Positions 1 through 64,000 of a DNA stretch of 64,000 nt are shown here, in pieces; within the stretch, counting starts at the first letter, position 1; each line of letters begins with the position of its first letter. This DNA is from an uncultured Spirochaetales bacterium (GTDB lineage Bacteria > Myxococcota_A > UBA9160 > UBA6930): contig CAZCTH010000010.1 in assembly GCA_964501435.1 (NCBI GenBank), forward strand, positions 3,788-67,787. The letters run 5' to 3'. Under the pieces are notes generated by a model. That model was not told the origin of the DNA. It did no database searches and saw only the letters and a list, made by a program, of their open reading frames with translations. The position numbers and the translations under genes were made by a program.

Positions 1-411
1 CTCGCAGCGCACCCGAGCGCGCCGCCCGGCGAAGCGCTGCTCGACCCCTCGGCACTCGCCGCGCTGCGCGAGCTCGACCCGAAGGACGAGCACTTCCTGC
101 CCGAGCTCGCGGACGAGTTCGCGCAGCGCGCTTCAGAGCTCGCCGCCGACGCGCGCGCCGCGCTCGCGCGCTCCGATGCCCGCACGCTCCGCGCGATCGC
201 CCACCAGCTCAAGTCGAGCTCCGCGCAGCTCGGCGCAGTGCGCGCAGCGGAGGCCGCGCGGGCGCTCGAGCAGGCGGCGACGGACGGCGCCGAGCCGAGT
301 GCGCTCGCCCCACTCGTGCAGGGGCTCGAGGCGAGCCTCGGCGCGACGCTGCCGGCGCTGCTCGCGGCGGCCAGGGGCGCGCCCGCCGGCGCGCCGCGCG
401 CGAGCGGCTGA
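1..411 (+). CDS. C-terminal Hpt domain of a 5'-truncated protein (probably a hybrid sensor kinase)
   Basis: Frame 1 is open from base 1 to TGA at 409-411. Translation contains AIAHQLKSSSAQLGA, matching the Hpt HxLKGSS motif. Not in the ORF track because it has no start codon in the window. Confidence 0.85.
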   Translation, partial: LAAHPSAPPGEALLDPSALAALRELDPKDEHFLPELADEFAQRASELAADARAALARSDARTLRAIAHQLKSSSAQLGAVRAAEAARALEQAATDGAEPSALAPLVQGLEASLGATLPALLAAARGAPAGAPRASG

Positions 412-421
412 GGCCGCGCGC

Positions 422-2518
422 TCAGTGCTGCGCGCCGCGCAGACGCTCTTCGAGCTTCTCGGGGGCGAGCGGCTCCGAGAACCAGTAGCCCTGCCCTTCC
501 GTGCAGCCGAGCTCGCGCAGGATCTCGAGCTCGCTCTCGGACTCGATGCCCTCCGCGACGAGCTTGCAGCTCATGCCGCGGCACATCGCGACCATCGCGC
601 GCACGACGGAGCGCGCCGATGCCGTCGTCGGGAGCTGCTGCACGATCGAGCGGTCGAGCTTCACCGCCTGGAGCGGCACGGTGAGGAGCGCGGCGAGCGA
701 GCTGTAGCCCGTGCCGAAGTCGTCGATCGAGAGGCCGACGCCCAGCGCGGCGATCGCCTCGAGGTTGCGCGTCGCGACGTCGGAAGCGTCGAGCATCATC
801 GACTCGGTGATCTCGAGCTCGAGCTGCGCGGGCGGGATCTGCGATGCGAGCAGCGCGTCGCTGAGCCGTCGCGCGAACTCGCCGTCTTGAATCTGGACCG
901 CGGAGAGGTTCACCGAGAGGTGAAGGTCCGGGAAGCCCGCGGCGCGCCAGCGCGCGAGCGCCGTGGTCGCCGCCTCGAGCGCCCACGCGCCCATGCCGAC
1001 GATCGCGCGCGTCTTCTCCGCGACGGGGACGAACTCGCCGGGCGGAACGGCGCCGAGCTGCGGGTGGCGCCAGCGCAGCAGCGCCTCCGCGCTGCGGATC
1101 GCGAGCGTGTCGAGCGCGAAGCGCGGCTGGTAGACGAGATGCAGCTCGCGGCGCGAGAGCGCTTCGGAAACGTCGGCCTCGATCACCGCGCGGCGCTTCG
1201 CGCGCGCCTCCATGAGCGGCTCGAACACGCGCACCTGGTTGCCGCCGTCGCGCTTGGCCTCGTACATCGCGCGATCGGCGCTGCGCATCAGCTCGTAGCG
1301 CGTGCGTCCGTGATCGGGGGAAAGCGCGAGGCCGATGCTGAGGCGCAGACTGCGCTCCTTGCCGCCGACCAGCACCGGCGCCTCGGCGGCGCGCAGGATG
1401 CGCTGCGCCACGCGTTCGGCGTCGACGCGCGTGACGGGGCCGAGCAGCACCGCGAACTCGTCGCCGCCCCAGCGCCCCGCCGAGCCCTCGACGCGCAGGC
1501 GGCCGATGGCGTCGTTCAGGCGCAACGTGCCGAGCAGCCGCTCGGCCACGTGCCGCAGCAGCTCGTCGCCCGCCGCGTGACCGAGTGTGTCGTTGGTCTC
1601 CTTGAAGCCGTCGATGTCGACGAACAGGACCGCGAAGCGACGCGCGTCGCCGCTCGCGAGCGCGGCGTCGAGCCGACGCTCGAAGAGCTGGCGGTTGGGA
1701 AGGCCCGTCACGCCGTCGTAGTGCGCGAGCTTGTGGATGCGGTCGCCGACGAACTCCGTCACGTCGTGGATCGTCACCGACAGCACCGCGCCGTTCGGCG
1801 TCGAGCGGCGCTCGACGAGCGCGCGGATCGTGCGCGGCTCCTTGCCCGCGAGGCGCAGCTCCGGATCCGCGAGCGGCGCACCCGCGAACAGCGCGACGGC
1901 TTTCTCCCGGTCCTCGGGAGCGACGAACGCGACGATCCATTCGGCGAGCGTGGCGGGCAGGAATTCGGGCCTGCCGAGGATGCGGAGCGCTTGCGGCGTG
2001 AAGTCGAGACGCTGCGCGCCCTCGTCCCACTCGAACTGGCCGATGCCGGCGAGCTCGTGTCCGCGCTCGAGGCGGCGCTCGCTCGCCTCGAGGCGCTGGA
2101 ACGCGCTCACGGCGCGCAGCGCGAAGCGCAGGCGCTGGCGAAGGAGCGGCAGGCTGACGGGCTTGGTGAGGAAGTCGGTCGCGCCCGCCTCGAAGGCGGC
2201 CTCGACCGCGGGATCGTCGGAGCGACCGGTGAGCATCAGGATGGGCAGCGCTTCGGGCGGATGCGTGCGGCGCAGCTCGGCGCAGACCGACGTTCCGGAC
2301 CGATCGGGAAGCTCGACGTCGAGCAGCACGAGATCGGGCGGCGCCTGCGCGATCTCCGCGAGGGCCTCTGCGCCCGTCGCGGCGGCGCGAACGCCGTAGC
2401 CGCCCGCCGTGAGCGCGCGGCCGACGATGCGCTGCACGAGGGGGTCGTCGTCGACCACCAGCACGGCGAATGCGTCTCGCGATTGAAGGTGCACGCGTGC
2501 CTCGGTGCTGCGAGACAC
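422..2518 (-). CDS. REC-PAS-GGDEF-EAL diguanylate cyclase/phosphodiesterase
   Basis: VLVVDDD and LLDVELP receiver motifs; DGVTGLPNR, GHAAGDELL and RWGGDEF; SAEALLRW, ELEITES, IDDFGTGYSSL and AEGIE. Confidence 0.93.
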   Translation of the reverse strand: MSRSTEARVHLQSRDAFAVLVVDDDPLVQRIVGRALTAGGYGVRAAATGAEALAEIAQAPPDLVLLDVELPDRSGTSVCAELRRTHPPEALPILMLTGRSDDPAVEAAFEAGATDFLTKPVSLPLLRQRLRFALRAVSAFQRLEASERRLERGHELAGIGQFEWDEGAQRLDFTPQALRILGRPEFLPATLAEWIVAFVAPEDREKAVALFAGAPLADPELRLAGKEPRTIRALVERRSTPNGAVLSVTIHDVTEFVGDRIHKLAHYDGVTGLPNRQLFERRLDAALASGDARRFAVLFVDIDGFKETNDTLGHAAGDELLRHVAERLLGTLRLNDAIGRLRVEGSAGRWGGDEFAVLLGPVTRVDAERVAQRILRAAEAPVLVGGKERSLRLSIGLALSPDHGRTRYELMRSADRAMYEAKRDGGNQVRVFEPLMEARAKRRAVIEADVSEALSRRELHLVYQPRFALDTLAIRSAEALLRWRHPQLGAVPPGEFVPVAEKTRAIVGMGAWALEAATTALARWRAAGFPDLHLSVNLSAVQIQDGEFARRLSDALLASQIPPAQLELEITESMMLDASDVATRNLEAIAALGVGLSIDDFGTGYSSLAALLTVPLQAVKLDRSIVQQLPTTASARSVVRAMVAMCRGMSCKLVAEGIESESELEILRELGCTEGQGYWFSEPLAPEKLEERLRGAQH

Positions 2519-2659
2519 CCGCTGCGGAGTCCCTGCGTGCGTGTCGTCTCCCGTCGGAGCGCGCTTGACGCCAATGCGCGCGCCCGAGCGCGCGGAGCGC
2601 GGCCGTGCGCACGTTTTCTCGCGTGAACTACGTAGCCGCGGCGTGCTCCCGAGGGCGCG

Positions 2660-3460
2660 CTACTGCGCGAAGCCGCGCTTCTTCAGCTCGCGCACGTACT
2701 CGGCGAGCTGCGGGTCGGCGGAGACCATCTCGGAGGTGCGCGACTCGAACTCCGCCGCCTCGCGCTCGAGCGGCGTGCGGTCGATCGGCAGGTCGAGGTA
2801 GTTCGCCGCCTGCTGGACGAGCGCGAGCGTGCCGCGCGCGTTCGGCGAGAGCGGGATGTAGTGCGGCAGGCCTGCCCAGAAGCTCACCGTCTCGAGGCCG
2901 GCGTCGGGGTAGATGCTGCCGAGCACGCCGGGCATGCCCGTCGGGCCCTCGTAGTTGCTCGCGCGCAGGCCGAGCTCTTCCATGCGTTCGGGCGGCCAGG
3001 CGAAGCCGGTGACGTGCACGGGCAGCGAGTACACGACGTCGGCGAGGTACGCGCCGAGCAGCACCACGCGCGAGACGCGCAGCTGCTTCGCGAGCCGCAC
3101 CATCTCGTCGCACCATTTGCGCCAGTGCGTGTGCGGCTCGGGGCCGACGCCGATCACCAGCTCGGTGCGGCCGGGGATCACCGCGTAGTGCAACGTGAAG
3201 CGCGGCCACGCGACGTGCCGGCGGCCGTCCTCGGACTGGCGCACGACGGGGCGCTGCACCGTGAAGTCGTAGTAGTGCTCGCCGTCGATCTCGCCGAGCG
3301 GCGCCGCGCCGAGCGCGTCGGCAATGAAGCGCGCGGCGTTCGAGGCCGCTTCGCCCGCGTCGTTCCAGCCCTCGAACGCGAGCAGCAGCGCCGGCGCCTC
3401 GAGCGCAGGCTCGACGTCGAAACGGATGTCGCCGAGGGCGGGGACCATGCGACGCAGCAT
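2660..3460 (-). CDS. PAC2 family (proteasome assembly chaperone-like) protein
   Basis: LLLAFEGWNDAGEAAS, YYDFTVQRP, GPEPH, YEGPTG and HYI motifs typical of bacterial PAC2 proteins. Confidence 0.85.
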   Translation of the reverse strand: MLRRMVPALGDIRFDVEPALEAPALLLAFEGWNDAGEAASNAARFIADALGAAPLGEIDGEHYYDFTVQRPVVRQSEDGRRHVAWPRFTLHYAVIPGRTELVIGVGPEPHTHWRKWCDEMVRLAKQLRVSRVVLLGAYLADVVYSLPVHVTGFAWPPERMEELGLRASNYEGPTGMPGVLGSIYPDAGLETVSFWAGLPHYIPLSPNARGTLALVQQAANYLDLPIDRTPLEREAAEFESRTSEMVSADPQLAEYVRELKKRGFAQ

Positions 3461-3519
3461 TGCAGATCGACGCCAAGTGCGCGCCCGAGCCGAGACGCAA
3501 CCGAACGCAAACCGCGCGT

Positions 3520-3554
3520 CGAACCCGAATGGGGTCAGACCCCGATCGGGTTCG
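3520..3554. repeat. REP-like imperfect palindrome, copy 1
   Basis: CGAACCCGA-AT-GGGGTCAGACCCC-GA-TCGGGTTCG; core at 3531-3543; intergenic. Confidence 0.75.
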
Positions 3555-3653
3555 GCCCGGCCGGCGGAACCGGGTGGGCGGGCGGCGTGCGGCGGCGGCT
3601 CGGCGTGCGGATGCGCTCGGCCGCGTCAGCCCGCGTCGCAGACGGTCCGCGCT

Positions 3654-3686
3654 GAACCCGAAAGGGGTCAGACCCCAAATGGGTTC
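3654..3686. repeat. REP-like imperfect palindrome, copy 2
   Basis: GAACCCGAAA-GGGGTCAGACCCC-AAATGGGTTC; core at 3664-3676; just downstream of the response regulator stop codon. Confidence 0.75.
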
Positions 3687-3693
3687 GGCGCGC

Positions 3694-4392
3694 TCAGCGC
3701 ACGAAGCGGTAGCCGTGGCCGCGCACGCTCTCGATGTGCTTCGGGTTCGCGGGGTCTTCCTCGACGTAGCGGCGCAGGCGCACGATGAAGCTGTCCACGA
3801 CGCGGGTGCGGGTGTCGGGCTTCAGCCCCCACACCGATTCGAGCAGGTCGCCGCGGGTCAGCGGCTCGCCCTCGTGCACGATCAGCTCGCGCAGCAGCGC
3901 GGCCTCGCGCGGCGTCAGCTGGATCGTGCCGCTCGGCGTCTCGAGCTCGAGGCGGTCGAGCCGCGCGACGACCTTGCCGAAGGCCACCTCGCGCGCGCTC
4001 GCCGGCAGCTCCGCCGCGTTGTCCCACTTGCGCCGCCGGAGCAGCGCGCGCAGGCGCACGAGCAGCTCGTCGAGGCGGAACGGCTTCGTCAGGTAGTCGT
4101 CGGCGCCCTCCTCGATGCCGCGCACTATGTCGCCGCCTTCGTCCTTCGCGGTGAGGATCAGGATCGGCACGAAGTTGCCCGCCGCGCGCGTCCGCCGCGC
4201 CACCTCGAAGCCGTTCATGTGCGGCAGCATCACGTCGAGGATCACGGCGTCGAACTTGGGCTCGCGCGCGAGGCGCTCCGCGGCTTCGGCGCCGTCGCCG
4301 AGGATCTCGACCTCGTGCCCCTCGGCCTCGAGGTTGAACGCGAGCCCCTCCGCGAGGTGGTGCTCGTCCTCGACCACGAGCAGCCGAGCCAC
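3694..4392 (-). CDS. OmpR/PhoB family response regulator
   Basis: LLVVEDE, ILDVMLP, GADDYLTKPF receiver motifs; winged-helix C-terminus LTPRE...ESVRGHGYRF. Confidence 0.93.
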   Translation of the reverse strand: MARLLVVEDEHHLAEGLAFNLEAEGHEVEILGDGAEAAERLAREPKFDAVILDVMLPHMNGFEVARRTRAAGNFVPILILTAKDEGGDIVRGIEEGADDYLTKPFRLDELLVRLRALLRRRKWDNAAELPASAREVAFGKVVARLDRLELETPSGTIQLTPREAALLRELIVHEGEPLTRGDLLESVWGLKPDTRTRVVDSFIVRLRRYVEEDPANPKHIESVRGHGYRFVR

Positions 4393-5412
4393 CTAGTGAC
4401 TCCCCGCCGCGCCCGGCGCGTTCGGTGACGGCGCCGCAGCCGCGGCGCCCGCGCGCGCAGCGTCGCCGAGCGCGGGCTTCGCGGCGCCATCGCTCGCCGC
4501 GCCCGGCGCCGCGCGCAGCGTCACCGTGAAGCGGCTGCCGCGCCCGACGCCCTCGCTGCGCGCCTCGACGCGCCCGCCGTTCCGGCGCACGAGGCTGTTC
4601 ACGATGAACAGCCCGAGGCCGAGGCCCGCGGCGTCGCGGCCCACCTGATAGAAGCGCCCGAAGATCTTGCGCAGCTCGCTCGGCGCGATGCCGATGCCGC
4701 GATCGGCGATCTCGGCCCGCACGCGCCCGTCGGGCGTCTCTTCGAGCGCGACGCGGATCTCGAGGGGCGGCTGCGAGTACTTCACCGCGTTCTCGAGCAG
4801 GTTGCGGAACACCACCGACAGCTCCGCGGCGTCTCCCAGCGCGGTGAGCGGCCGCTTGCGCGCCATCGCGATCGCGCCCTCGGGCAGCGCGTGGGCGCGC
4901 CGCACGTCGTCGGCGGCGTCGCGGAGGATGGCGGTGAGATCGACCGGATCGCCCGGCCGCACGCGCACCTTCTCCTCGCTGCGCGCCGCGGCGAGCACGT
5001 GCATGACGGTGCGCTCGAGCCGCGCGACGTCTTCCTGCATGCGCGCGACGAACGCCTTCTGCTTCTCGGGGGCGAGCTCGCGCCGCTGCATCGTGTCGAG
5101 GTAGAGCTGCAGCGAGGCGATCGGCGTCTTCATCTCGTGCGTCACCGCATCGATGAACGCCTGCTGGCGCTGGCCCGAGCGGATCTCGCGCACGAGCCAG
5201 ATGCACAGCAGGAGCAGGCCGACGAAGATCGTGAGCGCCACCAGCGAGCCGAGCCCGATCGCCGCCCAGTGCGCCGCGCTCAGCCCGGCCTCGGCGTCGG
5301 CCGGGCGCCAGCCGCGCACCACGATCACCTGCCACGCGATGCCGAGCGCGAGGGCCAGCACCATGAGGGTGATGCCGAGCGCGAGGGGATAGCGGATCGA
5401 GCGGCGGGGCAT
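4393..5412 (-). CDS. Sensor histidine kinase (2 TM, short loop)
   Basis: H-box THEMKTPI; NLLENAVKYS; DRGIGI; GLGLGL. Start chosen at MPRRSIRYP; the longer track ORF runs through a repeat. Directly abuts the regulator. Confidence 0.9.
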   Translation of the reverse strand: MPRRSIRYPLALGITLMVLALALGIAWQVIVVRGWRPADAEAGLSAAHWAAIGLGSLVALTIFVGLLLLCIWLVREIRSGQRQQAFIDAVTHEMKTPIASLQLYLDTMQRRELAPEKQKAFVARMQEDVARLERTVMHVLAAARSEEKVRVRPGDPVDLTAILRDAADDVRRAHALPEGAIAMARKRPLTALGDAAELSVVFRNLLENAVKYSQPPLEIRVALEETPDGRVRAEIADRGIGIAPSELRKIFGRFYQVGRDAAGLGLGLFIVNSLVRRNGGRVEARSEGVGRGSRFTVTLRAAPGAASDGAAKPALGDAARAGAAAAAPSPNAPGAAGSH

Positions 5413-5510
5413 GCGGGCGGGGCTCCGGGTGGTTCCAACGTAACGAGTCCGGGCGCCCGAGGGCGCGAACGCGTCGCCGGCGCGCGATCGCGACCGACCG
5501 CCCCCCACGC

Positions 5511-5543
5511 GGAACGAAACGGGGTCTGACCCCTTTGGGTTCG
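5511..5543. repeat. REP-like imperfect palindrome, copy 3 (opposite orientation)
   Basis: GGAACGAAAC-GGGGTCTGACCCC-TTTGGGTTCG; core 5521-5533 is the reverse complement of the core in copies 1 and 2. Confidence 0.72.
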
Positions 5544-5589
5544 CCCGGCTGGATTCCAGGCCGGCCTCCCGTGCCTTTAGAATGCCGGA

Positions 5590-7047
5590 ATGCGCTGGCT
5601 CGCCTTTTCGCGCGGTCTCGCCGTCTGGGCGCTCTCGGCGTTCGCGGCGAGCGCCGTCGGGGCCACCGAGCTCCCACCCGAGGGCCACTGTCCGGGCGAC
5701 CCGGGGGTTAGTCCAGTGACCGGCGCGGGATCTCCACCACCCGCCGAAGACACGCTGGACGCCACCCGCGCCCCGCTGCAACTCCGCCCAGGCACGACGC
5801 TTTCGTACACCGATCTGCCGCACCTCCGCGCGCTGCTTCCGCCCGAAGTCTGGAGCCACCGCGACGCGTTCTTCTTCGACGGGATGCGTCTCACCCTCGG
5901 CCCGTGTCATCGCCGCTTCGCGCCGTCGACCGCCTTCGCGGCTGCAACGCGTGCGCGCGGGGGCGATGCGCGCGTGGACGGCGACGGCAATCTCGCGGAC
6001 GACTTGGGCGGGCTTCCTTTCGCGATCGAGGCGATCGCCCCGGACGCCCCGGACGCGGGAGCCCGCTGGGCGTGGAACCTCGAACGACGCGACCGCGGCG
6101 CCGGGTCGATCGGCTCGTTCCGGATCGTCGACCTACCCGATGCGCGCCGGCTCGCCGGACACGTGGAACCGCAGACCTTCTCGGGCACGTTCTTCTTCGT
6201 GCCCGCCGACGGCGGCGACCGGAATCGCTGGATCGCCGGCGGCGAGCTCCGCGATCCGCCCGACGCACGGCTCCTCGCGTGGCGCCAGTACCGACTCCGC
6301 ACGGCCGACCGCGACGCTCGCCGTCCCGACGACGTCTTCGTCTACTTGCCCGCGCTGCGAAAGATGCGCCGCGGCGTCGGCTCGCGCAGTGACGGGATCT
6401 TCGTCCCCCGCTACCGCGTGGCGGGCCCCGGCAATGCGCGGGTCGTGCCCTACGGGCAAGGCGGGCGCCTTGGAGCGATCGAGGCGGGACATGCCGGCGC
6501 GATCGCGGTCGCCGAGGACATCGACCGCGGCTTCACGGGGCTCGCCCTTCGCCCGAACGCCTGGACGTGGCGCGTAGTCGCCGAGGGCGCGGTGATTGCG
6601 CCGCTGAATGCGCGCGTTCCCGGCTGGCCGCTGCGCGAGGGTCGCAACTACGGACCGAGTGGACTCTCGCTCGCGAGCGACACGTGGGACGTTCGCTGGG
6701 CCATCGCCATCGAGGGCCGCGCGCGAGACCCGGAGCGGCCCCTCCCGCGCGTCACGGTTTGGCTGGACGCGCAGACGGTGCAGCCCCTGTACGTGATTCG
6801 CCGCACGCAGAGTGGCGCGCTGCGCGAGGTGGGCGTGCTCGCACACCGCTACACCGGCGACGACCCCGATGCCGCGACGCGGCCGAGCGGCGCTTCCGCG
6901 AGCGCGTTCCACCCGGTGGCCGCCGCCTTCCTCGCGCTGCCCAGCGGCGGCTGGCGACGCGAGAGCTGGGACACGCGCTCCGTCGCGCTCGACCCGGTCG
7001 AACGGCGCGCCCTGCTCTCCACCGACGCCCTCACGCGCGGGCGCTGA
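5590..7047 (+). CDS. DUF1329-like exported protein
   Basis: Signal peptide; FVYLPALRKMRR segment; P-L-N and WDVR segments recalled from DUF1329 proteins; adjacent DUF1302-like gene. Confidence 0.7.
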   Translation: MRWLAFSRGLAVWALSAFAASAVGATELPPEGHCPGDPGVSPVTGAGSPPPAEDTLDATRAPLQLRPGTTLSYTDLPHLRALLPPEVWSHRDAFFFDGMRLTLGPCHRRFAPSTAFAAATRARGGDARVDGDGNLADDLGGLPFAIEAIAPDAPDAGARWAWNLERRDRGAGSIGSFRIVDLPDARRLAGHVEPQTFSGTFFFVPADGGDRNRWIAGGELRDPPDARLLAWRQYRLRTADRDARRPDDVFVYLPALRKMRRGVGSRSDGIFVPRYRVAGPGNARVVPYGQGGRLGAIEAGHAGAIAVAEDIDRGFTGLALRPNAWTWRVVAEGAVIAPLNARVPGWPLREGRNYGPSGLSLASDTWDVRWAIAIEGRARDPERPLPRVTVWLDAQTVQPLYVIRRTQSGALREVGVLAHRYTGDDPDAATRPSGASASAFHPVAAAFLALPSGGWRRESWDTRSVALDPVERRALLSTDALTRGR

Positions 7048-7065
7048 ACGCTCGCGGGCCGCGGG

Positions 7066-10000
7066 TCAAAACGCGTAGCGCAGCTTCGCGTACACGTGGT
7101 CGAGGTCGCGCACCGGCGAGAGGCCGTTCTCGACGTACGTGAACTCGCTGAGCACGTCGTCGTCGTTCGCCGAGAAGCCGTTGATCCCGCGCAGGCGCCG
7201 CGTCCATCCGCCGGTGAAGAAGCCCAGCCCGAGAGTCGCCGAGACGCGGTCGGTGAAGCGCCAGGACGCCTCCGGCAGGAGCGCGCCCGAGTGCGAGCGA
7301 AAGTCCCACACGAAGTTCGCGGTGAGCTCGAGGCGGTCCTGCAGGTATCCCGTTCCGACGTTCGTGAGCCACAGGAACGTCCACGGGCCGTCGGCGGTCA
7401 TCCCGCGCTCGTACCCGGCGACGTAGCTGATGAACAACTGGCTGCTCAACAGGAACGTGCGGTGCGCGTTGAGCGCACGGAAGAAGGTCGGGCGTTCCGC
7501 GGAGATCGTCAGATTGAACGTGTCGACGCCGGAGAGACCGTCCATCGCGCCGTTGTCGACGACGTTCAGGCCCTCTTGCCAAGTGAGCTCGAAGCTCCAG
7601 CTCGCGCCGGTGAGGTCCTCCGCGAAGTCGCTCGAGAAACCGAGCACGTTGCGCTTGCGGTAGGCGAGCGCCGCCGAGCCGAGGCCACCCCACACGAACT
7701 GACGCCGGCCGTACGCGCCATTCCCGCCGGCCCTCCGGTGCGCACGCGTCACGCGCGTGAGCGAGGCGAATCCGTCCACCAGCCGGCAGAACTGCGGCTG
7801 TGCGAACGAGCAGCGGCCCAGCGCGAACGCGCGAAGCGGGTCGCACTTGGAGAGATCGTTGCCGTTCGATTCGCAGCCGAGCGCCGTCGCGAGCATGAGC
7901 AGGTTCCAGGAGAGCGCCGCCGTCTCGCTGCGGAACGGTTGGCCCGTGAATGGATGAAGCAGCGGCGCGTTCGAGCCGTCCTCCGTGCGCACGACGCCGC
8001 CATCGACCGCGACGTCGTAGCCGCTCATCCCTGGCCCGAGGCAGCCGGGCAAGGCGAATGCGTGGCCGCCTTCGAAGCGCGTGCACACGGCGCCGCCCGC
8101 GAAACCGACCGTTCCGGGCTGCGCGACGGCGCCGTCGAGCGTGCTCCAGCGCGGATTCCGCTCGGTGCCCTCGATCCACGGGAACGCCTGAAAGAGCGCG
8201 CTCGCCTCGGCGTTCAGCAGGTCGATGCCTTCGAGATCGCAGCGCGTCCCATAGTGGCTCCCGCATCCCAGCAGGGCCTGCTGCGGAACGCTGAGATTCG
8301 CCTGCAGCGAGTCGCCGTACCAGAGTGCGGCGGCGATCGGCCCGACCCCGCCGGGCGGCGGCGCGAGCGGGCCGTCGCCGACGTCGGCATTCAGATTCAC
8401 GAGCGGCGTCGGGACGGAGGCACCGAAGCCCCCGTGCCGAATTCCTGGATTCACCGCGAGCAACTGCGCGTGAAAGCTCGCCTGCGCGGCGGGATCCCGC
8501 GAGACGAGCGCGTCGAAGGCCGACACGCCGGCATCCGAGCCCGCCAGGATGTTGCTCCACAGGGCGACGTACGTCGGCGGCGCGCCCGGCGCTTGGCTCG
8601 GTGCGCGCGTGCTGTTCCAGATCGTGAGACCGCACGCGCCGGGATCGACCGCGGGCGTACTGCCCACGGTCGCCGCGCACAGGAAGGCGAACATCTGCTG
8701 GTTCGCGGAATGGTCGCGCAGCGCACCGTTCGGCTGCAGGCAGGCGGGCTCGACGCCCGTCGCGCACTCCCCGGCCTCCATCGCCCGCCGCGGGCGCCCC
8801 GTGCGTGGGTCGACGTTGCGCGCGTACTCGAACAGGATCCTCGGATGCGGCGTGTCCTCGTACCCGTAATAGTCGCTGAGCGAGAAGCTGAAGCGATCCC
8901 AGCGCCACTCGACGCGCGCGCCGAGCTCGAGGCCTTCGGAGTCGCGCCACGGCTTCGGCGGGCGCTGCTCTCCCGCGATCCCGGCTCCCGTGAGCCCGTG
9001 CTGCCAGAGGCCGAGGCCCTCGTCGCACGCGGTTCGCGGCGTGAACGGCTCGCCGCAGATGCCGAGATCCTGGGGCTCGAAGGCGTCGAAGATCGTCGCG
9101 AGCTCGACGCGCACGTCCTGGAGCGGACCGACGTCGTAGAGCGAGTAGATCGCGCGCAGCGCGGCGACGGGGATGCGCGACTCTTCGAGCGAAGTGAGCG
9201 GACCGAGCGCCACGTCGGTCGGGTTCCACTGATCCTGGTTGCGGAAGAGCTCCGTCTTCCCCCACACGATCGTCTGCTTCCCGACGCGGAGCCAGAGCCT
9301 ACGCTGCGCTGCCTCGAGATCGACGTAGAGCTCGCGCAACTCGTGCAGCGGCTGCTGGCTCGCGCCGTGATTCCATTGCAGATCGCTCACGGTGAAATAC
9401 TGATCCGCGTCGTCGAAAGCGTCGCGCATCAGGGCCTCGCGCACGGAGCGATTGGGCAGGAAGAGGCCCCGCGCTTCCCAGGGCACCGCGCGCTCGCTCG
9501 TGCGGCGCTCGGGTGCTGGGCGGTACGGGAGCGCGTATGCACCCGCGTTTCCGAGCACCGGATGCAGCTCGGCCGCGTCGAACGGGTTGACGCGGTCCGC
9601 GAGACGCCCGATCGGGTCCATGTCGCACGTGGCATTGAACAACAGCTCCCGATTGCCGTAGCCGCGCAGGCTGTCCTCGCGCAGCCTGCGCGATCCGGCG
9701 CGGCAGCCGCGCTCGCGCGCGAGGACGTAATAGCCCGCGTCGTCTCCCGGAACGCCGAACGAGCCGCGCACGCCGTCTGCGCCGACGCTCGCGCCGAACA
9801 ACTCGGCGAGCGTCGGCCCGAACAGCACGGAAGTGGCGCGGCGCTGGCCGCTCGGCAGGTCTGCGTTGCGCACGCCATCGGAGCCGAGCACTGCGCCGTC
9901 GAGGCGCGTCTCGTCGTCGAAATAATAGGCGCGGCGGTCGACCGTCTCCTGGCCGCCCGCAGAGCCGACGCGCCGCCCGTCCTGCAGGCGCGCGGGCAAC

Positions 10001-10374
10001 TTCTGCGGGTGACGGCCAAACGCATTCGCGCTGCGGAAGAGACCGCAGCCATGGGAGTACACGCAGTCGAACTTGACCTCGGCCCGCGCGACGGCGGTGA
10101 TCGAGGAGAACGGCCCGAACCCGGCCGGCGCGAGCTGCGCTTCCGCCTCGACCGCGAGCACGTGCTGCCACGCGTACAGATCCCACGCGTCGCTGCCGCC
10201 AAAGTCCTCCCACCCGAAGACGACGCGCATCTCGTAGTGTCCGTGCACGTCGACGCGGTCGCGCCAAGACGGCGTCGCGGGCGGCTCGCTTCGCGCGTCT
10301 TCGGAAGCGGCGGCGAGCGGGCTCGCGACGAGCAGCAGTCCGGCAATGAACCCGCTCAGGCTCGCGCTCCGCAC
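7066..10374 (-). CDS. DUF1302-like large outer-membrane protein
   Basis: Signal peptide; ELRELYVD, RVGKQTIVWGKTELFRNQDQWNP; amphipathic C-terminal strands ending KLRYAF. Confidence 0.75.
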   Translation of the reverse strand: MRSASLSGFIAGLLLVASPLAAASEDARSEPPATPSWRDRVDVHGHYEMRVVFGWEDFGGSDAWDLYAWQHVLAVEAEAQLAPAGFGPFSSITAVARAEVKFDCVYSHGCGLFRSANAFGRHPQKLPARLQDGRRVGSAGGQETVDRRAYYFDDETRLDGAVLGSDGVRNADLPSGQRRATSVLFGPTLAELFGASVGADGVRGSFGVPGDDAGYYVLARERGCRAGSRRLREDSLRGYGNRELLFNATCDMDPIGRLADRVNPFDAAELHPVLGNAGAYALPYRPAPERRTSERAVPWEARGLFLPNRSVREALMRDAFDDADQYFTVSDLQWNHGASQQPLHELRELYVDLEAAQRRLWLRVGKQTIVWGKTELFRNQDQWNPTDVALGPLTSLEESRIPVAALRAIYSLYDVGPLQDVRVELATIFDAFEPQDLGICGEPFTPRTACDEGLGLWQHGLTGAGIAGEQRPPKPWRDSEGLELGARVEWRWDRFSFSLSDYYGYEDTPHPRILFEYARNVDPRTGRPRRAMEAGECATGVEPACLQPNGALRDHSANQQMFAFLCAATVGSTPAVDPGACGLTIWNSTRAPSQAPGAPPTYVALWSNILAGSDAGVSAFDALVSRDPAAQASFHAQLLAVNPGIRHGGFGASVPTPLVNLNADVGDGPLAPPPGGVGPIAAALWYGDSLQANLSVPQQALLGCGSHYGTRCDLEGIDLLNAEASALFQAFPWIEGTERNPRWSTLDGAVAQPGTVGFAGGAVCTRFEGGHAFALPGCLGPGMSGYDVAVDGGVVRTEDGSNAPLLHPFTGQPFRSETAALSWNLLMLATALGCESNGNDLSKCDPLRAFALGRCSFAQPQFCRLVDGFASLTRVTRAHRRAGGNGAYGRRQFVWGGLGSAALAYRKRNVLGFSSDFAEDLTGASWSFELTWQEGLNVVDNGAMDGLSGVDTFNLTISAERPTFFRALNAHRTFLLSSQLFISYVAGYERGMTADGPWTFLWLTNVGTGYLQDRLELTANFVWDFRSHSGALLPEASWRFTDRVSATLGLGFFTGGWTRRLRGINGFSANDDDVLSEFTYVENGLSPVRDLDHVYAKLRYAF

Positions 10375-10470
10375 CGCGCCCTCCGCGCTTGTTACGGAGG
10401 ACGGTATTCCGGAGCGATCGGGGCCGCACCGCCAAGTGTGCTTGCGGGGTACGGCGGCCGGAGTCGCCTC

Positions 10471-11217
10471 TCAGGCCCGCGCCGCCCGCGCCCCCATCCA
10501 GCGCCGATACGCCGGCGGCGGCGCGAACGCGAGCCACCAGCACACGGCGTTCAGCAGCGCCGAGGCCGCCACCGCGAGCTGCGGGGCCGGGTCCTTCGTC
10601 AGGTCGGCGCCCGAGAGCAGGAGCGGGATCAAGAGCACGTCGGCGACGAAGCCGCCGAGGGACGACACGCTCCACAGCAGGAAGCGATTCGTCACGACCG
10701 AGTCTGCGAGCCCGAGCCGCTCGCGCTTGCGCGCGGCGGACCATGCCGCGAGGCCCTCGAGTGCGCCCCAGCCGAAGATCACCGCGAACACCACGCAGGA
10801 AGCGGCGATCGCCGCGCCATTGGCGGCCGGGTCGGTCACGCCGAGCTGCAGGTTCCGCACGACGCTGCCGATCGCGAGCGCGTCGAGCGCGATGGCCCCG
10901 AGCGCGAGCGCCGCGGCCCAGCGCGCGCCCGGGCGGAACGTCTGCCAGGTGAACACGGCCAGGCCGGCGAGCGCCGCGAAGGTGCCGAACCAGGAGACGA
11001 TGCCCGCGACGCCGGAGGTGCCGAGCTCGCCCTGCTGCTTCGCGATCTCGCCGAGGATCGCGGCGGGCTGGGAGAGCGCGGCGAAACAGATGAGCGTCGT
11101 GCCGAGGGCGGCCTCGGGCAGGCCCTTCGTGCGAAACGCGATCCGCAGCAGGCGCACGCCCACGCCGATGCCGGCGACGATGTAGAGCGAGACGCAGAGC
11201 ATCACGAGCGCTTGCAC
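10471..11217 (-). CDS. Hypothetical polytopic membrane protein (~7 TM)
   Basis: Successive hydrophobic stretches; RERLGLADSVVTNRFLLW loop; GTG start estimated. Confidence 0.7.
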   Translation of the reverse strand: MQALVMLCVSLYIVAGIGVGVRLLRIAFRTKGLPEAALGTTLICFAALSQPAAILGEIAKQQGELGTSGVAGIVSWFGTFAALAGLAVFTWQTFRPGARWAAALALGAIALDALAIGSVVRNLQLGVTDPAANGAAIAASCVVFAVIFGWGALEGLAAWSAARKRERLGLADSVVTNRFLLWSVSSLGGFVADVLLIPLLLSGADLTKDPAPQLAVAASALLNAVCWWLAFAPPPAYRRWMGARAARA

Positions 11218-11356
11218 GAGGCACCCCCTCGCCGTCCGCTTCGGCCAGGGGCGCGGGGCGCTTGACCGCTCCCGCGGGCGAGGCGCCCGCGCGCTTGCGG
11301 GGGGTGCGCCCGGCCCGGCTCGCGTGGGGAGCCCGGGCGTGCATCGGCGCGCGCGG

Positions 11357-14251
11357 CTACTCGGCGGCGGGGGCGGCCTTCTTCGCGGCGGCCTTCTTGG
11401 CGCGCGGCTTCGCGGCCTTGGCGGCCGCCGCCTTGCGCGGGCTCGCCTTCTTCTTGGCGGGCACGACGCGCGCCGTCCCCGGGTCGGGCTTCTTCCCAAA
11501 GCGCTTCCCGCCCGCGGGCTTCCCGGGCGCGGCGCCGGCGTCCGCTTCCGCGGGGGCCGGGGCCTTGCCGCGCTTCGCGCCGCGCGCGGGCTTCGCGGCG
11601 GCCGTCGCGTCCGCGGCCGGGGCGCCCTCCGCGGCGGCCTCGCCGTCCTTCACTTGCTTGCCGCGCGGCGGGAACTCGAAGCCGTGGCGGCCGGTGTCCT
11701 TCAACACCAATTGTGCACTGAACGGCCGGCCGTGCCGGGACGTGAAGTCCGTCAGCAGCTCGGTCTTGCCCTCGCGCAGGTAGTGGAGCGCCTCGTCGCG
11801 CGTGATCTCGCGCTTGCACACGGTGCGCGGGAACACGAACAGCGCGTGGTCGGGCTTCTCGGGCTTCTCGGGCGGCGGCTGGCCGGCGTCGCGCGCGGCC
11901 TTCTTCGCCGCGCGGAACTGCGCCTGCGTCTCGGCGTCGGCCACCCAGCCCGTGCACGCAAAGTGCGTGGGCGTCTCGATCACCTGGCACTCTTCGCCGC
12001 CGAACGGGCACTTGCCGAGCGGCTCGGTGTTCACCTCGTACTCGGGCGTCTCGCTGGCGGCCTCTTCGTTCCAGCCCGCGGGCGCCACCTGCAGCCGCCA
12101 CTCGTCGCGATCGACCTCGAGGCTCGCGCGGTAGGTGCGGCCGCTGCGCGCGGTGAAGCCGTCGAGCACGGGCGTCTTGCCCTCGCGCAGCAGCGCCGCC
12201 ACGGCGGTGCGGTCGAGGTAGCGGCCCGAGGTGTCCTTCCAGAAGCGCATCGGGCAGTCGGGCGTGCCCTCGGGCAGGTTCTCCACGGGCTTGCAGCGGT
12301 AGAACCACGCCATCTCGATCACGGGCCGGCCACAGCTCGGGCACGGGCCGAGCTCCGCGTCCTTCGCGTACAGCTCGTCGTACTCGAACGTCTTCGCGCG
12401 CTCGACGATCTCGCCGGCGTACTCGCGCATCTCGTCGAGGAAGTCCTTCGCCGTGCGCTCGCCGTGCTCCACCTGGCGCAGGTGCTGCTCGATCTCGCCG
12501 GTGAGCGCCGGCGAGGCGAGGCGGTCCTCGTGGATGCGGCGCAGCGTGTCGATCAGGCGGATGCCCTTCACGGTGGGCCGCAGGCTCTTCCCCTGCCGCA
12601 GCGCGTAGCCCTTGCCGATCAGGTTCTCGATGATCTCGGCGCGCGTCGCCGGCGTGCCGATGCCCTTGTCGTGCATCACGGCGGCGAGGCCTTCGTCGTC
12701 GAGCTCGCGGCCGGCGTTCTCCATCAGCGAGAGCAGGCGGCCTTCCGTGATGCGCGCGGGCGGCTTGGTCTCTTCTTCCTGCGAGAGCACCTCGTCGAGG
12801 CGCACCGGCACGTCGTTCGCTTCGTCGCGGCCGCGCGCGAGCGCGGGCAGCGGCCCGGCGGCCTCCTCGTCGTCGCCCGCGGGCAGCACGGCGCGCCAGC
12901 CCGGCTCCATGAGCGCGCGGGCGCGCGTGCGGAAGTGCTCGCCGCTCGCGACGGTGGTGCGCTCGACGCGCTCCCACAGCGCGGCGCCGTGGAACGCGCC
13001 GAGGAAGCGGCGCGTGACGAGGTCGTAGAGGCGGCGCGCGTCGCCGCGCATGTCGGCGCGCGGCAGCACGCCGGTGGGCACGATCGCGAAGTGGTCCGAG
13101 ACGCCGGCGTCGTCGAACACCTTGTCCTCGTTCTTGAGCCCGTCCCGTAACAAGCGCGCGGCGCCCGCCGCGTAGTCTTCGACGCCCTCGCCGCGCGCGG
13201 CGGAGAGCTTCTGGAGCACGCCGTCCACGGTGGCGCGGTAGTCGTTCGGCAGGCAGCGCGAATCGGTGCGCGGGTAGGTGAGGACCTTGTAGGCCTCGTA
13301 ACAAGCCTGCGCCGCGCCGAGCGTGCGGCGCGCGCTCCAGCCGAAGCGGCGGTTGCCTTCGCGCTGCAGGCTCGTCAGGTCGAACAGCGGCGGCGCGCTC
13401 TCGCGCGAGGGCTTGCGCGTCTCGCTGGCGAGCGACGCGGAGCCGCGCGCGGCGGCGACGATCGCCTCGGCGCGCGCGCGGTCGAAGATGCGGTCGTCCT
13501 TGCGCTCGGTGTCGTCGTTCTCGGCGAAGGCCGGGTCGAACCACGCGGCCGTGTAGGTGTGATCGGGCGCCGCGAAGGTCGCCGTGACGCGCCAGAACGG
13601 GCGCGGCACGTGGGCGAGCACCTCGAACTCCTTGTCGACGAGCAGCGCGAGGGTCGGCGTCTGCACGCGGCCGGCCGACCAGGCGCGCGTCTCCTTGCGG
13701 CTCTTGAGGCGCTTGGTGAGGGCGCGCGTCGCGTTCATGCCGATCAGCCAGTCCGAGTAGGCGCGGCACTCGGCGGCCTGCGCGAGGCCCTCGAGCTGCT
13801 TGCCGGGCATCAGGCGCGAGAAGCCGTCGCGGATCGCGTCGTGGGTCATCGACTGGAGCCAGAGGCGCGAGATGGGCTTCCGGATCTCGAGGTACGACAC
13901 GATCTCGCGGAAGATCAGCTCGCCCTCGCGGCCGGCGTCGCAGGCGTTCACGAGCCGGTCCACGTCGTCGCGCTTGGCCAGCTTCTCGATGATCCGGACG
14001 CGGTCGGTCTGGCCCTTCTTCTTCTTCAGCTGGAAGCTCTGCGGCAGGATCGGGAGCACGTCGAGCGTCCAGCGCTTGAACTTCTCGTCGATCTCCTCGG
14101 GCTCGAGCAGCTCGAACAAGTGGCCGACCGCGAAGGTGAGGACGTGCTGATCGCTCTCCCAGTAGCCCTCGTGCTCGGTGAACCCACCGAGGGCCGCCGC
14201 GATGTCGCGGGCGACGCTCGGCTTCTCCGTGATCACGAGTGCCTTCGCCAC
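11357..14251 (-). CDS. topB: Type IA DNA topoisomerase (topoisomerase III-like) with C-terminal repeats and Lys/Ala tail
   Basis: Toprim VITEKPS and ACDAGREGELIF; SAGRVQTPTL; catalytic LTYPRTDS; GIGTPATRAEIIE; two EGKT..L..F....GR repeats. Confidence 0.9.
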   Translation of the reverse strand: MAKALVITEKPSVARDIAAALGGFTEHEGYWESDQHVLTFAVGHLFELLEPEEIDEKFKRWTLDVLPILPQSFQLKKKKGQTDRVRIIEKLAKRDDVDRLVNACDAGREGELIFREIVSYLEIRKPISRLWLQSMTHDAIRDGFSRLMPGKQLEGLAQAAECRAYSDWLIGMNATRALTKRLKSRKETRAWSAGRVQTPTLALLVDKEFEVLAHVPRPFWRVTATFAAPDHTYTAAWFDPAFAENDDTERKDDRIFDRARAEAIVAAARGSASLASETRKPSRESAPPLFDLTSLQREGNRRFGWSARRTLGAAQACYEAYKVLTYPRTDSRCLPNDYRATVDGVLQKLSAARGEGVEDYAAGAARLLRDGLKNEDKVFDDAGVSDHFAIVPTGVLPRADMRGDARRLYDLVTRRFLGAFHGAALWERVERTTVASGEHFRTRARALMEPGWRAVLPAGDDEEAAGPLPALARGRDEANDVPVRLDEVLSQEEETKPPARITEGRLLSLMENAGRELDDEGLAAVMHDKGIGTPATRAEIIENLIGKGYALRQGKSLRPTVKGIRLIDTLRRIHEDRLASPALTGEIEQHLRQVEHGERTAKDFLDEMREYAGEIVERAKTFEYDELYAKDAELGPCPSCGRPVIEMAWFYRCKPVENLPEGTPDCPMRFWKDTSGRYLDRTAVAALLREGKTPVLDGFTARSGRTYRASLEVDRDEWRLQVAPAGWNEEAASETPEYEVNTEPLGKCPFGGEECQVIETPTHFACTGWVADAETQAQFRAAKKAARDAGQPPPEKPEKPDHALFVFPRTVCKREITRDEALHYLREGKTELLTDFTSRHGRPFSAQLVLKDTGRHGFEFPPRGKQVKDGEAAAEGAPAADATAAAKPARGAKRGKAPAPAEADAGAAPGKPAGGKRFGKKPDPGTARVVPAKKKASPRKAAAAKAAKPRAKKAAAKKAAPAAE

Positions 14252-14520
14252 TGAGTCCACCCCTCTGCGCGATCCCCCCAGGGGCATCCTCGCGCATCCC
14301 ATTCTTAGAAGCCTGCCGGCAGGCGGCCCGATTTAGCCCGCGAGTTTTGGCGTGGCAAACCGGCGCCCGTGGGCGAGGCCCACGCGTCGGGGCCTTTGCG
14401 CCCGAACTTGAGCCGGAGCCGGGCCCTGCCCCGCGATTCGGATCGTTCCTGATGTGGGGGCGGTTGCGCGCTTCCGGGGGGTGGCAGACGCTGCCGCGCC
14501 TTCCCCGAGGAGCCCCGCGC

Positions 14521-15300
14521 ATGTCCCAAGCCCAGCCCATCACCGGCCTCACCGCGGACCGCATCGCGCCGCACGTGTTCCTGTGCGGCGACCCGGAGCG
14601 CGTGCCGCGCATCTCCGCGGGCTGGCAGAACGCGCGCGAGGTGTGCCGCGTGCGCGAGTACCGCGTGGTCGTGGGGGAGCTCGGCGGGGTGCAGCTGTGC
14701 GCCGCGTCCACCGGCATCGGCGCGCCCAGCACGGCGGTGATCCTCGAGGAGCTGATCAAGCTCGGCGCGCACACCTTCATCCGCGTCGGCAACAGCGGCG
14801 GCCTCGCGCCCGACCTCGCGCTCGGCGACCTCGTGATCACCACTGGCGCCGTGCGCGACGACGGCACCACGAAGTCCTACGTGATCCCCGAGTTCCCGGC
14901 GGTCGCCGACCACGCGATCGTGGGCGCGCTGCTCGCGGCTGCACGCGAGCGCGGCGCCCGCCATCGCGCCGGGATCACGTGGTCCCTCGACGCCTTCTAC
15001 ATCCGCAACGCCGTGCTCACGCCCGGCGGCGGCATGGCCTCGATGAGCGTCGGCGGCTACTGGACCCACGAGCAGCGCCAACGCATCGAGGACATGCGCG
15101 CCGCGCGCGTCGTGAACTGCGAGATGGAGAGCGGCGCGCTGCTCACGCTCGCGGGCTTGTTCGGCGTGCGCGCGGGCTGCATCTGCGTCGTGAGCGACCG
15201 GACGCCGTGGGCGGGGCCGAGCGAGATCGACCTGAACCGCAACATGGCCCAGTGCATCGAGGTCGCGACCGACGCGATGCTGCGCGTGGCCGTGCGCTAG
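14521..15300 (+). CDS. udp: Uridine/nucleoside phosphorylase
   Basis: CGDPERV, REYR, STGIGAPS, FIRVG, RDDGTT, NCEMES; GAGGAG RBS upstream. Confidence 0.8.
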   Translation: MSQAQPITGLTADRIAPHVFLCGDPERVPRISAGWQNAREVCRVREYRVVVGELGGVQLCAASTGIGAPSTAVILEELIKLGAHTFIRVGNSGGLAPDLALGDLVITTGAVRDDGTTKSYVIPEFPAVADHAIVGALLAAARERGARHRAGITWSLDAFYIRNAVLTPGGGMASMSVGGYWTHEQRQRIEDMRAARVVNCEMESGALLTLAGLFGVRAGCICVVSDRTPWAGPSEIDLNRNMAQCIEVATDAMLRVAVR

Positions 15301-15323
15301 CGCGGCCGCGAGAGGATCGCGCG

Positions 15324-15839
15324 ATGGAGATCCGAACGGCGCGGCTACGGCTCCGACCGTGGGCCCGTGCCGACGAGCCCGAGATGATCCGCAACGCCAA
15401 CGACCCCGCCGTGGTGCGCGGCACGGCGTCGATGCCGCACCCGTACACGGCCGCGGACTTCGCGGCGTTCTTCGCGCGCACCGAGGCGGCACGCTTCGAG
15501 TGGCATCTCGCGATCGAGCTCGGCGGCGCGGCGATCGGCGGCATCGGCTTCCACCCGCGCACGGGCCTCGAGCGCTACACGGCCGAGGTCGGCTACTGGC
15601 TCGGGCGCGCGCACTGGGGGCGCGGCTACGCCAGCGAGGCGCTGCGCGCCGTCGCGGAGCACGCCTTCGCCACGACCGAGACGCAGCGGCTCGAGGGCCG
15701 CGTGTTCGCCTGGAACGCGGCGTCGGGCCGTGTGCTCGAAAAGGCGGGGTTCGCGCGCGAGGCCGTCACGCGCCGCTCCGCGTTCAAGGACGGCACGCTG
15801 CTCGACGAGTGGATCTACGCGCGGCTGCGGGGCGAGTAG
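15324..15839 (+). CDS. RimJ/RimL-type GNAT acetyltransferase
   Basis: RTARLRLRP, EVGYWLGRAHWGRGYASEA, NAASGRVLEKAGF. Confidence 0.9.
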   Translation: MEIRTARLRLRPWARADEPEMIRNANDPAVVRGTASMPHPYTAADFAAFFARTEAARFEWHLAIELGGAAIGGIGFHPRTGLERYTAEVGYWLGRAHWGRGYASEALRAVAEHAFATTETQRLEGRVFAWNAASGRVLEKAGFAREAVTRRSAFKDGTLLDEWIYARLRGE

Positions 15840-15840
15840 C

Positions 15841-17189
<1,349 letters not shown>

Positions 17190-17193
<4 letters not shown>

Positions 17194-19001
17194 CCCTGCA
17201 CCTCCGCGAGCGGCAGCGCGACGCGCACGCGCGTCCCGAGGCCGGGCTCCGAGTGGATCGCGATGCTCCCGCGGTGCTCGTGCACCACGCGCTTCACGAA
17301 CGTGAGGCCGAGCCCGACGCCGCCGGAGCGGCCCGTGACGAACGGCTGGAACACGCGCTCGCGCAGCTCGGCCGGGATTCCGGGGCCGTCGTCGCGCACT
17401 TCGAATCCGCCGAAGCCCGGTGTCCCGGTCAGCAGCGAAACTTCGATGGTGCCCCCCTCCCCGAGCGCCTGGACTGCGTTGACGAGCAAGTTGATGGCCA
17501 CCTGATGGATCCGCTCCGGCTCGCGCGCGACGAGCGGCTCGCCCTCCGGCGCGGGCGCGACCAGGATGCGGATCCGCTTCGCGCGAGCCGAGTGCATCGC
17601 CAGCTCCGCCGCGCGCACGAGGAGCGGCGTGAGCGCGCCAGGCTCGAGCGCGGGCGTGCGATCCGGCTTCAGCGTCAGCAGGTCGTCCACGACGCCGCCG
17701 AGTCGCCCCACCTCGTCGCCCACCATCTGCGCGATCTCGTGCACCTCGGCGCCGGCGTCGGGCGGCAGCGAGCGATCGAGCAGTTGCGCCGAGCTGCGCA
17801 GCACGCCGAGCGACGTGCGGATCTCGTGCGCGACGCCGGCTGCGAGCTCGCCGACGAACGCGAACTTCTCGGCTTCGACGAGCTCGCGCTGCGTGCGCTC
17901 GAGGTCCGCCGACATGCGATTGAACGCGCCGGCCAGGGCTCCCAGCTCGTCGTCGCTGCGGACCGGCACGCTGAGCGGCGCGCCGCCGTCGCGCACGGCG
18001 AGCTGACGCAGCGCCTCCGCGAGCTCGGTCAGCGGGCGGACGACGCGGCGCGCCGCAACCGCCGCCGCAGCGAGCGCCGCGGCGAGCGCGACGCCCAGCG
18101 TGACCGCCATGCGCGAGCGCAGCCGGGCGACCGGAGCCATCACGTCTTCGCGCCGCTGGATCACGAGCACGTCGAAGGCCGGCAGGCCGCTGGCGAGCGC
18201 CGCCCGCCCGACGATCGCGTCCTTGCCCGCCACCCAGTCGGGTGCCGCCAGCGGGCGGGTGTGCGCATCCCGCACGCCGCGGCGCGCGAACCCCGCGAGC
18301 TGCGCCGGTTCGCCGCCGACGACCGCGCCGCCTTCGGTCACGACCACGTCGGTCGCGACGCGCTGCGCCGCGAGATCCTGCCGAACGATCTCGGTCACCG
18401 CGGAGAGATCGCGCCAGTCGTACAGGCCGTAGAGCGTTCCGAGCCGGCGCGACGCGTCGTCGGGGTCGGGGACGGGCGCTGCGATCACGAGATGCGGCGA
18501 CGCGAGAAACGGCAGCGCGAGGGGCCCCGCAACGCCGGTCGTCGACTCCGCGAGCGCCGGGGCGAACGCGGCGGCCCGCGTGCCGCCGATCGCCGCGGGG
18601 TCGCTCGCCGCGATCGTCTCCCCCGCCTCCGAGACGACGAGATATTGCGGCGCGCCCGCGCGCCGCGAGCGAAGCGCCGCGAGCGCGATCGAGACCCGCT
18701 TGTCGACGTCGCCGACGCGCAGATCGCGCATGAGATCCTGCTGCGCGAAGGTCGCGAGCGCGTCGCGCTCCGTGCGAATCGCCGCCGAGAGCTGGTTCGC
18801 GGTGTGCCGCGCCTCGCGCGCGAGCGCGCGGCCGACTTGCTGCTCGAGCGCCTCGCTCGCGTTGCGCGTCGCGAGCCACCCGAGCCCGAGACCCGGCAGC
18901 GCGACCAGCGCGAACGCGAACACGAGCAGCTTGTTACGCAGCGAGACTCGCGGTACGGATTGCTCCGACAGGGGCGGCTCCACCTCAGGCGGCTCGACCA
19001 T
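17190..19001 (-). CDS. Sensor histidine kinase with periplasmic domain and HAMP
   Basis: Two TM segments flanking a large periplasmic region; DDELGALAGAFNRM (HAMP); AHEIRTSL; NLLVNAVQA; DDGPGI; GLGL; ATGA overlap with the regulator. Start uncertain. Confidence 0.88.
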
Positions 19002-19023
19002 GCGTGCACTCACAACCGCTGGA

Positions 19024-20193
19024 ATGGTGCACGCTAGCACCGGCTCCCGCACGCTCGCGGCGCTGCGTCGCGCGGCCCTCTGCGCACTGCTTGCGGTCGC
19101 CTGCCCGAGCGGGGCGATCGCGCAGGCGACCGGCGACGCCGAGGACGCCGCCGCAACCACCGCCGGTGCCGAGGCTGCCGCCGCGTCCGAAGCGGGCGCG
19201 GCGGCCGCAGATCGGCCGGTGTTCTCGCTCGGGCCGCTCGACTACCGCGCGGCCCGCGGCATTCGTTTCGGCGAGAGCGGGCTCACGCTCGGAGGCTTCA
19301 CCACCCTCGAGGTCGAGCGAAGCGACGGCGAGCCGGCATCGATCGCACTCGACGGCATCAACCTGCTCGCGCTCTACGAGCCCGTCGACTCGTTCCGCGT
19401 CTTCGCCGAGCTCGAGGTGGGCGATCTCGCGAGCTGGGAGACGAGCGGCGGGCCGGTCGAGTCTTCGCCGCGAGCGAACTTCGAGCGCCTCTACGCCGAA
19501 TACGGCCACAGTGACGCGTTCAACGTGCGAGTCGGCAAGTTCCTGACTCCCGTCGGCCAATGGAATCTCGCGCCGGCGGAGCCGTTCGTCTGGACGTCGA
19601 CGCAGCCGGCGATTCTCGAAGTCGGTCTCGACGAGCACCAGACCGGCGTCGCGATCTTCGGCTCGTTCTACCCCGAGCAGCGCGTCGTCCGGTATTGGGT
19701 GTACGGCCAGGTGATCGACGCATTCGACGTCGAGCGCGACGAGACGCCAGCCGACCGCAGCGTCGGCGCTCGGCTCGAGACCAGCGACGCGCGCGGTGCG
19801 TGGACCTTCGGCGGATCGCTGCTCGCATCGGAACGGCAGGGAGCGTGGACCACCGCGGGCGGCCTCGATGCGAAGTGGCGTGGCGAGCGGCTCGAGGTGT
19901 CGAGCGAGCTGCTCGTGTCCGGGGGCGACATCCCGGACCGAGATTTCTGGGGCGCGTTCGTCGAGGCCGCCTATCCGCTCGATCGCGTGTCGCCGCGCCT
20001 CGCGAAGCTCTATTTGGTCGGGCGCCTCGAGCACTTCGACGCGCGTGGCGTGGGCGCGACGCAGCTCGTCGACTTCGGCCTGACCTGGCTCCCGAAGGAC
20101 TGGCTGAACGTGAAGCTCGGCTACCGCGCCGCGATCCACGACCGCGGTGACCTCGGTGACGGGCTCAAGTTCACGCTTTCGGTGTTGTTCTGA
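19024..20193 (+). CDS. Outer-membrane beta-barrel (porin-like)
   Basis: Signal peptide; Ala-rich linker; alternating strands (ERLYAEY, NVRVGKFLTP); ends in Phe (SVLF). Confidence 0.72.
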   Translation: MVHASTGSRTLAALRRAALCALLAVACPSGAIAQATGDAEDAAATTAGAEAAAASEAGAAAADRPVFSLGPLDYRAARGIRFGESGLTLGGFTTLEVERSDGEPASIALDGINLLALYEPVDSFRVFAELEVGDLASWETSGGPVESSPRANFERLYAEYGHSDAFNVRVGKFLTPVGQWNLAPAEPFVWTSTQPAILEVGLDEHQTGVAIFGSFYPEQRVVRYWVYGQVIDAFDVERDETPADRSVGARLETSDARGAWTFGGSLLASERQGAWTTAGGLDAKWRGERLEVSSELLVSGGDIPDRDFWGAFVEAAYPLDRVSPRLAKLYLVGRLEHFDARGVGATQLVDFGLTWLPKDWLNVKLGYRAAIHDRGDLGDGLKFTLSVLF

Positions 20194-20651
20194 TGCGAGC
20201 GGCTCGCACGCTGCTCGCCACGCTCGCGCTGGTGATCGCGGCGGCTGCGCCCACGCGCGCCGAGGAGCTCGCCGTGATCGTGCACGCGAGCCGCACGCTG
20301 AGCCTCGACGCGGCCCAGGTTGCGCAGATCTACCTGAAGCAACGGCGTCGCTGGCCCGACGGCAGCGCGATCGTTCCCGTGAATCGCGAGCCGGGCAGCC
20401 GGGCGCGCGAGGGATTCTCGCGCATGGTGCTCGGCCGCTCGTCCCAACAACTCGCCCTGTACTGGAATCGGCAGTACTTCCACGGCGTCCACCCGCCGGC
20501 GACGTTCGCGTCGGACGAAGCGGTGAAGCGCTTCGTCGCGAGCGAGCCGCGCGCGATCGGCTACGTGCGCGCGTCCGCCGTCGAGCCGACGGTGCGGGTC
20601 GCGCTCCTGCTGGTGCTCGACGACTCGCCATCGCCCCCTCCGCGCGAGTAG
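20193..20651 (+). CDS. Small PstS-like periplasmic protein
   Basis: Signal peptide; LAVIVH, QIYLKQRRRWPDG, YWNRQYFHG, VKRFVASEPRAIGYV; TGATG coupling to the barrel gene. Confidence 0.75.
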   Translation: MRAARTLLATLALVIAAAAPTRAEELAVIVHASRTLSLDAAQVAQIYLKQRRRWPDGSAIVPVNREPGSRAREGFSRMVLGRSSQQLALYWNRQYFHGVHPPATFASDEAVKRFVASEPRAIGYVRASAVEPTVRVALLLVLDDSPSPPPRE

Positions 20652-20827
20652 CCCGCGCGCGGCGAGTCGACTCTCTCCACGCTTCGAGAGCAAGCCGCGT
20701 ACCGGTTCCGCAGCACGCGGCGCGCGCGCGCCGCGCTCCACCCTGCCGAAATCGGCAGAGCCCCGCCGTACGCAGCAGGTCGCTCCGCCGTGGCGCCCGC
20801 CCCGCCCACGCACCCGCGACCGCAGCG

Positions 20828-20843
20828 CGGCACTGGCCTTGCA
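20828..20843 (+). promoter_or_regulatory. Putative sigma-54 (-24/-12) promoter
   Basis: CGGCAC-TGGCC-TTGCA with exact GG-N10-GC spacing; intergenic, ~75 bp before the next start. Confidence 0.7.
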
Positions 20844-20918
20844 CCAAGCCTCCGCAAGGCCGCTCCGTGCCCGCCAAGTGGGCGAAGCGAGGCGCGGCGA
20901 GCTCAGCAGGAGTCTCAC

Positions 20919-22010
20919 GTGACGTACAGCAACCTCTGGACGAATTTTCGCGGCCTCGCGGTCGCGAGCCTCGCCCTCGCGATCGCGTTCGGCGCGGCGC
21001 CGGCGGACGCCGGCAAGAACAAGCAGAAGAACGCCCCGGCCGCGCCGGCGGCTAGCCACCTGCGCCCTCGCGGCGTGTGCAGCGAGTCGGCGAACGCGCT
21101 CTTCTCGGCGTGTCACGCCGGCCTGGTCGAGGATGCCTTCCGCGCACGCGCGATCTGCTTGAACCTCGCGGATGCGGGGGAACGCGAGGACTGCCTCGAC
21201 GAGATCGACGACGCGCGCGAAGACGGCAGCGAGGAGTGCAGCGAGCAGCGCGACGCGCGCCGGGCCCTGTGCGCGAAGATCGGCGAGGCGGCCTACGAGC
21301 CGGACATGGACCCCGCGCTGTTCCAGGATCCGCGGGCGCCGTCGCGGCCGAACGACTACTTCCCGCTCGCCATCGGAAACCACTGGGTCTTCGAAGAAGG
21401 CGACGAGCGGATCGAGATCACGGTCGTCGGCGAGACGAAGCGCATCGCGGGCATCGACTGCATCGTGCTCAACGATCGCGTCTTCGAAGACGGCGTCCTG
21501 ATCGAGGACACCGACGATTGGGTGGGTCTGCGCACGGACGGAACGGCCGAGTACTGCGGAGAGCTCTCGCGCGACTACGAGCTGTTCGCAGGCGACGACC
21601 CGGAGACGCCCGAGTTGGTCTCGATCGAAGGGACGTTCAAGGCGGGCGTCGAGGGCGCGAAATCCGGGACGCTGATGATGGGCACGCCCGTGGTGGGAAG
21701 CGTCTACCGCCAGGAGTGGTTCGCCGACGAGGCCGAGGACGTCGGCACCGTGGTCAGCACGACCTACCGCTACGGCCAGGACGCCTTCCTCGATTCCGGC
21801 GTTCCGAAGGCCCTCGCGGAGCTGATGTGCGCGAACGGCGACTGCGTCGTCGTCGCGGACACCTCGACGCTTTCGCCGCGCGGCTACGAGCACAAGTTCT
21901 TCGCGCGGGGCGTGGGCTTCTTCCTCGAGACCAAGCCGCGCACCGGCGCATTCGTGCCACTGATCGCGTGCAGCCACGACTCGCGCTGCGCGTCCCTGCC
22001 GCTGCCGTGA
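20919..22010 (+). CDS. Cys-rich exported hypothetical protein
   Basis: AGGAG RBS, GTG start, signal peptide ending ADA-G; helical Cys-rich N-terminal part, then an acidic beta-rich part (YFPLAIGNHW, EDTDDW, YRQEW). Confidence 0.75.
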   Translation: MTYSNLWTNFRGLAVASLALAIAFGAAPADAGKNKQKNAPAAPAASHLRPRGVCSESANALFSACHAGLVEDAFRARAICLNLADAGEREDCLDEIDDAREDGSEECSEQRDARRALCAKIGEAAYEPDMDPALFQDPRAPSRPNDYFPLAIGNHWVFEEGDERIEITVVGETKRIAGIDCIVLNDRVFEDGVLIEDTDDWVGLRTDGTAEYCGELSRDYELFAGDDPETPELVSIEGTFKAGVEGAKSGTLMMGTPVVGSVYRQEWFADEAEDVGTVVSTTYRYGQDAFLDSGVPKALAELMCANGDCVVVADTSTLSPRGYEHKFFARGVGFFLETKPRTGAFVPLIACSHDSRCASLPLP

Positions 22011-22021
22011 CGACGCGGGAC

Positions 22022-22095
22022 CGCGGAGCGCGCCCGTAGTCCCCGGCGCGCTCCGCGCCTCCGCCGCCTGCTCGGCCTCGCGCCGGGCAGGCGGC
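22022..22095. terminator. Two tandem GC-rich hairpins between convergent genes
   Basis: 13-bp stem 22022-22034/22045-22057; 14-bp stem with one G-U pair 22063-22076/22082-22095; no U-tract. Confidence 0.4.
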
Positions 22096-22163
22096 GCTCG
22101 CATTCGCGCCCGCTGCCGCACACGGGCACGCCGGCCGCCGCAGCCGGGCGGGCGCGCCGCCGC

Positions 22164-23450
22164 TCACCTCACCAGCTCGACGGGCACCGGCATCAGGTTC
22201 CAGGTGAGCACCGAGTTCGGCGACGGGTTCGTGTAGACCGTCTCGCGCACGGCCTTGCCCGCGACCCACACGTAGCGGTTCAGCTGCTTCGCGCTGTCGT
22301 TCGCGACGTACAGCTCGTCCGTCCCGTCGCCGTCGAGGTCGGTGAGCAGCGCCGCGTGCTCGAAGCCCTTCGAGTCGAGGTCGATCGACTCGGTGGACCA
22401 CGCGGCCTTGGGATCCGCGCCGGGGCGCGCGAGCCAGAGGCCCGTGTCCTTCGCCGCGATGACCATCTCCTTCTTGCCGTCGCCGTCGAGGTCGCCAGCC
22501 GTGAGGAAGCGGCACATCGGGTCGGCGAGGGTGACGACGACGGCGCCCGCCGCCGGGTCGGTGCCGGCGTCGTAGCGCTTCACCTCGAGGTTGCCGCCCT
22601 CGGCGGCCTCGACCGAGACGTAGAGCTCGTCGCGGCCGTCGCCGTCCACGTCCGCGACGAGGATCTCCTTGGCGTGGCGCATGCCGAGGTCGGCGACGAC
22701 GGTGCGGCTGCCCGCGTCGCCGGGCGCGAAGCGCACGACCTCGCCGGGCTGCGGCGTGCCGTCGAGCTTGTTCGGCGCGCTCGGCGTCGCGTAGATCTCG
22801 CGCTTGCCGTCGCCGTCGAGGTCGCCCAGCTCGATCTCGTGCACGAAGGTGTCGGCCTTGCGGTCGAGCTCGGCCACCGCGAAACCGCCGCCGTCCTGGG
22901 CGCGCAGCGTCGCGACGACGCCCTGGTCGTGGGTGGCGATCGCGAGGGCCTGCTTGCCGTCGCCGAACAGGTCGCCGGCCTCGCCGTCGCGCATGCGGTC
23001 GAAGGCCCCGCCGAACTTGGCTTCCCAGAGCGTCTCCACCGGCGCGAGCCCGCCGTCGCCCTTCTGCCAGCGCTTCACCGCGGCGCTCATGCCGCCGAGC
23101 GTGATCACCGAGGGCCCGCTGCCGGGGAGGTCCACGACCATCGCCTTGTGGAACACGTTGCTCGCCGGGTCCGAGACGGAGCTCGCGCTCCACGCGCCCG
23201 CGGCGCGCGTCAGCACGACCAGCTCGGACTGCGGAATCTGTTTGCCGTCGTCGCCGGTGCGGAAGGTGGAGAGCGCGAGCAGCAGGCCCCGCGGCAAGTC
23301 GGCGGGCGTGGGCGGCGCGACGGGCGCCTCGGCGACCGCGGGCGCGGCCTCCGGAGCCGGCGCCGGCTCCTCGCCGCCGCAAGCGGCGAGCAGGAGCGGG
23401 GCGGCGAGCCAAGCGAGCGAGAGCGGGCGGCGGGCGGCGCGGGCGGGCAT
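22164..23450 (-). CDS. FG-GAP/VCBS-repeat lipoprotein
   Basis: Lipobox LLLAAC; Pro/Ala linker; repeated GDLDGDGK, ADVDGDGR and TDLDGDGT Ca-binding loops. Confidence 0.82.
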   Translation of the reverse strand: MPARAARRPLSLAWLAAPLLLAACGGEEPAPAPEAAPAVAEAPVAPPTPADLPRGLLLALSTFRTGDDGKQIPQSELVVLTRAAGAWSASSVSDPASNVFHKAMVVDLPGSGPSVITLGGMSAAVKRWQKGDGGLAPVETLWEAKFGGAFDRMRDGEAGDLFGDGKQALAIATHDQGVVATLRAQDGGGFAVAELDRKADTFVHEIELGDLDGDGKREIYATPSAPNKLDGTPQPGEVVRFAPGDAGSRTVVADLGMRHAKEILVADVDGDGRDELYVSVEAAEGGNLEVKRYDAGTDPAAGAVVVTLADPMCRFLTAGDLDGDGKKEMVIAAKDTGLWLARPGADPKAAWSTESIDLDSKGFEHAALLTDLDGDGTDELYVANDSAKQLNRYVWVAGKAVRETVYTNPSPNSVLTWNLMPVPVELVR

Positions 23451-23588
23451 CGGGAGCTCCTCGGTAGGCGCGCGTTCGGTCGCGCGCGCGCCGGATTTAG
23501 CAATCGCACCGGCGCGCGCCGGCACCGTCCGGGGCTCCGTCGGCGCGCAGCGCTGGCCCTCTCCGCCTGCGGGTGTTAACTCGCGCGC

Positions 23589-24872
23589 GTGGCCGACCTC
23601 GCTCCGCCGCGCGGAACGCGCGACTTCTACCCCGACGACCTGCGCCTGCGCAGCTGGCTCTTCGAGCGCTTTCGCGGCACCGCCCTCGCCTTCGGGTTCG
23701 AGGAAGTGGACGCGCCCGTCGTCGAGCACGCCGAGCTCTACCTGCGCAAGGCCGGCGAGGAGATCGTCGACCAGCTCTACCACTTCGAGCTCCACGAGCG
23801 TCACCTCGCGCTGCGCCCGGAGCTGACGCCCTCCCTCGCGCGCATGGTGATCGCGCGCCAGGGCGCCCTGCGCCTGCCGCTGCGCTGGTTCGCGATCCCG
23901 CAGTGCTGGCGCTACGAGCGCATGACGCGCGGCCGGCGCCGCGAGCACTACCAGTGGAACATGGACGTCTGGGGCGAGCCCGACGTCACCGCCGAGGCCG
24001 AGCTGATCGCCGCGATCTTCCACGCCCTCGACGCGATGGGCCTCGCCTCCGGCGACGTGAAGATGCGCCTGAACCACCGCGCCCTGCTCGAGGAGAGCTT
24101 GCGCCGCGGCGTGCTCGCGCAGCGGCCGGAGGCCTTCGCGCCGCTGTGCGTGATCGTGGACAAGCTGCCGAAGATCGGGCGCGACGCCGTGCTCGAGCAG
24201 CTCACCGACGCTGCAGGCACCGTGCAGCTCGGGCGCAGCGAGGCGGAGTCGGTGGTCGCCCTGCTCGAGGCGCGCGGGCTCGACGACGCCGCGCGGCTCG
24301 CGGGCGCCGAGTCGCCGGCCCTCGCGCAGCTGCGGCGCCTGTTCGCGCTGCTCGACGCCTACGGCGTCGCCGACCGCGTCGCCTTCGACGCCTCGGTCGT
24401 GCGCGGGCTCGCCTACTACACCGGCGTCGTGTTCGAGGCCTTCGACGCCGCCGGCGAGCTGCGCGCCGTGTGCGGCGGCGGCCGCTACGACCGCCTGCTC
24501 GAGACGCTCGGCGGGAAGCCGATGCCCGCCGTCGGCTTCGGCTTCGGCGACGCCGTGATCGCCGAGCTGCTCGCCGAGCGCGGCAAGCTGCCGACGCCGC
24601 CGCGCGCGCTCGACGCGGTCGTGTTCCCGATCGGTGAAGAAGAGCGCACGATCGCGATCCGGCTCGCGCGCGAGCTGCGGCGCCAGGGCAAGCTCGTCGA
24701 GTTGGTGCTCGGGAGCCTCAAACCGAAGCGCGTGTTCGCCGATGCGAACAAAGCGGGCGCGCGGCACGTTTATGTGATCGGACCCGAAGAGCGCGAGCGC
24801 GGCGTGGTCCGCGTGAAGGACCTGCAGACTGAAGCGCAGCGCGATGAAGCGCTGCCCGAACCGGCGAGGTAG
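23589..24872 (+). CDS. hisS: Histidine--tRNA ligase
   Basis: PPRGTRDF, ALRPELTP, WRYER, GRRREHYQ, RGLAYYTG, GGGRYD, GFGFG. Confidence 0.95.
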   Translation: MADLAPPRGTRDFYPDDLRLRSWLFERFRGTALAFGFEEVDAPVVEHAELYLRKAGEEIVDQLYHFELHERHLALRPELTPSLARMVIARQGALRLPLRWFAIPQCWRYERMTRGRRREHYQWNMDVWGEPDVTAEAELIAAIFHALDAMGLASGDVKMRLNHRALLEESLRRGVLAQRPEAFAPLCVIVDKLPKIGRDAVLEQLTDAAGTVQLGRSEAESVVALLEARGLDDAARLAGAESPALAQLRRLFALLDAYGVADRVAFDASVVRGLAYYTGVVFEAFDAAGELRAVCGGGRYDRLLETLGGKPMPAVGFGFGDAVIAELLAERGKLPTPPRALDAVVFPIGEEERTIAIRLARELRRQGKLVELVLGSLKPKRVFADANKAGARHVYVIGPEERERGVVRVKDLQTEAQRDEALPEPAR

Positions 24873-24885
24873 CCACCGAACTCCG

Positions 24886-26787
<1,902 letters not shown>

Positions 26788-26867
26788 GCGCCGCGGCGCA
26801 ACCGGAGTCGGCGCATCGGGTTTCGGGCGATGGACCCGCTCATTCGCGACACGACAGGAGGTTCCCC

Positions 26868-27107
26868 GTGCAGAGTCCGCTTCGACTCGTGCTCGCCGCC
26901 GCAGCGCTGGCGGTGAGCTTCCTCGCCGGCCAGGCGCTCGCCGCCCAGCCGCGCATGCAGGCGGCGCTCGATCACCTGCAGTCCGCGCGGCGCGAGCTCG
27001 CGGCCGCCACCGCCGACAAGGGCGGCCACCGCGCCAAGGCGCTCGCCGCGGTGGACGAGGCGATCGAGCAGGTGCGCAAGGGCATCGCCTTCGACCGGCG
27101 CAACTGA
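26868..27107 (+). CDS. Small exported helical-hairpin protein A (80 aa)
   Basis: AGGAGG RBS, GTG start, signal peptide ending QALA; mature part QPRMQAALDHL...KGGHRAKA. Not called separately in the track. Confidence 0.8.
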   Translation: MQSPLRLVLAAAALAVSFLAGQALAAQPRMQAALDHLQSARRELAAATADKGGHRAKALAAVDEAIEQVRKGIAFDRRN

Positions 27108-27337
27108 TGCGGGCCTGGTTCGCGGCGGCGCTGATCGGCGCTTTCGGCATCGGCTGCGTGACGGCCGGCGGCGGCCAGCCGCACATGCAGGCGGCGCTCC
27201 AGCACCTGCGCGCCGCGCGCGCCGAGCTCGAGCGCGCGCCAGCGCGCAAGGGCGGGCACCGCGCGCGGGCGATCGCGCTGGTCGAGCGCGCAATCGTGCA
27301 GGTCGAGCGCGGGATCGCGTTCGACGCCGCGCACTGA
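27107..27337 (+). CDS. Small helical-hairpin protein B (probable lipoprotein), paralogue of A
   Basis: TGATG overlap; FGIGC lipobox-like; QPHMQAALQHL...KGGHRARA...GIAFD. Confidence 0.8.
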   Translation: MRAWFAAALIGAFGIGCVTAGGGQPHMQAALQHLRAARAELERAPARKGGHRARAIALVERAIVQVERGIAFDAAH

Positions 27338-27381
27338 GCGCGCCCCTCGCGCGACGCGCGGCCCTGCGACACGCTCGCGGC

Positions 27382-28182
27382 GTGACGACGCACCGCATCC
27401 TCTCCTGGAACGTGAACGGCCTGCGCGCCTGCGAAGCCAAGGGTTTTCGGCGCTGGCTCGATCGCAGCGGCGCCGAGATCGTGGGCCTACAGGAGGTGCG
27501 CGCGGACCCCGCCGTGCTGCCGCGCCGCGTCGCGGCGCCGCGCGGCTGGCACACGCACTTCGTGGCGGCGGAGAGGCCCGGCTACAGCGGCGTCGGACTG
27601 TACGCGCGCCGTCCTCCGGAAGCGGTCGACACCTCCCTCGCGCAGCGCGCCTTCGACGCTGAGGGCCGCCTCCAGCTCGCGCGCTTCGGGCGGCTCGTGG
27701 TGGCGAACGTCTACTTCCCGAACGGCAACGGCAAGGACCGCGACAACTCGCGGGTGCCCTTCAAGCTGCGCTTCTACAAGCGCCTGTTCGAGCGGCTCGA
27801 GAAGCTGCGCGCCGACGGCGCGCACGTGCTGGTCATGGGCGACTTCAACACCACGCACACGGACCTCGACCTCGCGCGGCCGAAGGACAACCGCAAGACG
27901 AGCGGCTGCCTGCCCAACGAGCGCCGCGAGCTCGCGCGCTGGCTCGGCGCGGGCTGGGTGGACACCTTCCGCGCGTTCGAGCCGGGCGGCGGCCACTACT
28001 CGTGGTGGAGCCAGCGCTTCGGCGTGCGCGAGAAGAACATCGGCTGGCGCATCGACCTCGTGCTCGCGTCGCCCGAGGCGATGCCGTACGTGCGCGGCGC
28101 GTTCATCCAGGGCGACGTGCGCGGCAGCGACCACGCGCCGGTGGGTGTCGACGTCGCGGCGGGAATCTTCGGAGGAGCGTGA
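27382..28182 (+). CDS. xth: Exodeoxyribonuclease III
   Basis: SWNVNGLRA, LQE, GYSGV, VYFPNG, MGDFN, GWRID, SDHAPV. Confidence 0.95.
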   Translation: MTTHRILSWNVNGLRACEAKGFRRWLDRSGAEIVGLQEVRADPAVLPRRVAAPRGWHTHFVAAERPGYSGVGLYARRPPEAVDTSLAQRAFDAEGRLQLARFGRLVVANVYFPNGNGKDRDNSRVPFKLRFYKRLFERLEKLRADGAHVLVMGDFNTTHTDLDLARPKDNRKTSGCLPNERRELARWLGAGWVDTFRAFEPGGGHYSWWSQRFGVREKNIGWRIDLVLASPEAMPYVRGAFIQGDVRGSDHAPVGVDVAAGIFGGA

Positions 28183-28802
28183 GCGTGGCAAAGCGTGCGA
28201 ATGGGTCAGGAATGCTCGATGGCGGGGACAGACCTCGGCTGAGCGGTGCAGCGCCCCGCGGCCCCGCGATCGCGCGCGGGATCGCGATCGCGCTCGTCTG
28301 CTTCGCGGCGCTCGGTTGCCCGAAGCCCCCGGATCCTCCGACGGCGCCGTCCCTGCCCGCGGCGCCTGCGCTGCCCGAAGGGCCGTCTCTTCCCGCAGCG
28401 CCGTCCCTTCCCACAGCGCCTGCGCTGCCCGCAGGGCCGGCCCTGCCCACAGCGCCCGGCGCACCTCCGGCGCCGGGAGTAGGCGCCGACCGCACCGAGG
28501 TGCGCGCACCGGTCGCACGACTGTCGGTGCGGGTGGCGGAGTCGTTCCCGCCCCAATACTTCGCGGACGTGACCTCCGGGCTGCCCGACGGCTGCACGAA
28601 GTTCGCGCGCACGGCGCTGCGCCGCGACGGCGACGTCGTGTTCGTGGACGTCTTCAACACCCGCCCGGCCCGCGACGACGTGGCGTGCACCATGCTCTAC
28701 GGCGAGCACGAGAGCGCGGTCGCCCTCGGCAGCGACTTCGTCTCCGGCCGGACCTACGTCGTCGACGCGAACGGGACGCGGGAGAGCTTCACGGCGCAGT
28801 GA
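28179..28802 (+). CDS. Lipoprotein with Pro-rich repeat stalk
   Basis: GGAGGA RBS and GTGA overlap with xth; lipobox AALGC; repeat linker; C-terminal domain ESFPPQY...GLPDGC...C. Confidence 0.75.
   Translation: MSVAKRANGSGMLDGGDRPRLSGAAPRGPAIARGIAIALVCFAALGCPKPPDPPTAPSLPAAPALPEGPSLPAAPSLPTAPALPAGPALPTAPGAPPAPGVGADRTEVRAPVARLSVRVAESFPPQYFADVTSGLPDGCTKFARTALRRDGDVVFVDVFNTRPARDDVACTMLYGEHESAVALGSDFVSGRTYVVDANGTRESFTAQ
28341..28457 (+). repeat. Coding 18-bp tandem repeat, 6.5 units
   Basis: TAPSLP/AAPALP/EGPSLP/AAPSLP/TAPALP/AGPALP/TAP. Confidence 0.9.
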
Positions 28803-28849
28803 GCTGCGCGCTGCTGCGCGGCCGCCTGGCGGCGGCCTACCGTGCGCGC

Positions 28850-29791
28850 ATGGACCTGCCCCTTTCCCCCGCACTCACCTACGGCGTCATCACCAGTGCC
28901 GCGACCGCCGACGACGCGCGCGTCTCGGCCGAGCGCGCCGAAGCGCAGGGGTGGGACTCGCTCTGGGTCGGCGACCACGTCGCGTTCACGATCCCGATCT
29001 ACGACCCGCTGATCCAGCTCACGCTGTTCGGCGCGTTCTCGAAGAAGCTGCGGCTCGGTACGTCGGTCTACCTGCTGCCGCTGCGCCATCCGGTGCCCGC
29101 CGCGAAGCAGATCGCGACGCTCGATCGCATGCTCGGCGGGCGGCTCGAGCTCGGCGTCGGCGTGGGCGGCGAGTTCGCGAACGAATACGCGGCCTGCGGC
29201 GTTCCGCTGCGCGAGCGCGGCGCGCGGCTCGACGAGGGCATCCAGTTGTTACGGCGCCTGTGGAGCGGCGAGAGCGTCACCCACGACGGGCGCTTCTACC
29301 CGGTGAAGGACGTGCGCATGCTGCCGCCGCCGGCGCAGCGCGAGCTGCCGATCTACTGCGGCGGTCGCAGCGACGCCGCGCTCGCGCGCATCGGCCGGCT
29401 CGCGGACGGCTGGATCTCGTACGTGGTGACGGCGGAGCAGTACCGCGCGGGCCTCGAAAAGATCGCCGCCGCCGCGAGCGCGGCGCGGCGCTCCGTCGCG
29501 CGCTTCCACACCGGCCACCTGCTCTTCACGCTCGTCCGCAGCCGCTACGAGGACGCCCTCGACGGCGCGACGGAGCACCTCTCGCGGCGCTACGCGATGG
29601 ACTTCCGCAGCGCGGCGCGCCGCTATGCGGCGCTGGGCTCGCCCGCCGACGTCGCGGCGCGCATCGGCGAGCTGCACCGCGCGGGCGTGCGCAACGTGAT
29701 CGTGGACGTCGTCGGGCGCCCGGAAGAGCGCGAGGAGCAGATCGCGCGCTTCGCGGCCGAGGTGAAGCCGCTGCTGGCCCGGAGCGCCTGA
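28850..29791 (+). CDS. LLM-class flavin/F420-dependent oxidoreductase 1
   Basis: SLWVGDHV, GTSVYLLPLRHPV, LGVGVGGE, ERGARLDE, RLADGW. Confidence 0.9.
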   Translation: MDLPLSPALTYGVITSAATADDARVSAERAEAQGWDSLWVGDHVAFTIPIYDPLIQLTLFGAFSKKLRLGTSVYLLPLRHPVPAAKQIATLDRMLGGRLELGVGVGGEFANEYAACGVPLRERGARLDEGIQLLRRLWSGESVTHDGRFYPVKDVRMLPPPAQRELPIYCGGRSDAALARIGRLADGWISYVVTAEQYRAGLEKIAAAASAARRSVARFHTGHLLFTLVRSRYEDALDGATEHLSRRYAMDFRSAARRYAALGSPADVAARIGELHRAGVRNVIVDVVGRPEEREEQIARFAAEVKPLLARSA

Positions 29792-29935
29792 GCCCCGGGC
29801 CGCCTGGGCGCGGCGTCGCAGAGCCGCTCGCCGCGCACCGGCAGCGCGTGCGCAGCTTCGCGTGCAACCCTGCGGGCGCGCGGATTCCGCGCCTGCGCCC
29901 CGTCACGCCCCAAGCGCGGCGCGCCACTTCTCTGC

Positions 29936-30871
29936 GTGGATCTCCCGCTCTCCGAAACGCGCCGCTACGGGTTTTCGCTGTCGTTCCCGCATCTCGACGA
30001 CGGGCGCGAGGTCGTGCGGCGCGCGGACGCGGAGGGCTGGGACGCGATCTGGCTGTCCGACCACGTCGAGTTCACCGAGCCGATGCTCGACCCCCTCGTT
30101 CAGCTCGCGCACCTCGGCGCCTGCTCGGAGCGCCTGCGCTTCGGCACCGCGGTCTACTTGCTGCCGCTGCGCCACCCGGTGCACGTCGCCAAGCAGGTGG
30201 CGACGCTCGACCGGTTGCTCGGCGGGCGCTTCGACTTCGGCGTGGGCGTGGGCGGCGAGTTCGCCGGCGAGTTCGAGGCGTGCGGCGTCCCGGTGACGGA
30301 ACGCGGCGCGCGCATGGACGAGGCGCTGCCGCTGCTGCGCCAGCTCTGGAGCGGCGAGCCCGTGCGCCACGCGGGCCGCTTCTATCCGCAGCGCGAGACG
30401 CGCCTGCAGCCGCTGCCCCGCCAGCCGGGCGGCCCGCCGATCCTCACGGGCGGGCGCTCCGAGGCGGCGCTGCGTCGCACGGGCCGCTTCGCGGACGGCT
30501 GGATCTCGTACGTCGTGACGCCGGCGCAGTATCGCGACGCGCTCGCGAAGATCGCCGCCGAGGCCGAGCGCGCGCGGCGCGAGGTCGCGCGCTTCGAGAC
30601 CGGCCACCTGATCTTCCTCGCGCTCGGCGATTCGCGCGAGCAGGCCCTCGACCAGGCGGCCGCGACGCTCTCGCGCCGCTACGCCATGGACTTCCGTCGC
30701 GCGGCCGAGCGCTACGCCGCGCTCGGCACGCCCGCCGACGTCGCGGCGCAAATCGACGCCTTCCACCGCGCCGGCGTGCGCAATCTGATCGTCGACGCCG
30801 TCGGCCGCCCCGAGGAGCGCGAGGAGCAGCTCAGCCGTTTCGCCCGCGAGGTGAGGCCGCTGCTCGGCTGA
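29936..30871 (+). CDS. LLM-class oxidoreductase 2 (tandem paralogue)
   Basis: AIWLSDHV, GTAVYLLPLRHPV, FGVGVGGE, ERGARMDE, RFADGW. Confidence 0.9.
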   Translation: MDLPLSETRRYGFSLSFPHLDDGREVVRRADAEGWDAIWLSDHVEFTEPMLDPLVQLAHLGACSERLRFGTAVYLLPLRHPVHVAKQVATLDRLLGGRFDFGVGVGGEFAGEFEACGVPVTERGARMDEALPLLRQLWSGEPVRHAGRFYPQRETRLQPLPRQPGGPPILTGGRSEAALRRTGRFADGWISYVVTPAQYRDALAKIAAEAERARREVARFETGHLIFLALGDSREQALDQAAATLSRRYAMDFRRAAERYAALGTPADVAAQIDAFHRAGVRNLIVDAVGRPEEREEQLSRFAREVRPLLG

Positions 30872-30975
30872 GCGAGCCGTTGGGCCTGGCCCAGCCTTCG
30901 CGTCTGCGAGGGGAGCGAGCGGCGGGCCGCCAGACGCGGAATCCTCTCGTCTCCAGGCTTGGCGGGAGGCGGGGC

Positions 30976-32133
30976 GTGAAGAAGCGCGCGGTGGTCGTGG
31001 GCGTCGGCGAGACGACTTATTACGAGCGCGGGCGCGCGCCGGAGAGCGAGTTCCAGCTCGCCTGCATCGCGATCCGCAATGCGGCCGCCGACGCCGGGCT
31101 CGCGCTCTCCGACGTCGACGGCTTCGTCTCGTACATGGACACGCGCAACGACCCGATGCGCCTCGCGATGGCGCTCGGCTGCAAGCAGCTCACCTACACC
31201 GCGCAGCCCTGGGGCGGCGGCGGGAACGGCATGGCGAGCGCGGTGATGCTCGCCGACGCCGCCGTCTCCGGCGGCTACGCGAAGCACGTGGTCGCGTTCC
31301 GCGCCCTCGCGCAGGGGCAGTTCGGGCGCTTCGGGCAGGCGGGCGGCGGCGGCTACGCGCGCGGCAACGCGGCCTTCACCGCCGCCTACGGCCTGCTCTC
31401 GCCCGCTCAGATCTGCGCGCTCCAGACCACGGCGTTCATGGCGCGCTACGGCATCTCGCAGGAGGCGCTGTGCGACGTGGCGATGGCGTCGTATCACCAC
31501 GCGCAGTCGAACCCGCGCGCGATCCGCTACGGCAAGCCGCTCACGCGCGAGAAGTACCACGCGTCGCGCTGGATCGCGGAGCCGTTCCACCTCTACGACT
31601 GCTGCCCCGAGAACGACGGCGCAGCCGCACTGGTGGTGACGACGCCGGAGCGCGCGCGCGACCTGCGCAAGAAGCCCGTGCCGATCCTCGCCGCCTCGCA
31701 GGGGCTCGGTTTCCGCGACGGCGCGGGCGCGTTCAACGAGCACACCTTCCCGACGGCGCACAAGGCGGTCGTCGGCCGCGCGATCTGGGAGCAGTCGGGC
31801 GTCGCGCCGGCGGACCTCGACGTCGTGCAGTTCTACGAGAACTTCACCGGCCCCGTGCTGATCGCGATGTGCGAGATGGGGCTCGCGCCGCCGGAGGGAA
31901 TCGAGGAGTTCGTCTCGAAGGGCCGGCTGCTCGCGCCGAGCGGCGCGCTGCCGATGAACACGAGCGGCGGCAACATCGGCGAGGCCTACATCCACGGCTT
32001 CGAGTGCGCGGTCGAGGCGGTGCGCCAGGTGCGCGGCGAGAGCACCGCGCAGGTGAAGAACGTCGAACTCTCGCTCGCCGTCGCGGGCCCCGGCTTCGCC
32101 CCGGGCAGCGCCGTGCTCTTCTGCGCCCCGTGA
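30976..32133 (+). CDS. SCP2/Ltp2-like thiolase-superfamily protein
   Basis: VVGVGET, DCCPENDGAAA, VQFYENF, NTSGG, GEAYIHG, EAVRQVRG. Confidence 0.85.
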   Translation: MKKRAVVVGVGETTYYERGRAPESEFQLACIAIRNAAADAGLALSDVDGFVSYMDTRNDPMRLAMALGCKQLTYTAQPWGGGGNGMASAVMLADAAVSGGYAKHVVAFRALAQGQFGRFGQAGGGGYARGNAAFTAAYGLLSPAQICALQTTAFMARYGISQEALCDVAMASYHHAQSNPRAIRYGKPLTREKYHASRWIAEPFHLYDCCPENDGAAALVVTTPERARDLRKKPVPILAASQGLGFRDGAGAFNEHTFPTAHKAVVGRAIWEQSGVAPADLDVVQFYENFTGPVLIAMCEMGLAPPEGIEEFVSKGRLLAPSGALPMNTSGGNIGEAYIHGFECAVEAVRQVRGESTAQVKNVELSLAVAGPGFAPGSAVLFCAP

Positions 32134-32138
32134 CCCGC

Positions 32139-32220
32139 GCCGGGGACGTTGGTTCACGAACGGGCGGCGAGGGCCCGCGGGCGCCCCGTCTTCGCGGACT
32201 CGTGAACCAACGTCCCCGGC
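32139..32220. repeat. Perfect 21-bp inverted repeat with 40-bp spacer
   Basis: GCCGGGGACGTTGGTTCACGA (32139-32159) and TCGTGAACCAACGTCCCCGGC (32200-32220). Confidence 0.92.
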
Positions 32221-32248
32221 CTTTCTCGAACGTTGGGAGGTGAGACCG

Positions 32249-32677
32249 TTGACCCGTTACCTCGGCGATGGCTGGATGCTGCCGGGCACCGACGCGCTCA
32301 CGCGGCGCTTCTTCACGGCGGGGCAACTCGTGTTCCAGCAATGCGCGCATTGCGGCCACGTGCAGCACCCGCCCACCGACGTGTGTGGCGCGTGCCAGGG
32401 CTTCGCGTTCGGCGAGCGCGCGAGCGCGGGGCTCGGCCGCATCGAGAGCCTCACCGTCGCCCACTATGCCGTGCACCCCGCGCTGAAGGACCGCGTGCCC
32501 TACGTGGTGGTGCTCGTCTCCGTCGACGACGTCCCCGGCGTGCGCGTGATCGGCAACGTGCTGAACCGCACCCCGAACGAGGTGCGCGTCGGGCAGCGCG
32601 TGCGCGTGTGCTTCGAGGAGGCGAAGGACCCGCAGTCCGGGGAGATGCTCAGGATTCCGCAGTGGGAGGTGGTCTGA
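32249..32677 (+). CDS. DUF35 Zn-ribbon/OB-fold acyl-CoA-binding protein
   Basis: CAHC...CGAC Zn ribbon, G.IESLT, VPYVVVLV. TTG start 8 nt after GGAGG preferred over the GTG at 32240. Confidence 0.88.
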   Translation: MTRYLGDGWMLPGTDALTRRFFTAGQLVFQQCAHCGHVQHPPTDVCGACQGFAFGERASAGLGRIESLTVAHYAVHPALKDRVPYVVVLVSVDDVPGVRVIGNVLNRTPNEVRVGQRVRVCFEEAKDPQSGEMLRIPQWEVV

Positions 32678-32707
32678 GACACGGAGCGCGCGGGGATTCG
32701 ATCGCCG

Positions 32708-32724
32708 TCGGCACGGTTCGTGCT
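32708..32724 (+). promoter_or_regulatory. Putative sigma-54 promoter
   Basis: TCGGCACG-GTTC-GTGCT with exact GG-N10-GC spacing; intergenic, ~67 bp before the next start. Confidence 0.55.
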
Positions 32725-32790
32725 CTGTCTCCTCTCGCGAGCCTGGCTCGTACGCTCCCGAAGCCCGGGAGCGGTCCAGGAGGGCGAGCC

Positions 32791-33840
32791 GTGCAACAGC
32801 GCGAGTCGAATCGACACAACGAGCGCGCCGGTCTCGGGTCGTGGTGCCCCGCTCGGTTCCGCGGGAACCGCCCGCGAGGCGCTATCCGCTGGGCGACGCT
32901 CGGTTGCGTAGCGGCACTCGCGACGGCCGGGATTTCGCGCGCCGACGAGGTCGTCTATTCGAACCTCGCGACGACCACGGCCTTCGTGTGGAACGCGTCA
33001 GACACCTTCGTGTGGGACGATCTGCAGATCCGTGGCGGCGGGATCCTGAGCGGGCTGTCCCTCGTCGCTGACAACACGCGCCCAGTCCCGGCTGCCGGGA
33101 CGCAGATCACAGTGCAATTGCGCCGACTCGCCGACTCCGGTGGCGATCCGAGAGGCAGCCTCCTGGGAGAGGTCAGCATCCCATTCGCTGGCCCGTACGC
33201 GGCCGCCGCGCCCACGCTGATCTCGATCGACGATCTGGCTTCGCTCGGAATCGTCCTCCCGAAGGGCGAACGCATCGCGTTGGGAGTCAACTTCAACGAT
33301 GCGTCGGGGAGCATGGGGTGGCTCACCTTCGACCCACCGACCATCGGCGCGAGTTCCACCGCGGCGTGGATCGGCGACGTTCCGGTTCCGGTCGTGTGCG
33401 AGGGAATTGTCGGGCACCCCGTCCCCTGCAATTTCGGCGTCGAACTGCGCGTCGCCGATCCCGGCGCGATCGCGGTGCGCATCGACATCGCGCCGCTCAG
33501 CACGACGAACCGCGTCGAACGCCGGAGCCAGGGCGAGCTGGAGGTCGCATTGCTCTCGACCGACGACTTCGACGCCCTTCAGGCTGCGCCCGACACGCTG
33601 CGCTTCGGCGATCCAGCGATGGAGGCCGAAGGCGGGGTCCCCTCGACCCCGGACCGCACCGCTTGGGTGGATGTCGATGGCGACGGGCGACTGGACCTGT
33701 CCGCCCACTTCCCGATCCAGCGACTCTTTCGCGAGCACGCGCTCAGTTCCTACAGCCGCGCGGCGCAGCTCTCGGGACAGACCTCGCTCGGAATTCCGTT
33801 CGCCGGCACCGATTCCGTGTGGGTCGTGAGACCGAAATGA
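32791..33840 (+). CDS. Exported hypothetical protein with C-terminal IDI.P...DVDGDG..DL domain
   Basis: AGGAGG RBS then GTG; hydrophobic segment ending SRA-D; C-terminal IDIAP...ALLSTDDFDA...DVDGDGRLDL. Confidence 0.68.
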   Translation: MQQRESNRHNERAGLGSWCPARFRGNRPRGAIRWATLGCVAALATAGISRADEVVYSNLATTTAFVWNASDTFVWDDLQIRGGGILSGLSLVADNTRPVPAAGTQITVQLRRLADSGGDPRGSLLGEVSIPFAGPYAAAAPTLISIDDLASLGIVLPKGERIALGVNFNDASGSMGWLTFDPPTIGASSTAAWIGDVPVPVVCEGIVGHPVPCNFGVELRVADPGAIAVRIDIAPLSTTNRVERRSQGELEVALLSTDDFDALQAAPDTLRFGDPAMEAEGGVPSTPDRTAWVDVDGDGRLDLSAHFPIQRLFREHALSSYSRAAQLSGQTSLGIPFAGTDSVWVVRPK

Positions 33841-33863
33841 GCCGCGCGGGTTCGCCGGCCCTT

Positions 33864-34760
33864 TCAGATCCCCGCGCCGCCTTCGTAGTCCGTCTCGCCC
33901 TGCCCGCCCGCGAGGCTGCGCGTCGCGCGGCCGGCGGCGATGCCCGCTGCGAGCAGCAGCGCGGCGAACACGAGCTGCGGGCCGGTGCGTGGCAACGCGG
34001 CCAGCGCGTCGCTCGCCCACTGGTCGACTTCGCGCGCGAGGATCAGCACCGCCATCGCCAGCACGAAGCCGGCGAACGCGCGCCGCAGCGACGCGGGGTT
34101 CACGCGCTTCGCGAAGCCCGAGCCGAGGAACGAGCCCGCGATCGCGGCGAGCGTCACGACCGCGACGAGCGGCCACGGCACGACGACGTGGCTCGCGTAG
34201 CCGGCGAAGCCGGCGGTGCAGTTCATCACGATGATGACGAGCGAGGTGCCGACCGCGCGCTGCATCGGGAGCCCGGCCCACAAGGCCAGCGCGGGCACGA
34301 TCAGGAAGCCGCCGCCCGCGCCGATCAGGCCGGTGAACGTTCCGACGGCGAGGCCCTGCACGACGAGGCGCGCGGGCGCGCGCTGCACCGCACTCTCGGG
34401 TGGCGCGCGGCGGCCGCGCCACATGGCGACGGCCGTGATTGCCATCATCACCGCGAAGAGCAGGAGAAGCAGCGCGCCGTCGAGGAACGTCGCCACGCGG
34501 CCGCCGGCATACGCGCCGGTCATGCCCGCGGCACCGAACGAGCCGGCGGTGCGCAGGTCCACGTTGCCCGCGCGCCAGTGCTGCGCCGCGGCCGAGGCGC
34601 TCGCGGCCCCGACGACGACGAGCGAGCTCGCGATCGCGATCTTCGCCTCGAGCCCGAACACGTAGGCCAGCAGCGGGACGGTGAGGATCGAGCCGCCGCC
34701 GCCGAAGAAGCCGAGCGCGATGCCGATCAGGACGCTGAGTGCCGTGCCGAGGGTGGCCAC
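33864..34760 (-). CDS. TauE/SafE sulfite exporter family protein
   Basis: GFFGGGGSILTVP and GLIGAGGGFLIVP duplicated motifs; AVGTSL. Confidence 0.9.
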   Translation of the reverse strand: MATLGTALSVLIGIALGFFGGGGSILTVPLLAYVFGLEAKIAIASSLVVVGAASASAAAQHWRAGNVDLRTAGSFGAAGMTGAYAGGRVATFLDGALLLLLFAVMMAITAVAMWRGRRAPPESAVQRAPARLVVQGLAVGTFTGLIGAGGGFLIVPALALWAGLPMQRAVGTSLVIIVMNCTAGFAGYASHVVVPWPLVAVVTLAAIAGSFLGSGFAKRVNPASLRRAFAGFVLAMAVLILAREVDQWASDALAALPRTGPQLVFAALLLAAGIAAGRATRSLAGGQGETDYEGGAGI

Positions 34761-34785
34761 TACGAGGCGCGGGGGGCGCCGGCCC

Positions 34786-35358
34786 TCACAGCGCCGCGAG
34801 CGCCGCGCGGAATGCGGCCAGGCTCATGTCCGTGTCGGGAGGCGGCCCGGACGCGCGCGCCGCCTGCTCGATCCAGTCGAGGGCCCGCGCGGCGTCGGCC
34901 GGGGTCGGCTCCTCGGCCGCACTGCCGAGCGCGGCGTCGAGCTTCGCCCGCACATCCGCCGGCGTCTGAGCGCTCACCTGCGCGAGCCAGGCGAGCGCGT
35001 TGTCGACGAGCGCCGCCACGCTGCGGTAGCGCGGTCGCTCCACGGGGAGTCCCGCGCGATTCCACGCCATCATGCCGCCGGTGAGGTTCACGCCGCCGTC
35101 GCTGCCCCGCGCGGCGAGCAGTTGGATCGCCTTCACCGAGCGCACGCCCGAGCGACAGATCATCAGCAGCGGCTTGCCGCGCGGAATCTCGCCTAGGCGC
35201 GCCTCGAGCTCGGGCAGCGGAATCGAAACCGCACCGCGGATGTGGCCGAGCGGGCCGGCGAACTCGTGCGCGCCGCGCACGTCCACCACCGCGAAGTCGG
35301 CGAGGCGCGCGTTCGCCTCGCTCGGCGCCAACTCGAGAACGGTCGTCCCGTCGGGCAT
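34786..35358 (-). CDS. Rhodanese-domain protein with C-terminal extension
   Basis: VVDVR, GHIRGA, active loop CRSGVRS, NLTGGMMAW. Confidence 0.88.
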   Translation of the reverse strand: MPDGTTVLELAPSEANARLADFAVVDVRGAHEFAGPLGHIRGAVSIPLPELEARLGEIPRGKPLLMICRSGVRSVKAIQLLAARGSDGGVNLTGGMMAWNRAGLPVERPRYRSVAALVDNALAWLAQVSAQTPADVRAKLDAALGSAAEEPTPADAARALDWIEQAARASGPPPDTDMSLAAFRAALAAL

Positions 35359-35430
35359 GGGAGCCTCCGACGCGCCACGCTAGCGCGGCGCGCACGGTTC
35401 CCGAAGCGCGCACCGAGGGGAGAGGCCGAG

Positions 35431-37011
35431 ATGCGCTGGCAGACCACCATCTTCCACAGCATCGGGGCGGCCCGCGCGTGGCGGCGCGTTTGCGCGCTCG
35501 CCGCCGGCGCGGCGGCGCTGGCCCTGGCGCAGTGCGTGTCGCCGCCGGGCGACGCGCCGCCCGTCACCCACGGCGTCGCGGTCGGCGACGTCACCGACGC
35601 GAGCGCGGTGCTCTGGGCGCGCTCGGACCGCGAGGCCACGCTGCGCGTGCGCCTCTCGCCGGACCCCTGGGCGGGCCTGCTCACCCGCACGCGAATGCCT
35701 CCCGAGCTCCGCGTCCGCGCGGACGACGACTTCACCGGACAGATCGCGCTGGAGCGCCTCCAGCCGGCAACGACCTACCGCTATGCGGTGTGGTTCGAGG
35801 ACGCGAACGGTCGCGGGCCGACGAGCGAGGGAAGCTTCCGCACCGCACCGGCGCCGCGCGTCGCCGCGCCCGTCTCGATCGCGTGGACGGGGGACTTCGC
35901 CGGCCAGAACGTGTGCCGCCACGCGAGCGAGGGCTTCCCGATCTTCGACGCGATCGCGGCCGACGCGCCGGACTTCTTCGTCGGCCTCGGCGACATGATC
36001 TACGCCGACAATCGCTGCGAACCGATCGGGCGCTACGGCAACCCGCAGGTTCCCGGCGAGTTCGCCGAAGCCACCGACCTGCCCGGCTTCTGGGCGCACT
36101 GGCGCTACGCGCGGGCCGACGCGCGCTTCCAGCGCCTGCTGGCGCGCGTGCCCTACGTCGGGATCTGGGACGACCACGAAGTCGTGAACGACTTCGGCCC
36201 GAGCACGGCCACGCGCGCCACGCCGCCGTACGTCCCGGGCGCGCCGCTGATGCCGCTCGGCCTGCGGGCTTTCCTCGACTACACGCCGCTCGCGAGCGAC
36301 GCGCGCGAACCGGAGCGCCTCTACCGCGCGCTGCGCTGGGGCCGCCACGTCGAGCTGTTCGTGCTCGACAACCGCCAGTACCGCGACGCGAACGCCGCAC
36401 CCGATTCGCCCGCGAAGACGATGCTGGGGCGCGAGCAACTCGCGTGGCTGCGCGCGCGCCTCGCCGCTTCGGACGCGACCTGGAAGATCGTCGTGAGCAG
36501 CGTGCCGCTCTCGATCCCGACGGGCTCGCCGCCCGAAGCGGGCCGCGACGGCTTCGCGAACTACGACGCCGATCCTGCGCCCGCGCAGAGCGCCGCGCCG
36601 CCGACGGCGACCGGCTTCGAGTCCGAGCTCGCGTCGATCTTCGGCGCGCTGCGCGCGGCGCGCGCGAACGCGCTCTTCATCACCACCGACGTCCACTTCG
36701 CCGAGGTCTTCCGCTACACGCCGCTCCCGAGCGACCCCGAGTTCCACGTGCACGAGGCGGTGGTCGGCCCCGGAAACGCGGGCGTCTTCCCGAACCGCGC
36801 GTTCGACACCACCTTCGGCGCCGAGAGTCTCTTCTTCCACGGCCCGGCGAGTGCCGATGCGATCTCGAGCTGGGACGAAGCGAAGCGCTGGTTCAACTAC
36901 GGCACGCTCGACGTGGACGCGGCCGGGGTGCTCGTGCTGCGCGTCAAGGGCACGACGGGGGCGACACTGTATGAGCTGCGCCTCGCGCCAGGTGCGGCGG
37001 CCGGGAATTAG
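35431..37011 (+). CDS. phoD: Alkaline phosphatase D family protein
   Basis: HGVAVGDVT, GDMIYAD, IWDDHE, LDNRQYR, TTDVHFA. Confidence 0.9.
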   Translation: MRWQTTIFHSIGAARAWRRVCALAAGAAALALAQCVSPPGDAPPVTHGVAVGDVTDASAVLWARSDREATLRVRLSPDPWAGLLTRTRMPPELRVRADDDFTGQIALERLQPATTYRYAVWFEDANGRGPTSEGSFRTAPAPRVAAPVSIAWTGDFAGQNVCRHASEGFPIFDAIAADAPDFFVGLGDMIYADNRCEPIGRYGNPQVPGEFAEATDLPGFWAHWRYARADARFQRLLARVPYVGIWDDHEVVNDFGPSTATRATPPYVPGAPLMPLGLRAFLDYTPLASDAREPERLYRALRWGRHVELFVLDNRQYRDANAAPDSPAKTMLGREQLAWLRARLAASDATWKIVVSSVPLSIPTGSPPEAGRDGFANYDADPAPAQSAAPPTATGFESELASIFGALRAARANALFITTDVHFAEVFRYTPLPSDPEFHVHEAVVGPGNAGVFPNRAFDTTFGAESLFFHGPASADAISSWDEAKRWFNYGTLDVDAAGVLVLRVKGTTGATLYELRLAPGAAAGN

Positions 37012-37688
37012 TTCAGATAGTCAAGGAACGTCCCCTCGCCGGTGACGCCGCCGCAGGCCTCGAGCTGGGCGCGCAGTGCGGCGCGGCGGAGGCGGCGGCG
37101 CTCGCGCTTGGCGTCGGTGTCGCAGAGGCGCCCCAGCACCTCGTCGGACCACGCGATGTGCTTGCGCGTGCGGCGCACGGCGTCCTCGAGCAGCTCGATC
37201 GTGGGCGCGTCGCTGATCTGGTCGGTCTCGCGCATGGTGCGCTCGTAGACCGCGAGCAGGTGCGGCTTCAGCACGTCGAACACGCCGGCGAGCTTCTCGA
37301 TCGAGAGGTCGGGCCGCTCGGGCTCGGAGAGCGCCTTCACGAAGGCGGCGAAGCCGTCGTTCGCGGCCTCGCTCGCGTCCACGGCCTTGCGACCGCAGCG
37401 CAGCTCGGGGAGCCGCTTGCCGAACGCGTCCGCGGCGAGCGCGGCGTCCCACACGATCTTGCCGAGGCCGGTCTTCACCGGCACTTCGGGAACCGTCGCG
37501 ATCCAGCCCGCGAGGATCATCATCGTCCACTCTTCCGCGTAGCGGAAGTTGCGGACGCGGCGCGCGATCGACTCGACGTCGTAGCGGCCATGGAGCTCGC
37601 GCAGGTCGGCGGGCACCTCGAAGGCGCCGTAGGGCGCGAAGGTCGTGCGCTCGTCGCGGCCGTAGCCGGGGTACAGCCGCTCGCTCAC
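37008..37688 (-). CDS. Degenerate ferritin-like helical protein (partner of the DUF455-type gene)
   Basis: GTGA overlap with the upstream gene; helices align by eye with the neighbour but lack the ExxH ligands (WDAALA, RRTRKH). Confidence 0.72.
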   Translation of the reverse strand: MSERLYPGYGRDERTTFAPYGAFEVPADLRELHGRYDVESIARRVRNFRYAEEWTMMILAGWIATVPEVPVKTGLGKIVWDAALAADAFGKRLPELRCGRKAVDASEAANDGFAAFVKALSEPERPDLSIEKLAGVFDVLKPHLLAVYERTMRETDQISDAPTIELLEDAVRRTRKHIAWSDEVLGRLCDTDAKRERRRLRRAALRAQLEACGGVTGEGTFLDYLN

Positions 37689-38641
37689 GACTTCGCCCCC
37701 GCGGCCTGCGCTTGCCTCGCCTGGTGCCGCTCGCGCAGCACGCGCGCGGCCTCGCGCATCGTCTCGCGCGACGGCCCCTCGCCGCACAGGCCGACCAGCT
37801 CCTTCAGCTCTTCCTCGGTGAAGCCCGCTTCGCGGCGATCCTCGAACGCGATCGGGATCGCCGAGTCCTTCCGCTCCGAGCGCGCGCCGCCGAAGTTGAA
37901 CTGCTTGTCCACCTGCTTGCGGAAGTCGTTCGCGCGCTGCAGGCGCGCCGGATCGTTCTTGCAGAACTCGCGCACCCAGTCGCTGCCGAAGCGCACGTGG
38001 GTGAGCTCGTCGGCGAGCACGTAGTCCACCGCCTGCTTCATCTTCTCGTCGCCGATCTCGTCCGCGTAGCGGATCAGGTCGCGGAACACGTCGCAGGCGA
38101 GGCCTTCGAGCCCACGGTTCACGCCGGCGACGCGCAGGGCCGGATCGTCGGCGCAGGCGCACTCGAACAGGAACGTGCTCTCCGGGAACATGCCGGGCGT
38201 CGCGCCCACGTGCTCGAGCAGCTTCTCGTAGATCTGCACGTGCCGCGCCTCGTCCCAGCACTGCCGCGCCATGTTCATCTTGAACTCCCAGGGCGCGTCG
38301 GGGAAATCCCAGAGCGAGCGGCCGGCGCCCTCGAGCGCCTGCAGCTCGCCGACGTACACGCCGTGCATGCGCATCTTGAGGCGCGTGTCGGTGGCGGGCT
38401 CGCCGGGCTTCAGCGACGAGGTGTTGGTCATCAGGGAGAAGCCCGGGCCGTAGGCGTCGTAGAGCGGCTCCGCGGACGTGCCGCGCACCGCCTTCTCCAC
38501 GATCGGCGCGAACTTCTCGAACAGCGCGACCACCGCGTCGACGTCGTCGGGGAGCTGCGCGATCAGGGTCGAGAGCGCCGTCGTCTGCCGCGTGAAGCGG
38601 CTGTCGCGGGCGAGCTCTTCGTGCTGGATGAAGCGCTTCAT
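37685..38641 (-). CDS. Ferritin-like diiron protein (DUF455-type)
   Basis: GELQA, MARQCWDEARH, LEGLACD, ADELTHVRFG, EAGF: a complete E/ExxH/E/ExxH ligand set. ATGA overlap with the RND stop codon. Confidence 0.85.
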   Translation of the reverse strand: MKRFIQHEELARDSRFTRQTTALSTLIAQLPDDVDAVVALFEKFAPIVEKAVRGTSAEPLYDAYGPGFSLMTNTSSLKPGEPATDTRLKMRMHGVYVGELQALEGAGRSLWDFPDAPWEFKMNMARQCWDEARHVQIYEKLLEHVGATPGMFPESTFLFECACADDPALRVAGVNRGLEGLACDVFRDLIRYADEIGDEKMKQAVDYVLADELTHVRFGSDWVREFCKNDPARLQRANDFRKQVDKQFNFGGARSERKDSAIPIAFEDRREAGFTEEELKELVGLCGEGPSRETMREAARVLRERHQARQAQAAGAKS

Positions 38642-41600
38642 CGCCGTTCCTCCGGTTGAGGGCCGGGCGAGTCTAGGAGCGGGCGCGCAGCCTCCGCTAC
38701 CGGCCCCCCGCGGACGAGCGCGCGCGCCCGGCCGACGCCGCGCGCCGCCCACGCCACCCCGTCCTCCGCGAGCGTGTACACCGTCGGCACGACGATCAGG
38801 GTGAGCAGCGTCGAGGACAGGAGCCCACCGATCACGAGGATGCCCATCGGGTTCCGAAACTCGGCGCCGTCGCTGCGCGCGAGGGCGACGGGGATCATGC
38901 CGGCGATGGTCGCGAACTGGGTCATCAGCACGGGGCGCAGGCGCACGGGCCCCGCGCGCGCGATCGCGTCGCGCGCCGAGAGGCCTTCGGCGCGCAGCTG
39001 GTTCGCGTAGTCGACGAGCAGGATGCCGTTCTTCATGACGAGGCCCATCAAGGCGATCAGGCCGATCTGCGCGAAGATCGACATCGGCGTGCCGGTGAGG
39101 CGCAGCGCGACGAATGCGCCGACGAACGAGAGCGGCGCCGAGAGCATGATCACCGCCGGCTGCGTGAAGCTCTCGAACTGGCTCGCGAGCACGACGTAGA
39201 GCGCCAGCAGCGCGAGCGCGAAGGCGATAACGACGGCGTCCGCCGTGTCCTGCATGCGCTCCGTCGCGCCCTCCCACTCGCCGACGTACCCGGGCGGCAG
39301 CCCCACCTCCGCGAGGATCGCCTCGAAGCGCTCCACGGCGACGCCGAGCGCGAGCCCGCCCGGCGTGTTCGCGTAGATCGTCACGCGCCGCCCGCGGTTC
39401 TCGCGCTCGATCTCGGAGGGGCCGCTCGCGACGCGCAGGTGCGCCACGTTCGCGAGGTCCACGAGCGCCCCGCTGGCGCTCCGCACCTGGAGCTGGCTCA
39501 CGTCCTCGAGCTGGTCGCGCTGGCCCTCCTCGAGCCGCACGCGAACGTCGGTCCGCTTGCCGGCGTCCTGGAAGGTCGCGATGTCGAGCCCGCCGATCGC
39601 GGCGCGCGCGACCCCGGCCAGCGCCCGCACGGGCACGCCGAGATCGGCGCTGCGCTCGCGGTCGATCCACACCTGCAGCTCCGGCCGCCCGCGCTCGAGG
39701 CTCGACTTCACGTCGAGGAAGCGCGGGTCGTCGCGCATGCGCGCCACCACGGCGCTCGCGACGCGGTCGAGCTCGTCGAGGCTCGGGCCCTGGATGCTGT
39801 ACTCGACGTTGTAACTGGTGAAGCCGCCGCCCGACATCCAGGCGACCTCGCTCACGCTGAGCTGCTTCGCCTGCGGCGCCGCGGCGCGCACCGCCTCGCG
39901 CGCGCGGTCCATGATCGCGAACTGGCTTTCGTCGCGGTCGCGCTTCGGGGTCGTCTCGGCGTACAGGCTGATCTCGTTGACCGCGCCGCGCACGCCACCG
40001 CCGACCGTCACGAAGTCGCGCGCCACGCCGCGGTCGCTGCGCAGCGCCGCGCCCACGCGCTGCGCCACCGCGCGCGCCTCGGCGATGCCCGTGCCGAGCG
40101 GCAGCTCGACCACGCCCTCGAACTCGCTGCGATCGACCTTCGGCGCGAACTCCATCGGCACGCCGCCCGCGAGCACGCCGCCGGCCGCGATGGCGGCGAC
40201 CGTCAGCGCCACCACCGCGAGGCGGTGGCGGAGCGAGCGCTCGAGCACGCGGCCGTACCACGCCTCGAGCCCGGCGTAGAAGCGCTCGAGCCAGAGGAAC
40301 GCGCCGCCGTGGTGCTCCTCTCGCCGCAGCACCCGCGCGCACAGCATCGGCGTGATGGTGACCGCGACGAGCAGCGAGATCATCACGGAGAACGAGATCG
40401 CGAGGCCGTACTCGAAGAAGAAGCGACCGATCATGCCGCGCAGGAACGCGATCGGCAGGAACACGGCGAGCACCGAGGCCGTCGCCGCGACGACCGCGAG
40501 GCCGATGCGGTCCGTTCCGTGCGACGCCGCCTCGAAGGGCGCGACGCCGGCGTCGATCTCGCGATGGATCGCTTCGAGCACGACGATCGCGTCGTCGATC
40601 AGGAGCCCGATCGACACCGAGAGCGCCATCAGCGTGAGGATGTTCAGCGTGAAGCCCATCGCGTAGAACAGGAAGAACGTCGCCACCACCGAGGTCGGGA
40701 TCGCGATCGCGACGATCAGGGTGCTGCGCACGCTGCGCAGGAAGGCGAGCGTCGCGAGCACGGCGAGCAGCGCGCCCACCCCGATGTCCACCGCGACGTC
40801 GTGGGCGGACGCCTCGATGAAGCGCGAGACGTCGCGCACGACGCCCAGCGACACGCCCGCCGGCGCGCCCTGCGCGAGCTCCGCGATCGCCGCCTTCACC
40901 TCGCGCGCCACGGCGACCGTGTTGCGTCCGGACTGGCGGCGCACGTCGAGCGCAACGCCCTGCACGCCGCCGAACTCCGCGTAGGAGCGCTCGTCCTCCA
41001 TGCCGTCCTCGACGCGCGCGACGTCGCGCACGAGGGTCGGCGCGCCGTCGCGGAACGCGACGACGATCTGCTCGAAGCCGCGCACGACGTCGACCTCGCC
41101 CTTCGTCTTGAACGAGAACTCCGCGCGTCCGCCCTCCGTCTCGAGCCGGCCGCCCGGCACGTCCGCGTGCTCTGCGCGGATCGCCTGGATCACGTCGTCG
41201 ACGCTGAGCGCGTAGCTGCGCAGTCGATCCGCATCGAGCCAGATGCGCACCTCGCGCTCGCGCCCGCCGACGATCGTCGCCGACCCGACGCCCGGGATGC
41301 GCTGGAGGCGCTCCTTCACGACGTCGTCGGCGTAGTCGGTGAGGTCGCGGATCGGCAGCGCGCCCGAGACCATCACCGAAAGGATCGGCGACGCGGACGG
41401 ATCGACCTTCTCGACGATCGGCGGCTCGGCATCGGGCGGCAGCTCGGCGCGCGCGCGCGCGACCTTGTCGCGCACGTCCTGCGCCTTCTGGTCGGGGTCC
41501 TCCTCGAGCTCGAACTGCACGAAGATCTGCGCGAGCCCCTCGGAGCTGACCGAGCGCAGCGTGTCGATGCCGGAGATCGTGTTGATCTCCTCCTCGAGGG

Positions 41601-41796
41601 CGTCGGTCACCTCGCTCTCGATCGTCTCGGGCGTCGCGCCGGGCAACAGCGCGGTCACGGCGACGTACGGGAACTCGATCTTCGGCATCAGGTCGACGCC
41701 GATGCGCGGCAACGAGAGCGCGCCGATCGCGGTGAGCGTGCCGATCATCATGGTCGCCAGCACGGGCCGGCGGATGCAGAGGTCAGCGATCCGCAC
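38638..41796 (-). CDS. RND efflux permease (AcrB/HAE1-like)
   Basis: CIRRPV, DLMPKIEFP, SIGLLIDDAIVVLE, GLVMKNGILLVDY, RLRPVLMT. Confidence 0.95.
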   Translation of the reverse strand: MRIADLCIRRPVLATMMIGTLTAIGALSLPRIGVDLMPKIEFPYVAVTALLPGATPETIESEVTDALEEEINTISGIDTLRSVSSEGLAQIFVQFELEEDPDQKAQDVRDKVARARAELPPDAEPPIVEKVDPSASPILSVMVSGALPIRDLTDYADDVVKERLQRIPGVGSATIVGGREREVRIWLDADRLRSYALSVDDVIQAIRAEHADVPGGRLETEGGRAEFSFKTKGEVDVVRGFEQIVVAFRDGAPTLVRDVARVEDGMEDERSYAEFGGVQGVALDVRRQSGRNTVAVAREVKAAIAELAQGAPAGVSLGVVRDVSRFIEASAHDVAVDIGVGALLAVLATLAFLRSVRSTLIVAIAIPTSVVATFFLFYAMGFTLNILTLMALSVSIGLLIDDAIVVLEAIHREIDAGVAPFEAASHGTDRIGLAVVAATASVLAVFLPIAFLRGMIGRFFFEYGLAISFSVMISLLVAVTITPMLCARVLRREEHHGGAFLWLERFYAGLEAWYGRVLERSLRHRLAVVALTVAAIAAGGVLAGGVPMEFAPKVDRSEFEGVVELPLGTGIAEARAVAQRVGAALRSDRGVARDFVTVGGGVRGAVNEISLYAETTPKRDRDESQFAIMDRAREAVRAAAPQAKQLSVSEVAWMSGGGFTSYNVEYSIQGPSLDELDRVASAVVARMRDDPRFLDVKSSLERGRPELQVWIDRERSADLGVPVRALAGVARAAIGGLDIATFQDAGKRTDVRVRLEEGQRDQLEDVSQLQVRSASGALVDLANVAHLRVASGPSEIERENRGRRVTIYANTPGGLALGVAVERFEAILAEVGLPPGYVGEWEGATERMQDTADAVVIAFALALLALYVVLASQFESFTQPAVIMLSAPLSFVGAFVALRLTGTPMSIFAQIGLIALMGLVMKNGILLVDYANQLRAEGLSARDAIARAGPVRLRPVLMTQFATIAGMIPVALARSDGAEFRNPMGILVIGGLLSSTLLTLIVVPTVYTLAEDGVAWAARGVGRARALVRGGPVAEAARPLLDSPGPQPEERR

Positions 41797-42871
41797 GCGC
41801 GACCTCGAGCGCGACGCGCGCGCCGTCGCTCAGCTTGGGCGCGTTCGGGCCGTAGAGCACGACGTCGCCCTCGCGCAGCCCCGCGACGACCTCCACGCGG
41901 GTCGCGTCGAGCTCGCGCGTCTCGACGGCGCGCCGCAGCGCGCGGTCGTCCGACGCGACGTACACGTAGCGATCCTCGGCGCCGCCCTGGAGCGCCGCGC
42001 GCGGCAGCACGAGCGCTTCGCGCGGCGCGGGCAGGATCTCCGCACGCGCGAACAGGCCCGGCTTCAGCGCGAGGTCCGCGTTCTCGATCGGCAGCCGCAC
42101 CTCGAAGGCGCGCGAAGCGGCGTCGACGCGGTCGTTCACCACTGCGACGCTCGTCTCGAACGCGGCGTCCACGCCGTCCACCCGCACGAGCGCTGGCGTG
42201 CCCGGCTTCACCCGCGCGAGGTGCAGCTCCGGGATTTGCACCACCGCTTCGACGCGGTCGGCCTTCATCAGCTGCACCACCGGCGCGCTGGTCATCTGCG
42301 CGGACAGCATCGTGCCCTCGTCCACGTAGCGGCGCGTGATCACGCCCGGGTACGGCGCGCGCACGACCGTGTCGGCGAGGGCCTGCGCCGCCATCGCGCG
42401 GGCGCTCTGCGCGCCCCCCGCGCGCGCGGCTGCCATCTCGTAGGCGGTGCGCGCGTCGTCGAGGTGCCCCTGGGAAGCGACCTGCTCCGCGAAGAGCTGC
42501 TCGACGCGGGCGACGCGGCGCTGCGCGTTCTCGGCCTCGGCCTCCGCGAGCCGCAGCGCCTGCTCGGCCTCGGCGAGGCGCAGGCGGTAGTCGACCTGCC
42601 GCGTGGTGAAGAGCGGAGCGCCCGCCGCCACACTCGCGCCGACGTCCACGTGCACGACGTCGATGATGCCGCTCACGCGCGGTCCGATCTCCGTCGCCTT
42701 GTCCGCGACGATCGACCCGGTGCCGAGCACGACTTCGGGTACCGCCTCGCGCAGGACGGGGACGCTCGCGACGGAGATCGCCTGCGCCGCGGCCGGCGCC
42801 GCCTCGCCGTCGGGTTCTTGGCCGCACGCGAGCGCGAGCGCAAGGCATGCAGACACCGCGAGGCGATTCAC
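41783..42871 (-). CDS. RND periplasmic adaptor (MFP)
   Basis: Lipobox LALAC; IGPRVSG, VRAPYPGVI, LKPGLFARA. Confidence 0.92.
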   Translation of the reverse strand: MNRLAVSACLALALACGQEPDGEAAPAAAQAISVASVPVLREAVPEVVLGTGSIVADKATEIGPRVSGIIDVVHVDVGASVAAGAPLFTTRQVDYRLRLAEAEQALRLAEAEAENAQRRVARVEQLFAEQVASQGHLDDARTAYEMAAARAGGAQSARAMAAQALADTVVRAPYPGVITRRYVDEGTMLSAQMTSAPVVQLMKADRVEAVVQIPELHLARVKPGTPALVRVDGVDAAFETSVAVVNDRVDAASRAFEVRLPIENADLALKPGLFARAEILPAPREALVLPRAALQGGAEDRYVYVASDDRALRRAVETRELDATRVEVVAGLREGDVVLYGPNAPKLSDGARVALEVARADR

Positions 42872-43524
42872 CGCGCGCCCCCCGCGATCGCGTTCGCGAA
42901 CAGTGCGCGCACGCGCGGCGCCATGCGCGCGAGCGCGGCCGCGTCGTCCGACTCGACTGCACGGGCCGCGCTCGTGAGCACCGCGCCGACCAGGCTCGAT
43001 GCGAACGTCTCGGGGTCGAGGCCGCCCAACTGGCCGGCGCGCGCGGCGCGGCGTGCGACCTCGACCACCCAGGCGCTGAAGCGGTCGAAGATCTTGTGCG
43101 TGCGATCGCCCAGCTCCCCGCGCGCGCGCCAGGGCATGCCGTGCGTCGCGCGCATGGTGATGCGCACGATGTCGCGGTTCTGCTCGAAACAGGCGAACAG
43201 GGCGTCGGAAACCGCGAGCAGCTTCTCGGCCGCGTCGGCGGTGGCCTCCACGCGCGCGCGGACCGCGGCTTCGACCGCTTCGCCCACGCTCGCCGCGACC
43301 GCCTCGAACAGCTCGTCCTTGCCCGCGAAGAGCTGGTAGACGCTCGCCAGCGACACCTCGGCGCGCGCCGCGATCTCGCTCATCTGAGCGCCGAAGTAGC
43401 CCTTCTCCGAGAACACGCGCGAAGCCGCGGCAATCACGTCGTCGCGGCGCAGGGCGATCTCGCGCGCGCGCCGGCCCGCGCGCGGAGAGCGGATGGGGCG
43501 TCGCGGAGCCGCTGCGCGAACCAT
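42868..43524 (-). CDS. TetR/AcrR family regulator
   Basis: AASRVFSEKGY...IAARAEVSLASVYQLFAGKDELF HTH; GTGA overlap with the MFP. Confidence 0.92.
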   Translation of the reverse strand: MVRAAAPRRPIRSPRAGRRAREIALRRDDVIAAASRVFSEKGYFGAQMSEIAARAEVSLASVYQLFAGKDELFEAVAASVGEAVEAAVRARVEATADAAEKLLAVSDALFACFEQNRDIVRITMRATHGMPWRARGELGDRTHKIFDRFSAWVVEVARRAARAGQLGGLDPETFASSLVGAVLTSAARAVESDDAAALARMAPRVRALFANAIAGGAR

Positions 43525-43628
43525 GGATACTGCCTCCAGAATCCGGATTACCGTACGCGAACGCGCGAGTTCTCGCACCTACGTGCCGCTCCCTCGGGCA
43601 AGCGCGTTTGCGACGGAGCGCGGGCGCC

Positions 43629-44855
43629 TCAGGCGGCGCGAACGCGGGGCGCGGCCGCGAGCCAGGCGACGCCGACCGCGAGCAGCGCGCCACCCGCGAG
43701 TGCGATCGTCGCGCGGGGGCCGACGGCCGTGCCGAGCGCGCCGCCGAGCGCCGCGCCCGCGAGCGCAGCCCAGCGGCCGAGGAACGAGAACGCGCCGTGG
43801 ACGCGGCTCTGCACCTCGGGCGCCGCCGCCTCCTGGCGTGCGCTGAGCGCGTGGATCTCGAACACCGCGAGCCCCGCGTCGCCGAGCTGCTGCGCGAAAA
43901 TGCACGCGGCGCCGAGCCAGCTCGGCCCGGGCGCGAACGCGAGCGCAGCGGTGGCGACCGCCCCGCCGACGAGCCCGACGCCCATCGTGCCGCGCGCTCC
44001 GAAGCGTGCGCCGAGCCAGCTCGCCGCGAGGCTGCTGCCGAGCGCGGCGATGGAGCCCGCGGCGAACAGGAGGCCGAGCACGCCGGGCGCAAAGCCGAGC
44101 TCGGCGCGCACGAACAGGAAGTAGACGACGCCGAGCGCCTCGCTGCACGCGACGGCCGCCAGCGAGGCCCCGAGCAGCGCACGCAGTCGCGCGTCGGCGC
44201 GAATCGCGCTTAGGCCGGCGAGCGCCCGCGCGAGACCGCGCTCGCGCGCGGGCCCCGTGTGCGGCGCGGGCTCGCGCTCGGGGATGCCCGCGAGCAGCGC
44301 GGCGGAGGCGAGGTAGCTGAACGCGTCGGCGACGAGCGCGAGCGGCGCGGACAGCCACTGAACGAGCCAGCCGCCGCCGCCGAACGCGAGCGCCTCGGCG
44401 GCGTTGGTGCCGGCCGCGATGCGCGCGTTGCTCGCGACGAGCTGCGAGCTCGACGCCAGCGACGGCACGAAGGCCTGCCGCGCGACGCCGAACGCGAAGG
44501 ACAGCGCGCCCGAGAGCGCCGCGAACGCCCAGAGCAGCGGCATGGAGAGCGCGCCGAGCGCGTAGGCCGCGGGCACCGCGAGCAGGAGCGCCGCGTGACC
44601 GAGATCGGCACCGATCATCACGCCGCGCTTCCGGCGCGGCTCGATCCAGGCGGCGAGCCCGAGCCCGAACGTGAGGCCGGGCACGAGCCGCGCGATGCTC
44701 AGCGCCGACATCTGTGCGGCGCTTGCACCGAGGGCGTCGATCGCGACGAACGGCAGCGCGACGGCGGTGAGCATCGAGCCGAAGTTCGAGACGGTGGCAG
44801 CGGCGACGACGCGCGCGAGGTCTCGCTCCGCCCTGCCGCTGGCGCCGTCGCTCAC
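43629..44855 (-). CDS. MFS transporter
   Basis: About 12 hydrophobic segments; WIEPRRKRGVMIGADL loop. Confidence 0.88.
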   Translation of the reverse strand: MSDGASGRAERDLARVVAAATVSNFGSMLTAVALPFVAIDALGASAAQMSALSIARLVPGLTFGLGLAAWIEPRRKRGVMIGADLGHAALLLAVPAAYALGALSMPLLWAFAALSGALSFAFGVARQAFVPSLASSSQLVASNARIAAGTNAAEALAFGGGGWLVQWLSAPLALVADAFSYLASAALLAGIPEREPAPHTGPARERGLARALAGLSAIRADARLRALLGASLAAVACSEALGVVYFLFVRAELGFAPGVLGLLFAAGSIAALGSSLAASWLGARFGARGTMGVGLVGGAVATAALAFAPGPSWLGAACIFAQQLGDAGLAVFEIHALSARQEAAAPEVQSRVHGAFSFLGRWAALAGAALGGALGTAVGPRATIALAGGALLAVGVAWLAAAPRVRAA

Positions 44856-44864
44856 CTCGCAGCG

Positions 44865-45566
44865 CTAGGCGCGATTTCGCGCGAACGCGCGCGCGACCGG
44901 CGGCAGCTTCACGCAACGCTCGGCGATGGCGTTCAGCCGCGGCGCGCGGGTGCGCCACCAGTCCTTGCCCGGCCGCCACATCCGCAGCACCGGGAAGTAG
45001 AGGTCGAGCGCGCTGAAGCGCTTGCCGAGGAACCACGGCATGCCCGCGACCTCGGCGTCGAGGAAGCGCAGCAGCTGCTCGCGGTGCGCGTCGGTGCTGG
45101 CGCGCAGCTTCGGGCCCGCGTCGTCGCCGACCCAGCGCGCGGGCGCGTCGCCATACGTGAAGGTCGGATAGAGCGCGGCGACGAGGAACGCGAGCCAGCG
45201 CAGGAACTGCGCGCGCTGCGGGTCGCCGGGCGGCGGCGCGAGCTTCGCCTTGGGCGCGATCTCCGCGAGGTGCAGCAGCATCGCCGCGCTCTCCGTCATC
45301 ACCGCGCCGTCCGCGAGCACGAGCGTCGGCACCTGGCCCAGCGGGTTCAGCTTCGCGAGGCGCTGGCTGTCGGGGCCGACGTCGCTCCAGTCGATGTCCT
45401 CGATCTCGAGCGGCACGCCCGCGATCGCGTACGCCGCCTCGACGATCAGGCCGCCTCCGCCCTTCGCCGTGATCAGGCGCGCGACCGGCTTCGCCGCCTT
45501 GCGCGCGCCGCGCTTGGGCGCGCCGGACTTCGTCGCCTTCTTCTTCGCCCTCTTCTTCGCCGTCAC
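44865..45566 (-). CDS. YncG-like glutathione S-transferase with Lys-rich N-terminal extension
   Basis: NPLGQVPTL, MTESAAM, LYPTFTYGD.P.RW. GTG at 45566 overlaps the upstream stop. Embedded in a longer track ORF. Confidence 0.85.
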   Translation of the reverse strand: MTAKKRAKKKATKSGAPKRGARKAAKPVARLITAKGGGGLIVEAAYAIAGVPLEIEDIDWSDVGPDSQRLAKLNPLGQVPTLVLADGAVMTESAAMLLHLAEIAPKAKLAPPPGDPQRAQFLRWLAFLVAALYPTFTYGDAPARWVGDDAGPKLRASTDAHREQLLRFLDAEVAGMPWFLGKRFSALDLYFPVLRMWRPGKDWWRTRAPRLNAIAERCVKLPPVARAFARNRA

Positions 45567-46810
45567 GCGCCGATCTCTCGCAGCACTTCCTCGGTGTGCT
45601 CGCCGAGGCGCGGCGCGCGCCGCGAGATGCGCCACGCGCCCTTCTGCAGCGCGTAGGGCGCGCCGGGGTAGCGGAAGCTGCGGCCGTGCTCGGGGTGGTG
45701 CACTTCCACCTGGAAGCCGCGCGCCTTGAAGTGCGCGTCCTCGTAGGCCTCCTCGGGCGAGAGGATCGCGCCGACGGAGAGGCCCGCCCGCTGCAGGCCG
45801 ATGAAGAACTCGTGGGCCGTGACGCGCGAGGCGATGAAGTTCATCGCCTCGCGGCCCGCGCCGAAGATCGCCGTGAGCTCTTCGTCCTGGCCGATCTTCG
45901 AGAGATCGATCGTGGCGCGCTCGGCGCCCATCTGCAGGAACACCGCCTCGGGGAACCCCTCGGCAAGCCCGAGCTCGCCCATCCACGCGAGCAGGTTTCC
46001 GAACTCCACCGGCCGGCGCGGCGGGACGCCGGTGGTCACGTAGCGCCCGTCGGAGCAGCGGATCTGCGACGGCATGGTCGGCGTCGGGCTCGCGTGCCGG
46101 CCCGTCTGGCGCTGCGCCGTCTGCTTCGCGACGAGCCAGCCGTATGAGCCGACCTCGGTGGTCACGTTCGCCGCGGCGTGCAGGCTGACGTCGATGAACT
46201 GCCCCTCGCCGGAGACGCCGCGGGAGAGGATCGCGGTGAGGATCGACATCACCGCGTAGTGACAGCCCATCGCCCAGCCCTGATTGCCGAGCCCGCGAAC
46301 CGGAGGCAAGGCGTGGTCGTCGTAGCCGTTCATCCACACGACGCCGCCGGCGGCCATCACGGTGAGATCGGTGGCGAGCTCGTCCTTGCGCGGGCCGGTG
46401 CGCCCGAACGGCGTGATCGCGCAGTGGATCAGACGGGGATTCGCAGGCGCGAGGTCGGCGGTGTCGAGCCCGCGGGCCGCGAGCGCGCCGGGCGCCTCGG
46501 ACTCGAGCAGCACGTCGGCCGTGGCGACGAGCTTGCGCAACGCGGCGCGGCCCGCGTCGGTCGCGAGATCGAGCACGATGCCGCGCTTGCTCGTGTGGTG
46601 GTGCCACCAATGGAGGCTGCGATCGGGGCCGGGGCGATCCTCGTAGAACGGCGCGTACTGCCGCGCGGCGTCGCCGCCCGGCGGCTCGACGAGGATCACG
46701 TCGGCGCCCATGTCGGCCAGCAGCTTGCCCGCCCACGCGCACTTCTCGTTCGCGAGCTCGACGACGCGGAGGCCGTGCAGCGCTCCGGGCGCCTGCGTCT
46801 GCCCGCTCAT
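45563..46810 (-). CDS. Class III CoA-transferase subunit lacking the catalytic Asp
   Basis: LHGLRVVEL, LLADMGADVILVEPPGGD, KRGIVLDL, APRLGEHT; the Asp position is occupied by W (NQGWAMG). Confidence 0.85.
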   Translation of the reverse strand: MSGQTQAPGALHGLRVVELANEKCAWAGKLLADMGADVILVEPPGGDAARQYAPFYEDRPGPDRSLHWWHHHTSKRGIVLDLATDAGRAALRKLVATADVLLESEAPGALAARGLDTADLAPANPRLIHCAITPFGRTGPRKDELATDLTVMAAGGVVWMNGYDDHALPPVRGLGNQGWAMGCHYAVMSILTAILSRGVSGEGQFIDVSLHAAANVTTEVGSYGWLVAKQTAQRQTGRHASPTPTMPSQIRCSDGRYVTTGVPPRRPVEFGNLLAWMGELGLAEGFPEAVFLQMGAERATIDLSKIGQDEELTAIFGAGREAMNFIASRVTAHEFFIGLQRAGLSVGAILSPEEAYEDAHFKARGFQVEVHHPEHGRSFRYPGAPYALQKGAWRISRRAPRLGEHTEEVLREIGA

Positions 46811-48051
46811 ACCACGCCCTCCGCGCGCAGCTTCGCGACGTCGTCGGCCGACATCCCGAGCAGCCGGCCGAGCACCAGCTCCGTGTGCTCGCCGAGGCAC
46901 GGCCCGCCGCGCTCGATCTTCCAGTCGGTCTTCGAGAGATGCACCGGCAAGCCGTCCACGCGCACCTTCCCGAGCTTCGCGTGCGTGACGGTCGGCCAGA
47001 GGCCCCAGGCCGCCGTGTTCGGATCCTGGTCGATGCGCTCTTCGGGCTTCGCGACGGCGGCGGCCGGAACGCCGGCGGCCTGCAGCTCGCGCGCGAGCGC
47101 GTACTTCTCGAAGCCGCGCGTCCAGTCGGCGAGGCGCGCGTCGAGCGCGTCCTGCGCCGCGAGCCGGCCCGCCAGCGTCGCGAGCGACGCGTCGGTCGCT
47201 GCGTCGCCACCGAGCTTCGCCGCGAGCCGGCGCCAGTCGTCGTCGCTGCGGCATGCGATGCCGATCCACTCGTCGCTACCGCGACAGGGATAGATCCCGT
47301 GCGGCGCCATCGCCGGGCTCGACGAGCGATTGCTGTCGGGCGAGCCCGGCCGCCGGGCCGGCCGACCGTTCACCGTGTAGTCGAGCAGCGACGTCCCGGT
47401 GAGCGCGAGGCCGGCGTCCGTACACGCCATGTCCACCCATTGGCCCTCGCCGGTGCGCTGGCGATGCACGAGCGCGAGCAGGATCGCGGTCGCCATCATC
47501 ATCCCGCCGGTGTGGTCCATGTACGAGTAGCCCCAGCCCGCGGGCTCCTGACCCGGCAGCGCGGAGAGGAACGTGAGGCCCGACATCGCCTGCACGATCG
47601 GGCCCCAGGTCTTGAAGTCCGAGTACGGCCCGCGGTGGCCGAAGCCGCAGTTCGAGACGTAGATGATGTCCGGCTTCAGCTGCTTCAGGCGCTCGTAGCC
47701 GAAGCCCCAGCGCTCGAGCACGCCCTTCGCGAAGTTCTCGCTCACTACGTCGGAGCGCTTCACGATCTCGGCGAGGATCTCCTTCGCGCGCTCCTTCCGC
47801 AGGTTCAGCGTGATGCCGTACTTCTCGACGTTGTGGTTGTTGAAGCCGCCGCCGAAGTCGGGGCCGCGGCGCTCGTCCACGAACGGCGGCATCGGGCGCA
47901 GGATGTCCCAGAGCCCCTGCGTGACGGGGTCTTCGATGCGGATGACCTCCGCGCCGAAGGCGGCGAGCCACTTCGTGGCGCCGGCGCCGGCGAGCTGGCC
48001 GGTGAAGTCGCAGATGCGGAGGTGGCCGAGTGCGGTGGGCATGCGCGCCAT
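46807..48051 (-). CDS. Class III CoA-transferase (CaiB/BaiF), catalytic Asp present
   Basis: LGHLRICDF, AEVIRIED, CGFGHRGPY, YSYMDHTGG, PCLGEHT. Confidence 0.9.
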   Translation of the reverse strand: MARMPTALGHLRICDFTGQLAGAGATKWLAAFGAEVIRIEDPVTQGLWDILRPMPPFVDERRGPDFGGGFNNHNVEKYGITLNLRKERAKEILAEIVKRSDVVSENFAKGVLERWGFGYERLKQLKPDIIYVSNCGFGHRGPYSDFKTWGPIVQAMSGLTFLSALPGQEPAGWGYSYMDHTGGMMMATAILLALVHRQRTGEGQWVDMACTDAGLALTGTSLLDYTVNGRPARRPGSPDSNRSSSPAMAPHGIYPCRGSDEWIGIACRSDDDWRRLAAKLGGDAATDASLATLAGRLAAQDALDARLADWTRGFEKYALARELQAAGVPAAAVAKPEERIDQDPNTAAWGLWPTVTHAKLGKVRVDGLPVHLSKTDWKIERGGPCLGEHTELVLGRLLGMSADDVAKLRAEGVV

Positions 48052-48146
48052 CCTAAGCCCGATCCCGCGGCCGCGGCCAGGGAAGCGCCGGGTCGCGGAG
48101 CAGCCGCTTGTGCGATGGTGTCGCGAGCCCGCAGGAAGGAGCCCGC

Positions 48147-49004
48147 ATGATCGTCGGTCGCGTCGCGGAGATCTGGCGTCACCCGGTGAAGTCGATGGAG
48201 GGCGAGCGCATCGAGCGCGCGACGCTCGGCGCGAACGGCATCCCGGGCGACCGCGCCTGGGCCGTGCGCGACGAGGAGCGCGGCGGCATTCGCGGCGCGA
48301 AGAAGATCCCCCTACTGATGACGTGCCGGGCGCGTTACGCGAGCGAGCCCGCGCCCGGCGCGCCCGCGCCGGCACCCGAGATCACGCTGCCGGGCGGCGC
48401 GACGCTGCGCGCCGGCGACCCGGACGCCGCGCAGCGCATCAGCGCCGCGGTGGGCCGCAAGGTGACGCTCTGGCCGCTGCTGCCCGCGAGCGCGCTCGAC
48501 CACTACAAGCGCGGCGCGCCGGACCATCCCGACGTGATCACCGAGCTGCGCGCGATGTTCGGGCGCACGCCCGACGAGCCGCTGCCGGACTTCACGAAGT
48601 TCCCGCCCGAGCTGATGCAGTACGAGTCGCCGCCCGGCACCTACTTCGACGCGTACCCGCTGCTGATCGTGAGCGAGGCGACGCTGCGCAAGCTGCGGGC
48701 CCTCGCGCCGAGCTCCGTGATCGACGTGCGGCGCTTCCGCCCGAACCTCGTGATCGCGACCGAGACCGAGGGCTTCCCGGAGCTCGCCTGGACGGGCAAG
48801 CCGCTGCGGGTCGGCGGCGCGACCGTCGACGTCGTCGGGCCCTGCCCGCGCTGCGTGATGATCACCCACGGCTTCGGCGCGATCCCGCAAGACGCCGGCC
48901 TGATGCGCACCGTCGTGAAGGAGGCCGACCAGAACGTCGGCGCCTACGCGAGCGTCGCGCGCGGCGGCGAGGTGCGGGTCGGCGACGCCGTCGAGGTCGG
49001 CTGA
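48147..49004 (+). CDS. MOSC-domain protein
   Basis: IWRHPVKSM, GDRAWA, RRFRPNLV, CPRCVM; AAGGAG RBS. Confidence 0.9.
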   Translation: MIVGRVAEIWRHPVKSMEGERIERATLGANGIPGDRAWAVRDEERGGIRGAKKIPLLMTCRARYASEPAPGAPAPAPEITLPGGATLRAGDPDAAQRISAAVGRKVTLWPLLPASALDHYKRGAPDHPDVITELRAMFGRTPDEPLPDFTKFPPELMQYESPPGTYFDAYPLLIVSEATLRKLRALAPSSVIDVRRFRPNLVIATETEGFPELAWTGKPLRVGGATVDVVGPCPRCVMITHGFGAIPQDAGLMRTVVKEADQNVGAYASVARGGEVRVGDAVEVG

Positions 49005-49117
49005 GGCCCTGCCCCGGGCCGGCCCGTCCGTCGGACCCGGGCTCCGCGGGCGGCGCGCGGCCTGCGTTATGTTCGCGACGGAACAACGCGGCCCGGAGCC
49101 GCAAGCGAGGACCCCAC

Positions 49118-50557
49118 ATGCAGAAGTTTCTCCAGCACTACATCGATGGCCGCTGGGTGGATTCGAGCGAGCCGAAGATGCTCGACGTCATGAACCCGGC
49201 GACCGACGAGGCGATCGCGCAGATCGCGCTCGGCGGGGCGAAGGACGTGGACATCGCGGTGAACGCCGCGCGCCGCGCCTTCGAAACCTACTCGCGGACC
49301 ACGAAGGCCGAGCGCCTCGACCTGCTGAAGCGCATCGTCGCCTCGTACCAGAAGCGCTACGACGAGCTCGCCACCACGATCTCCAAGGAGATGGGCGCGC
49401 CGATCTGGCTGTCGAAGGCCGCGCAGGCCGCGACCGGCCTCGGCCACTTCGCCACCGCGATCGCCATCCTCGAGAAGTTCGAGTTCGAGGAGAAGCGCGG
49501 CACGTCGCTCGTCGCGAAGGAGCCCGTCGGCGTCGTCGCGATGATCACGCCGTGGAACTGGCCGATCAACCAGATCGCCTGCAAGGTCGCCCCGGCGCTC
49601 GCCGCGGGCTGCACGATCGTGCTGAAGCCCACCGAGATCGCGCCGCTGAACGCGATCATCTTCGCCGAGATCCTGAACGACGCCGGCGTTCCGCCGGGCG
49701 TGTTCAATCTCGTGAACGGCGACGGCCCGACCGTCGGCGAGGCGCTCTCGTCGCACCCGGGCGTGGACATGGTCTCGTTCACCGGCTCGACGCGCGCGGG
49801 CATCTCCGTCGCGAAGAACGCGGCGAACACCGTGAAGCGCGTGTCCCAGGAGCTGGGCGGCAAGTCGGCGAACATCATCCTCGAGGACGCCGACATCGCG
49901 GCGTCGGTCGCGGCGGGCGTGCGCCAGTGCTTCATGAACAGCGGCCAGTCGTGCAACGCGCCGACGCGCATGCTGGTGCCCGCGAGCAAGCACGAAGAGG
50001 CGTGCAAGGTCGCGGCGGCCACGGCGGCCCAGATCAAGGTGGGCGATCCGTTCGCGGAAGGCACCGTGATCGGCCCGGTCGCGAGCGAGATGCAGTTCAA
50101 GAAGATCCAGGGCCTGATCCAGAAGGGCATCGACGAAGGCGCGCAGCTCGTCGCGGGCGGCACCGGCCGGCCGGACGGGCTCAGCAAGGGTTGTTACGTG
50201 AAGCCGACCGTGTTCGGTGGCGTGCGCAACGACATGACGATCGCGCGCGACGAGATCTTCGGGCCGGTGCTCGCGATCCTGCCGTACAAGGACGAGGAAG
50301 ACGCGATCCGCATCGCGAACGACACCGTCTACGGCCTCTCGGGCTACGTGCAGTCCGGAAGCCTCGAGCACGCGCGCAAGGTCGCCCTGCGGCTGCGCAC
50401 GGGCAACGTGCACCTGAACGGCGCGCAGATGGACATGAACGCGCCCTTCGGCGGCTACAAGCAGTCGGGCAACGGCCGCGAGTGGGGCGTCGAAGGCCTC
50501 GAGGAGTTCCTCGAGACCAAGGCGGTCCTCGGCTGGGAAGCGCCCGCGAAGAAGTAG
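49118..50557 (+). CDS. Aldehyde dehydrogenase
   Basis: ITPWNWP, FTGSTRAG, ELGGKS, GQSCNAP, EIFGPV, PFGGYKQSG. Confidence 0.95.
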   Translation: MQKFLQHYIDGRWVDSSEPKMLDVMNPATDEAIAQIALGGAKDVDIAVNAARRAFETYSRTTKAERLDLLKRIVASYQKRYDELATTISKEMGAPIWLSKAAQAATGLGHFATAIAILEKFEFEEKRGTSLVAKEPVGVVAMITPWNWPINQIACKVAPALAAGCTIVLKPTEIAPLNAIIFAEILNDAGVPPGVFNLVNGDGPTVGEALSSHPGVDMVSFTGSTRAGISVAKNAANTVKRVSQELGGKSANIILEDADIAASVAAGVRQCFMNSGQSCNAPTRMLVPASKHEEACKVAAATAAQIKVGDPFAEGTVIGPVASEMQFKKIQGLIQKGIDEGAQLVAGGTGRPDGLSKGCYVKPTVFGGVRNDMTIARDEIFGPVLAILPYKDEEDAIRIANDTVYGLSGYVQSGSLEHARKVALRLRTGNVHLNGAQMDMNAPFGGYKQSGNGREWGVEGLEEFLETKAVLGWEAPAKK

Positions 50558-50575
50558 CGAGCGCCTTTCGCTTCC

Positions 50576-50611
50576 GGCCCCCGCGCACCTTCGGGTGCGC
50601 GGGGGCCTTTT
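50576..50611 (+). terminator. Rho-independent terminator
   Basis: 14-bp stem GGCCCCCGCGCACC, TTCG loop, GGTGCGCGGGGGCC, then TTTT. Confidence 0.88.
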
Positions 50612-50763
50612 CGTTGCGGCGCGGCAGCGGACGTCGACGCGCCATTGGCCCGCCGAGTGCGGCGCTAGCGGAATCCGCGCGCGGCCCCGTCCTCGGAATC
50701 GACGACGCGGGTCCTCCGAACCGAGGACGGCGCGCGCACGCCGCCGCGCGCAAGCTGCCGCGC

Positions 50764-51834
50764 ATGGCCCAACAACTCGCATCGATCCGCGGTTCTCGCC
50801 CCTCTCCGGTCGTCGCCCCTGCGGCCCTCGCACTCGCGGCGCTCGCGTCGCTCTTCGCGCCGTCGCCAGGGCGCGCGCAGGGCGCCCCGTCGAACGCCGC
50901 AGAGAGCGGCGGCGCCTTCGCCGGCGCGCCGTCCCCGCGCGCCGGCGAGGCGCCGTCCGAGCGCGCCTGGCGCGGCGGGGTGCGCGCGTTCGTCGAGTAC
51001 GACAGCAACGTCGGCCTCACCGAGGAACAGGCGCCCGCGCCTTACGACTACCAAGGGGCCTTCCGCACGGGTCTCGCGGCCTCGGGCTCCCTCCGCTTGT
51101 GGGGCGACGACGCGTTCGCGCTCGGCGTCGGCGGGTTCGCGTCCCAGTCCCTGACCGCCGGCGACGACTATGCCGACGAGTACGCGCTCTCGACGCTGTC
51201 GCCGCAGGCGTGGGCCTCGGCCGCGTTCTCGCTCGGCGATCGCCCCGCCTCCGCGCAGCTCGCCTACCAGTACCGCCGCGATTGGCTGACGGGCGACGAC
51301 TTCGAGCGCAGCCACAGCGTGCGCGCGGCCGCGAGCGTGCGCGCGAGCGAGTCGCTCGAGATCGCCGCACGCTGGTCGCTCGCGTTCGAGGACTTCGACG
51401 CGACTGGCTTCCACGCCCTCGACGCCCGCCGCGACGCGGACCATCAGCGGCTGGGGCTGACGGCGACCTGGCAACGCGCGGACTCGCCGCACTCGCTCGC
51501 GATCGGCTGGGAGTGGCTCGACAACCAGGCCGAGCAGCGCGACTTCGACTTCTCGGGCCACGCCGCGACGGCGCGCTTCGTGACGCGCGTCCCGGCGGCG
51601 TGGTTCGTCGGGCTCGAGCTGTTCGGCGCCTACAGCAGCGTCGACTACGACCACTACACGACCACGCCGCGGCGCGAGGCGCGCACCCAGCTGTACCGGG
51701 TACGGGCCTGGGTGCCGCTCTCGCGCCACTGGGTCGTCGACGCGGGGGTGAGCCACCTCCGCATCGGCGCCGACCAGGCACGCTTCCGCTCGAAGCGCAC
51801 CGCGATCACCGCGGGCGCTGCCTACCTGTTCTGA
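50764..51834 (+). CDS. Outer-membrane beta-barrel protein
   Basis: Signal peptide; EYDSNV; regular alternating strands; ends GAAYLF. Confidence 0.72.
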   Translation: MAQQLASIRGSRPSPVVAPAALALAALASLFAPSPGRAQGAPSNAAESGGAFAGAPSPRAGEAPSERAWRGGVRAFVEYDSNVGLTEEQAPAPYDYQGAFRTGLAASGSLRLWGDDAFALGVGGFASQSLTAGDDYADEYALSTLSPQAWASAAFSLGDRPASAQLAYQYRRDWLTGDDFERSHSVRAAASVRASESLEIAARWSLAFEDFDATGFHALDARRDADHQRLGLTATWQRADSPHSLAIGWEWLDNQAEQRDFDFSGHAATARFVTRVPAAWFVGLELFGAYSSVDYDHYTTTPRREARTQLYRVRAWVPLSRHWVVDAGVSHLRIGADQARFRSKRTAITAGAAYLF

Positions 51835-53553
<1,719 letters not shown>

Positions 53554-53590
53554 CCACCCGCGCGCGGTGCGGCCGTGCGGCCTCGCACGC

Positions 53591-54505
53591 TCAGCGCGCG
53601 TGGGCGCGCACGAAGTCGCACATCTCCTCGACGGCGGTGATCGCCTCGCGCGGCTCCTCGGCGCAGGCGACGAACGCAACTTCGTCGTCCGGATACTTCG
53701 CGCCGTAGCGCATGCGGCACGGTCCGTTCAGGATCCAGATGTGCTCGACGTCGGCGTACTCGGTGATCTGCACCGTCACTCCCGCGGCGCGCGCGTTCGC
53801 GGCGAGCCGGATGCTGTCGTCGTGGCAGACGTCGCGCCCCGCGGCCTGGACGAGCAGCGGGCTCAGGCCGCGCAGATCGCGGTACACGGGCGAGTGGCGC
53901 GGATCCTTCGCGTCGACGCCGCCGGTCGAGAGCAGCGTTTTCGAGAGCACGCGCACCAGCTCGTGGCGGATGTCGCACTGGTTGCGCACCGGGTCGTCGA
54001 GCGACGGCGTCGCCAGCGCGATGTCCGCCCAGAGCGAGTTCAGCATGCCGCAGGCGGGCTGCGGCAGGCCGAGGTCGCGCGCGTCGGCCATCAGCGAGAC
54101 GGTGAGCGCGCCGCCCGCGGAGTCGCCCGCCACCGCGACGCGGCCCGGCGCGAAGCCGCCCGGCCCGATCAGGTGGCGGTAGACGGCGAGCACGTCTTCG
54201 TGTGCGGCCGGGAACGGGAAGCGCGGCGCGAGCCGATAGTCGGCGGCGACGACGCGCACGCCGAGGCCGAGCGCGAGCCGCGCCGTCGCGCGCCGCGCCC
54301 AGGCGGCGAGCCCGCTCGAGTAGCCGCCGCCGTGCAGGTAGAGCACCACGCGGCTCGGGTCGGAGACGCCCTCCGCCGGCGCGGTCCACTCGACGGGCAC
54401 GCCCGCGAGCTCGTCGCGGGTGAAGTGCACGCCGGCGGGCGTGCAGAGCACCGGCGCGAAGAAGCGCTCCTGGGCGGCGATCTGGGCGGCGAGCTCGGGC
54501 GTCAT
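53591..54505 (-). CDS. Alpha/beta hydrolase (HSL-family esterase)
   Basis: HGGGY, DYRLAP, GDSAGG, EHIW. Confidence 0.9.
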   Translation of the reverse strand: MTPELAAQIAAQERFFAPVLCTPAGVHFTRDELAGVPVEWTAPAEGVSDPSRVVLYLHGGGYSSGLAAWARRATARLALGLGVRVVAADYRLAPRFPFPAAHEDVLAVYRHLIGPGGFAPGRVAVAGDSAGGALTVSLMADARDLGLPQPACGMLNSLWADIALATPSLDDPVRNQCDIRHELVRVLSKTLLSTGGVDAKDPRHSPVYRDLRGLSPLLVQAAGRDVCHDDSIRLAANARAAGVTVQITEYADVEHIWILNGPCRMRYGAKYPDDEVAFVACAEEPREAITAVEEMCDFVRAHAR

Positions 54506-54508
54506 CGC

Positions 54509-55297
54509 CTACTCGAACTCGGGCGAGAAGCGGATGTCGTCCTTCGCGAGGCCGTCGAGCACGACCTGCAGCCCGCCGCTCTTGATCATCCACTCGAGGC
54601 GGTGGTCGCGGTACTCGCGCTTGAACTGGCCCGAGGCGACCAGCTCGCCGACCGCGTTCATGCCGGCGATCGAAGCCGTCGCCTCCGCCGCCGTCTGCGC
54701 CACGGACGGGCGCGCGTTCGCGCGCGCCGCCCAGGCCGCGAGTCTCGAGCCCGCCGGCGGCGTCAGGCCGAAGCCCGCCGAGCCGTTGACGTACGGGATC
54801 ACCGAGAGATCGGCCCAGCCGAACGAGGCGCCGCCGAACCACTCGGCGCCGCCCAGCTGCTTCTCGAGCCAGCGCTGCCAGGCGGCGACCTGCTCCCCCG
54901 CCTTCGCGAAGATCTTCTCGCCGAGGGCGCCCTTCGCGCGGCCGAAGAAGCGCAGCTCGCCGAGGCCCCAGTTGATCGCCTCGTAGTGCGTGTCCATCGC
55001 GTCCTCGATCATGCGCGCGCGCGCGCGCGCCGCAGGCTCGCGCGGCAGGAGCGGCGGCGTCGGCCACTTGTCCTCGATGTACTCGCCGATGATCGTGGAA
55101 TCGAAGATGCGGGCGTCGCCGTCGACGAGCGCCGGAACCTCGCCGCGCGGAGAGGCGCTGGTGAAGTCGGCGCCGTAGCCCGCGCCCGAGCCGATGCCGG
55201 TCGGGAGCTTCAGCTCGAAGGGCACGCCCTTCTCGCGCAGCGCGATCTTGTTCTTCTGCGCGTAGGGAGAGAGCGGGTGTTCGAAGAGCGTGAGCAT
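54509..55297 (-). CDS. Glutathione S-transferase family protein
   Basis: HPLSPYAQK, SPRGEVPAL, FDSTIIGEYIED, FGWADL. Confidence 0.9.
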   Translation of the reverse strand: MLTLFEHPLSPYAQKNKIALREKGVPFELKLPTGIGSGAGYGADFTSASPRGEVPALVDGDARIFDSTIIGEYIEDKWPTPPLLPREPAARARARMIEDAMDTHYEAINWGLGELRFFGRAKGALGEKIFAKAGEQVAAWQRWLEKQLGGAEWFGGASFGWADLSVIPYVNGSAGFGLTPPAGSRLAAWAARANARPSVAQTAAEATASIAGMNAVGELVASGQFKREYRDHRLEWMIKSGGLQVVLDGLAKDDIRFSPEFE

Positions 55298-55377
55298 GGC
55301 GATCTCCTATCGAGGTGCGCGGGCCGGGAGACGATGCCGCGGGCGGCGCGCGATTGCCCGCCGCGGGCCCCGGGCGT

Positions 55378-58290
55378 TCACGCGAGGCTCGCGAGCAGGA
55401 GCGCAGCGTCGCGAAGGTCCGCGGTGTCGGACCCCTCGACGAACGCGCCGTGGACCTCTCGCAGCTGCGCCGCGACCTCGCCGCCGCGCCCGGAGCGCTG
55501 CCGAAAGCGCGCGAGGCTGACGACGGCGCGCAGCTCGAGCGAGCGCGCGCGCTGCGCGCGCGCGATGGCCAACGCGTCGGCAAAACGCTCCTCCGCCGCA
55601 GCGGCGCCGCCGCCCCCGCCCGCGAGAGCCTGCAGCGCACGCGCTTCGCCGGCGAGGCGATGGAGCTCCGCGTCGTGGATCGATTCCTCGCTGCGGCGAC
55701 CGATCTCGAACGCGCGCGCGACGAGCGCGAGCGCACGCTCGGCGTCTCCGCGGCGCAGCACGAGCTCCGCGATCAGCGCCAAAAAGTACGGCTGGACGAG
55801 CATCGCGCCGGTATTCCCGTAATCGACCAAGCCGGCTTCCATCTCGGCGATGCCCGCGTCGAGCTGCCCCGCGCGCGCGACCGCCCAGCCGCGGAACATC
55901 GCGCCGACGGCGAGGTACATCGCGAAGCCATGCTCCCGGCACACGGCGATCGTCTCCTCCGCGCGCTCGCGCGTGCGCGACACGTCGCCGCGCGCCTGCT
56001 CGACGAACGCCCCGAACGCGAGCGCGAACGCGAGACTGAACGGATGCGAAAGCTCGCGCGCGAGCGCGATGGCGGCTTCGCTCTCGAGGCGCGCGCGCGC
56101 GGGAAACCCGAGGATCCACTGCGCCCACGCCGCGTACGACCGGCCCGCGGCCCCCGGGTCGTGGAGCAGCCGAAAGCCCGGCGGCAGCTGCTTGACCGCG
56201 CCATACGCGATGCGACTGCGCTCGAGGTCGTTGGCCGCGGCAGCGAGCTCGCCCCGGAAGAATCGGCTGATCCCGAGGGCGGTCTCGGCCTGGGTGAGGT
56301 AGCGCGGGGACTGGCGCCGCCGCGCGATGCGGCAGCACTCTTCGCCGAGCGCCTGCGCCTCGCCGGTGCGGCCCGCGAGCAGCACCGCTGCGCTGCGGCC
56401 CATCAAGACGCCGAACAGCTGGCGCTCGTCGCCCGTCTGGCGCGCGAGCGCCTCGGCGCGCGCGAACGCTTCGTCGACCTCGACCGCCGCGTAGCCGCGC
56501 GTGACCATCTCCGCCGGAGCGAGCGCCATCCGGAGTGCGAACTCGCGCTGGGCGCGCGAGGCGTCGTCCGGCAGCAGCGCGAGCAGATCGAGCGCGCGCG
56601 TGAGCCCGCGGATCACCTCGGGATAGGCGGCGCGCTCGGCCGCATTGCTCGCGGCCAGCGACAGGTACGAGACGGCGCGCGCGTGGTCGCGGCTTTGCTC
56701 GAAATGCGTGGCCAGCTCGGCGGCGATCTGGCCGACGCGGTCGCCGAACGCCTGCTCGAGCCGTTCGCCCGCCCGGCGATGCAGCCGCGCGCGCTGGCTC
56801 GGCGTGAGCGACGCGTAGAGCACGTCCGCATACAGCGCGTGGATGAACGCATAGCGCCGCGTCGGCGTGCCGTCCGGCCATTCCTCGTCGCTCGCGAAGG
56901 TGAGGAACTGCCCGCGCCGAGCGAGCCCTTCACAGGCGTCGCTCGAGGGCTCGACGTCGGCCTGCACGAGGTGCGCGGCCAGCACGTCCGAGAAGTGGGC
57001 CCCCACCACGCTCCCCGCGGAGAGCAGGGCGCGCTCCTGCGGGCCGACCTGATCGAGCTGGCGGTCGATCAGGGCGCGCAGGCTCGCGGGCACGGAGGCC
57101 TCCACCGCGCGGATGTCGCCGCACAGCGTCCAGCGGCCCTCTTCCTCTTTGACGAGGCCGCGCGTCACGAGGTAGTCCGCGGTGTTCACCATGAACAGCG
57201 CATTCCCGTCGGTGCGCCGGTGCAGCACGGCGCCCAGCGTCTCGCGCAGCCCGGGGAAGCGGGCCGCGACGTAATCCGAGACCGCGCCGAGGGAGAGAAA
57301 GCCGATCGGCAGCTCGTGACAGAGCCGGTGCGCCACGAGCTCCTGCTTCACGCGCAGCGGATGGACCGCGGCGCCGAGCTCGAACGGCCGGAGCGTCGCG
57401 AGCACGAGCAGGCGGGCCGGCTCCCGGCGGCGCGCGATGAACGCGAGCAAGTCGAGGCTCGACCGATCCGCCCAATGCAGATCCTCGAGGGCGAGCACGA
57501 GCGCGTCGGTCTGGGTCAGCCGCTCGACGGCCTCCGCCATCTCGCGCAGCATGCGCTCGGGCGGCGCGCCGGCCACCTGACGCAGCAGCACTTCGCGCTC
57601 CTCCGCGCCAACGACGGCGGGAAGCTGCGCGAGCCACATCGGTGCGACCTCGCGCAGCGTCTGCACCACGAAGCCGCCGCGGGGCGTCCGGCACAGGCTT
57701 CCGAGCGCGTCGAGCCACGGGAGGAACGCCTCGGCGGCGCCGTACGACTCGATGCACTGTCCGCGGGCGACGCGAACGCCGGGCCGCGCCGCAGCGTCCG
57801 CGAGGAATGCATCCGCGACGGCCGTCTTCCCGACGCCCGCTTCGCCGGAGACCAGCACGATCTGACGCGCGCCAGCTTCGGCCGCCGCAAGCCACTCGCC
57901 GAGGCGCGCGAGCTCCTCGGCCCGGCCGACGATCGCGCGCGCGCTCGCGACCGTCGCCGGCGCCGCTCGCGCACCCGGCGGCGCTGCGCCGTGAACGGTT
58001 CCGACGAAGCGATAGCCCCGCCGATGAACCGTCTGAATGAAGGTGGGCCGGCTGGGGCCGTCGCCGAGCGCTCGGCGAATCTCGCGGATCGCCGTCGTCA
58101 GTGAGCTGTCGCTCACGGCGGCGTCCGGCCAGACCTCGCGCAGCAGCTCGTCCTTCGTGACGAGCCGATCGCGATGCAGCGCGAGGTAGCGCAAGACGGC
58201 GAACGCCTTGGGCGTGAGCGCGAGCGGTGCTTCGCCCAGCCACGCGCGCTCGTCGGCGAGATCCAGCAACAGCGAAGCGGCCTGCGTCAT
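55378..58290 (-). CDS. Winged-helix / AAA (STAND) / TPR transcriptional regulator
   Basis: LTPKAFAVL...TVHRRGYRF wHTH; Walker A GEAGVGKT; EDLHWAD; helical repeats; C-terminal RSLELRA. Confidence 0.88.
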   Translation of the reverse strand: MTQAASLLLDLADERAWLGEAPLALTPKAFAVLRYLALHRDRLVTKDELLREVWPDAAVSDSSLTTAIREIRRALGDGPSRPTFIQTVHRRGYRFVGTVHGAAPPGARAAPATVASARAIVGRAEELARLGEWLAAAEAGARQIVLVSGEAGVGKTAVADAFLADAAARPGVRVARGQCIESYGAAEAFLPWLDALGSLCRTPRGGFVVQTLREVAPMWLAQLPAVVGAEEREVLLRQVAGAPPERMLREMAEAVERLTQTDALVLALEDLHWADRSSLDLLAFIARRREPARLLVLATLRPFELGAAVHPLRVKQELVAHRLCHELPIGFLSLGAVSDYVAARFPGLRETLGAVLHRRTDGNALFMVNTADYLVTRGLVKEEEGRWTLCGDIRAVEASVPASLRALIDRQLDQVGPQERALLSAGSVVGAHFSDVLAAHLVQADVEPSSDACEGLARRGQFLTFASDEEWPDGTPTRRYAFIHALYADVLYASLTPSQRARLHRRAGERLEQAFGDRVGQIAAELATHFEQSRDHARAVSYLSLAASNAAERAAYPEVIRGLTRALDLLALLPDDASRAQREFALRMALAPAEMVTRGYAAVEVDEAFARAEALARQTGDERQLFGVLMGRSAAVLLAGRTGEAQALGEECCRIARRRQSPRYLTQAETALGISRFFRGELAAAANDLERSRIAYGAVKQLPPGFRLLHDPGAAGRSYAAWAQWILGFPARARLESEAAIALARELSHPFSLAFALAFGAFVEQARGDVSRTRERAEETIAVCREHGFAMYLAVGAMFRGWAVARAGQLDAGIAEMEAGLVDYGNTGAMLVQPYFLALIAELVLRRGDAERALALVARAFEIGRRSEESIHDAELHRLAGEARALQALAGGGGGAAAAEERFADALAIARAQRARSLELRAVVSLARFRQRSGRGGEVAAQLREVHGAFVEGSDTADLRDAALLLASLA

Positions 58291-58621
58291 GGCGTGCAAT
58301 CTCGGATCGCTCTCGGGAGTCGCTCGGACTCCGATCCTCGCGCAGCGTATCTCAGCGAGGCGGCGCGCACGGGCCTCCGCCGCGGCCCGCGACCCGTGCG
58401 GGGCGAGCGACCTCGCCGAGGCGCTGCGCCCTTGGGCGCATGGCCCGACGTCGGATGCGCATCGCGCGCATCCCGCGCGATCTACGGGGGCGACGACCGC
58501 GCGCGATCGGCGCGACTGCCCGCCCGCGGCGTGGGGCGCCGAGCGCGCGCGAGCGCAGGAAAGTGACGCGCGGCCCGCGCTTCGAGACGCGGGCCGCGCG
58601 TGGAGTCGTTCGCGGCTGCGC

Positions 58622-58999
58622 CTACTTCTTCAGGCGGTGCAGCGCGCAGAGCTTGTTGCCCGACGGATCGCGCAGGTACGCGAGGTACATGCCCGAGCCC
58701 GGCCGCTCGCCCGGCGGGTCCTCGCAGGTGGTGCCGCCGTTCGCGACGCCAGCGTCGTGCCACGCCTTCGCCTTCTCCGGCGAGTCGACGGCAAAGCCGA
58801 TCGTGCTGCCATTTCCGCCGCCCGCCGGCGCGCCGTTGATCGGCTTCGTGATGGCGAAGATGCCCGTGGGCGTGAAGTAGAACACGCGGCCCTTGTCGTC
58901 GGCGGTGCCGGGCTTGTAGCCGAGCGCGCCGAGGGCGGCGTCGTAGAACTTCTTCGATGCGGCGACGTCGTTCGCGCCGACCATGATGTGACTGAACAT
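58622..58999 (-). CDS. VOC/glyoxalase family protein
   Basis: MFSHIMVG, GNGSTIGF, AYLRDPSGNKLC. Confidence 0.9.
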   Translation of the reverse strand: MFSHIMVGANDVAASKKFYDAALGALGYKPGTADDKGRVFYFTPTGIFAITKPINGAPAGGGNGSTIGFAVDSPEKAKAWHDAGVANGGTTCEDPPGERPGSGMYLAYLRDPSGNKLCALHRLKK

Positions 59000-59094
59000 C
59001 TGCGTTCCTCCTGAATGGAATGAGACGGGCGGATGCTACCGCGACGGACGCGCGGCCGAAGCCCGCGATCTCACGGGTGACGCCCACAGTGAGC

Positions 59095-59424
59095 TCACGG
59101 GCGACGCCAGCGGATCGGCTTCTTGCCTTCGCGGACGACGAGCCGCTTCGCTTCGAGGTCGAGCTGCACGCATTTCGTCCACCAGCCGGCCTTGCTCGCG
59201 AGCTCGCCGCGCAGCCGTTGGCGGACGCCCGCGATCATCTCCGCCTGCGTGAGCCCGCCCTGGCGGGGCAGCGCCGCGAGCAAGGCGGCCTTGGCTTCCC
59301 GGTACTTGGCGCCGTCGACGGTGCTCGTCTTGCCCGGGTGATTGACGTTCTCGACCACCACGCGGTCCGCCCCGGCCGGCTTCGCCGCAGGTCGACGCGA
59401 CTTCGCGGACACGCGTTTCGCCAT
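59095..59424 (-). CDS. Small DUF6958-like protein
   Basis: NVNHPGK, KY...K, GWWTKCVQLDLEAK; GGAGAC-like RBS; C-terminal part of a longer track ORF. Confidence 0.72.
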   Translation of the reverse strand: MAKRVSAKSRRPAAKPAGADRVVVENVNHPGKTSTVDGAKYREAKAALLAALPRQGGLTQAEMIAGVRQRLRGELASKAGWWTKCVQLDLEAKRLVVREGKKPIRWRRP

Positions 59425-59456
59425 CGGTCCCGTCTCCTTCGTCCGGATGGCGCGCT

Positions 59457-61625
59457 TCACCCCTGGGCGCGCTTCCACTCCGCGTACTCGCACATCGCTG
59501 CGAGGGCCGCGATCGCGCGATGCGCGCTCGGGTAGCAAACGCGACCTTCTTCCTTCACGCCCACCGGCCCGCTGTTGCCGTAGTGGCGATCGGTATTCAC
59601 GAGCTCGGTGCACGTCAGCACGGGCTTGCCGTGCTTTTCGCTCACCTCGCGCGCCACCGTCGCGTAGCGCCGGTCCTGGCGCACGTGATAGTCGACGATG
59701 CGGTCGAGCCCGTGGCCCGGGTAGTACGGACCGGACTTGAAGGCGTTGGCCTGACCGGCTTGGATGCCGATGCCGAGGTGGATCATCGCGTCCACGTCGG
59801 GATGCGCGACGATCCAGTCCATCACCTGCGCGACGGTGTCGCGCGTCTCGCCGCCGGCGAGGTCGATCGGGTTGTTGCGGCTCCAGCGCGGCGGCACGAC
59901 GGTGTCGATCTTCGCCTTCAGGTCCTCGGGCAGCGGCATCAGCGTGAGGCCCGCTTGCGCGCAGGCGTCGGCGGCGAGCACGCCCCAGCCGCCGGCTGTC
60001 GTGAACACGATCGTGCGGCGACCGCGCGGCAGCGGCTGCGTCGCGAAGCTCGCCGCCCACTCGAAGGCGTGCTCGACGCTCGGCGCCCGAATCACGCCGT
60101 TCTGCTTCGCGACACCGTCGAACACGCGGTCGTCGCTCGCGAGCGCGCCGGTGTGGCTCGCCGCGGCGCGCTGGCCTTCCGCGGCCGCCCCGCCCTTCAC
60201 GAGCACGATCGGCTTGCGCTTCGACGTGGCGCGCAGCACGTCGGCGAAGCGGCGCCCGTCGCCCACGCTCTCGAGGTAGGCGAGCACCACGGCGGTGTCG
60301 GGGTCGACGCCGAAGTACTCGATGTAGTCGGCGAGGGTCGTCTGCGCGGAGTTGCCCGCGCTGATCGCCTTCGAGATGCCGACGCCCGTCTCCACCGCGT
60401 AATTGAGGAAGCTCGACACGAGATTGCCGCTCTGGCTCGCCACGCTCACGTGCCCGCGCGGCGGATACGGCGCCACGATCTGGGCGCACATCGACACCTC
60501 GGTCGAGATGACGCCCTGCCCGTTCGGGCCCGCCACGACCATGCCGAGGTCGTTCGCGAGCTTCACGAGCTCGGCCTCGGCCCGCTTGCCCTCGTCGCCC
60601 GCCTCGCCGTAGCCGGCGCTCGCGATGAACGCGGCCCGTACGCCGCGCGCGCGGCACGCCTTCAGCAGCTCGCCGTTGGTCTGCGCCGGCGTGCACACGA
60701 AGACGAGGTCCGCCGCGTCCTCCGGCACCTGCGCGACGTCGCGCAAGGTCGGCTGGCCGAGCACGTCCACGCCCTCGCGGTTCACCGGGAAGAGCTGCCC
60801 CTGATAACCGAAGCGCAGGAGGTTGTGGTAGGCGACGAAGCCGAACTTGCCCGGGTGCGACGAGACGCCGGCGACGACGACGCCGCGCGGGTTGAAGAGC
60901 CGCCCGAACTTCTCGCGCAGCGAGCGCTCGTCCAGCGGCGCCGCGGGCCGCGCGGCGGCTGCGGTCGCGGGCGCGTCCGCGAGCTCGACCAGCGCGTCCA
61001 CCGCCACGGGCTTGCCGGCCGCGATCAGCACGGGATTCAGGTCCACGCTCGCGACGTCGGGACGCTCCGCGCCGAGCTTGCCGAGCCCGACCAGCACGTC
61101 CGCGAGCTGCTCGAGATCGACGGCCGGCTCGCCACGCCAGGGCTTCACGTAGAGCGCGGCGCTGCGCAGCTTCGCGACGAGGCCCTTCGCTTCGGCGCGC
61201 GTGAGCGGCGCTGCGGCAAACACGACGTCGGAGAGTGCCTCGGCGGCGATGCCGCCGAGCCCGAGCAGCACGCACGGCCCGAACTGCGGATCGCGCACGA
61301 GTCCCGCGATCAGCTCGCGCTTGCCGCGCACCATCTCGGCCACGAGCAGCTGCACCGCGCCGTCCTCGGGGCGGACCTTCGCGAGCAACTCGCTCGCGGC
61401 CGCACGCACGGCGTCTTCGCTCGCGAGACCGAGCCGCACGAGGTCGCGCTCGGTCTTGTGGGCGATCGCGTCGCCGCACAGCTTCACCACGACCGGGAAG
61501 CCGATGCGCGCGGCTGCGGCAGCGGCGCCCGCGGCGTCGCCGGCCAGCTCCTCGCGGGAGACGGGCACGCCGTAGCGCGCGAGCAATTCCTTCGAAGCGT
61601 GCTCCGAGAGCGTGCGGGACGTCAC
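59457..61625 (-). CDS. ADP-forming acyl-CoA synthetase family (ATP-grasp first, then CoA-binding and ligase domains)
   Basis: SKELLARYGVP, HKTE, DPQFGP; GYQGQLFPVN, GPNGQG, SQSG, SHTG (phospho-His), NNPIDL. Confidence 0.88.
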   Translation of the reverse strand: MTSRTLSEHASKELLARYGVPVSREELAGDAAGAAAAAARIGFPVVVKLCGDAIAHKTERDLVRLGLASEDAVRAAASELLAKVRPEDGAVQLLVAEMVRGKRELIAGLVRDPQFGPCVLLGLGGIAAEALSDVVFAAAPLTRAEAKGLVAKLRSAALYVKPWRGEPAVDLEQLADVLVGLGKLGAERPDVASVDLNPVLIAAGKPVAVDALVELADAPATAAAARPAAPLDERSLREKFGRLFNPRGVVVAGVSSHPGKFGFVAYHNLLRFGYQGQLFPVNREGVDVLGQPTLRDVAQVPEDAADLVFVCTPAQTNGELLKACRARGVRAAFIASAGYGEAGDEGKRAEAELVKLANDLGMVVAGPNGQGVISTEVSMCAQIVAPYPPRGHVSVASQSGNLVSSFLNYAVETGVGISKAISAGNSAQTTLADYIEYFGVDPDTAVVLAYLESVGDGRRFADVLRATSKRKPIVLVKGGAAAEGQRAAASHTGALASDDRVFDGVAKQNGVIRAPSVEHAFEWAASFATQPLPRGRRTIVFTTAGGWGVLAADACAQAGLTLMPLPEDLKAKIDTVVPPRWSRNNPIDLAGGETRDTVAQVMDWIVAHPDVDAMIHLGIGIQAGQANAFKSGPYYPGHGLDRIVDYHVRQDRRYATVAREVSEKHGKPVLTCTELVNTDRHYGNSGPVGVKEEGRVCYPSAHRAIAALAAMCEYAEWKRAQG

Positions 61626-61744
61626 CGAACCTCCAGTCCGCGCGCGTCGCCGTGTCCACCGCGCGAAAGTCGCTAACTCTACGCGACCCCCCGGTCGATT
61701 TCATTGCACGGGCGCGCACATCGGCGCGCGCAGGGGGCGCATTC

Positions 61745-63202
61745 GTGGGCGAATTCCTGGGCCGGCTCGACGCGCTTTTCCAGCAGCTCGTCGTCGACAA
61801 CATCTCGGCCGTCATCTTCTTCGACCTCGCCTTCTGGGACGACGGCCAGCCGGGCGAGATCCAGTTGCCTGCCGTGGTTTGCTGGCTCGGGATGGCGGCA
61901 CTCTTCTTCACGCTGCGCTTCCGCTTCGTGAACGTGCGCGGCTTCAAGCACGGCACGGAGGTCGTCCGCGGCCTCTACACCCGCGCCGAGGACCAGGGCG
62001 AGATCTCCCCGTTCCAGGCGCTCTCGGCCGCGCTCTCCGCGACGGTCGGGCTCGGCAACATTGCCGGCGTCGCCACCGCGGTCGGCCTCGGCGGCCCGGG
62101 CGCCGTCTTCTGGATGGTGCTCGCCGGCGCGCTCGGCATGTCGTCGAAGTTCGCGGAGGTGACCCTCGCGCAGATGTATCGCGTGAAGCGCGTGGACGGG
62201 CACGTCTCCGGCGGCGGCATGCACTACCTGAAGACGGGCCTCGCGGAGCTCGGCTGGCCGCGCCTCGGCGCCGTGCTGTCGGTGGTGTTCGCCGTGATGT
62301 GCATCGGCGCGAGCTTCGGCGGCGGCAACATGTACCAGTCGAACCAGTCGTTCGCGCAGCTCGCGAACGTCGTGCCGGCCTTCGCCAGCACGGGCGGCGC
62401 CGTCGGCTTCGGCCTCTTCCTCGCAGCGCTCACCGGCCTCGTGATCATCGGCGGCATCAAGCGCATCGGCGACGTGGCCTCGGTGCTCGTGCCAGTGATG
62501 TGCGGCATCTACGTCGTCGCGGGCTTCGCGATCCTCGCGCTGCACTGGAGCGAGCTGCCGGCGGCCTTCGCGACGATCGTGCGCGGCGCGTTCGCGCCCG
62601 ACGCGGCCTTCGGCGGCTTCGTCGGCGTGCTCATCACGGGCTTCCGCCGCGCGAGCTTCTCGAACGAAGCGGGCTGCGGCTCGGCGCCGATCGCGCACTC
62701 CGCGGCGACCAGCGCGGAGCCCGTGCGCCAAGGCCTCGTGGCGCTGCTCGAGCCGTTCATCGACACCGTGATCGTGTGCCACATGACCGGGCTCGTCGTG
62801 GTCGTGACCGGCGCCTACGCGCACCCGGAGGCCGGCAGCGGCATCGCGATGACGTCGTGGGCCTTCGCGAGCGTGTTCCCGGGCTTCGAATACGTGCTCT
62901 CGCTGACCGCCTTCCTGTTCGCGTTCAGCACGATGATCTCCTGGAGCTATTACGGCGAGCAGTGCTGGGCGCACCTGTTCGGGGTGCGCTCGCTGCTCGC
63001 GTACAAGCTGACCTTCCTGTTCTTCACCTGGGCCGGCGCGGTGTTCGCCGCGAAGGCGGTGCTCGACTTCGGCGACCTGATGATCCTCGGCATGGCGTTC
63101 CCCAACCTCGTCGGCGTCGTGCTGCTCTCGGGCAAGATCGACGCCGCGGCGCGGGACTACTTCGCCCGCTTGCGCGCCGGGGCATTCCAGCGCGTGCGCT
63201 GA
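61745..63202 (+). CDS. Alanine/glycine:cation symporter (AGCS)
   Basis: ATVGLGNIAGVA, GGPGAVFWM, FSNEAG.GSAPIAH, EPFIDT, SWSYYGE. Confidence 0.93.
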   Translation: MGEFLGRLDALFQQLVVDNISAVIFFDLAFWDDGQPGEIQLPAVVCWLGMAALFFTLRFRFVNVRGFKHGTEVVRGLYTRAEDQGEISPFQALSAALSATVGLGNIAGVATAVGLGGPGAVFWMVLAGALGMSSKFAEVTLAQMYRVKRVDGHVSGGGMHYLKTGLAELGWPRLGAVLSVVFAVMCIGASFGGGNMYQSNQSFAQLANVVPAFASTGGAVGFGLFLAALTGLVIIGGIKRIGDVASVLVPVMCGIYVVAGFAILALHWSELPAAFATIVRGAFAPDAAFGGFVGVLITGFRRASFSNEAGCGSAPIAHSAATSAEPVRQGLVALLEPFIDTVIVCHMTGLVVVVTGAYAHPEAGSGIAMTSWAFASVFPGFEYVLSLTAFLFAFSTMISWSYYGEQCWAHLFGVRSLLAYKLTFLFFTWAGAVFAAKAVLDFGDLMILGMAFPNLVGVVLLSGKIDAAARDYFARLRAGAFQRVR

Positions 63203-63207
63203 CGCCG

Positions 63208-63229
63208 CCCCCGGCCTCGCGGCCGGGGG
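63208..63229. terminator. GC hairpin between convergent genes
   Basis: CCCCCGGCC-TCGC-GGCCGGGGG; no U-tract. Confidence 0.4.
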
Positions 63230-63238
63230 ACGGCTCGC

Positions 63239-63769
63239 TCACGGCGCCACTTCGAGCGCATCGCCGTCGCACACGACCCGGCGCAGCTCGGCGCTGCCGT
63301 TCACGCGCACCGCGCCGCGCTCGACCTCGCGCGCGAGGCGCGCGCGCGACCAGCCGAGCTCGCGGGCGAGCAAGCGGTCCCAGCGCGCGCCGCACGGCTC
63401 GGGCTGCACGATGCGCGCCCCGAACGGAGCGCCTTCCGGAACGGCGGCGCGCACGACGCGGTACGGCGTCTCCGCGCCGCGGCCCGCGGCGAAGGCGCAC
63501 GCGCGCACGAGGGCCGGCGCGTCCGCCTGATAACCGTCGAGTCGCTCGCGCGGAAGGGCGCTCGGCCGAACGCGCCGCTCGACGCGGTGCTTGTGCACGG
63601 CGTCGCAGACGGCGCAGCGATAGAGCAGCCAGACGTCGAGCGCCCCGCCGTTGGCGTTGACGCGGAAGCGCTCGGTGCAGGCGAAGGCGGAGAGGCGCGC
63701 GCAGCGCGCGCACGGGAGAGAGAGCGCGGGAAGCGCGAGCGCCTCCACGCGCCAGAGGGACTGAAGCAC
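63239..63769 (-). CDS. DUF1062-like Zn-finger protein
   Basis: CARC...FRVNANG..LDVWLLYRCAVC; RLDRLL-like RWDRLLA...SR. Confidence 0.8.
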   Translation of the reverse strand: MLQSLWRVEALALPALSLPCARCARLSAFACTERFRVNANGGALDVWLLYRCAVCDAVHKHRVERRVRPSALPRERLDGYQADAPALVRACAFAAGRGAETPYRVVRAAVPEGAPFGARIVQPEPCGARWDRLLARELGWSRARLAREVERGAVRVNGSAELRRVVCDGDALEVAP

Positions 63770-64000
63770 GGCCGGAACCCCTGGCGGGGCGCGCGCGTGC
63801 GCGCGAAAGCCGGCAGCGAGATGCGAGCGAGAGCCCGAGATCGGCGCGCTGCCGGACCTCGGGCGCCGCCACGCCCCGCGATCGTGCCCGCGGCGGCCCG
63901 GAGGCGGCGCGCGGGGCGGTGTGCGGACACACCGATTGCGTCGGAACGAAGTGGTGCGACGAAGTCCGGCTAGAGCGAGGGCGTCATGCGGAATGGGCTC

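What the first reader, a model, noticed from the sequence alone, without database searches (positions are those of the whole stretch)
37008..43524. TetR-MFP-RND operon translationally coupled to the diiron pair, with no outer-membrane factor
Seen: all four junctions overlap (TetR/MFP GTGA, MFP/RND 14 bp, RND/diiron ATGA, diiron/partner GTGA). Neither diiron protein has a signal peptide, and no TolC-like gene lies in the window. Known: TetR repressors upstream of RND pumps usually sense the pump substrate. Inference: one inducer switches on both export and cytoplasmic oxidative modification (modify-and-pump detoxification, or make-and-export of a small molecule). I do not recognise this arrangement from described systems.
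Basis: partly seen in the sequence, partly recalled or inferred. Interest (0 to 1): 0.8.

Follow-up and report, generated by a model that had tools for sequence, protein, structure and literature searches.

The report
Efflux operon joined to ferritin-like pair
An ordinary TetR-controlled RND efflux-pump cassette sits, in one narrow lineage of Myxococcota, directly in front of a widely conserved two-gene ferritin-like unit (DUF455 plus partner) that elsewhere stands alone with its own promoter-like box. The tight five-gene string is real, but it is most likely a recent juxtaposition rather than a dedicated modify-and-pump system.

Summary
Five minus-strand genes (TetR, MFP lipoprotein, HAE1-type RND permease, DUF455 ferritin-like protein, Pfam-less partner) have the four overlapping junctions described. 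Neither ferritin-like protein has a signal peptide, and no TolC/OEP gene was found in the window.

DUF455+partner is an autonomous unit:
- The partner follows DUF455 in 78 of 80 genome loci, and none of these has an adjacent RND gene.
- Distant relatives fuse the two into one polypeptide.
- None of 80 RND relatives (49-73% identity) has the pair within 8 kb.

Most close relatives carry MFS-DUF455-partner with a 70-140 nt spacer. In the window the TetR-MFP-RND cassette occupies that spacer. The same junction occurs only in a narrow subclade (RND at least 83% identical: L175, L176/L177). The window's nearest relative with context (L094) lacks it again.

The last ~14 RND codons look non-coding. 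They retain a -10-like box (TAGACT) and a GGAGGA ribosome-binding site at the position where the pair's relatives carry such a box. So the pair probably keeps its own promoter, with possible TetR-dependent read-through on top.

A pump without a linked outer-membrane gene is routine. Shared-substrate coupling is not excluded (about 0.15-0.2).

The parts
43629..44855 (-). MFS exporter-type transporter. It is the gene that directly precedes the DUF455 pair in most close relatives, so it marks the left edge of the cassette's position.
   Evidence: PF07690 and TIGR00900 hits. MFS lies next to DUF455 with only a 70-140 nt spacer in L001, L006, L009-L011 and L013.
43525..43628 (-). Spacer between MFS and tetR: the presumed promoter/operator region of the efflux cassette. 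It contains a GGAGG ribosome-binding site, a GTAATC box (43551..43546) and a 10-bp palindrome AATCCGGATT (43540-43549).
   Evidence: Sequence read. The GTAATC box recurs upstream of tetR in L175, L095 and L034. The palindrome is not conserved in L175 and is compatible with chance.
42868..43524 (-). TetR-family regulator.
   Evidence: PF00440, E=4.7e-14. No specific NCBIfam equivalog. MVRA start shared with L175.
41783..42871 (-). Periplasmic adaptor (MFP) lipoprotein. Its GTG start overlaps the tetR stop (GTGA).
   Evidence: HlyD_D23 and TIGR01730, 208 bits. LALAC lipobox.
38638..41796 (-). HAE1-type RND permease (MdtB/C-like). Its start overlaps the MFP end by 14 nt. Its stop is the TGA inside the ATGA of the DUF455 start.
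   Evidence: ACR_tran 928 bits, NF033617 884 bits. Junctions.
38670..38675 (-). -10-like hexamer TAGACT (within the conserved box CTCCTAGACTC, 38679..38669). It lies inside the RND C-terminal tail, at -34..-29 from the DUF455 ATG, and is a candidate internal promoter of the pair.
   Evidence: The box is conserved in window, L175 and L176 while the flanking tail diverges. It holds the only CTA among 108 Leu codons of the RND gene. TAnnnT is enriched at -35..-31 upstream of DUF455 across 88 loci.
38648..38653 (-). GGAGGA ribosome-binding site of the DUF455 gene, inside the RND tail.
   Evidence: GGAG/GAGG lies at -16..-4 in 83 of 88 loci.
37685..38641 (-). DUF455-family ferritin-like protein with a canonical diiron ligand set (E99/E104, E131-x-x-H134, E179, E212-x-x-H215). 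Cytoplasmic.
   Evidence: PF04305 97.8 bits. Invariant residues in 22 sequences. AlphaFold model pLDDT 78, helical bundle. Weak fold matches to aldehyde-deformylating oxygenase, bacterioferritin, R2lox and PaaC.
37008..37688 (-). Partner subunit: a ferritin-like helical bundle without an ExxH motif. Its GTG start overlaps the DUF455 stop (GTGA).
   Evidence: No Pfam hit at threshold; sub-threshold Ferritin hits. Model pLDDT 70. Weak fold matches to ADO, toluene-4-monooxygenase beta and PaaC. Follows DUF455 in 78 of 80 loci. Fused to DUF455 in distant relatives.
35431..37011 (+). Convergent PhoD-like phosphatase. Its end overlaps the partner's stop codon by 4 nt, marking the right edge of the gene string.
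   Evidence: PF09423 and PF16655. The same PhoD position is seen in L094.

Best explanation
Two independent units have been placed end to end.

Unit 1 is an ordinary TetR-MFP-RND (HAE1) efflux cassette. It presumably works with an outer-membrane channel encoded elsewhere.

Unit 2 is an autonomous, strongly conserved two-subunit cytoplasmic ferritin-like enzyme of Myxococcota. The DUF455 subunit carries the diiron site. The partner is a ligand-poor ferritin-like subunit, probably forming a heterodimer in the way PaaA/PaaC or the alpha/beta subunits of soluble diiron monooxygenases do. Its substrate is unknown; a hydrophobic or acyl-type compound is my guess.

In the window's narrow lineage the cassette occupies what is otherwise the short MFS-DUF455 spacer. 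The RND reading frame now runs through the pair's old leader and stops at the TGA nested in the DUF455 ATG. The tight ATGA junction is therefore a by-product of that position, not a sign of co-evolved coupling. The pair's own -10-like box and ribosome-binding site survive inside the RND tail. The pair is therefore probably still transcribed from its own promoter, with TetR-dependent read-through possibly adding to it.

Shown: the anatomy, the distribution and the sequence conservation. Inferred: promoter activity, heterodimer formation, enzymatic role and the direction of the rearrangement.
For: 1. The pair is the conserved unit.
- The partner follows DUF455 in 78 of 80 genome loci, and none has an adjacent RND.
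- Contexts vary widely.
- Distant partner relatives are N-terminal domains fused to a C-terminal DUF455 domain.

2. From the RND side, none of 80 relatives (49-73% identity) has DUF455 or the partner within 8 kb. The closest of these, L095 (73%), is TetR-MFP-RND followed by SDR and NMO genes.

3. Close relatives (DUF455 86-91% identical) carry CoA-transferase x2 - GST - MFS - DUF455 - partner with a 70-140 nt spacer. The window has the same flanks with the cassette in that spacer.

4. The same junction is found only in L175 (RND 91%) and L176/L177 (RND 83%), in the same reading frame. L178 (RND 78%) has no pair.

5. L094 is sister to the window with 100% bootstrap support. It has intact pair genes but no RND or MFS upstream.

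6. Evidence that the RND tail is former leader sequence.
- 5 of the last 14 RND codons end in A/T, against a 2.8% background (P about 3e-5).
- The only CTA of 108 Leu codons lies in the box CTCCTAGA(C/A)TC, which is conserved in window, L175 and L176.
- TAnnnT occurs at -70..-13 in 49 of 88 loci, against 22 +/- 3.8 in shuffles, with a peak at -35..-31. This is where the window's TAGACT sits.

7. Diiron ligands are invariant in DUF455. Both models have ferritin-like folds.
Against: - The junction has persisted across about 11% nucleotide divergence (window vs L176). It remains overlapping in three lineages, which could reflect selection for co-expression.
- Cassettes of the same type (RND 65-66% identical) lie 5-6 kb from the pair in L034 and L044/L089, more often than a rough chance estimate predicts.
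- The conserved box is read in the same frame (LL[D/E]S) in all three lineages, so protein-level constraint is not excluded.
- The sigma-70 consensus scan found no promoter anywhere in the region.
- The DUF455 tree is unresolved apart from the window/L094 pair. A single gain plus one loss is inferred, not proven.
- There are no transcript data.
Confidence: 0.65

Rival explanations
1. Functional modify-and-pump (or make-and-export) module. One TetR-sensed hydrophobic compound induces a single five-gene transcript. The two-subunit diiron enzyme oxidises the compound in the cytoplasm, and the RND pump expels it or its product.
For: - All junctions overlap and no terminator-like site lies at any of the junctions.
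- The junction is kept in L175 and L176/L177.
- Cassettes of the same type lie within 5-6 kb of the pair in L034 and L089. In L034 the order is TetR-MBL-DUF455-partner-P450x3-TetR-MFP-RND on one strand.
- L178 places the cassette in the same kind of P450/thiolase/luciferase-like neighbourhood that often surrounds the pair.
- The closest folds to the diiron subunit act on hydrophobic substrates.
Against: - The pair lacks an adjacent RND in 80 of 80 genome loci, and the RND relatives lack the pair in 80 of 80 loci.
- Sister lineages and the nearest relative L094 keep an intact pair without the pump.
- A promoter-like box and ribosome-binding site are retained in front of the pair.
- No reductase or ferredoxin gene is present in the operon.
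Confidence: 0.2
2. Pure read-through hitch-hiking. The pair lost its own promoter when the cassette arrived and is now expressed only as the tail of the TetR-controlled transcript, without any shared substrate.
For: - No sigma-70 consensus promoter was detected.
- The -10-like box changed from TATCCT/TATCTT in cassette-free relatives to TAGACT/TAGAAT in cassette-bearing ones.
- The overlapping stop/start would allow translational re-initiation.
Against: - TAGACT and TAGAAT also occur as the upstream box in cassette-free loci (L015, L003).
- The box is conserved at nucleotide level with a rare codon.
- The strong GGAGGA site is retained.
Confidence: 0.12
3. Assembly chimera: the RND/DUF455 junction was created by mis-assembly of a metagenome bin.
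For: Three Logan contigs all end at the same point inside the RND gene (window 39034), which hints at a graph branch there.
Against: - Those contigs span the junction itself; the longest (L090) was checked as 100% identical.
- Independent samples L175, L176 and L177 carry the same junction.
Confidence: 0.01

Closest known systems
TetR-regulated HAE1 RND efflux operons with an unlinked outer-membrane factor (E. coli acrR/acrAB and mdtABC with tolC elsewhere; established knowledge)
   Same: TetR-family regulator, lipoprotein adaptor and 12-TM RND permease in one cluster. The best NCBIfam matches are RND_permease_2 and MdtC/MdtB. No OMF gene is linked.
   Different: tetR is co-directional and overlaps the adaptor gene rather than being divergent. 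Two cytoplasmic ferritin-like genes are appended with an overlapping junction. The substrate and outer-membrane partner are unknown.
PF04305 / DUF455 ferritin-like family (uncharacterised)
   Same: The Pfam hit is well above threshold. The four-helix-bundle diiron motif is invariant.
   Different: This is a distinct, highly conserved Myxococcota subfamily (66-91% identity across the 80 genome loci). It is always paired with a Pfam-less partner, and in distant relatives fused to it. No function is known for the family.
PaaA/PaaC of phenylacetyl-CoA epoxidase, and the alpha/beta subunits of soluble diiron monooxygenases (toluene-4-monooxygenase)
   Same: A catalytic ferritin-like diiron subunit is encoded next to a second ferritin-like subunit that lacks the metal ligands. 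PaaC and T4MO-beta are among the partner's fold matches. A 4HBT (PaaI-type) thioesterase often follows the pair in close relatives.
   Different: Fold matches are weak (Foldseek E of at least 0.2 for the partner and at least 0.009 for DUF455). No PaaB/PaaE-type or ferredoxin/reductase gene is linked. There is no sequence-level homology.
Cyanobacterial aldehyde-deformylating oxygenase (ADO)
   Same: It is the best structural match of the DUF455 model: a single ferritin-like diiron bundle acting on a lipid substrate.
   Different: TM-score normalised to the query is only about 0.4, at 16-19% identity. ADO has no partner subunit.

Membership tests
Tripartite RND (HAE1) efflux system | Full-length RND permease (ACR_tran, about 1000-1050 aa) | tested here: met
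   PF00873 928 bits over residues 4-1010. NF033617 884 bits, below NCBI's subfamily cut-off of 1250 but full length.
Tripartite RND (HAE1) efflux system | Periplasmic adaptor (MFP) encoded next to the permease | tested here: met
   TIGR01730 207.9 bits (cut-off 94.9), HlyD_D23, lipobox N-terminus, 14-nt overlap with the RND gene.
Tripartite RND (HAE1) efflux system | Outer-membrane factor (TolC/OEP family) | tested here: not met
   No OEP hit in 37 scanned genes of the 64-kb window. An unlinked OMF elsewhere in the genome cannot be tested with this window.
Tripartite RND (HAE1) efflux system | Local TetR repressor binding an operator in front of the operon and responding to pump substrates | not testable with these tools
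   The TetR_N domain is present. The candidate GTAATC box is shared with related cassettes, but no conserved palindrome was found.
DUF455 (PF04305) ferritin-like diiron proteins | Pfam model match above the gathering score | tested here: met
   97.8 bits against 34.3.
DUF455 (PF04305) ferritin-like diiron proteins | E...ExxH...E...ExxH ligand set on a four-helix bundle | tested here: met
   E99/E104, E131/H134, E179 and E212/H215 are invariant in 22 sequences and lie on the four long helices of the model.
Heteromeric diiron oxygenases with an inert ferritin-like partner (PaaAC-like, BMM alpha/beta-like) | Second subunit with a ferritin-like fold lacking the metal ligands | tested here: inconclusive
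   The partner model is a helical bundle (pLDDT 70). Fold matches to ADO, T4MO-beta and PaaC are weak (E 0.2-0.4). The sequence has no ExxH. Ferritin Pfam hits are sub-threshold. hhalign against DUF455 is not significant.
Heteromeric diiron oxygenases with an inert ferritin-like partner (PaaAC-like, BMM alpha/beta-like) | Physical association of the two subunits | tested here: inconclusive
   The evidence is indirect: gene adjacency in 78 of 80 loci and single-polypeptide fusions of a partner-like domain with a DUF455 domain. No complex model or experiment is available.
Heteromeric diiron oxygenases with an inert ferritin-like partner (PaaAC-like, BMM alpha/beta-like) | Linked electron-transfer component (reductase, ferredoxin, PaaE/PaaB-type) | tested here: not met
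   None lies in the operon or among the scanned neighbours in the window, nor in the annotated contexts L001-L007, L094 and L176.
   Adjacency is seen only in the window and in L175 and L176/L177, with one shared junction frame. A 5,944-bp contig carrying both P0243 and P0131 is inferred to have it too. Adjacency is absent in 80 of 80 pair loci and 80 of 80 RND loci.

The most novel reading that the evidence does not exclude
The juxtaposition is adaptive. In this Myxococcota subclade the two-subunit DUF455 diiron enzyme and the RND pump act on the same TetR-sensed hydrophobic compound: cytoplasmic oxidation coupled to export. The looser proximity of the same cassette type to the pair, among P450-rich clusters in L034 and L089, would reflect the same pathway. 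That would give the first functional handle on the DUF455 family.
Probability: 0.15. Interest if true: 0.6.

Novelty: new variant of a known kind. Interest (0 to 1): 0.3.

Why it matters
If the coupling were functional, it would link an uncharacterised diiron enzyme family (DUF455) to a transport phenotype and give a route to its substrate.

As the evidence stands, there are two more modest points of value. First, DUF455+partner is defined as an obligate two-subunit ferritin-like unit: it is widespread and strongly conserved in Myxococcota, and fused into one protein in distant relatives. That makes it a clean target for enzymology. Second, this is a worked example of how a cassette placed in a short spacer of a GC-rich genome produces an apparently translationally coupled operon while the downstream promoter survives inside the upstream gene's tail. 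It is a caution against reading function from overlaps alone.

Tried and rejected
- **Flanking repeats.** I searched for direct or inverted repeats flanking the cassette (38500-43750) as a sign of a mobile element. Only GC-rich noise came back, with no terminal repeats.
- **Consensus scan.** The sigma-70/terminator scan gave 0 promoter-like sites. Its 3 terminator-like hits are no more than in shuffles (mean 1.7). This is uninformative in a 72% GC myxobacterial sequence.
- **Palindrome as TetR operator.** The 10-bp palindrome AATCCGGATT upstream of tetR is not conserved in L175 and is compatible with chance, so I rejected it as evidence.
- **Partner as a DUF455 paralogue.** hhalign of the DUF455 and partner profiles was not significant (probability 1%). 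Paralogy is suggested only by one weak DUF455 hit on a distant partner-like domain (P0438).
- **Solved structures by sequence.** The PDB sequence search found no informative relative for either protein.
- **Literature.** Searches for DUF455, COG2833 and PF04305 found no functional study. Most 'DUF455' hits appear to come from the word-start matching of the search (e.g. longer DUF numbers) rather than to this family.
- **RND-tail length.** It is not diagnostic of read-through. Homologues have non-conserved tails of similar length.
- **Monophyly of cassette-bearing loci.** The DUF455/partner tree is unresolved except for the window+L094 pair.
- **Conserved third gene.** I looked for a third gene consistently near the pair. 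The most frequent families within 10 kb are P450 (15 of 46 long loci), luciferase-like monooxygenases (13 of 46) and thiolase/ChsH2 (8 of 46). None is constant.

Full report
**1. Observation**

The window is 70-75% GC throughout. Homologues are almost all from Myxococcota MAGs. On the minus strand I find:
- TetR, 43524..42868
- MFP, 42871..41783
- RND, 41796..38638
- a DUF455-family protein, 38641..37685
- a 226-aa partner, 37688..37008

These come from the ORF list. An independent GC3-based gene call gave the same coordinates. Pfam and NCBIfam confirm TetR_N, HlyD_D23/TIGR01730, full-length ACR_tran (928 bits; best subfamily RND_permease_2, MdtB/C-like) and PF04305 (97.8 bits against a cut-off of 34.3). 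The partner has no hit.

The two ferritin-like proteins have hydrophilic N-termini, and the MFP has a lipoprotein-type N-terminus. No OEP/TolC family was found in 37 of about 49 called genes, which covers every gene of plausible size.

The junction is reproduced in contigs from other sequencing runs; the longest (L090) is 100% identical to window 30517-39034. Overlaps are frequent in this genome: 11 of 34 same-strand neighbour pairs overlap.

**2. The ferritin-like pair**

The DUF455 protein belongs to a very strongly conserved clade. The best 120 database relatives are 72-89% identical. Glu/His residues are invariant on the four long helices of the model: E99/E104, E131-x-x-H134, E179 and E212-x-x-H215. 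This is the canonical ferritin-like diiron ligand set.

The AlphaFold model (pLDDT 78) matches solved structures only weakly. The best hits are aldehyde-deformylating oxygenase, bacterioferritins, R2-like ligand-binding oxidase and PaaC.

The partner is equally conserved and has no ExxH motif (read directly from the sequence). It is predicted as a helical bundle (pLDDT 70). Its weak matches are to ADO, the toluene-4-monooxygenase beta subunit and PaaC, with sub-threshold Ferritin Pfam hits.

A profile search of 1.84 billion representative proteins found 707 relatives. Seven of the ten distant relatives I scanned are proteins of about 410-550 aa in which the partner-like domain is fused N-terminally to a DUF455 domain. 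Together with adjacency in 78 of 80 genome loci, this argues that the two proteins work as one physical unit: a catalytic diiron subunit plus a ligand-poor ferritin-like subunit. The logic resembles PaaA/PaaC or the alpha/beta subunits of soluble diiron monooxygenases. This is an analogy, not membership. The fold matches are weak and no reductase component is linked. No functional study of DUF455 was found.

**3. Is the pump part of that unit? Synteny from the pair's side**

In 80 species-level genome loci carrying the pair (66-91% identity), none has an RND gene adjacent to it. Eight have some RND gene within 10 kb:
- Four carry an unrelated paralogue (38-41% identity) transcribed divergently.
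- Two carry 27-28% relatives.
- Two (L034 and L044, which is the same contig as L089) carry the same cassette type (RND 65-66%, MFP 53-54%, and in L034 TetR 49%), 5-6 kb away with other genes between.

Close relatives of the window locus (DUF455 86-91% identical: L001, L006, L009-L011, L013) show CoA-transferase x2 - GST - MFS - DUF455 - partner, with a 70-140 nt MFS-DUF455 spacer. Other equally close loci (L005, L007/L008, L012) have other genes or rearrangements upstream of the pair, but none has an RND. The window has the same flanks: two CoA-transferases, a GST and an MFS upstream. In the window, TetR-MFP-RND sits in that spacer.

**4. Synteny from the pump's side**

Among 80 metagenome loci with RND relatives (49-73% identity), 78 have the MFP upstream and 7 have a TetR homologue detectable with the window TetR. 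None has DUF455 or the partner within 8 kb. The closest of these, L095 (73%), is followed by SDR and nitronate-monooxygenase genes.

A protein search then found closer orthologues:
- L175 (RND 91%) has exactly the window's order: CoA-transferases, GST, MFS, TetR, MFP, RND, then DUF455 cut by the contig end.
- L176/L177 (RND 83%) have MFP-RND-DUF455 (4-nt overlap)-partner-4HBT-rhodanese-TauE.
- A further 5,944-bp contig seems to carry both an 84% RND (P0243) and an 89% partner (P0131). This is inferred from matching contig lengths only.
- L178 (RND 78%) has a divergent TetR and no pair.

So the junction is real elsewhere, but only in a narrow subclade. It is in the same reading frame in all three lineages, which points to a single origin.

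**5. Gain and loss**

A DUF455+partner nucleotide tree places L094 as sister to the window with 100% bootstrap support. The two are 92.6% identical at nucleotide level. Both have the PhoD gene downstream, but L094 has no RND or MFS upstream. The rest of the tree is unresolved.

The cassette-free loci share the spacer motif CCGTATC(C/T)T. The cassette-bearing loci share CTCCTAGA(C/A)TC. The simplest reading is one placement of the cassette in the spacer, with at least one later separation (L094). Either way the pair stays intact with or without the pump.

**6. How the tight junction arose, and the internal promoter**

The RND C-terminal tails of homologues are non-conserved and of similar length, so tail length is not diagnostic. 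The last 14 codons in the window are compositionally non-coding-like: 5 end in A/T, against 2.8% in the rest of the gene (P about 3e-5). The only CTA among 108 leucine codons lies in the conserved box.

That box contains TAGACT (38675..38670) at -34..-29 from the DUF455 ATG. It is followed by GGAGGA (38653..38648).

Across 88 non-redundant loci:
- A TAnnnT hexamer occurs at -70..-13 in 49, against 22 +/- 3.8 in shuffles and 11 in a control window further upstream.
- Its position peaks at -35..-31.
- GGAG/GAGG precedes the start in 83.
- TAGACT and TAGAAT also serve as the box in cassette-free loci (L015, L003).

I conclude that the RND frame reads through the pair's old leader to the TGA nested in the ATG, and that the pair probably keeps its own promoter.

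Caveats:
- The box is in the same frame (LL[D/E]S) in all three lineages.
- The consensus scan is silent.
- No transcript data exist.

No terminator-like site lies at any of the junctions, so read-through from the tetR promoter may add TetR-dependent expression.

**7. Comparison with known systems**

The efflux part is a standard HAE1 cassette. A missing linked outer-membrane factor is the rule for many RND operons (acrAB and mdtABC use an unlinked tolC; established knowledge). Related cassettes here also lack one.

The pair is a member of PF04305 by score and motif. It works like, but cannot be filed under, the PaaAC or BMM-type two-subunit oxygenases.

A dedicated 'RND + DUF455' module fails the test of recurrent, independent adjacency.

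**8. Verdict**

Co-transcription is possible and the arrangement recurs in very close relatives. However, the comparative evidence favours a lineage-specific juxtaposition of two autonomous units, with a retained internal promoter.
- The modify-and-pump reading keeps a probability of about 0.15-0.2, because the junction has persisted and because the same cassette type lies near the pair in two more distant genomes rich in P450 genes (L034, L089).
- Interest is modest (0.3). The most useful product is the definition of DUF455+partner as an obligate two-subunit ferritin-like unit of unknown function.

Noticed in passing
P0383, P0385, P0406, P0414, P0419, P0425, P0443 (distant relatives, not in the window): Single polypeptides of about 410-550 aa combine an N-terminal partner-like domain with a C-terminal DUF455 domain. 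This is a Rosetta-stone fusion. Its domain order is the reverse of the gene order in the window.
   Followed up: partly
L034:7989-20895 (Myxococcota chromosome OZ245817.1): One-strand cluster TetR - metallo-beta-lactamase-fold protein - DUF455 - partner - three cytochromes P450 - TetR - MFP - RND (RND 66% identical to the window's). A fourth P450 lies divergently upstream. This is the best lead for a looser functional neighbourhood of pair and pump.
   Followed up: partly
window 39034 (inside the RND gene); L090-L092: Three independent Logan contigs of the same organism all end at exactly this position, 397 nt upstream of the DUF455 start. This could be a repeated k-mer shared with an RND paralogue, or strain heterogeneity at this point.
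   Followed up: no
window 35431-37011 (+) and 37008-37010: A PhoD-like phosphatase gene converges on the partner gene and overlaps its stop codon by 4 nt, leaving no room for a terminator. L094 has PhoD in the same place. Relatives lacking PhoD have a 4HBT thioesterase there, which the window has lost.
   Followed up: partly
window 5974-7047 (+) and 7066-10374 (-): Adjacent DUF1329-like and DUF1302-like genes. The DUF1302-like protein is unusually long (1102 aa) and only residues 333-413 match the model.
   Followed up: no
window 28799-32677 (+): Two luciferase-like monooxygenases are followed by a Thiolase_C_1 protein and a ChsH2-type zf/OB protein. The same set recurs near the DUF455 pair in L001, L005, L089, L176 and L178, which suggests a lipid or steroid-side-chain-type catabolic neighbourhood.
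   Followed up: partly
L057:9324-9926: A TetR-family gene (29% identical to the window's TetR) lies directly upstream of DUF455 on the same strand, without any pump. TetR-type control of the pair may therefore arise independently in other lineages.
   Followed up: no
window 43540-43549: A perfect 10-bp palindrome AATCCGGATT lies between the GTAATC box and the ribosome-binding site of tetR. It is unique in the window and not conserved in L175.
   Followed up: yes
L029 and L039: These are the only two of 80 genome loci where no partner gene was detected downstream of DUF455 by tblastn. The partner may be lost or strongly diverged.
   Followed up: no

Follow-up and report, generated by a model that had tools for sequence, protein, structure and literature searches.

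Most characterised family III CoA-transferases are homodimers, and in these enzymes (Frc/YfdW, YfdE and CaiB) each active site combines the Asp of one subunit with a specificity loop of its partner, as for Asp173 and His233 of YfdE, which meet in an active site but belong to different subunits (PMC3720670). BbsEF consists of two family III paralogues whose genes lie next to each other, and one of the two subunits bears the Asp. In the PDB sequences and entry titles, on which our comparison with BbsEF was based, chain A of 9fn0 carries Tyr at the catalytic site and ES instead of ENF, chain B of 9fn0 carries Asp, and 9fol is titled 'D178-CoA adduct', in agreement with the preliminary description of the locus studied here, which gave BbsEF as a heterodimer whose catalytic Asp is reported to be in one subunit only. 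The succinyl-CoA:o-phthalate CoA-transferase SptAB / PhtSaSb is another two-subunit family III enzyme (PMC11659651). Two family III modules are also paired in DddD and PtmU4 (2018, PMC6006322); DddD is a CoA-transferase plus lyase, and PtmU4 takes an acyl-CoA to a thioacid.

In the window, which is the whole stretch of 64,000 nucleotides that was analysed, two adjoining genes (A and B) follow the two-gene design of BbsEF. Their features are as follows.

46807-48051, minus strand: gene A, predicted catalytic (BbsF-like) subunit, 414 aa (PF02515, 2.5e-91)
45563-46810, minus strand: gene B, predicted non-catalytic (BbsE-like) subunit, 415 aa (PF02515, 2.1e-70)
47515-47517, minus strand: GAC codon of Asp179 of A, predicted covalent-catalysis residue (Asp column of Frc, YfdE and CaiB)
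46274-46276, minus strand: TGG codon of Trp179 of B, in place of the catalytic Asp (alignment)
46094-46105, minus strand: codons Thr236-Gly237-Arg238-His239 of B, predicted cross-dimer loop (YfdE homology)
46807-46810, minus strand: ATGA stop/start overlap of A and B (read from the sequence)
46817-46822, minus strand: GGAGGG ribosome-binding box for B, 6 nt upstream

Each of the two proteins is closest to a different BbsEF chain. The best solved relative of A is 9fn0_B (2.3e-55, versus 7e-27 for 9fn0_A), and that of B is 9fn0_A (4e-52, versus 5e-22 for 9fn0_B). Like the Asp-less BbsEF chain, B has an aromatic residue at the catalytic site, but this is Trp where BbsE has Tyr. The pair further differs from BbsEF in its identity of only about 35-40%, in its reversed gene order with the catalytic subunit first, and in its hosts: orthologues of A and B are spread over uncultured Myxococcota, Pseudomonadales, SAR202 and Acidimicrobiales, and no known anaerobic toluene degrader is among these hosts. 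Neither bbs beta-oxidation genes (bbsABCDGH) nor bss genes were found near A and B, no set of acyl-CoA dehydrogenase, hydratase and thiolase genes follows them, and the pair lacks the placement in a bbs operon that marks a benzylsuccinate CoA-transferase proper, that is, a BbsEF orthologue. With DddD and PtmU4 the pair shares the combination of two family III modules, but in the window the modules are encoded by separate genes, and no PtmA3-type ligase or DMSP genes lie near them. SptAB / PhtSaSb, which is likened to the pair by description only, functions in anaerobic phthalate degradation and is encoded beside a UbiD-type decarboxylase that is absent from the window. Finally, A and B have the fold and Pfam family of Frc/YfdW, YfdE and CaiB, and A keeps their catalytic Asp, ENF motif and preceding aromatic residue; these enzymes have two identical sites per dimer, whereas one site of an A-B pair would be degenerate. 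A and B are an uncharacterised member of the already known and very common BbsEF-type design, and the principle set by BbsEF, DddD and PtmU4 is left unchanged by them.

The gene pair and its catalytic column

Both proteins cover the PF02515 (Frc/CaiB/BaiF) profile end to end, with 307 bits for A and 238 bits for B against a curated cut-off of 23.3, and are the tandem class III CoA-transferases that had been proposed. The previously described coordinates, strand, motifs and overlap were all recovered: PAGWGYSYMDHTGG is present in A and PVRGLGNQGWAMGC in B, and the junction reads ATGA, so that the TGA with which A ends overlaps the ATG that B has as its own start. A second ATG of A at 48042, preceded by an AGGA box 8 nt upstream, may be the true start of this gene; the residue number 179 was counted from the annotated start in both proteins. 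Unlike fused two-module relatives, A and B are two separate genes and not a single polypeptide. A promoter and terminator scan of positions 43400-48400 gave nothing above chance.

In a MAFFT alignment, Asp179 of A and Trp179 of B fall into the same column as the catalytic Asp of E. coli K-12 Frc, YfdE and CaiB. The same Asp/Trp column was recovered in a 146-sequence alignment and in two HMM alignments, and the HMMER alignment of B with YfdE (4hl6) is gapless from PPVR to position 179. The catalytic Asp (position of Frc Asp169 and YfdE Asp173) is present in A and absent from B, and the replacement of Asp by Trp at the equivalent position, noticed earlier, is borne out by all of these alignments. 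Since B has no Asp at this position, it is predicted to be a family III member by fold and not a catalytic one. Among 120 close homologues of B this position is occupied by Tyr (77), Trp (28), Phe (8), His (4) or Thr (2) and never by Asp, and the Asp at the corresponding position of A is found in all A orthologues, in 120/120 A-like fusion halves and in 100% of the A-type clade. The aromatic residue of B is shared, as Tyr, Trp or Phe, by non-catalytic subunits throughout the family and gives no clue to the substrate. D164 and D165 of B were considered as a replacement nucleophile. They correspond to the GxxD position that lies 14 residues ahead of the catalytic Asp in Frc, YfdE and CaiB as well, and were therefore rejected as a displaced nucleophile. 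Alignment with Frc, CaiB and the BbsEF chains placed no other Asp of B at the catalytic site.

Pairing, natural fusions and phylogeny

The pair was compared in 20 orthologous loci, which belong to four phyla: Gammaproteobacteria, Myxococcota, Chloroflexota/SAR202 and Actinomycetota. An A orthologue lies directly upstream of a B orthologue in 19/20 loci, and in one locus, L003, the two are ~6 kb apart; as a B-like sequence was used to find the loci, pairing frequencies outside the census of the window's own genome are biased towards pairs. Asp is always found in A in these loci, and Tyr, Phe, Trp or Gln in B. Within the genus the pair was detected in 8/8 searched genomes. The unbiased PF02515 census of the own genome yielded 10 A-type and 10 B-type domains, each adjoining a domain of the other type or a contig end. 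B is under purifying selection, being 46-65% identical across the four phyla with ~60 invariant positions (14%), and it evolves faster than A in 20/20 loci. The block D148-H184, which leads to the dead site of B, is among the most conserved parts of the protein, and this site may have a role beyond the model set out below.

A search for long proteins matching B returned 1168 sequences. Among the best 120 of these 1168, the order is A-B in 42 and B-A in 78, two full-length halves are present in 114, and Asp occurs in all A-like halves and in no B-like half. The order of the window, A then B, is opposite to that in the 78 B-A fusions and in the B-A split pairs L021-L040, and some fusions in A-B order are 52-60% identical to the window proteins. 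P0122 and P0125 were discounted as the closest fusions: where A should end, they have Arg-rich junk sequence or a half that is truncated, and they look like frameshifted or merged gene calls. The natural A-B fusion P0123, which is 60% identical to A and 52% to B, was modelled with AlphaFold2 (pTM 0.91), and only its linker was disordered. BbsEF was the best fold match of this model (TM 0.91, normalised to chain). For A and B an interlocked-dimer fold may be expected from this fused relative.

In the phylogenetic tree, 73/80 Asp-less domains form one clade (support 0.73) and 7 lie outside it. B falls in this clade of Asp-less subunits, in which 73/74 tips have no Asp, and A belongs to the clade (support 1.0) made up of their partners with Asp. 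Neither clade includes E. coli Frc, YfdE or CaiB, so the A-type and B-type clades are separate from the homodimeric enzymes. The Asp-less subunit lineage appears from this tree to be old and monophyletic, and it seems to have been kept even in fusions. Residue loss is complementary between the two clades: in the B-type clade the loop His is kept in 57%, and the Asp, the aromatic residue ahead of it and the Asn of ENF are lost; in the A-type clade the latter three are kept and the loop His is lost or replaced. Thr-Gly-Arg-His at 236-239 is invariant in 18 B orthologues and aligns with the GNRH loop of YfdE. The retention of Asp in A and of the loop in B fits one working site per pair.

A proposed single active site and competing explanations

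We consider it very likely that A and B are the two subunits of one BbsEF-like family III CoA-transferase, which would form an interlocked dimer in which only one active site works. The expected reaction follows from the homology with Frc, CaiB and YfdE: the donor acyl-CoA would be attacked by Asp179 of A to give an acyl-aspartyl anhydride, which would be converted to an aspartyl-CoA thioester, and the CoA would then be passed to the acceptor acid. B, with Trp179 and without the ENF Asn, would contribute no nucleophile. As B keeps the loop that in homodimeric relatives extends into the Asp site of the other subunit, it probably supplies the acid-binding side of the active site of A through Thr-Gly-Arg-His 236-239, a placement taken from YfdE. 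The mirror site, composed of Trp179 of B and the His-less loop of A, would be catalytically dead. We infer the physical heterodimer, the part played by the B loop, and the reaction. A 1:1 complex with one CoA adduct per pair has indirect support from the natural fusions and the co-occurrence of the genes, and this co-occurrence suggests that pairing is obligate. Of the two parts of the preliminary interpretation, the heterodimer with the catalytic Asp in one subunit is strongly supported by the matches to the BbsEF chains, the pairing in four phyla, 120/120 of the best fusions and the clades; its second part, an action on a bulky or aromatic acid, is not supported and is taken up with the neighbouring genes.

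Three other explanations were weighed against this model. An A-B complex with added or altered chemistry, as in DddD and PtmU4, would have a second function in the conserved pocket around Trp179 of B. The conservation of D148-H184 speaks for it, as does the lack of any curated NCBIfam equivalog scoring above cut-off with A, B or the fused relatives; however, no PtmA3-like acyl-CoA synthetase or sulfur-carrier gene adjoins the pair, BbsEF, the nearest solved relative, acts as a plain transferase that depends on succinyl-CoA, and conservation near the dead site could simply reflect a large interlocked interface. We regard this explanation as unlikely. A further proposal is that the A-then-B pairs and the close A-B fusions are a distinct uncharacterised lineage in which the pocket of the Asp-less subunit is a second functional site and not a dead remnant. 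In the A-B lineage the B-type pocket is invariant and differently built (YDDH..PP.RG.G.Q-aromatic...CH). We regard this proposal, too, as unlikely; if true, such a second site could, for example, accommodate a bulky part of the substrate, bind an effector, or add a further reaction, as the lyase step does in DddD.

It is very improbable that A and B are independent homodimers encoded side by side, with B using another nucleophile or binding CoA esters without transfer. B is intact and conserved, and family III enzymes characterised so far are mostly homodimers (PMC3720670), but each of the best 120 fusions joins an Asp-bearing with an Asp-less half, every A-type domain of the own-genome census has a B-type domain beside it unless it sits at a contig end, the nearby Asp residues of B occupy the common GxxD position, and the solved homologue BbsEF is a heteromer. 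Hardly credible is the reading of B as a decaying, functionless duplicate, a pseudo-enzyme that is being lost. The missing catalytic Asp and the faster evolution of B would be expected in this case, yet its frame is intact, it is coupled to A by ATGA and has its own ribosome-binding box, its identity and invariant positions are maintained across four phyla, and the lineage appears old, monophyletic and retained in fusions.

For the single-site heterodimer model, the consequences concern annotation as well as mechanism. B-like genes are usually annotated "CoA transferase" as independent enzymes, and they would in fact encode the non-catalytic partner of the neighbouring gene. The window's genome contains ~50 family III modules, of which roughly ten or more are predicted to be such partners, and counting per module therefore overstates its CoA-transferase repertoire. 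The rule of complementary loss, with Asp kept in A and the loop in B, provides a testable guide to the residues of the single active site. Uncultured bacteria of many kinds carry the A-B lineage, among them SAR202, in which the many CoA-transferase paralogues have been linked to the breakdown of recalcitrant organic matter.

Substrate and neighbouring genes

The sequence does not reveal the acid substrate of the pair. The suggestion of a bulky or aromatic acid was not upheld, given that no bbs genes are nearby, identity to BbsE and BbsF is low, and only A and B are conserved across phyla. In the window the pair is accompanied by genes for a GST, an MFS transporter, a TetR protein, an RND pump and a MOSC protein, and the two that follow B are:

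44865-45566, minus strand: glutathione S-transferase with a basic N-terminal tail (Pfam GST_N families)
43629-44855, minus strand: MFS transporter after the GST (PF07690)

The GTG start of the GST gene overlaps the stop of B (GTGA). A GST gene follows A-B in 4/5 genus relatives for which a wider locus was read, and in 0/3 further pair-bearing genera of the family. All-against-all clustering of the genes surrounding 21 orthologous loci detected no conserved neighbours other than CoA-transferases, and the GST, MFS, TetR and MOSC proteins of the window have no match of at least 120 residues in loci L001-L040. GST and MFS are neighbours of A-B in the genus only and stand outside the conserved unit.

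Among 120 neighbouring proteins tallied by Pfam there were 10 luciferase-like monooxygenases, 7 further PF02515 genes and 4 each of thiolase-like proteins, MFS transporters, Amidohydro_2 proteins and alpha/beta hydrolases. An Amidohydro_2 gene lies directly after B in three genus relatives, and four other phylum-level loci have one within ~4 kb; as the window has none, this gene was not used to name a substrate. Together with GST, MFS and MOSC, the Amidohydro_2 genes of the relatives point only loosely to the breakdown or detoxification of an unusual carboxylic acid.

Gene pair A and B and the catalytic column

Two genes for family III CoA-transferases, A and B, are joined by an ATGA overlap in the window, which has a G+C content of 72.6%. 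The features used in the analysis are:

46807-48051, minus strand: gene A, 414 aa, full-length match to PF02515 (2.5e-91)
45563-46810, minus strand: gene B, 415 aa, full-length match to PF02515 (2.1e-70)
47515-47517, minus strand: codon of Asp179 of A
46274-46276, minus strand: codon of Trp179 of B

A GGAGGG box is located 6 nt upstream of the start of B. A and B are 29% identical to each other, and neither scored above the cut-off of any curated NCBIfam equivalog. Gene A could start at either of two in-frame ATG codons that lie three codons from each other (48042-48051, minus strand), the downstream one at 48042. Since an AGGA box is better placed for this second ATG and alignments of orthologues start at residues 2-7, the second ATG may be the true start of A.

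A, B and their orthologues were aligned with the annotated frc, yfdE and caiB products of E. coli K-12. Asp179 of A and Trp179 of B fell into the column of the catalytic Asp of Frc, YfdE and CaiB, and the same column was recovered by an alignment of 146 sequences and by two HMM alignments; in the HMMER alignment of B with YfdE no gaps were present across the catalytic region. This confirms the preliminary description, which had placed Asp in A and Trp in B at equivalent positions and whose gene overlap and quoted motifs were found in the sequence as stated. The alignment was also checked for another Asp at the catalytic site of B, and none takes the site over. D164/D165 of B were rejected as substitute nucleophile, as they correspond to the GxxD position that is also found upstream of the catalytic Asp in Frc, YfdE and CaiB.

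Conservation of the pair and phylogeny of the modules

Many homologues of B with at least 64% identity were detected in Myxococcota, Pseudomonadales, Binatia and Dehalococcoidia. In 120 close homologues, position 179 was occupied by Tyr (77), Trp (28), Phe (8), His (4) or Thr (2) and never by Asp; an aromatic residue at this site characterises this type of subunit. When one genome per species was scanned with a B-like query, Gammaproteobacteria, Myxococcota, Chloroflexota/SAR202 and Actinomycetota together contributed 20 orthologous loci, whose B proteins share 46-65% identity with that of the window. In 19 of these loci the gene directly upstream of B encodes an orthologue of A (57-72% identical). 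All A orthologues carry Asp in an M/L-D-H context, while Tyr, Phe, Trp or Gln is found in the B orthologues. A was more conserved than B in every one of the 20 loci, and 14% of the positions of B are invariant across the four phyla. In L003, the only orthologous locus with non-adjacent genes, A and B lie ~6 kb apart (L003:924-2150 and L003:8001-9215). B was present in all eight searched genomes of the window's genus and in three of ten other genera of the family. A search of 12 genomes representing other families within the order gave no match to B. The loci of eight relatives were read, and each of them has A together with B.

In the genome to which the window belongs (5.5 Mb, 98% complete; window at C10:3788-67787), 53 PF02515 matches were counted, a very large family expansion given the genome size. 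Of 48 modules scored at the catalytic column, 33 carry Asp and 15 do not; the latter either share an open frame with an Asp module or lie at the end of a contig. About a dozen two-module frames of ~800-1180 aa have the Asp-less module before the Asp module (examples on contigs C1, C11, C12, C15, C16, C48, C108 and C146). One Asp-less module with Met at the site (C59:17371-18588, plus strand, 416-aa frame) stands without an adjoining Asp module, ~2.3 kb downstream of the end of the nearest family III gene; it was placed outside the main Asp-less clade.

A midpoint-rooted FastTree phylogeny was calculated for 223 modules from this genome, the loci fetched with the B-like query, the fusions and the E. 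coli references. In this tree 73 of 80 Asp-less modules grouped in one clade of 74 tips (support 0.73) and the partner Asp modules in a separate clade of 72 tips (support 1.0), with Frc, YfdE and CaiB outside both. The genome's own, unbiased set comprises ten A-type and ten B-type modules, and no pair in it other than that of the window consists of two separate genes with A first.

Natural fusions, BbsEF and a putative shared active site

Database searches returned 1168 long proteins matching B. Of the best 120 of these 1168 matches, 42 were fused in the A-B and 78 in the B-A order, and both halves were full-length in 114. All 120 A-like halves carried the Asp and none of the B-like halves did (Tyr 60, Trp 37, Phe 12, Leu 4, others). 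Such single chains, in which an Asp module is invariably coupled to an Asp-less one, are a classic sign that the split forms act jointly. Eleven further fused frames were found in the fetched loci. P0122 and P0125 were discounted as closest fusions to the window pair, as an Arg-rich segment replaces the end of the A half or a half is truncated; they resemble products of frameshifts or of merged gene calls rather than true fusions. The true A-B fusion P0123 (60% identical to A, 52% to B) was modeled with AlphaFold2 (mean pLDDT 86, pTM 0.91), with disorder confined to the linker at 419-456, and the best fold matches of the model were the chains of BbsEF (TM 0.91 normalised to the chain). In a fused B-A protein of locus L028 (L028:8001-10440), Asp occupies the catalytic column of the B-type module at the N-terminus. 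No other member of the Asp-less clade carries Asp, and this protein may represent a reversion or a two-site form.

When A and B were compared with the sequences of all solved structures, both were closest to benzylsuccinate CoA-transferase, A to 9fn0_B (2.3e-55; other BbsEF chain 7e-27) and B to 9fn0_A (4e-52; other chain 5e-22). As in B, ES replaces the ENF of other members in 9fn0_A. Since 9fn0_A has Tyr at the position of Trp179, 9fn0_B has Asp, and entry 9fol is titled "BbsEF, D178-CoA adduct", the deposited structures bear out the preliminary description in that only one BbsEF subunit carries the catalytic Asp. Family III CoA-transferases are already known both as heteromers (BbsEF) and as fusions (DddD, PtmU4), and 2,401 two-domain homologues were counted by Dong et al. 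2018 (PMC6006322). The window pair is a new, uncharacterised split-form member with reversed gene order.

The active site of YfdE combines Asp173 of one subunit with His233 of the partner's GNxH loop, which stands in place of the oxalate-binding glycine loop of Frc (PMC3720670). Thr236-Gly237-Arg238-His239 of B is invariant and aligned to the GNRH loop of YfdE. In the B-type clade the loop His is kept in 57%, and the Asp, the aromatic residue ~30 positions upstream and the Asn of ENF are lost; in the A-type clade Asp (100%), the aromatic residue (85%) and Asn (83%) are retained and the loop His is replaced. These complementary losses fit one working and one dead site per pair. The working site would consist of Asp179 of A and the loop Thr236-His239 of B, and the dead site of Trp179 of B and the loop of A. 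The reaction would follow the chemistry of the family, in which an acyl-aspartyl anhydride is followed by an aspartyl-CoA thioester (summarised in PMC9196870; PMC6006322). That A and B physically associate, that the loop of B acts in this way and that the pair catalyses this reaction is inferred from these comparisons.

Gene neighborhood and substrate

The genes surrounding the pair are:

Downstream of B, same strand: GST with a basic tail, GTGA overlap with B
After the GST: MFS transporter, then TetR, membrane-fusion protein, RND pump and DUF455 pair
Divergently transcribed from A-B: MOSC gene

Because a bbs-type beta-oxidation set was not found around the pair, which distinguishes it from BbsEF, the "bulky or aromatic acid" proposed earlier as substrate is unsupported. 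No neighbor gene was conserved across phyla in the fetched orthologous loci. A Pfam tally of 120 neighbors contained luciferase-like monooxygenases, more family III genes, thiolase-like proteins, Amidohydro_2, hydrolases and P450. These themes are typical of the catabolism of unusual acids, nothing more specific, and are similar to those of SAR202 (PMC5395668).

In five genus relatives in which the wider locus was read, MOSC adjoined the pair in all five, and GST and MFS followed in four each; in the three other pair-bearing genera of the family A-B alone was kept. The GTG start of the GST overlaps the stop of B, and a Lys/Ala/Arg-rich tail of ~25 residues precedes the GST fold (45480-45566, minus strand). 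In three genus relatives an Amidohydro_2 gene (PF04909) directly follows B; in L096 (L096:7613-9274), where a GFA gene (PF04828) comes next, and L095 (L095:7850-8992) it lies between B and GST, and the window has no such gene. Related Amidohydro_2 genes were located within ~4 kb of the pair in loci L001, L002, L013 and L019.
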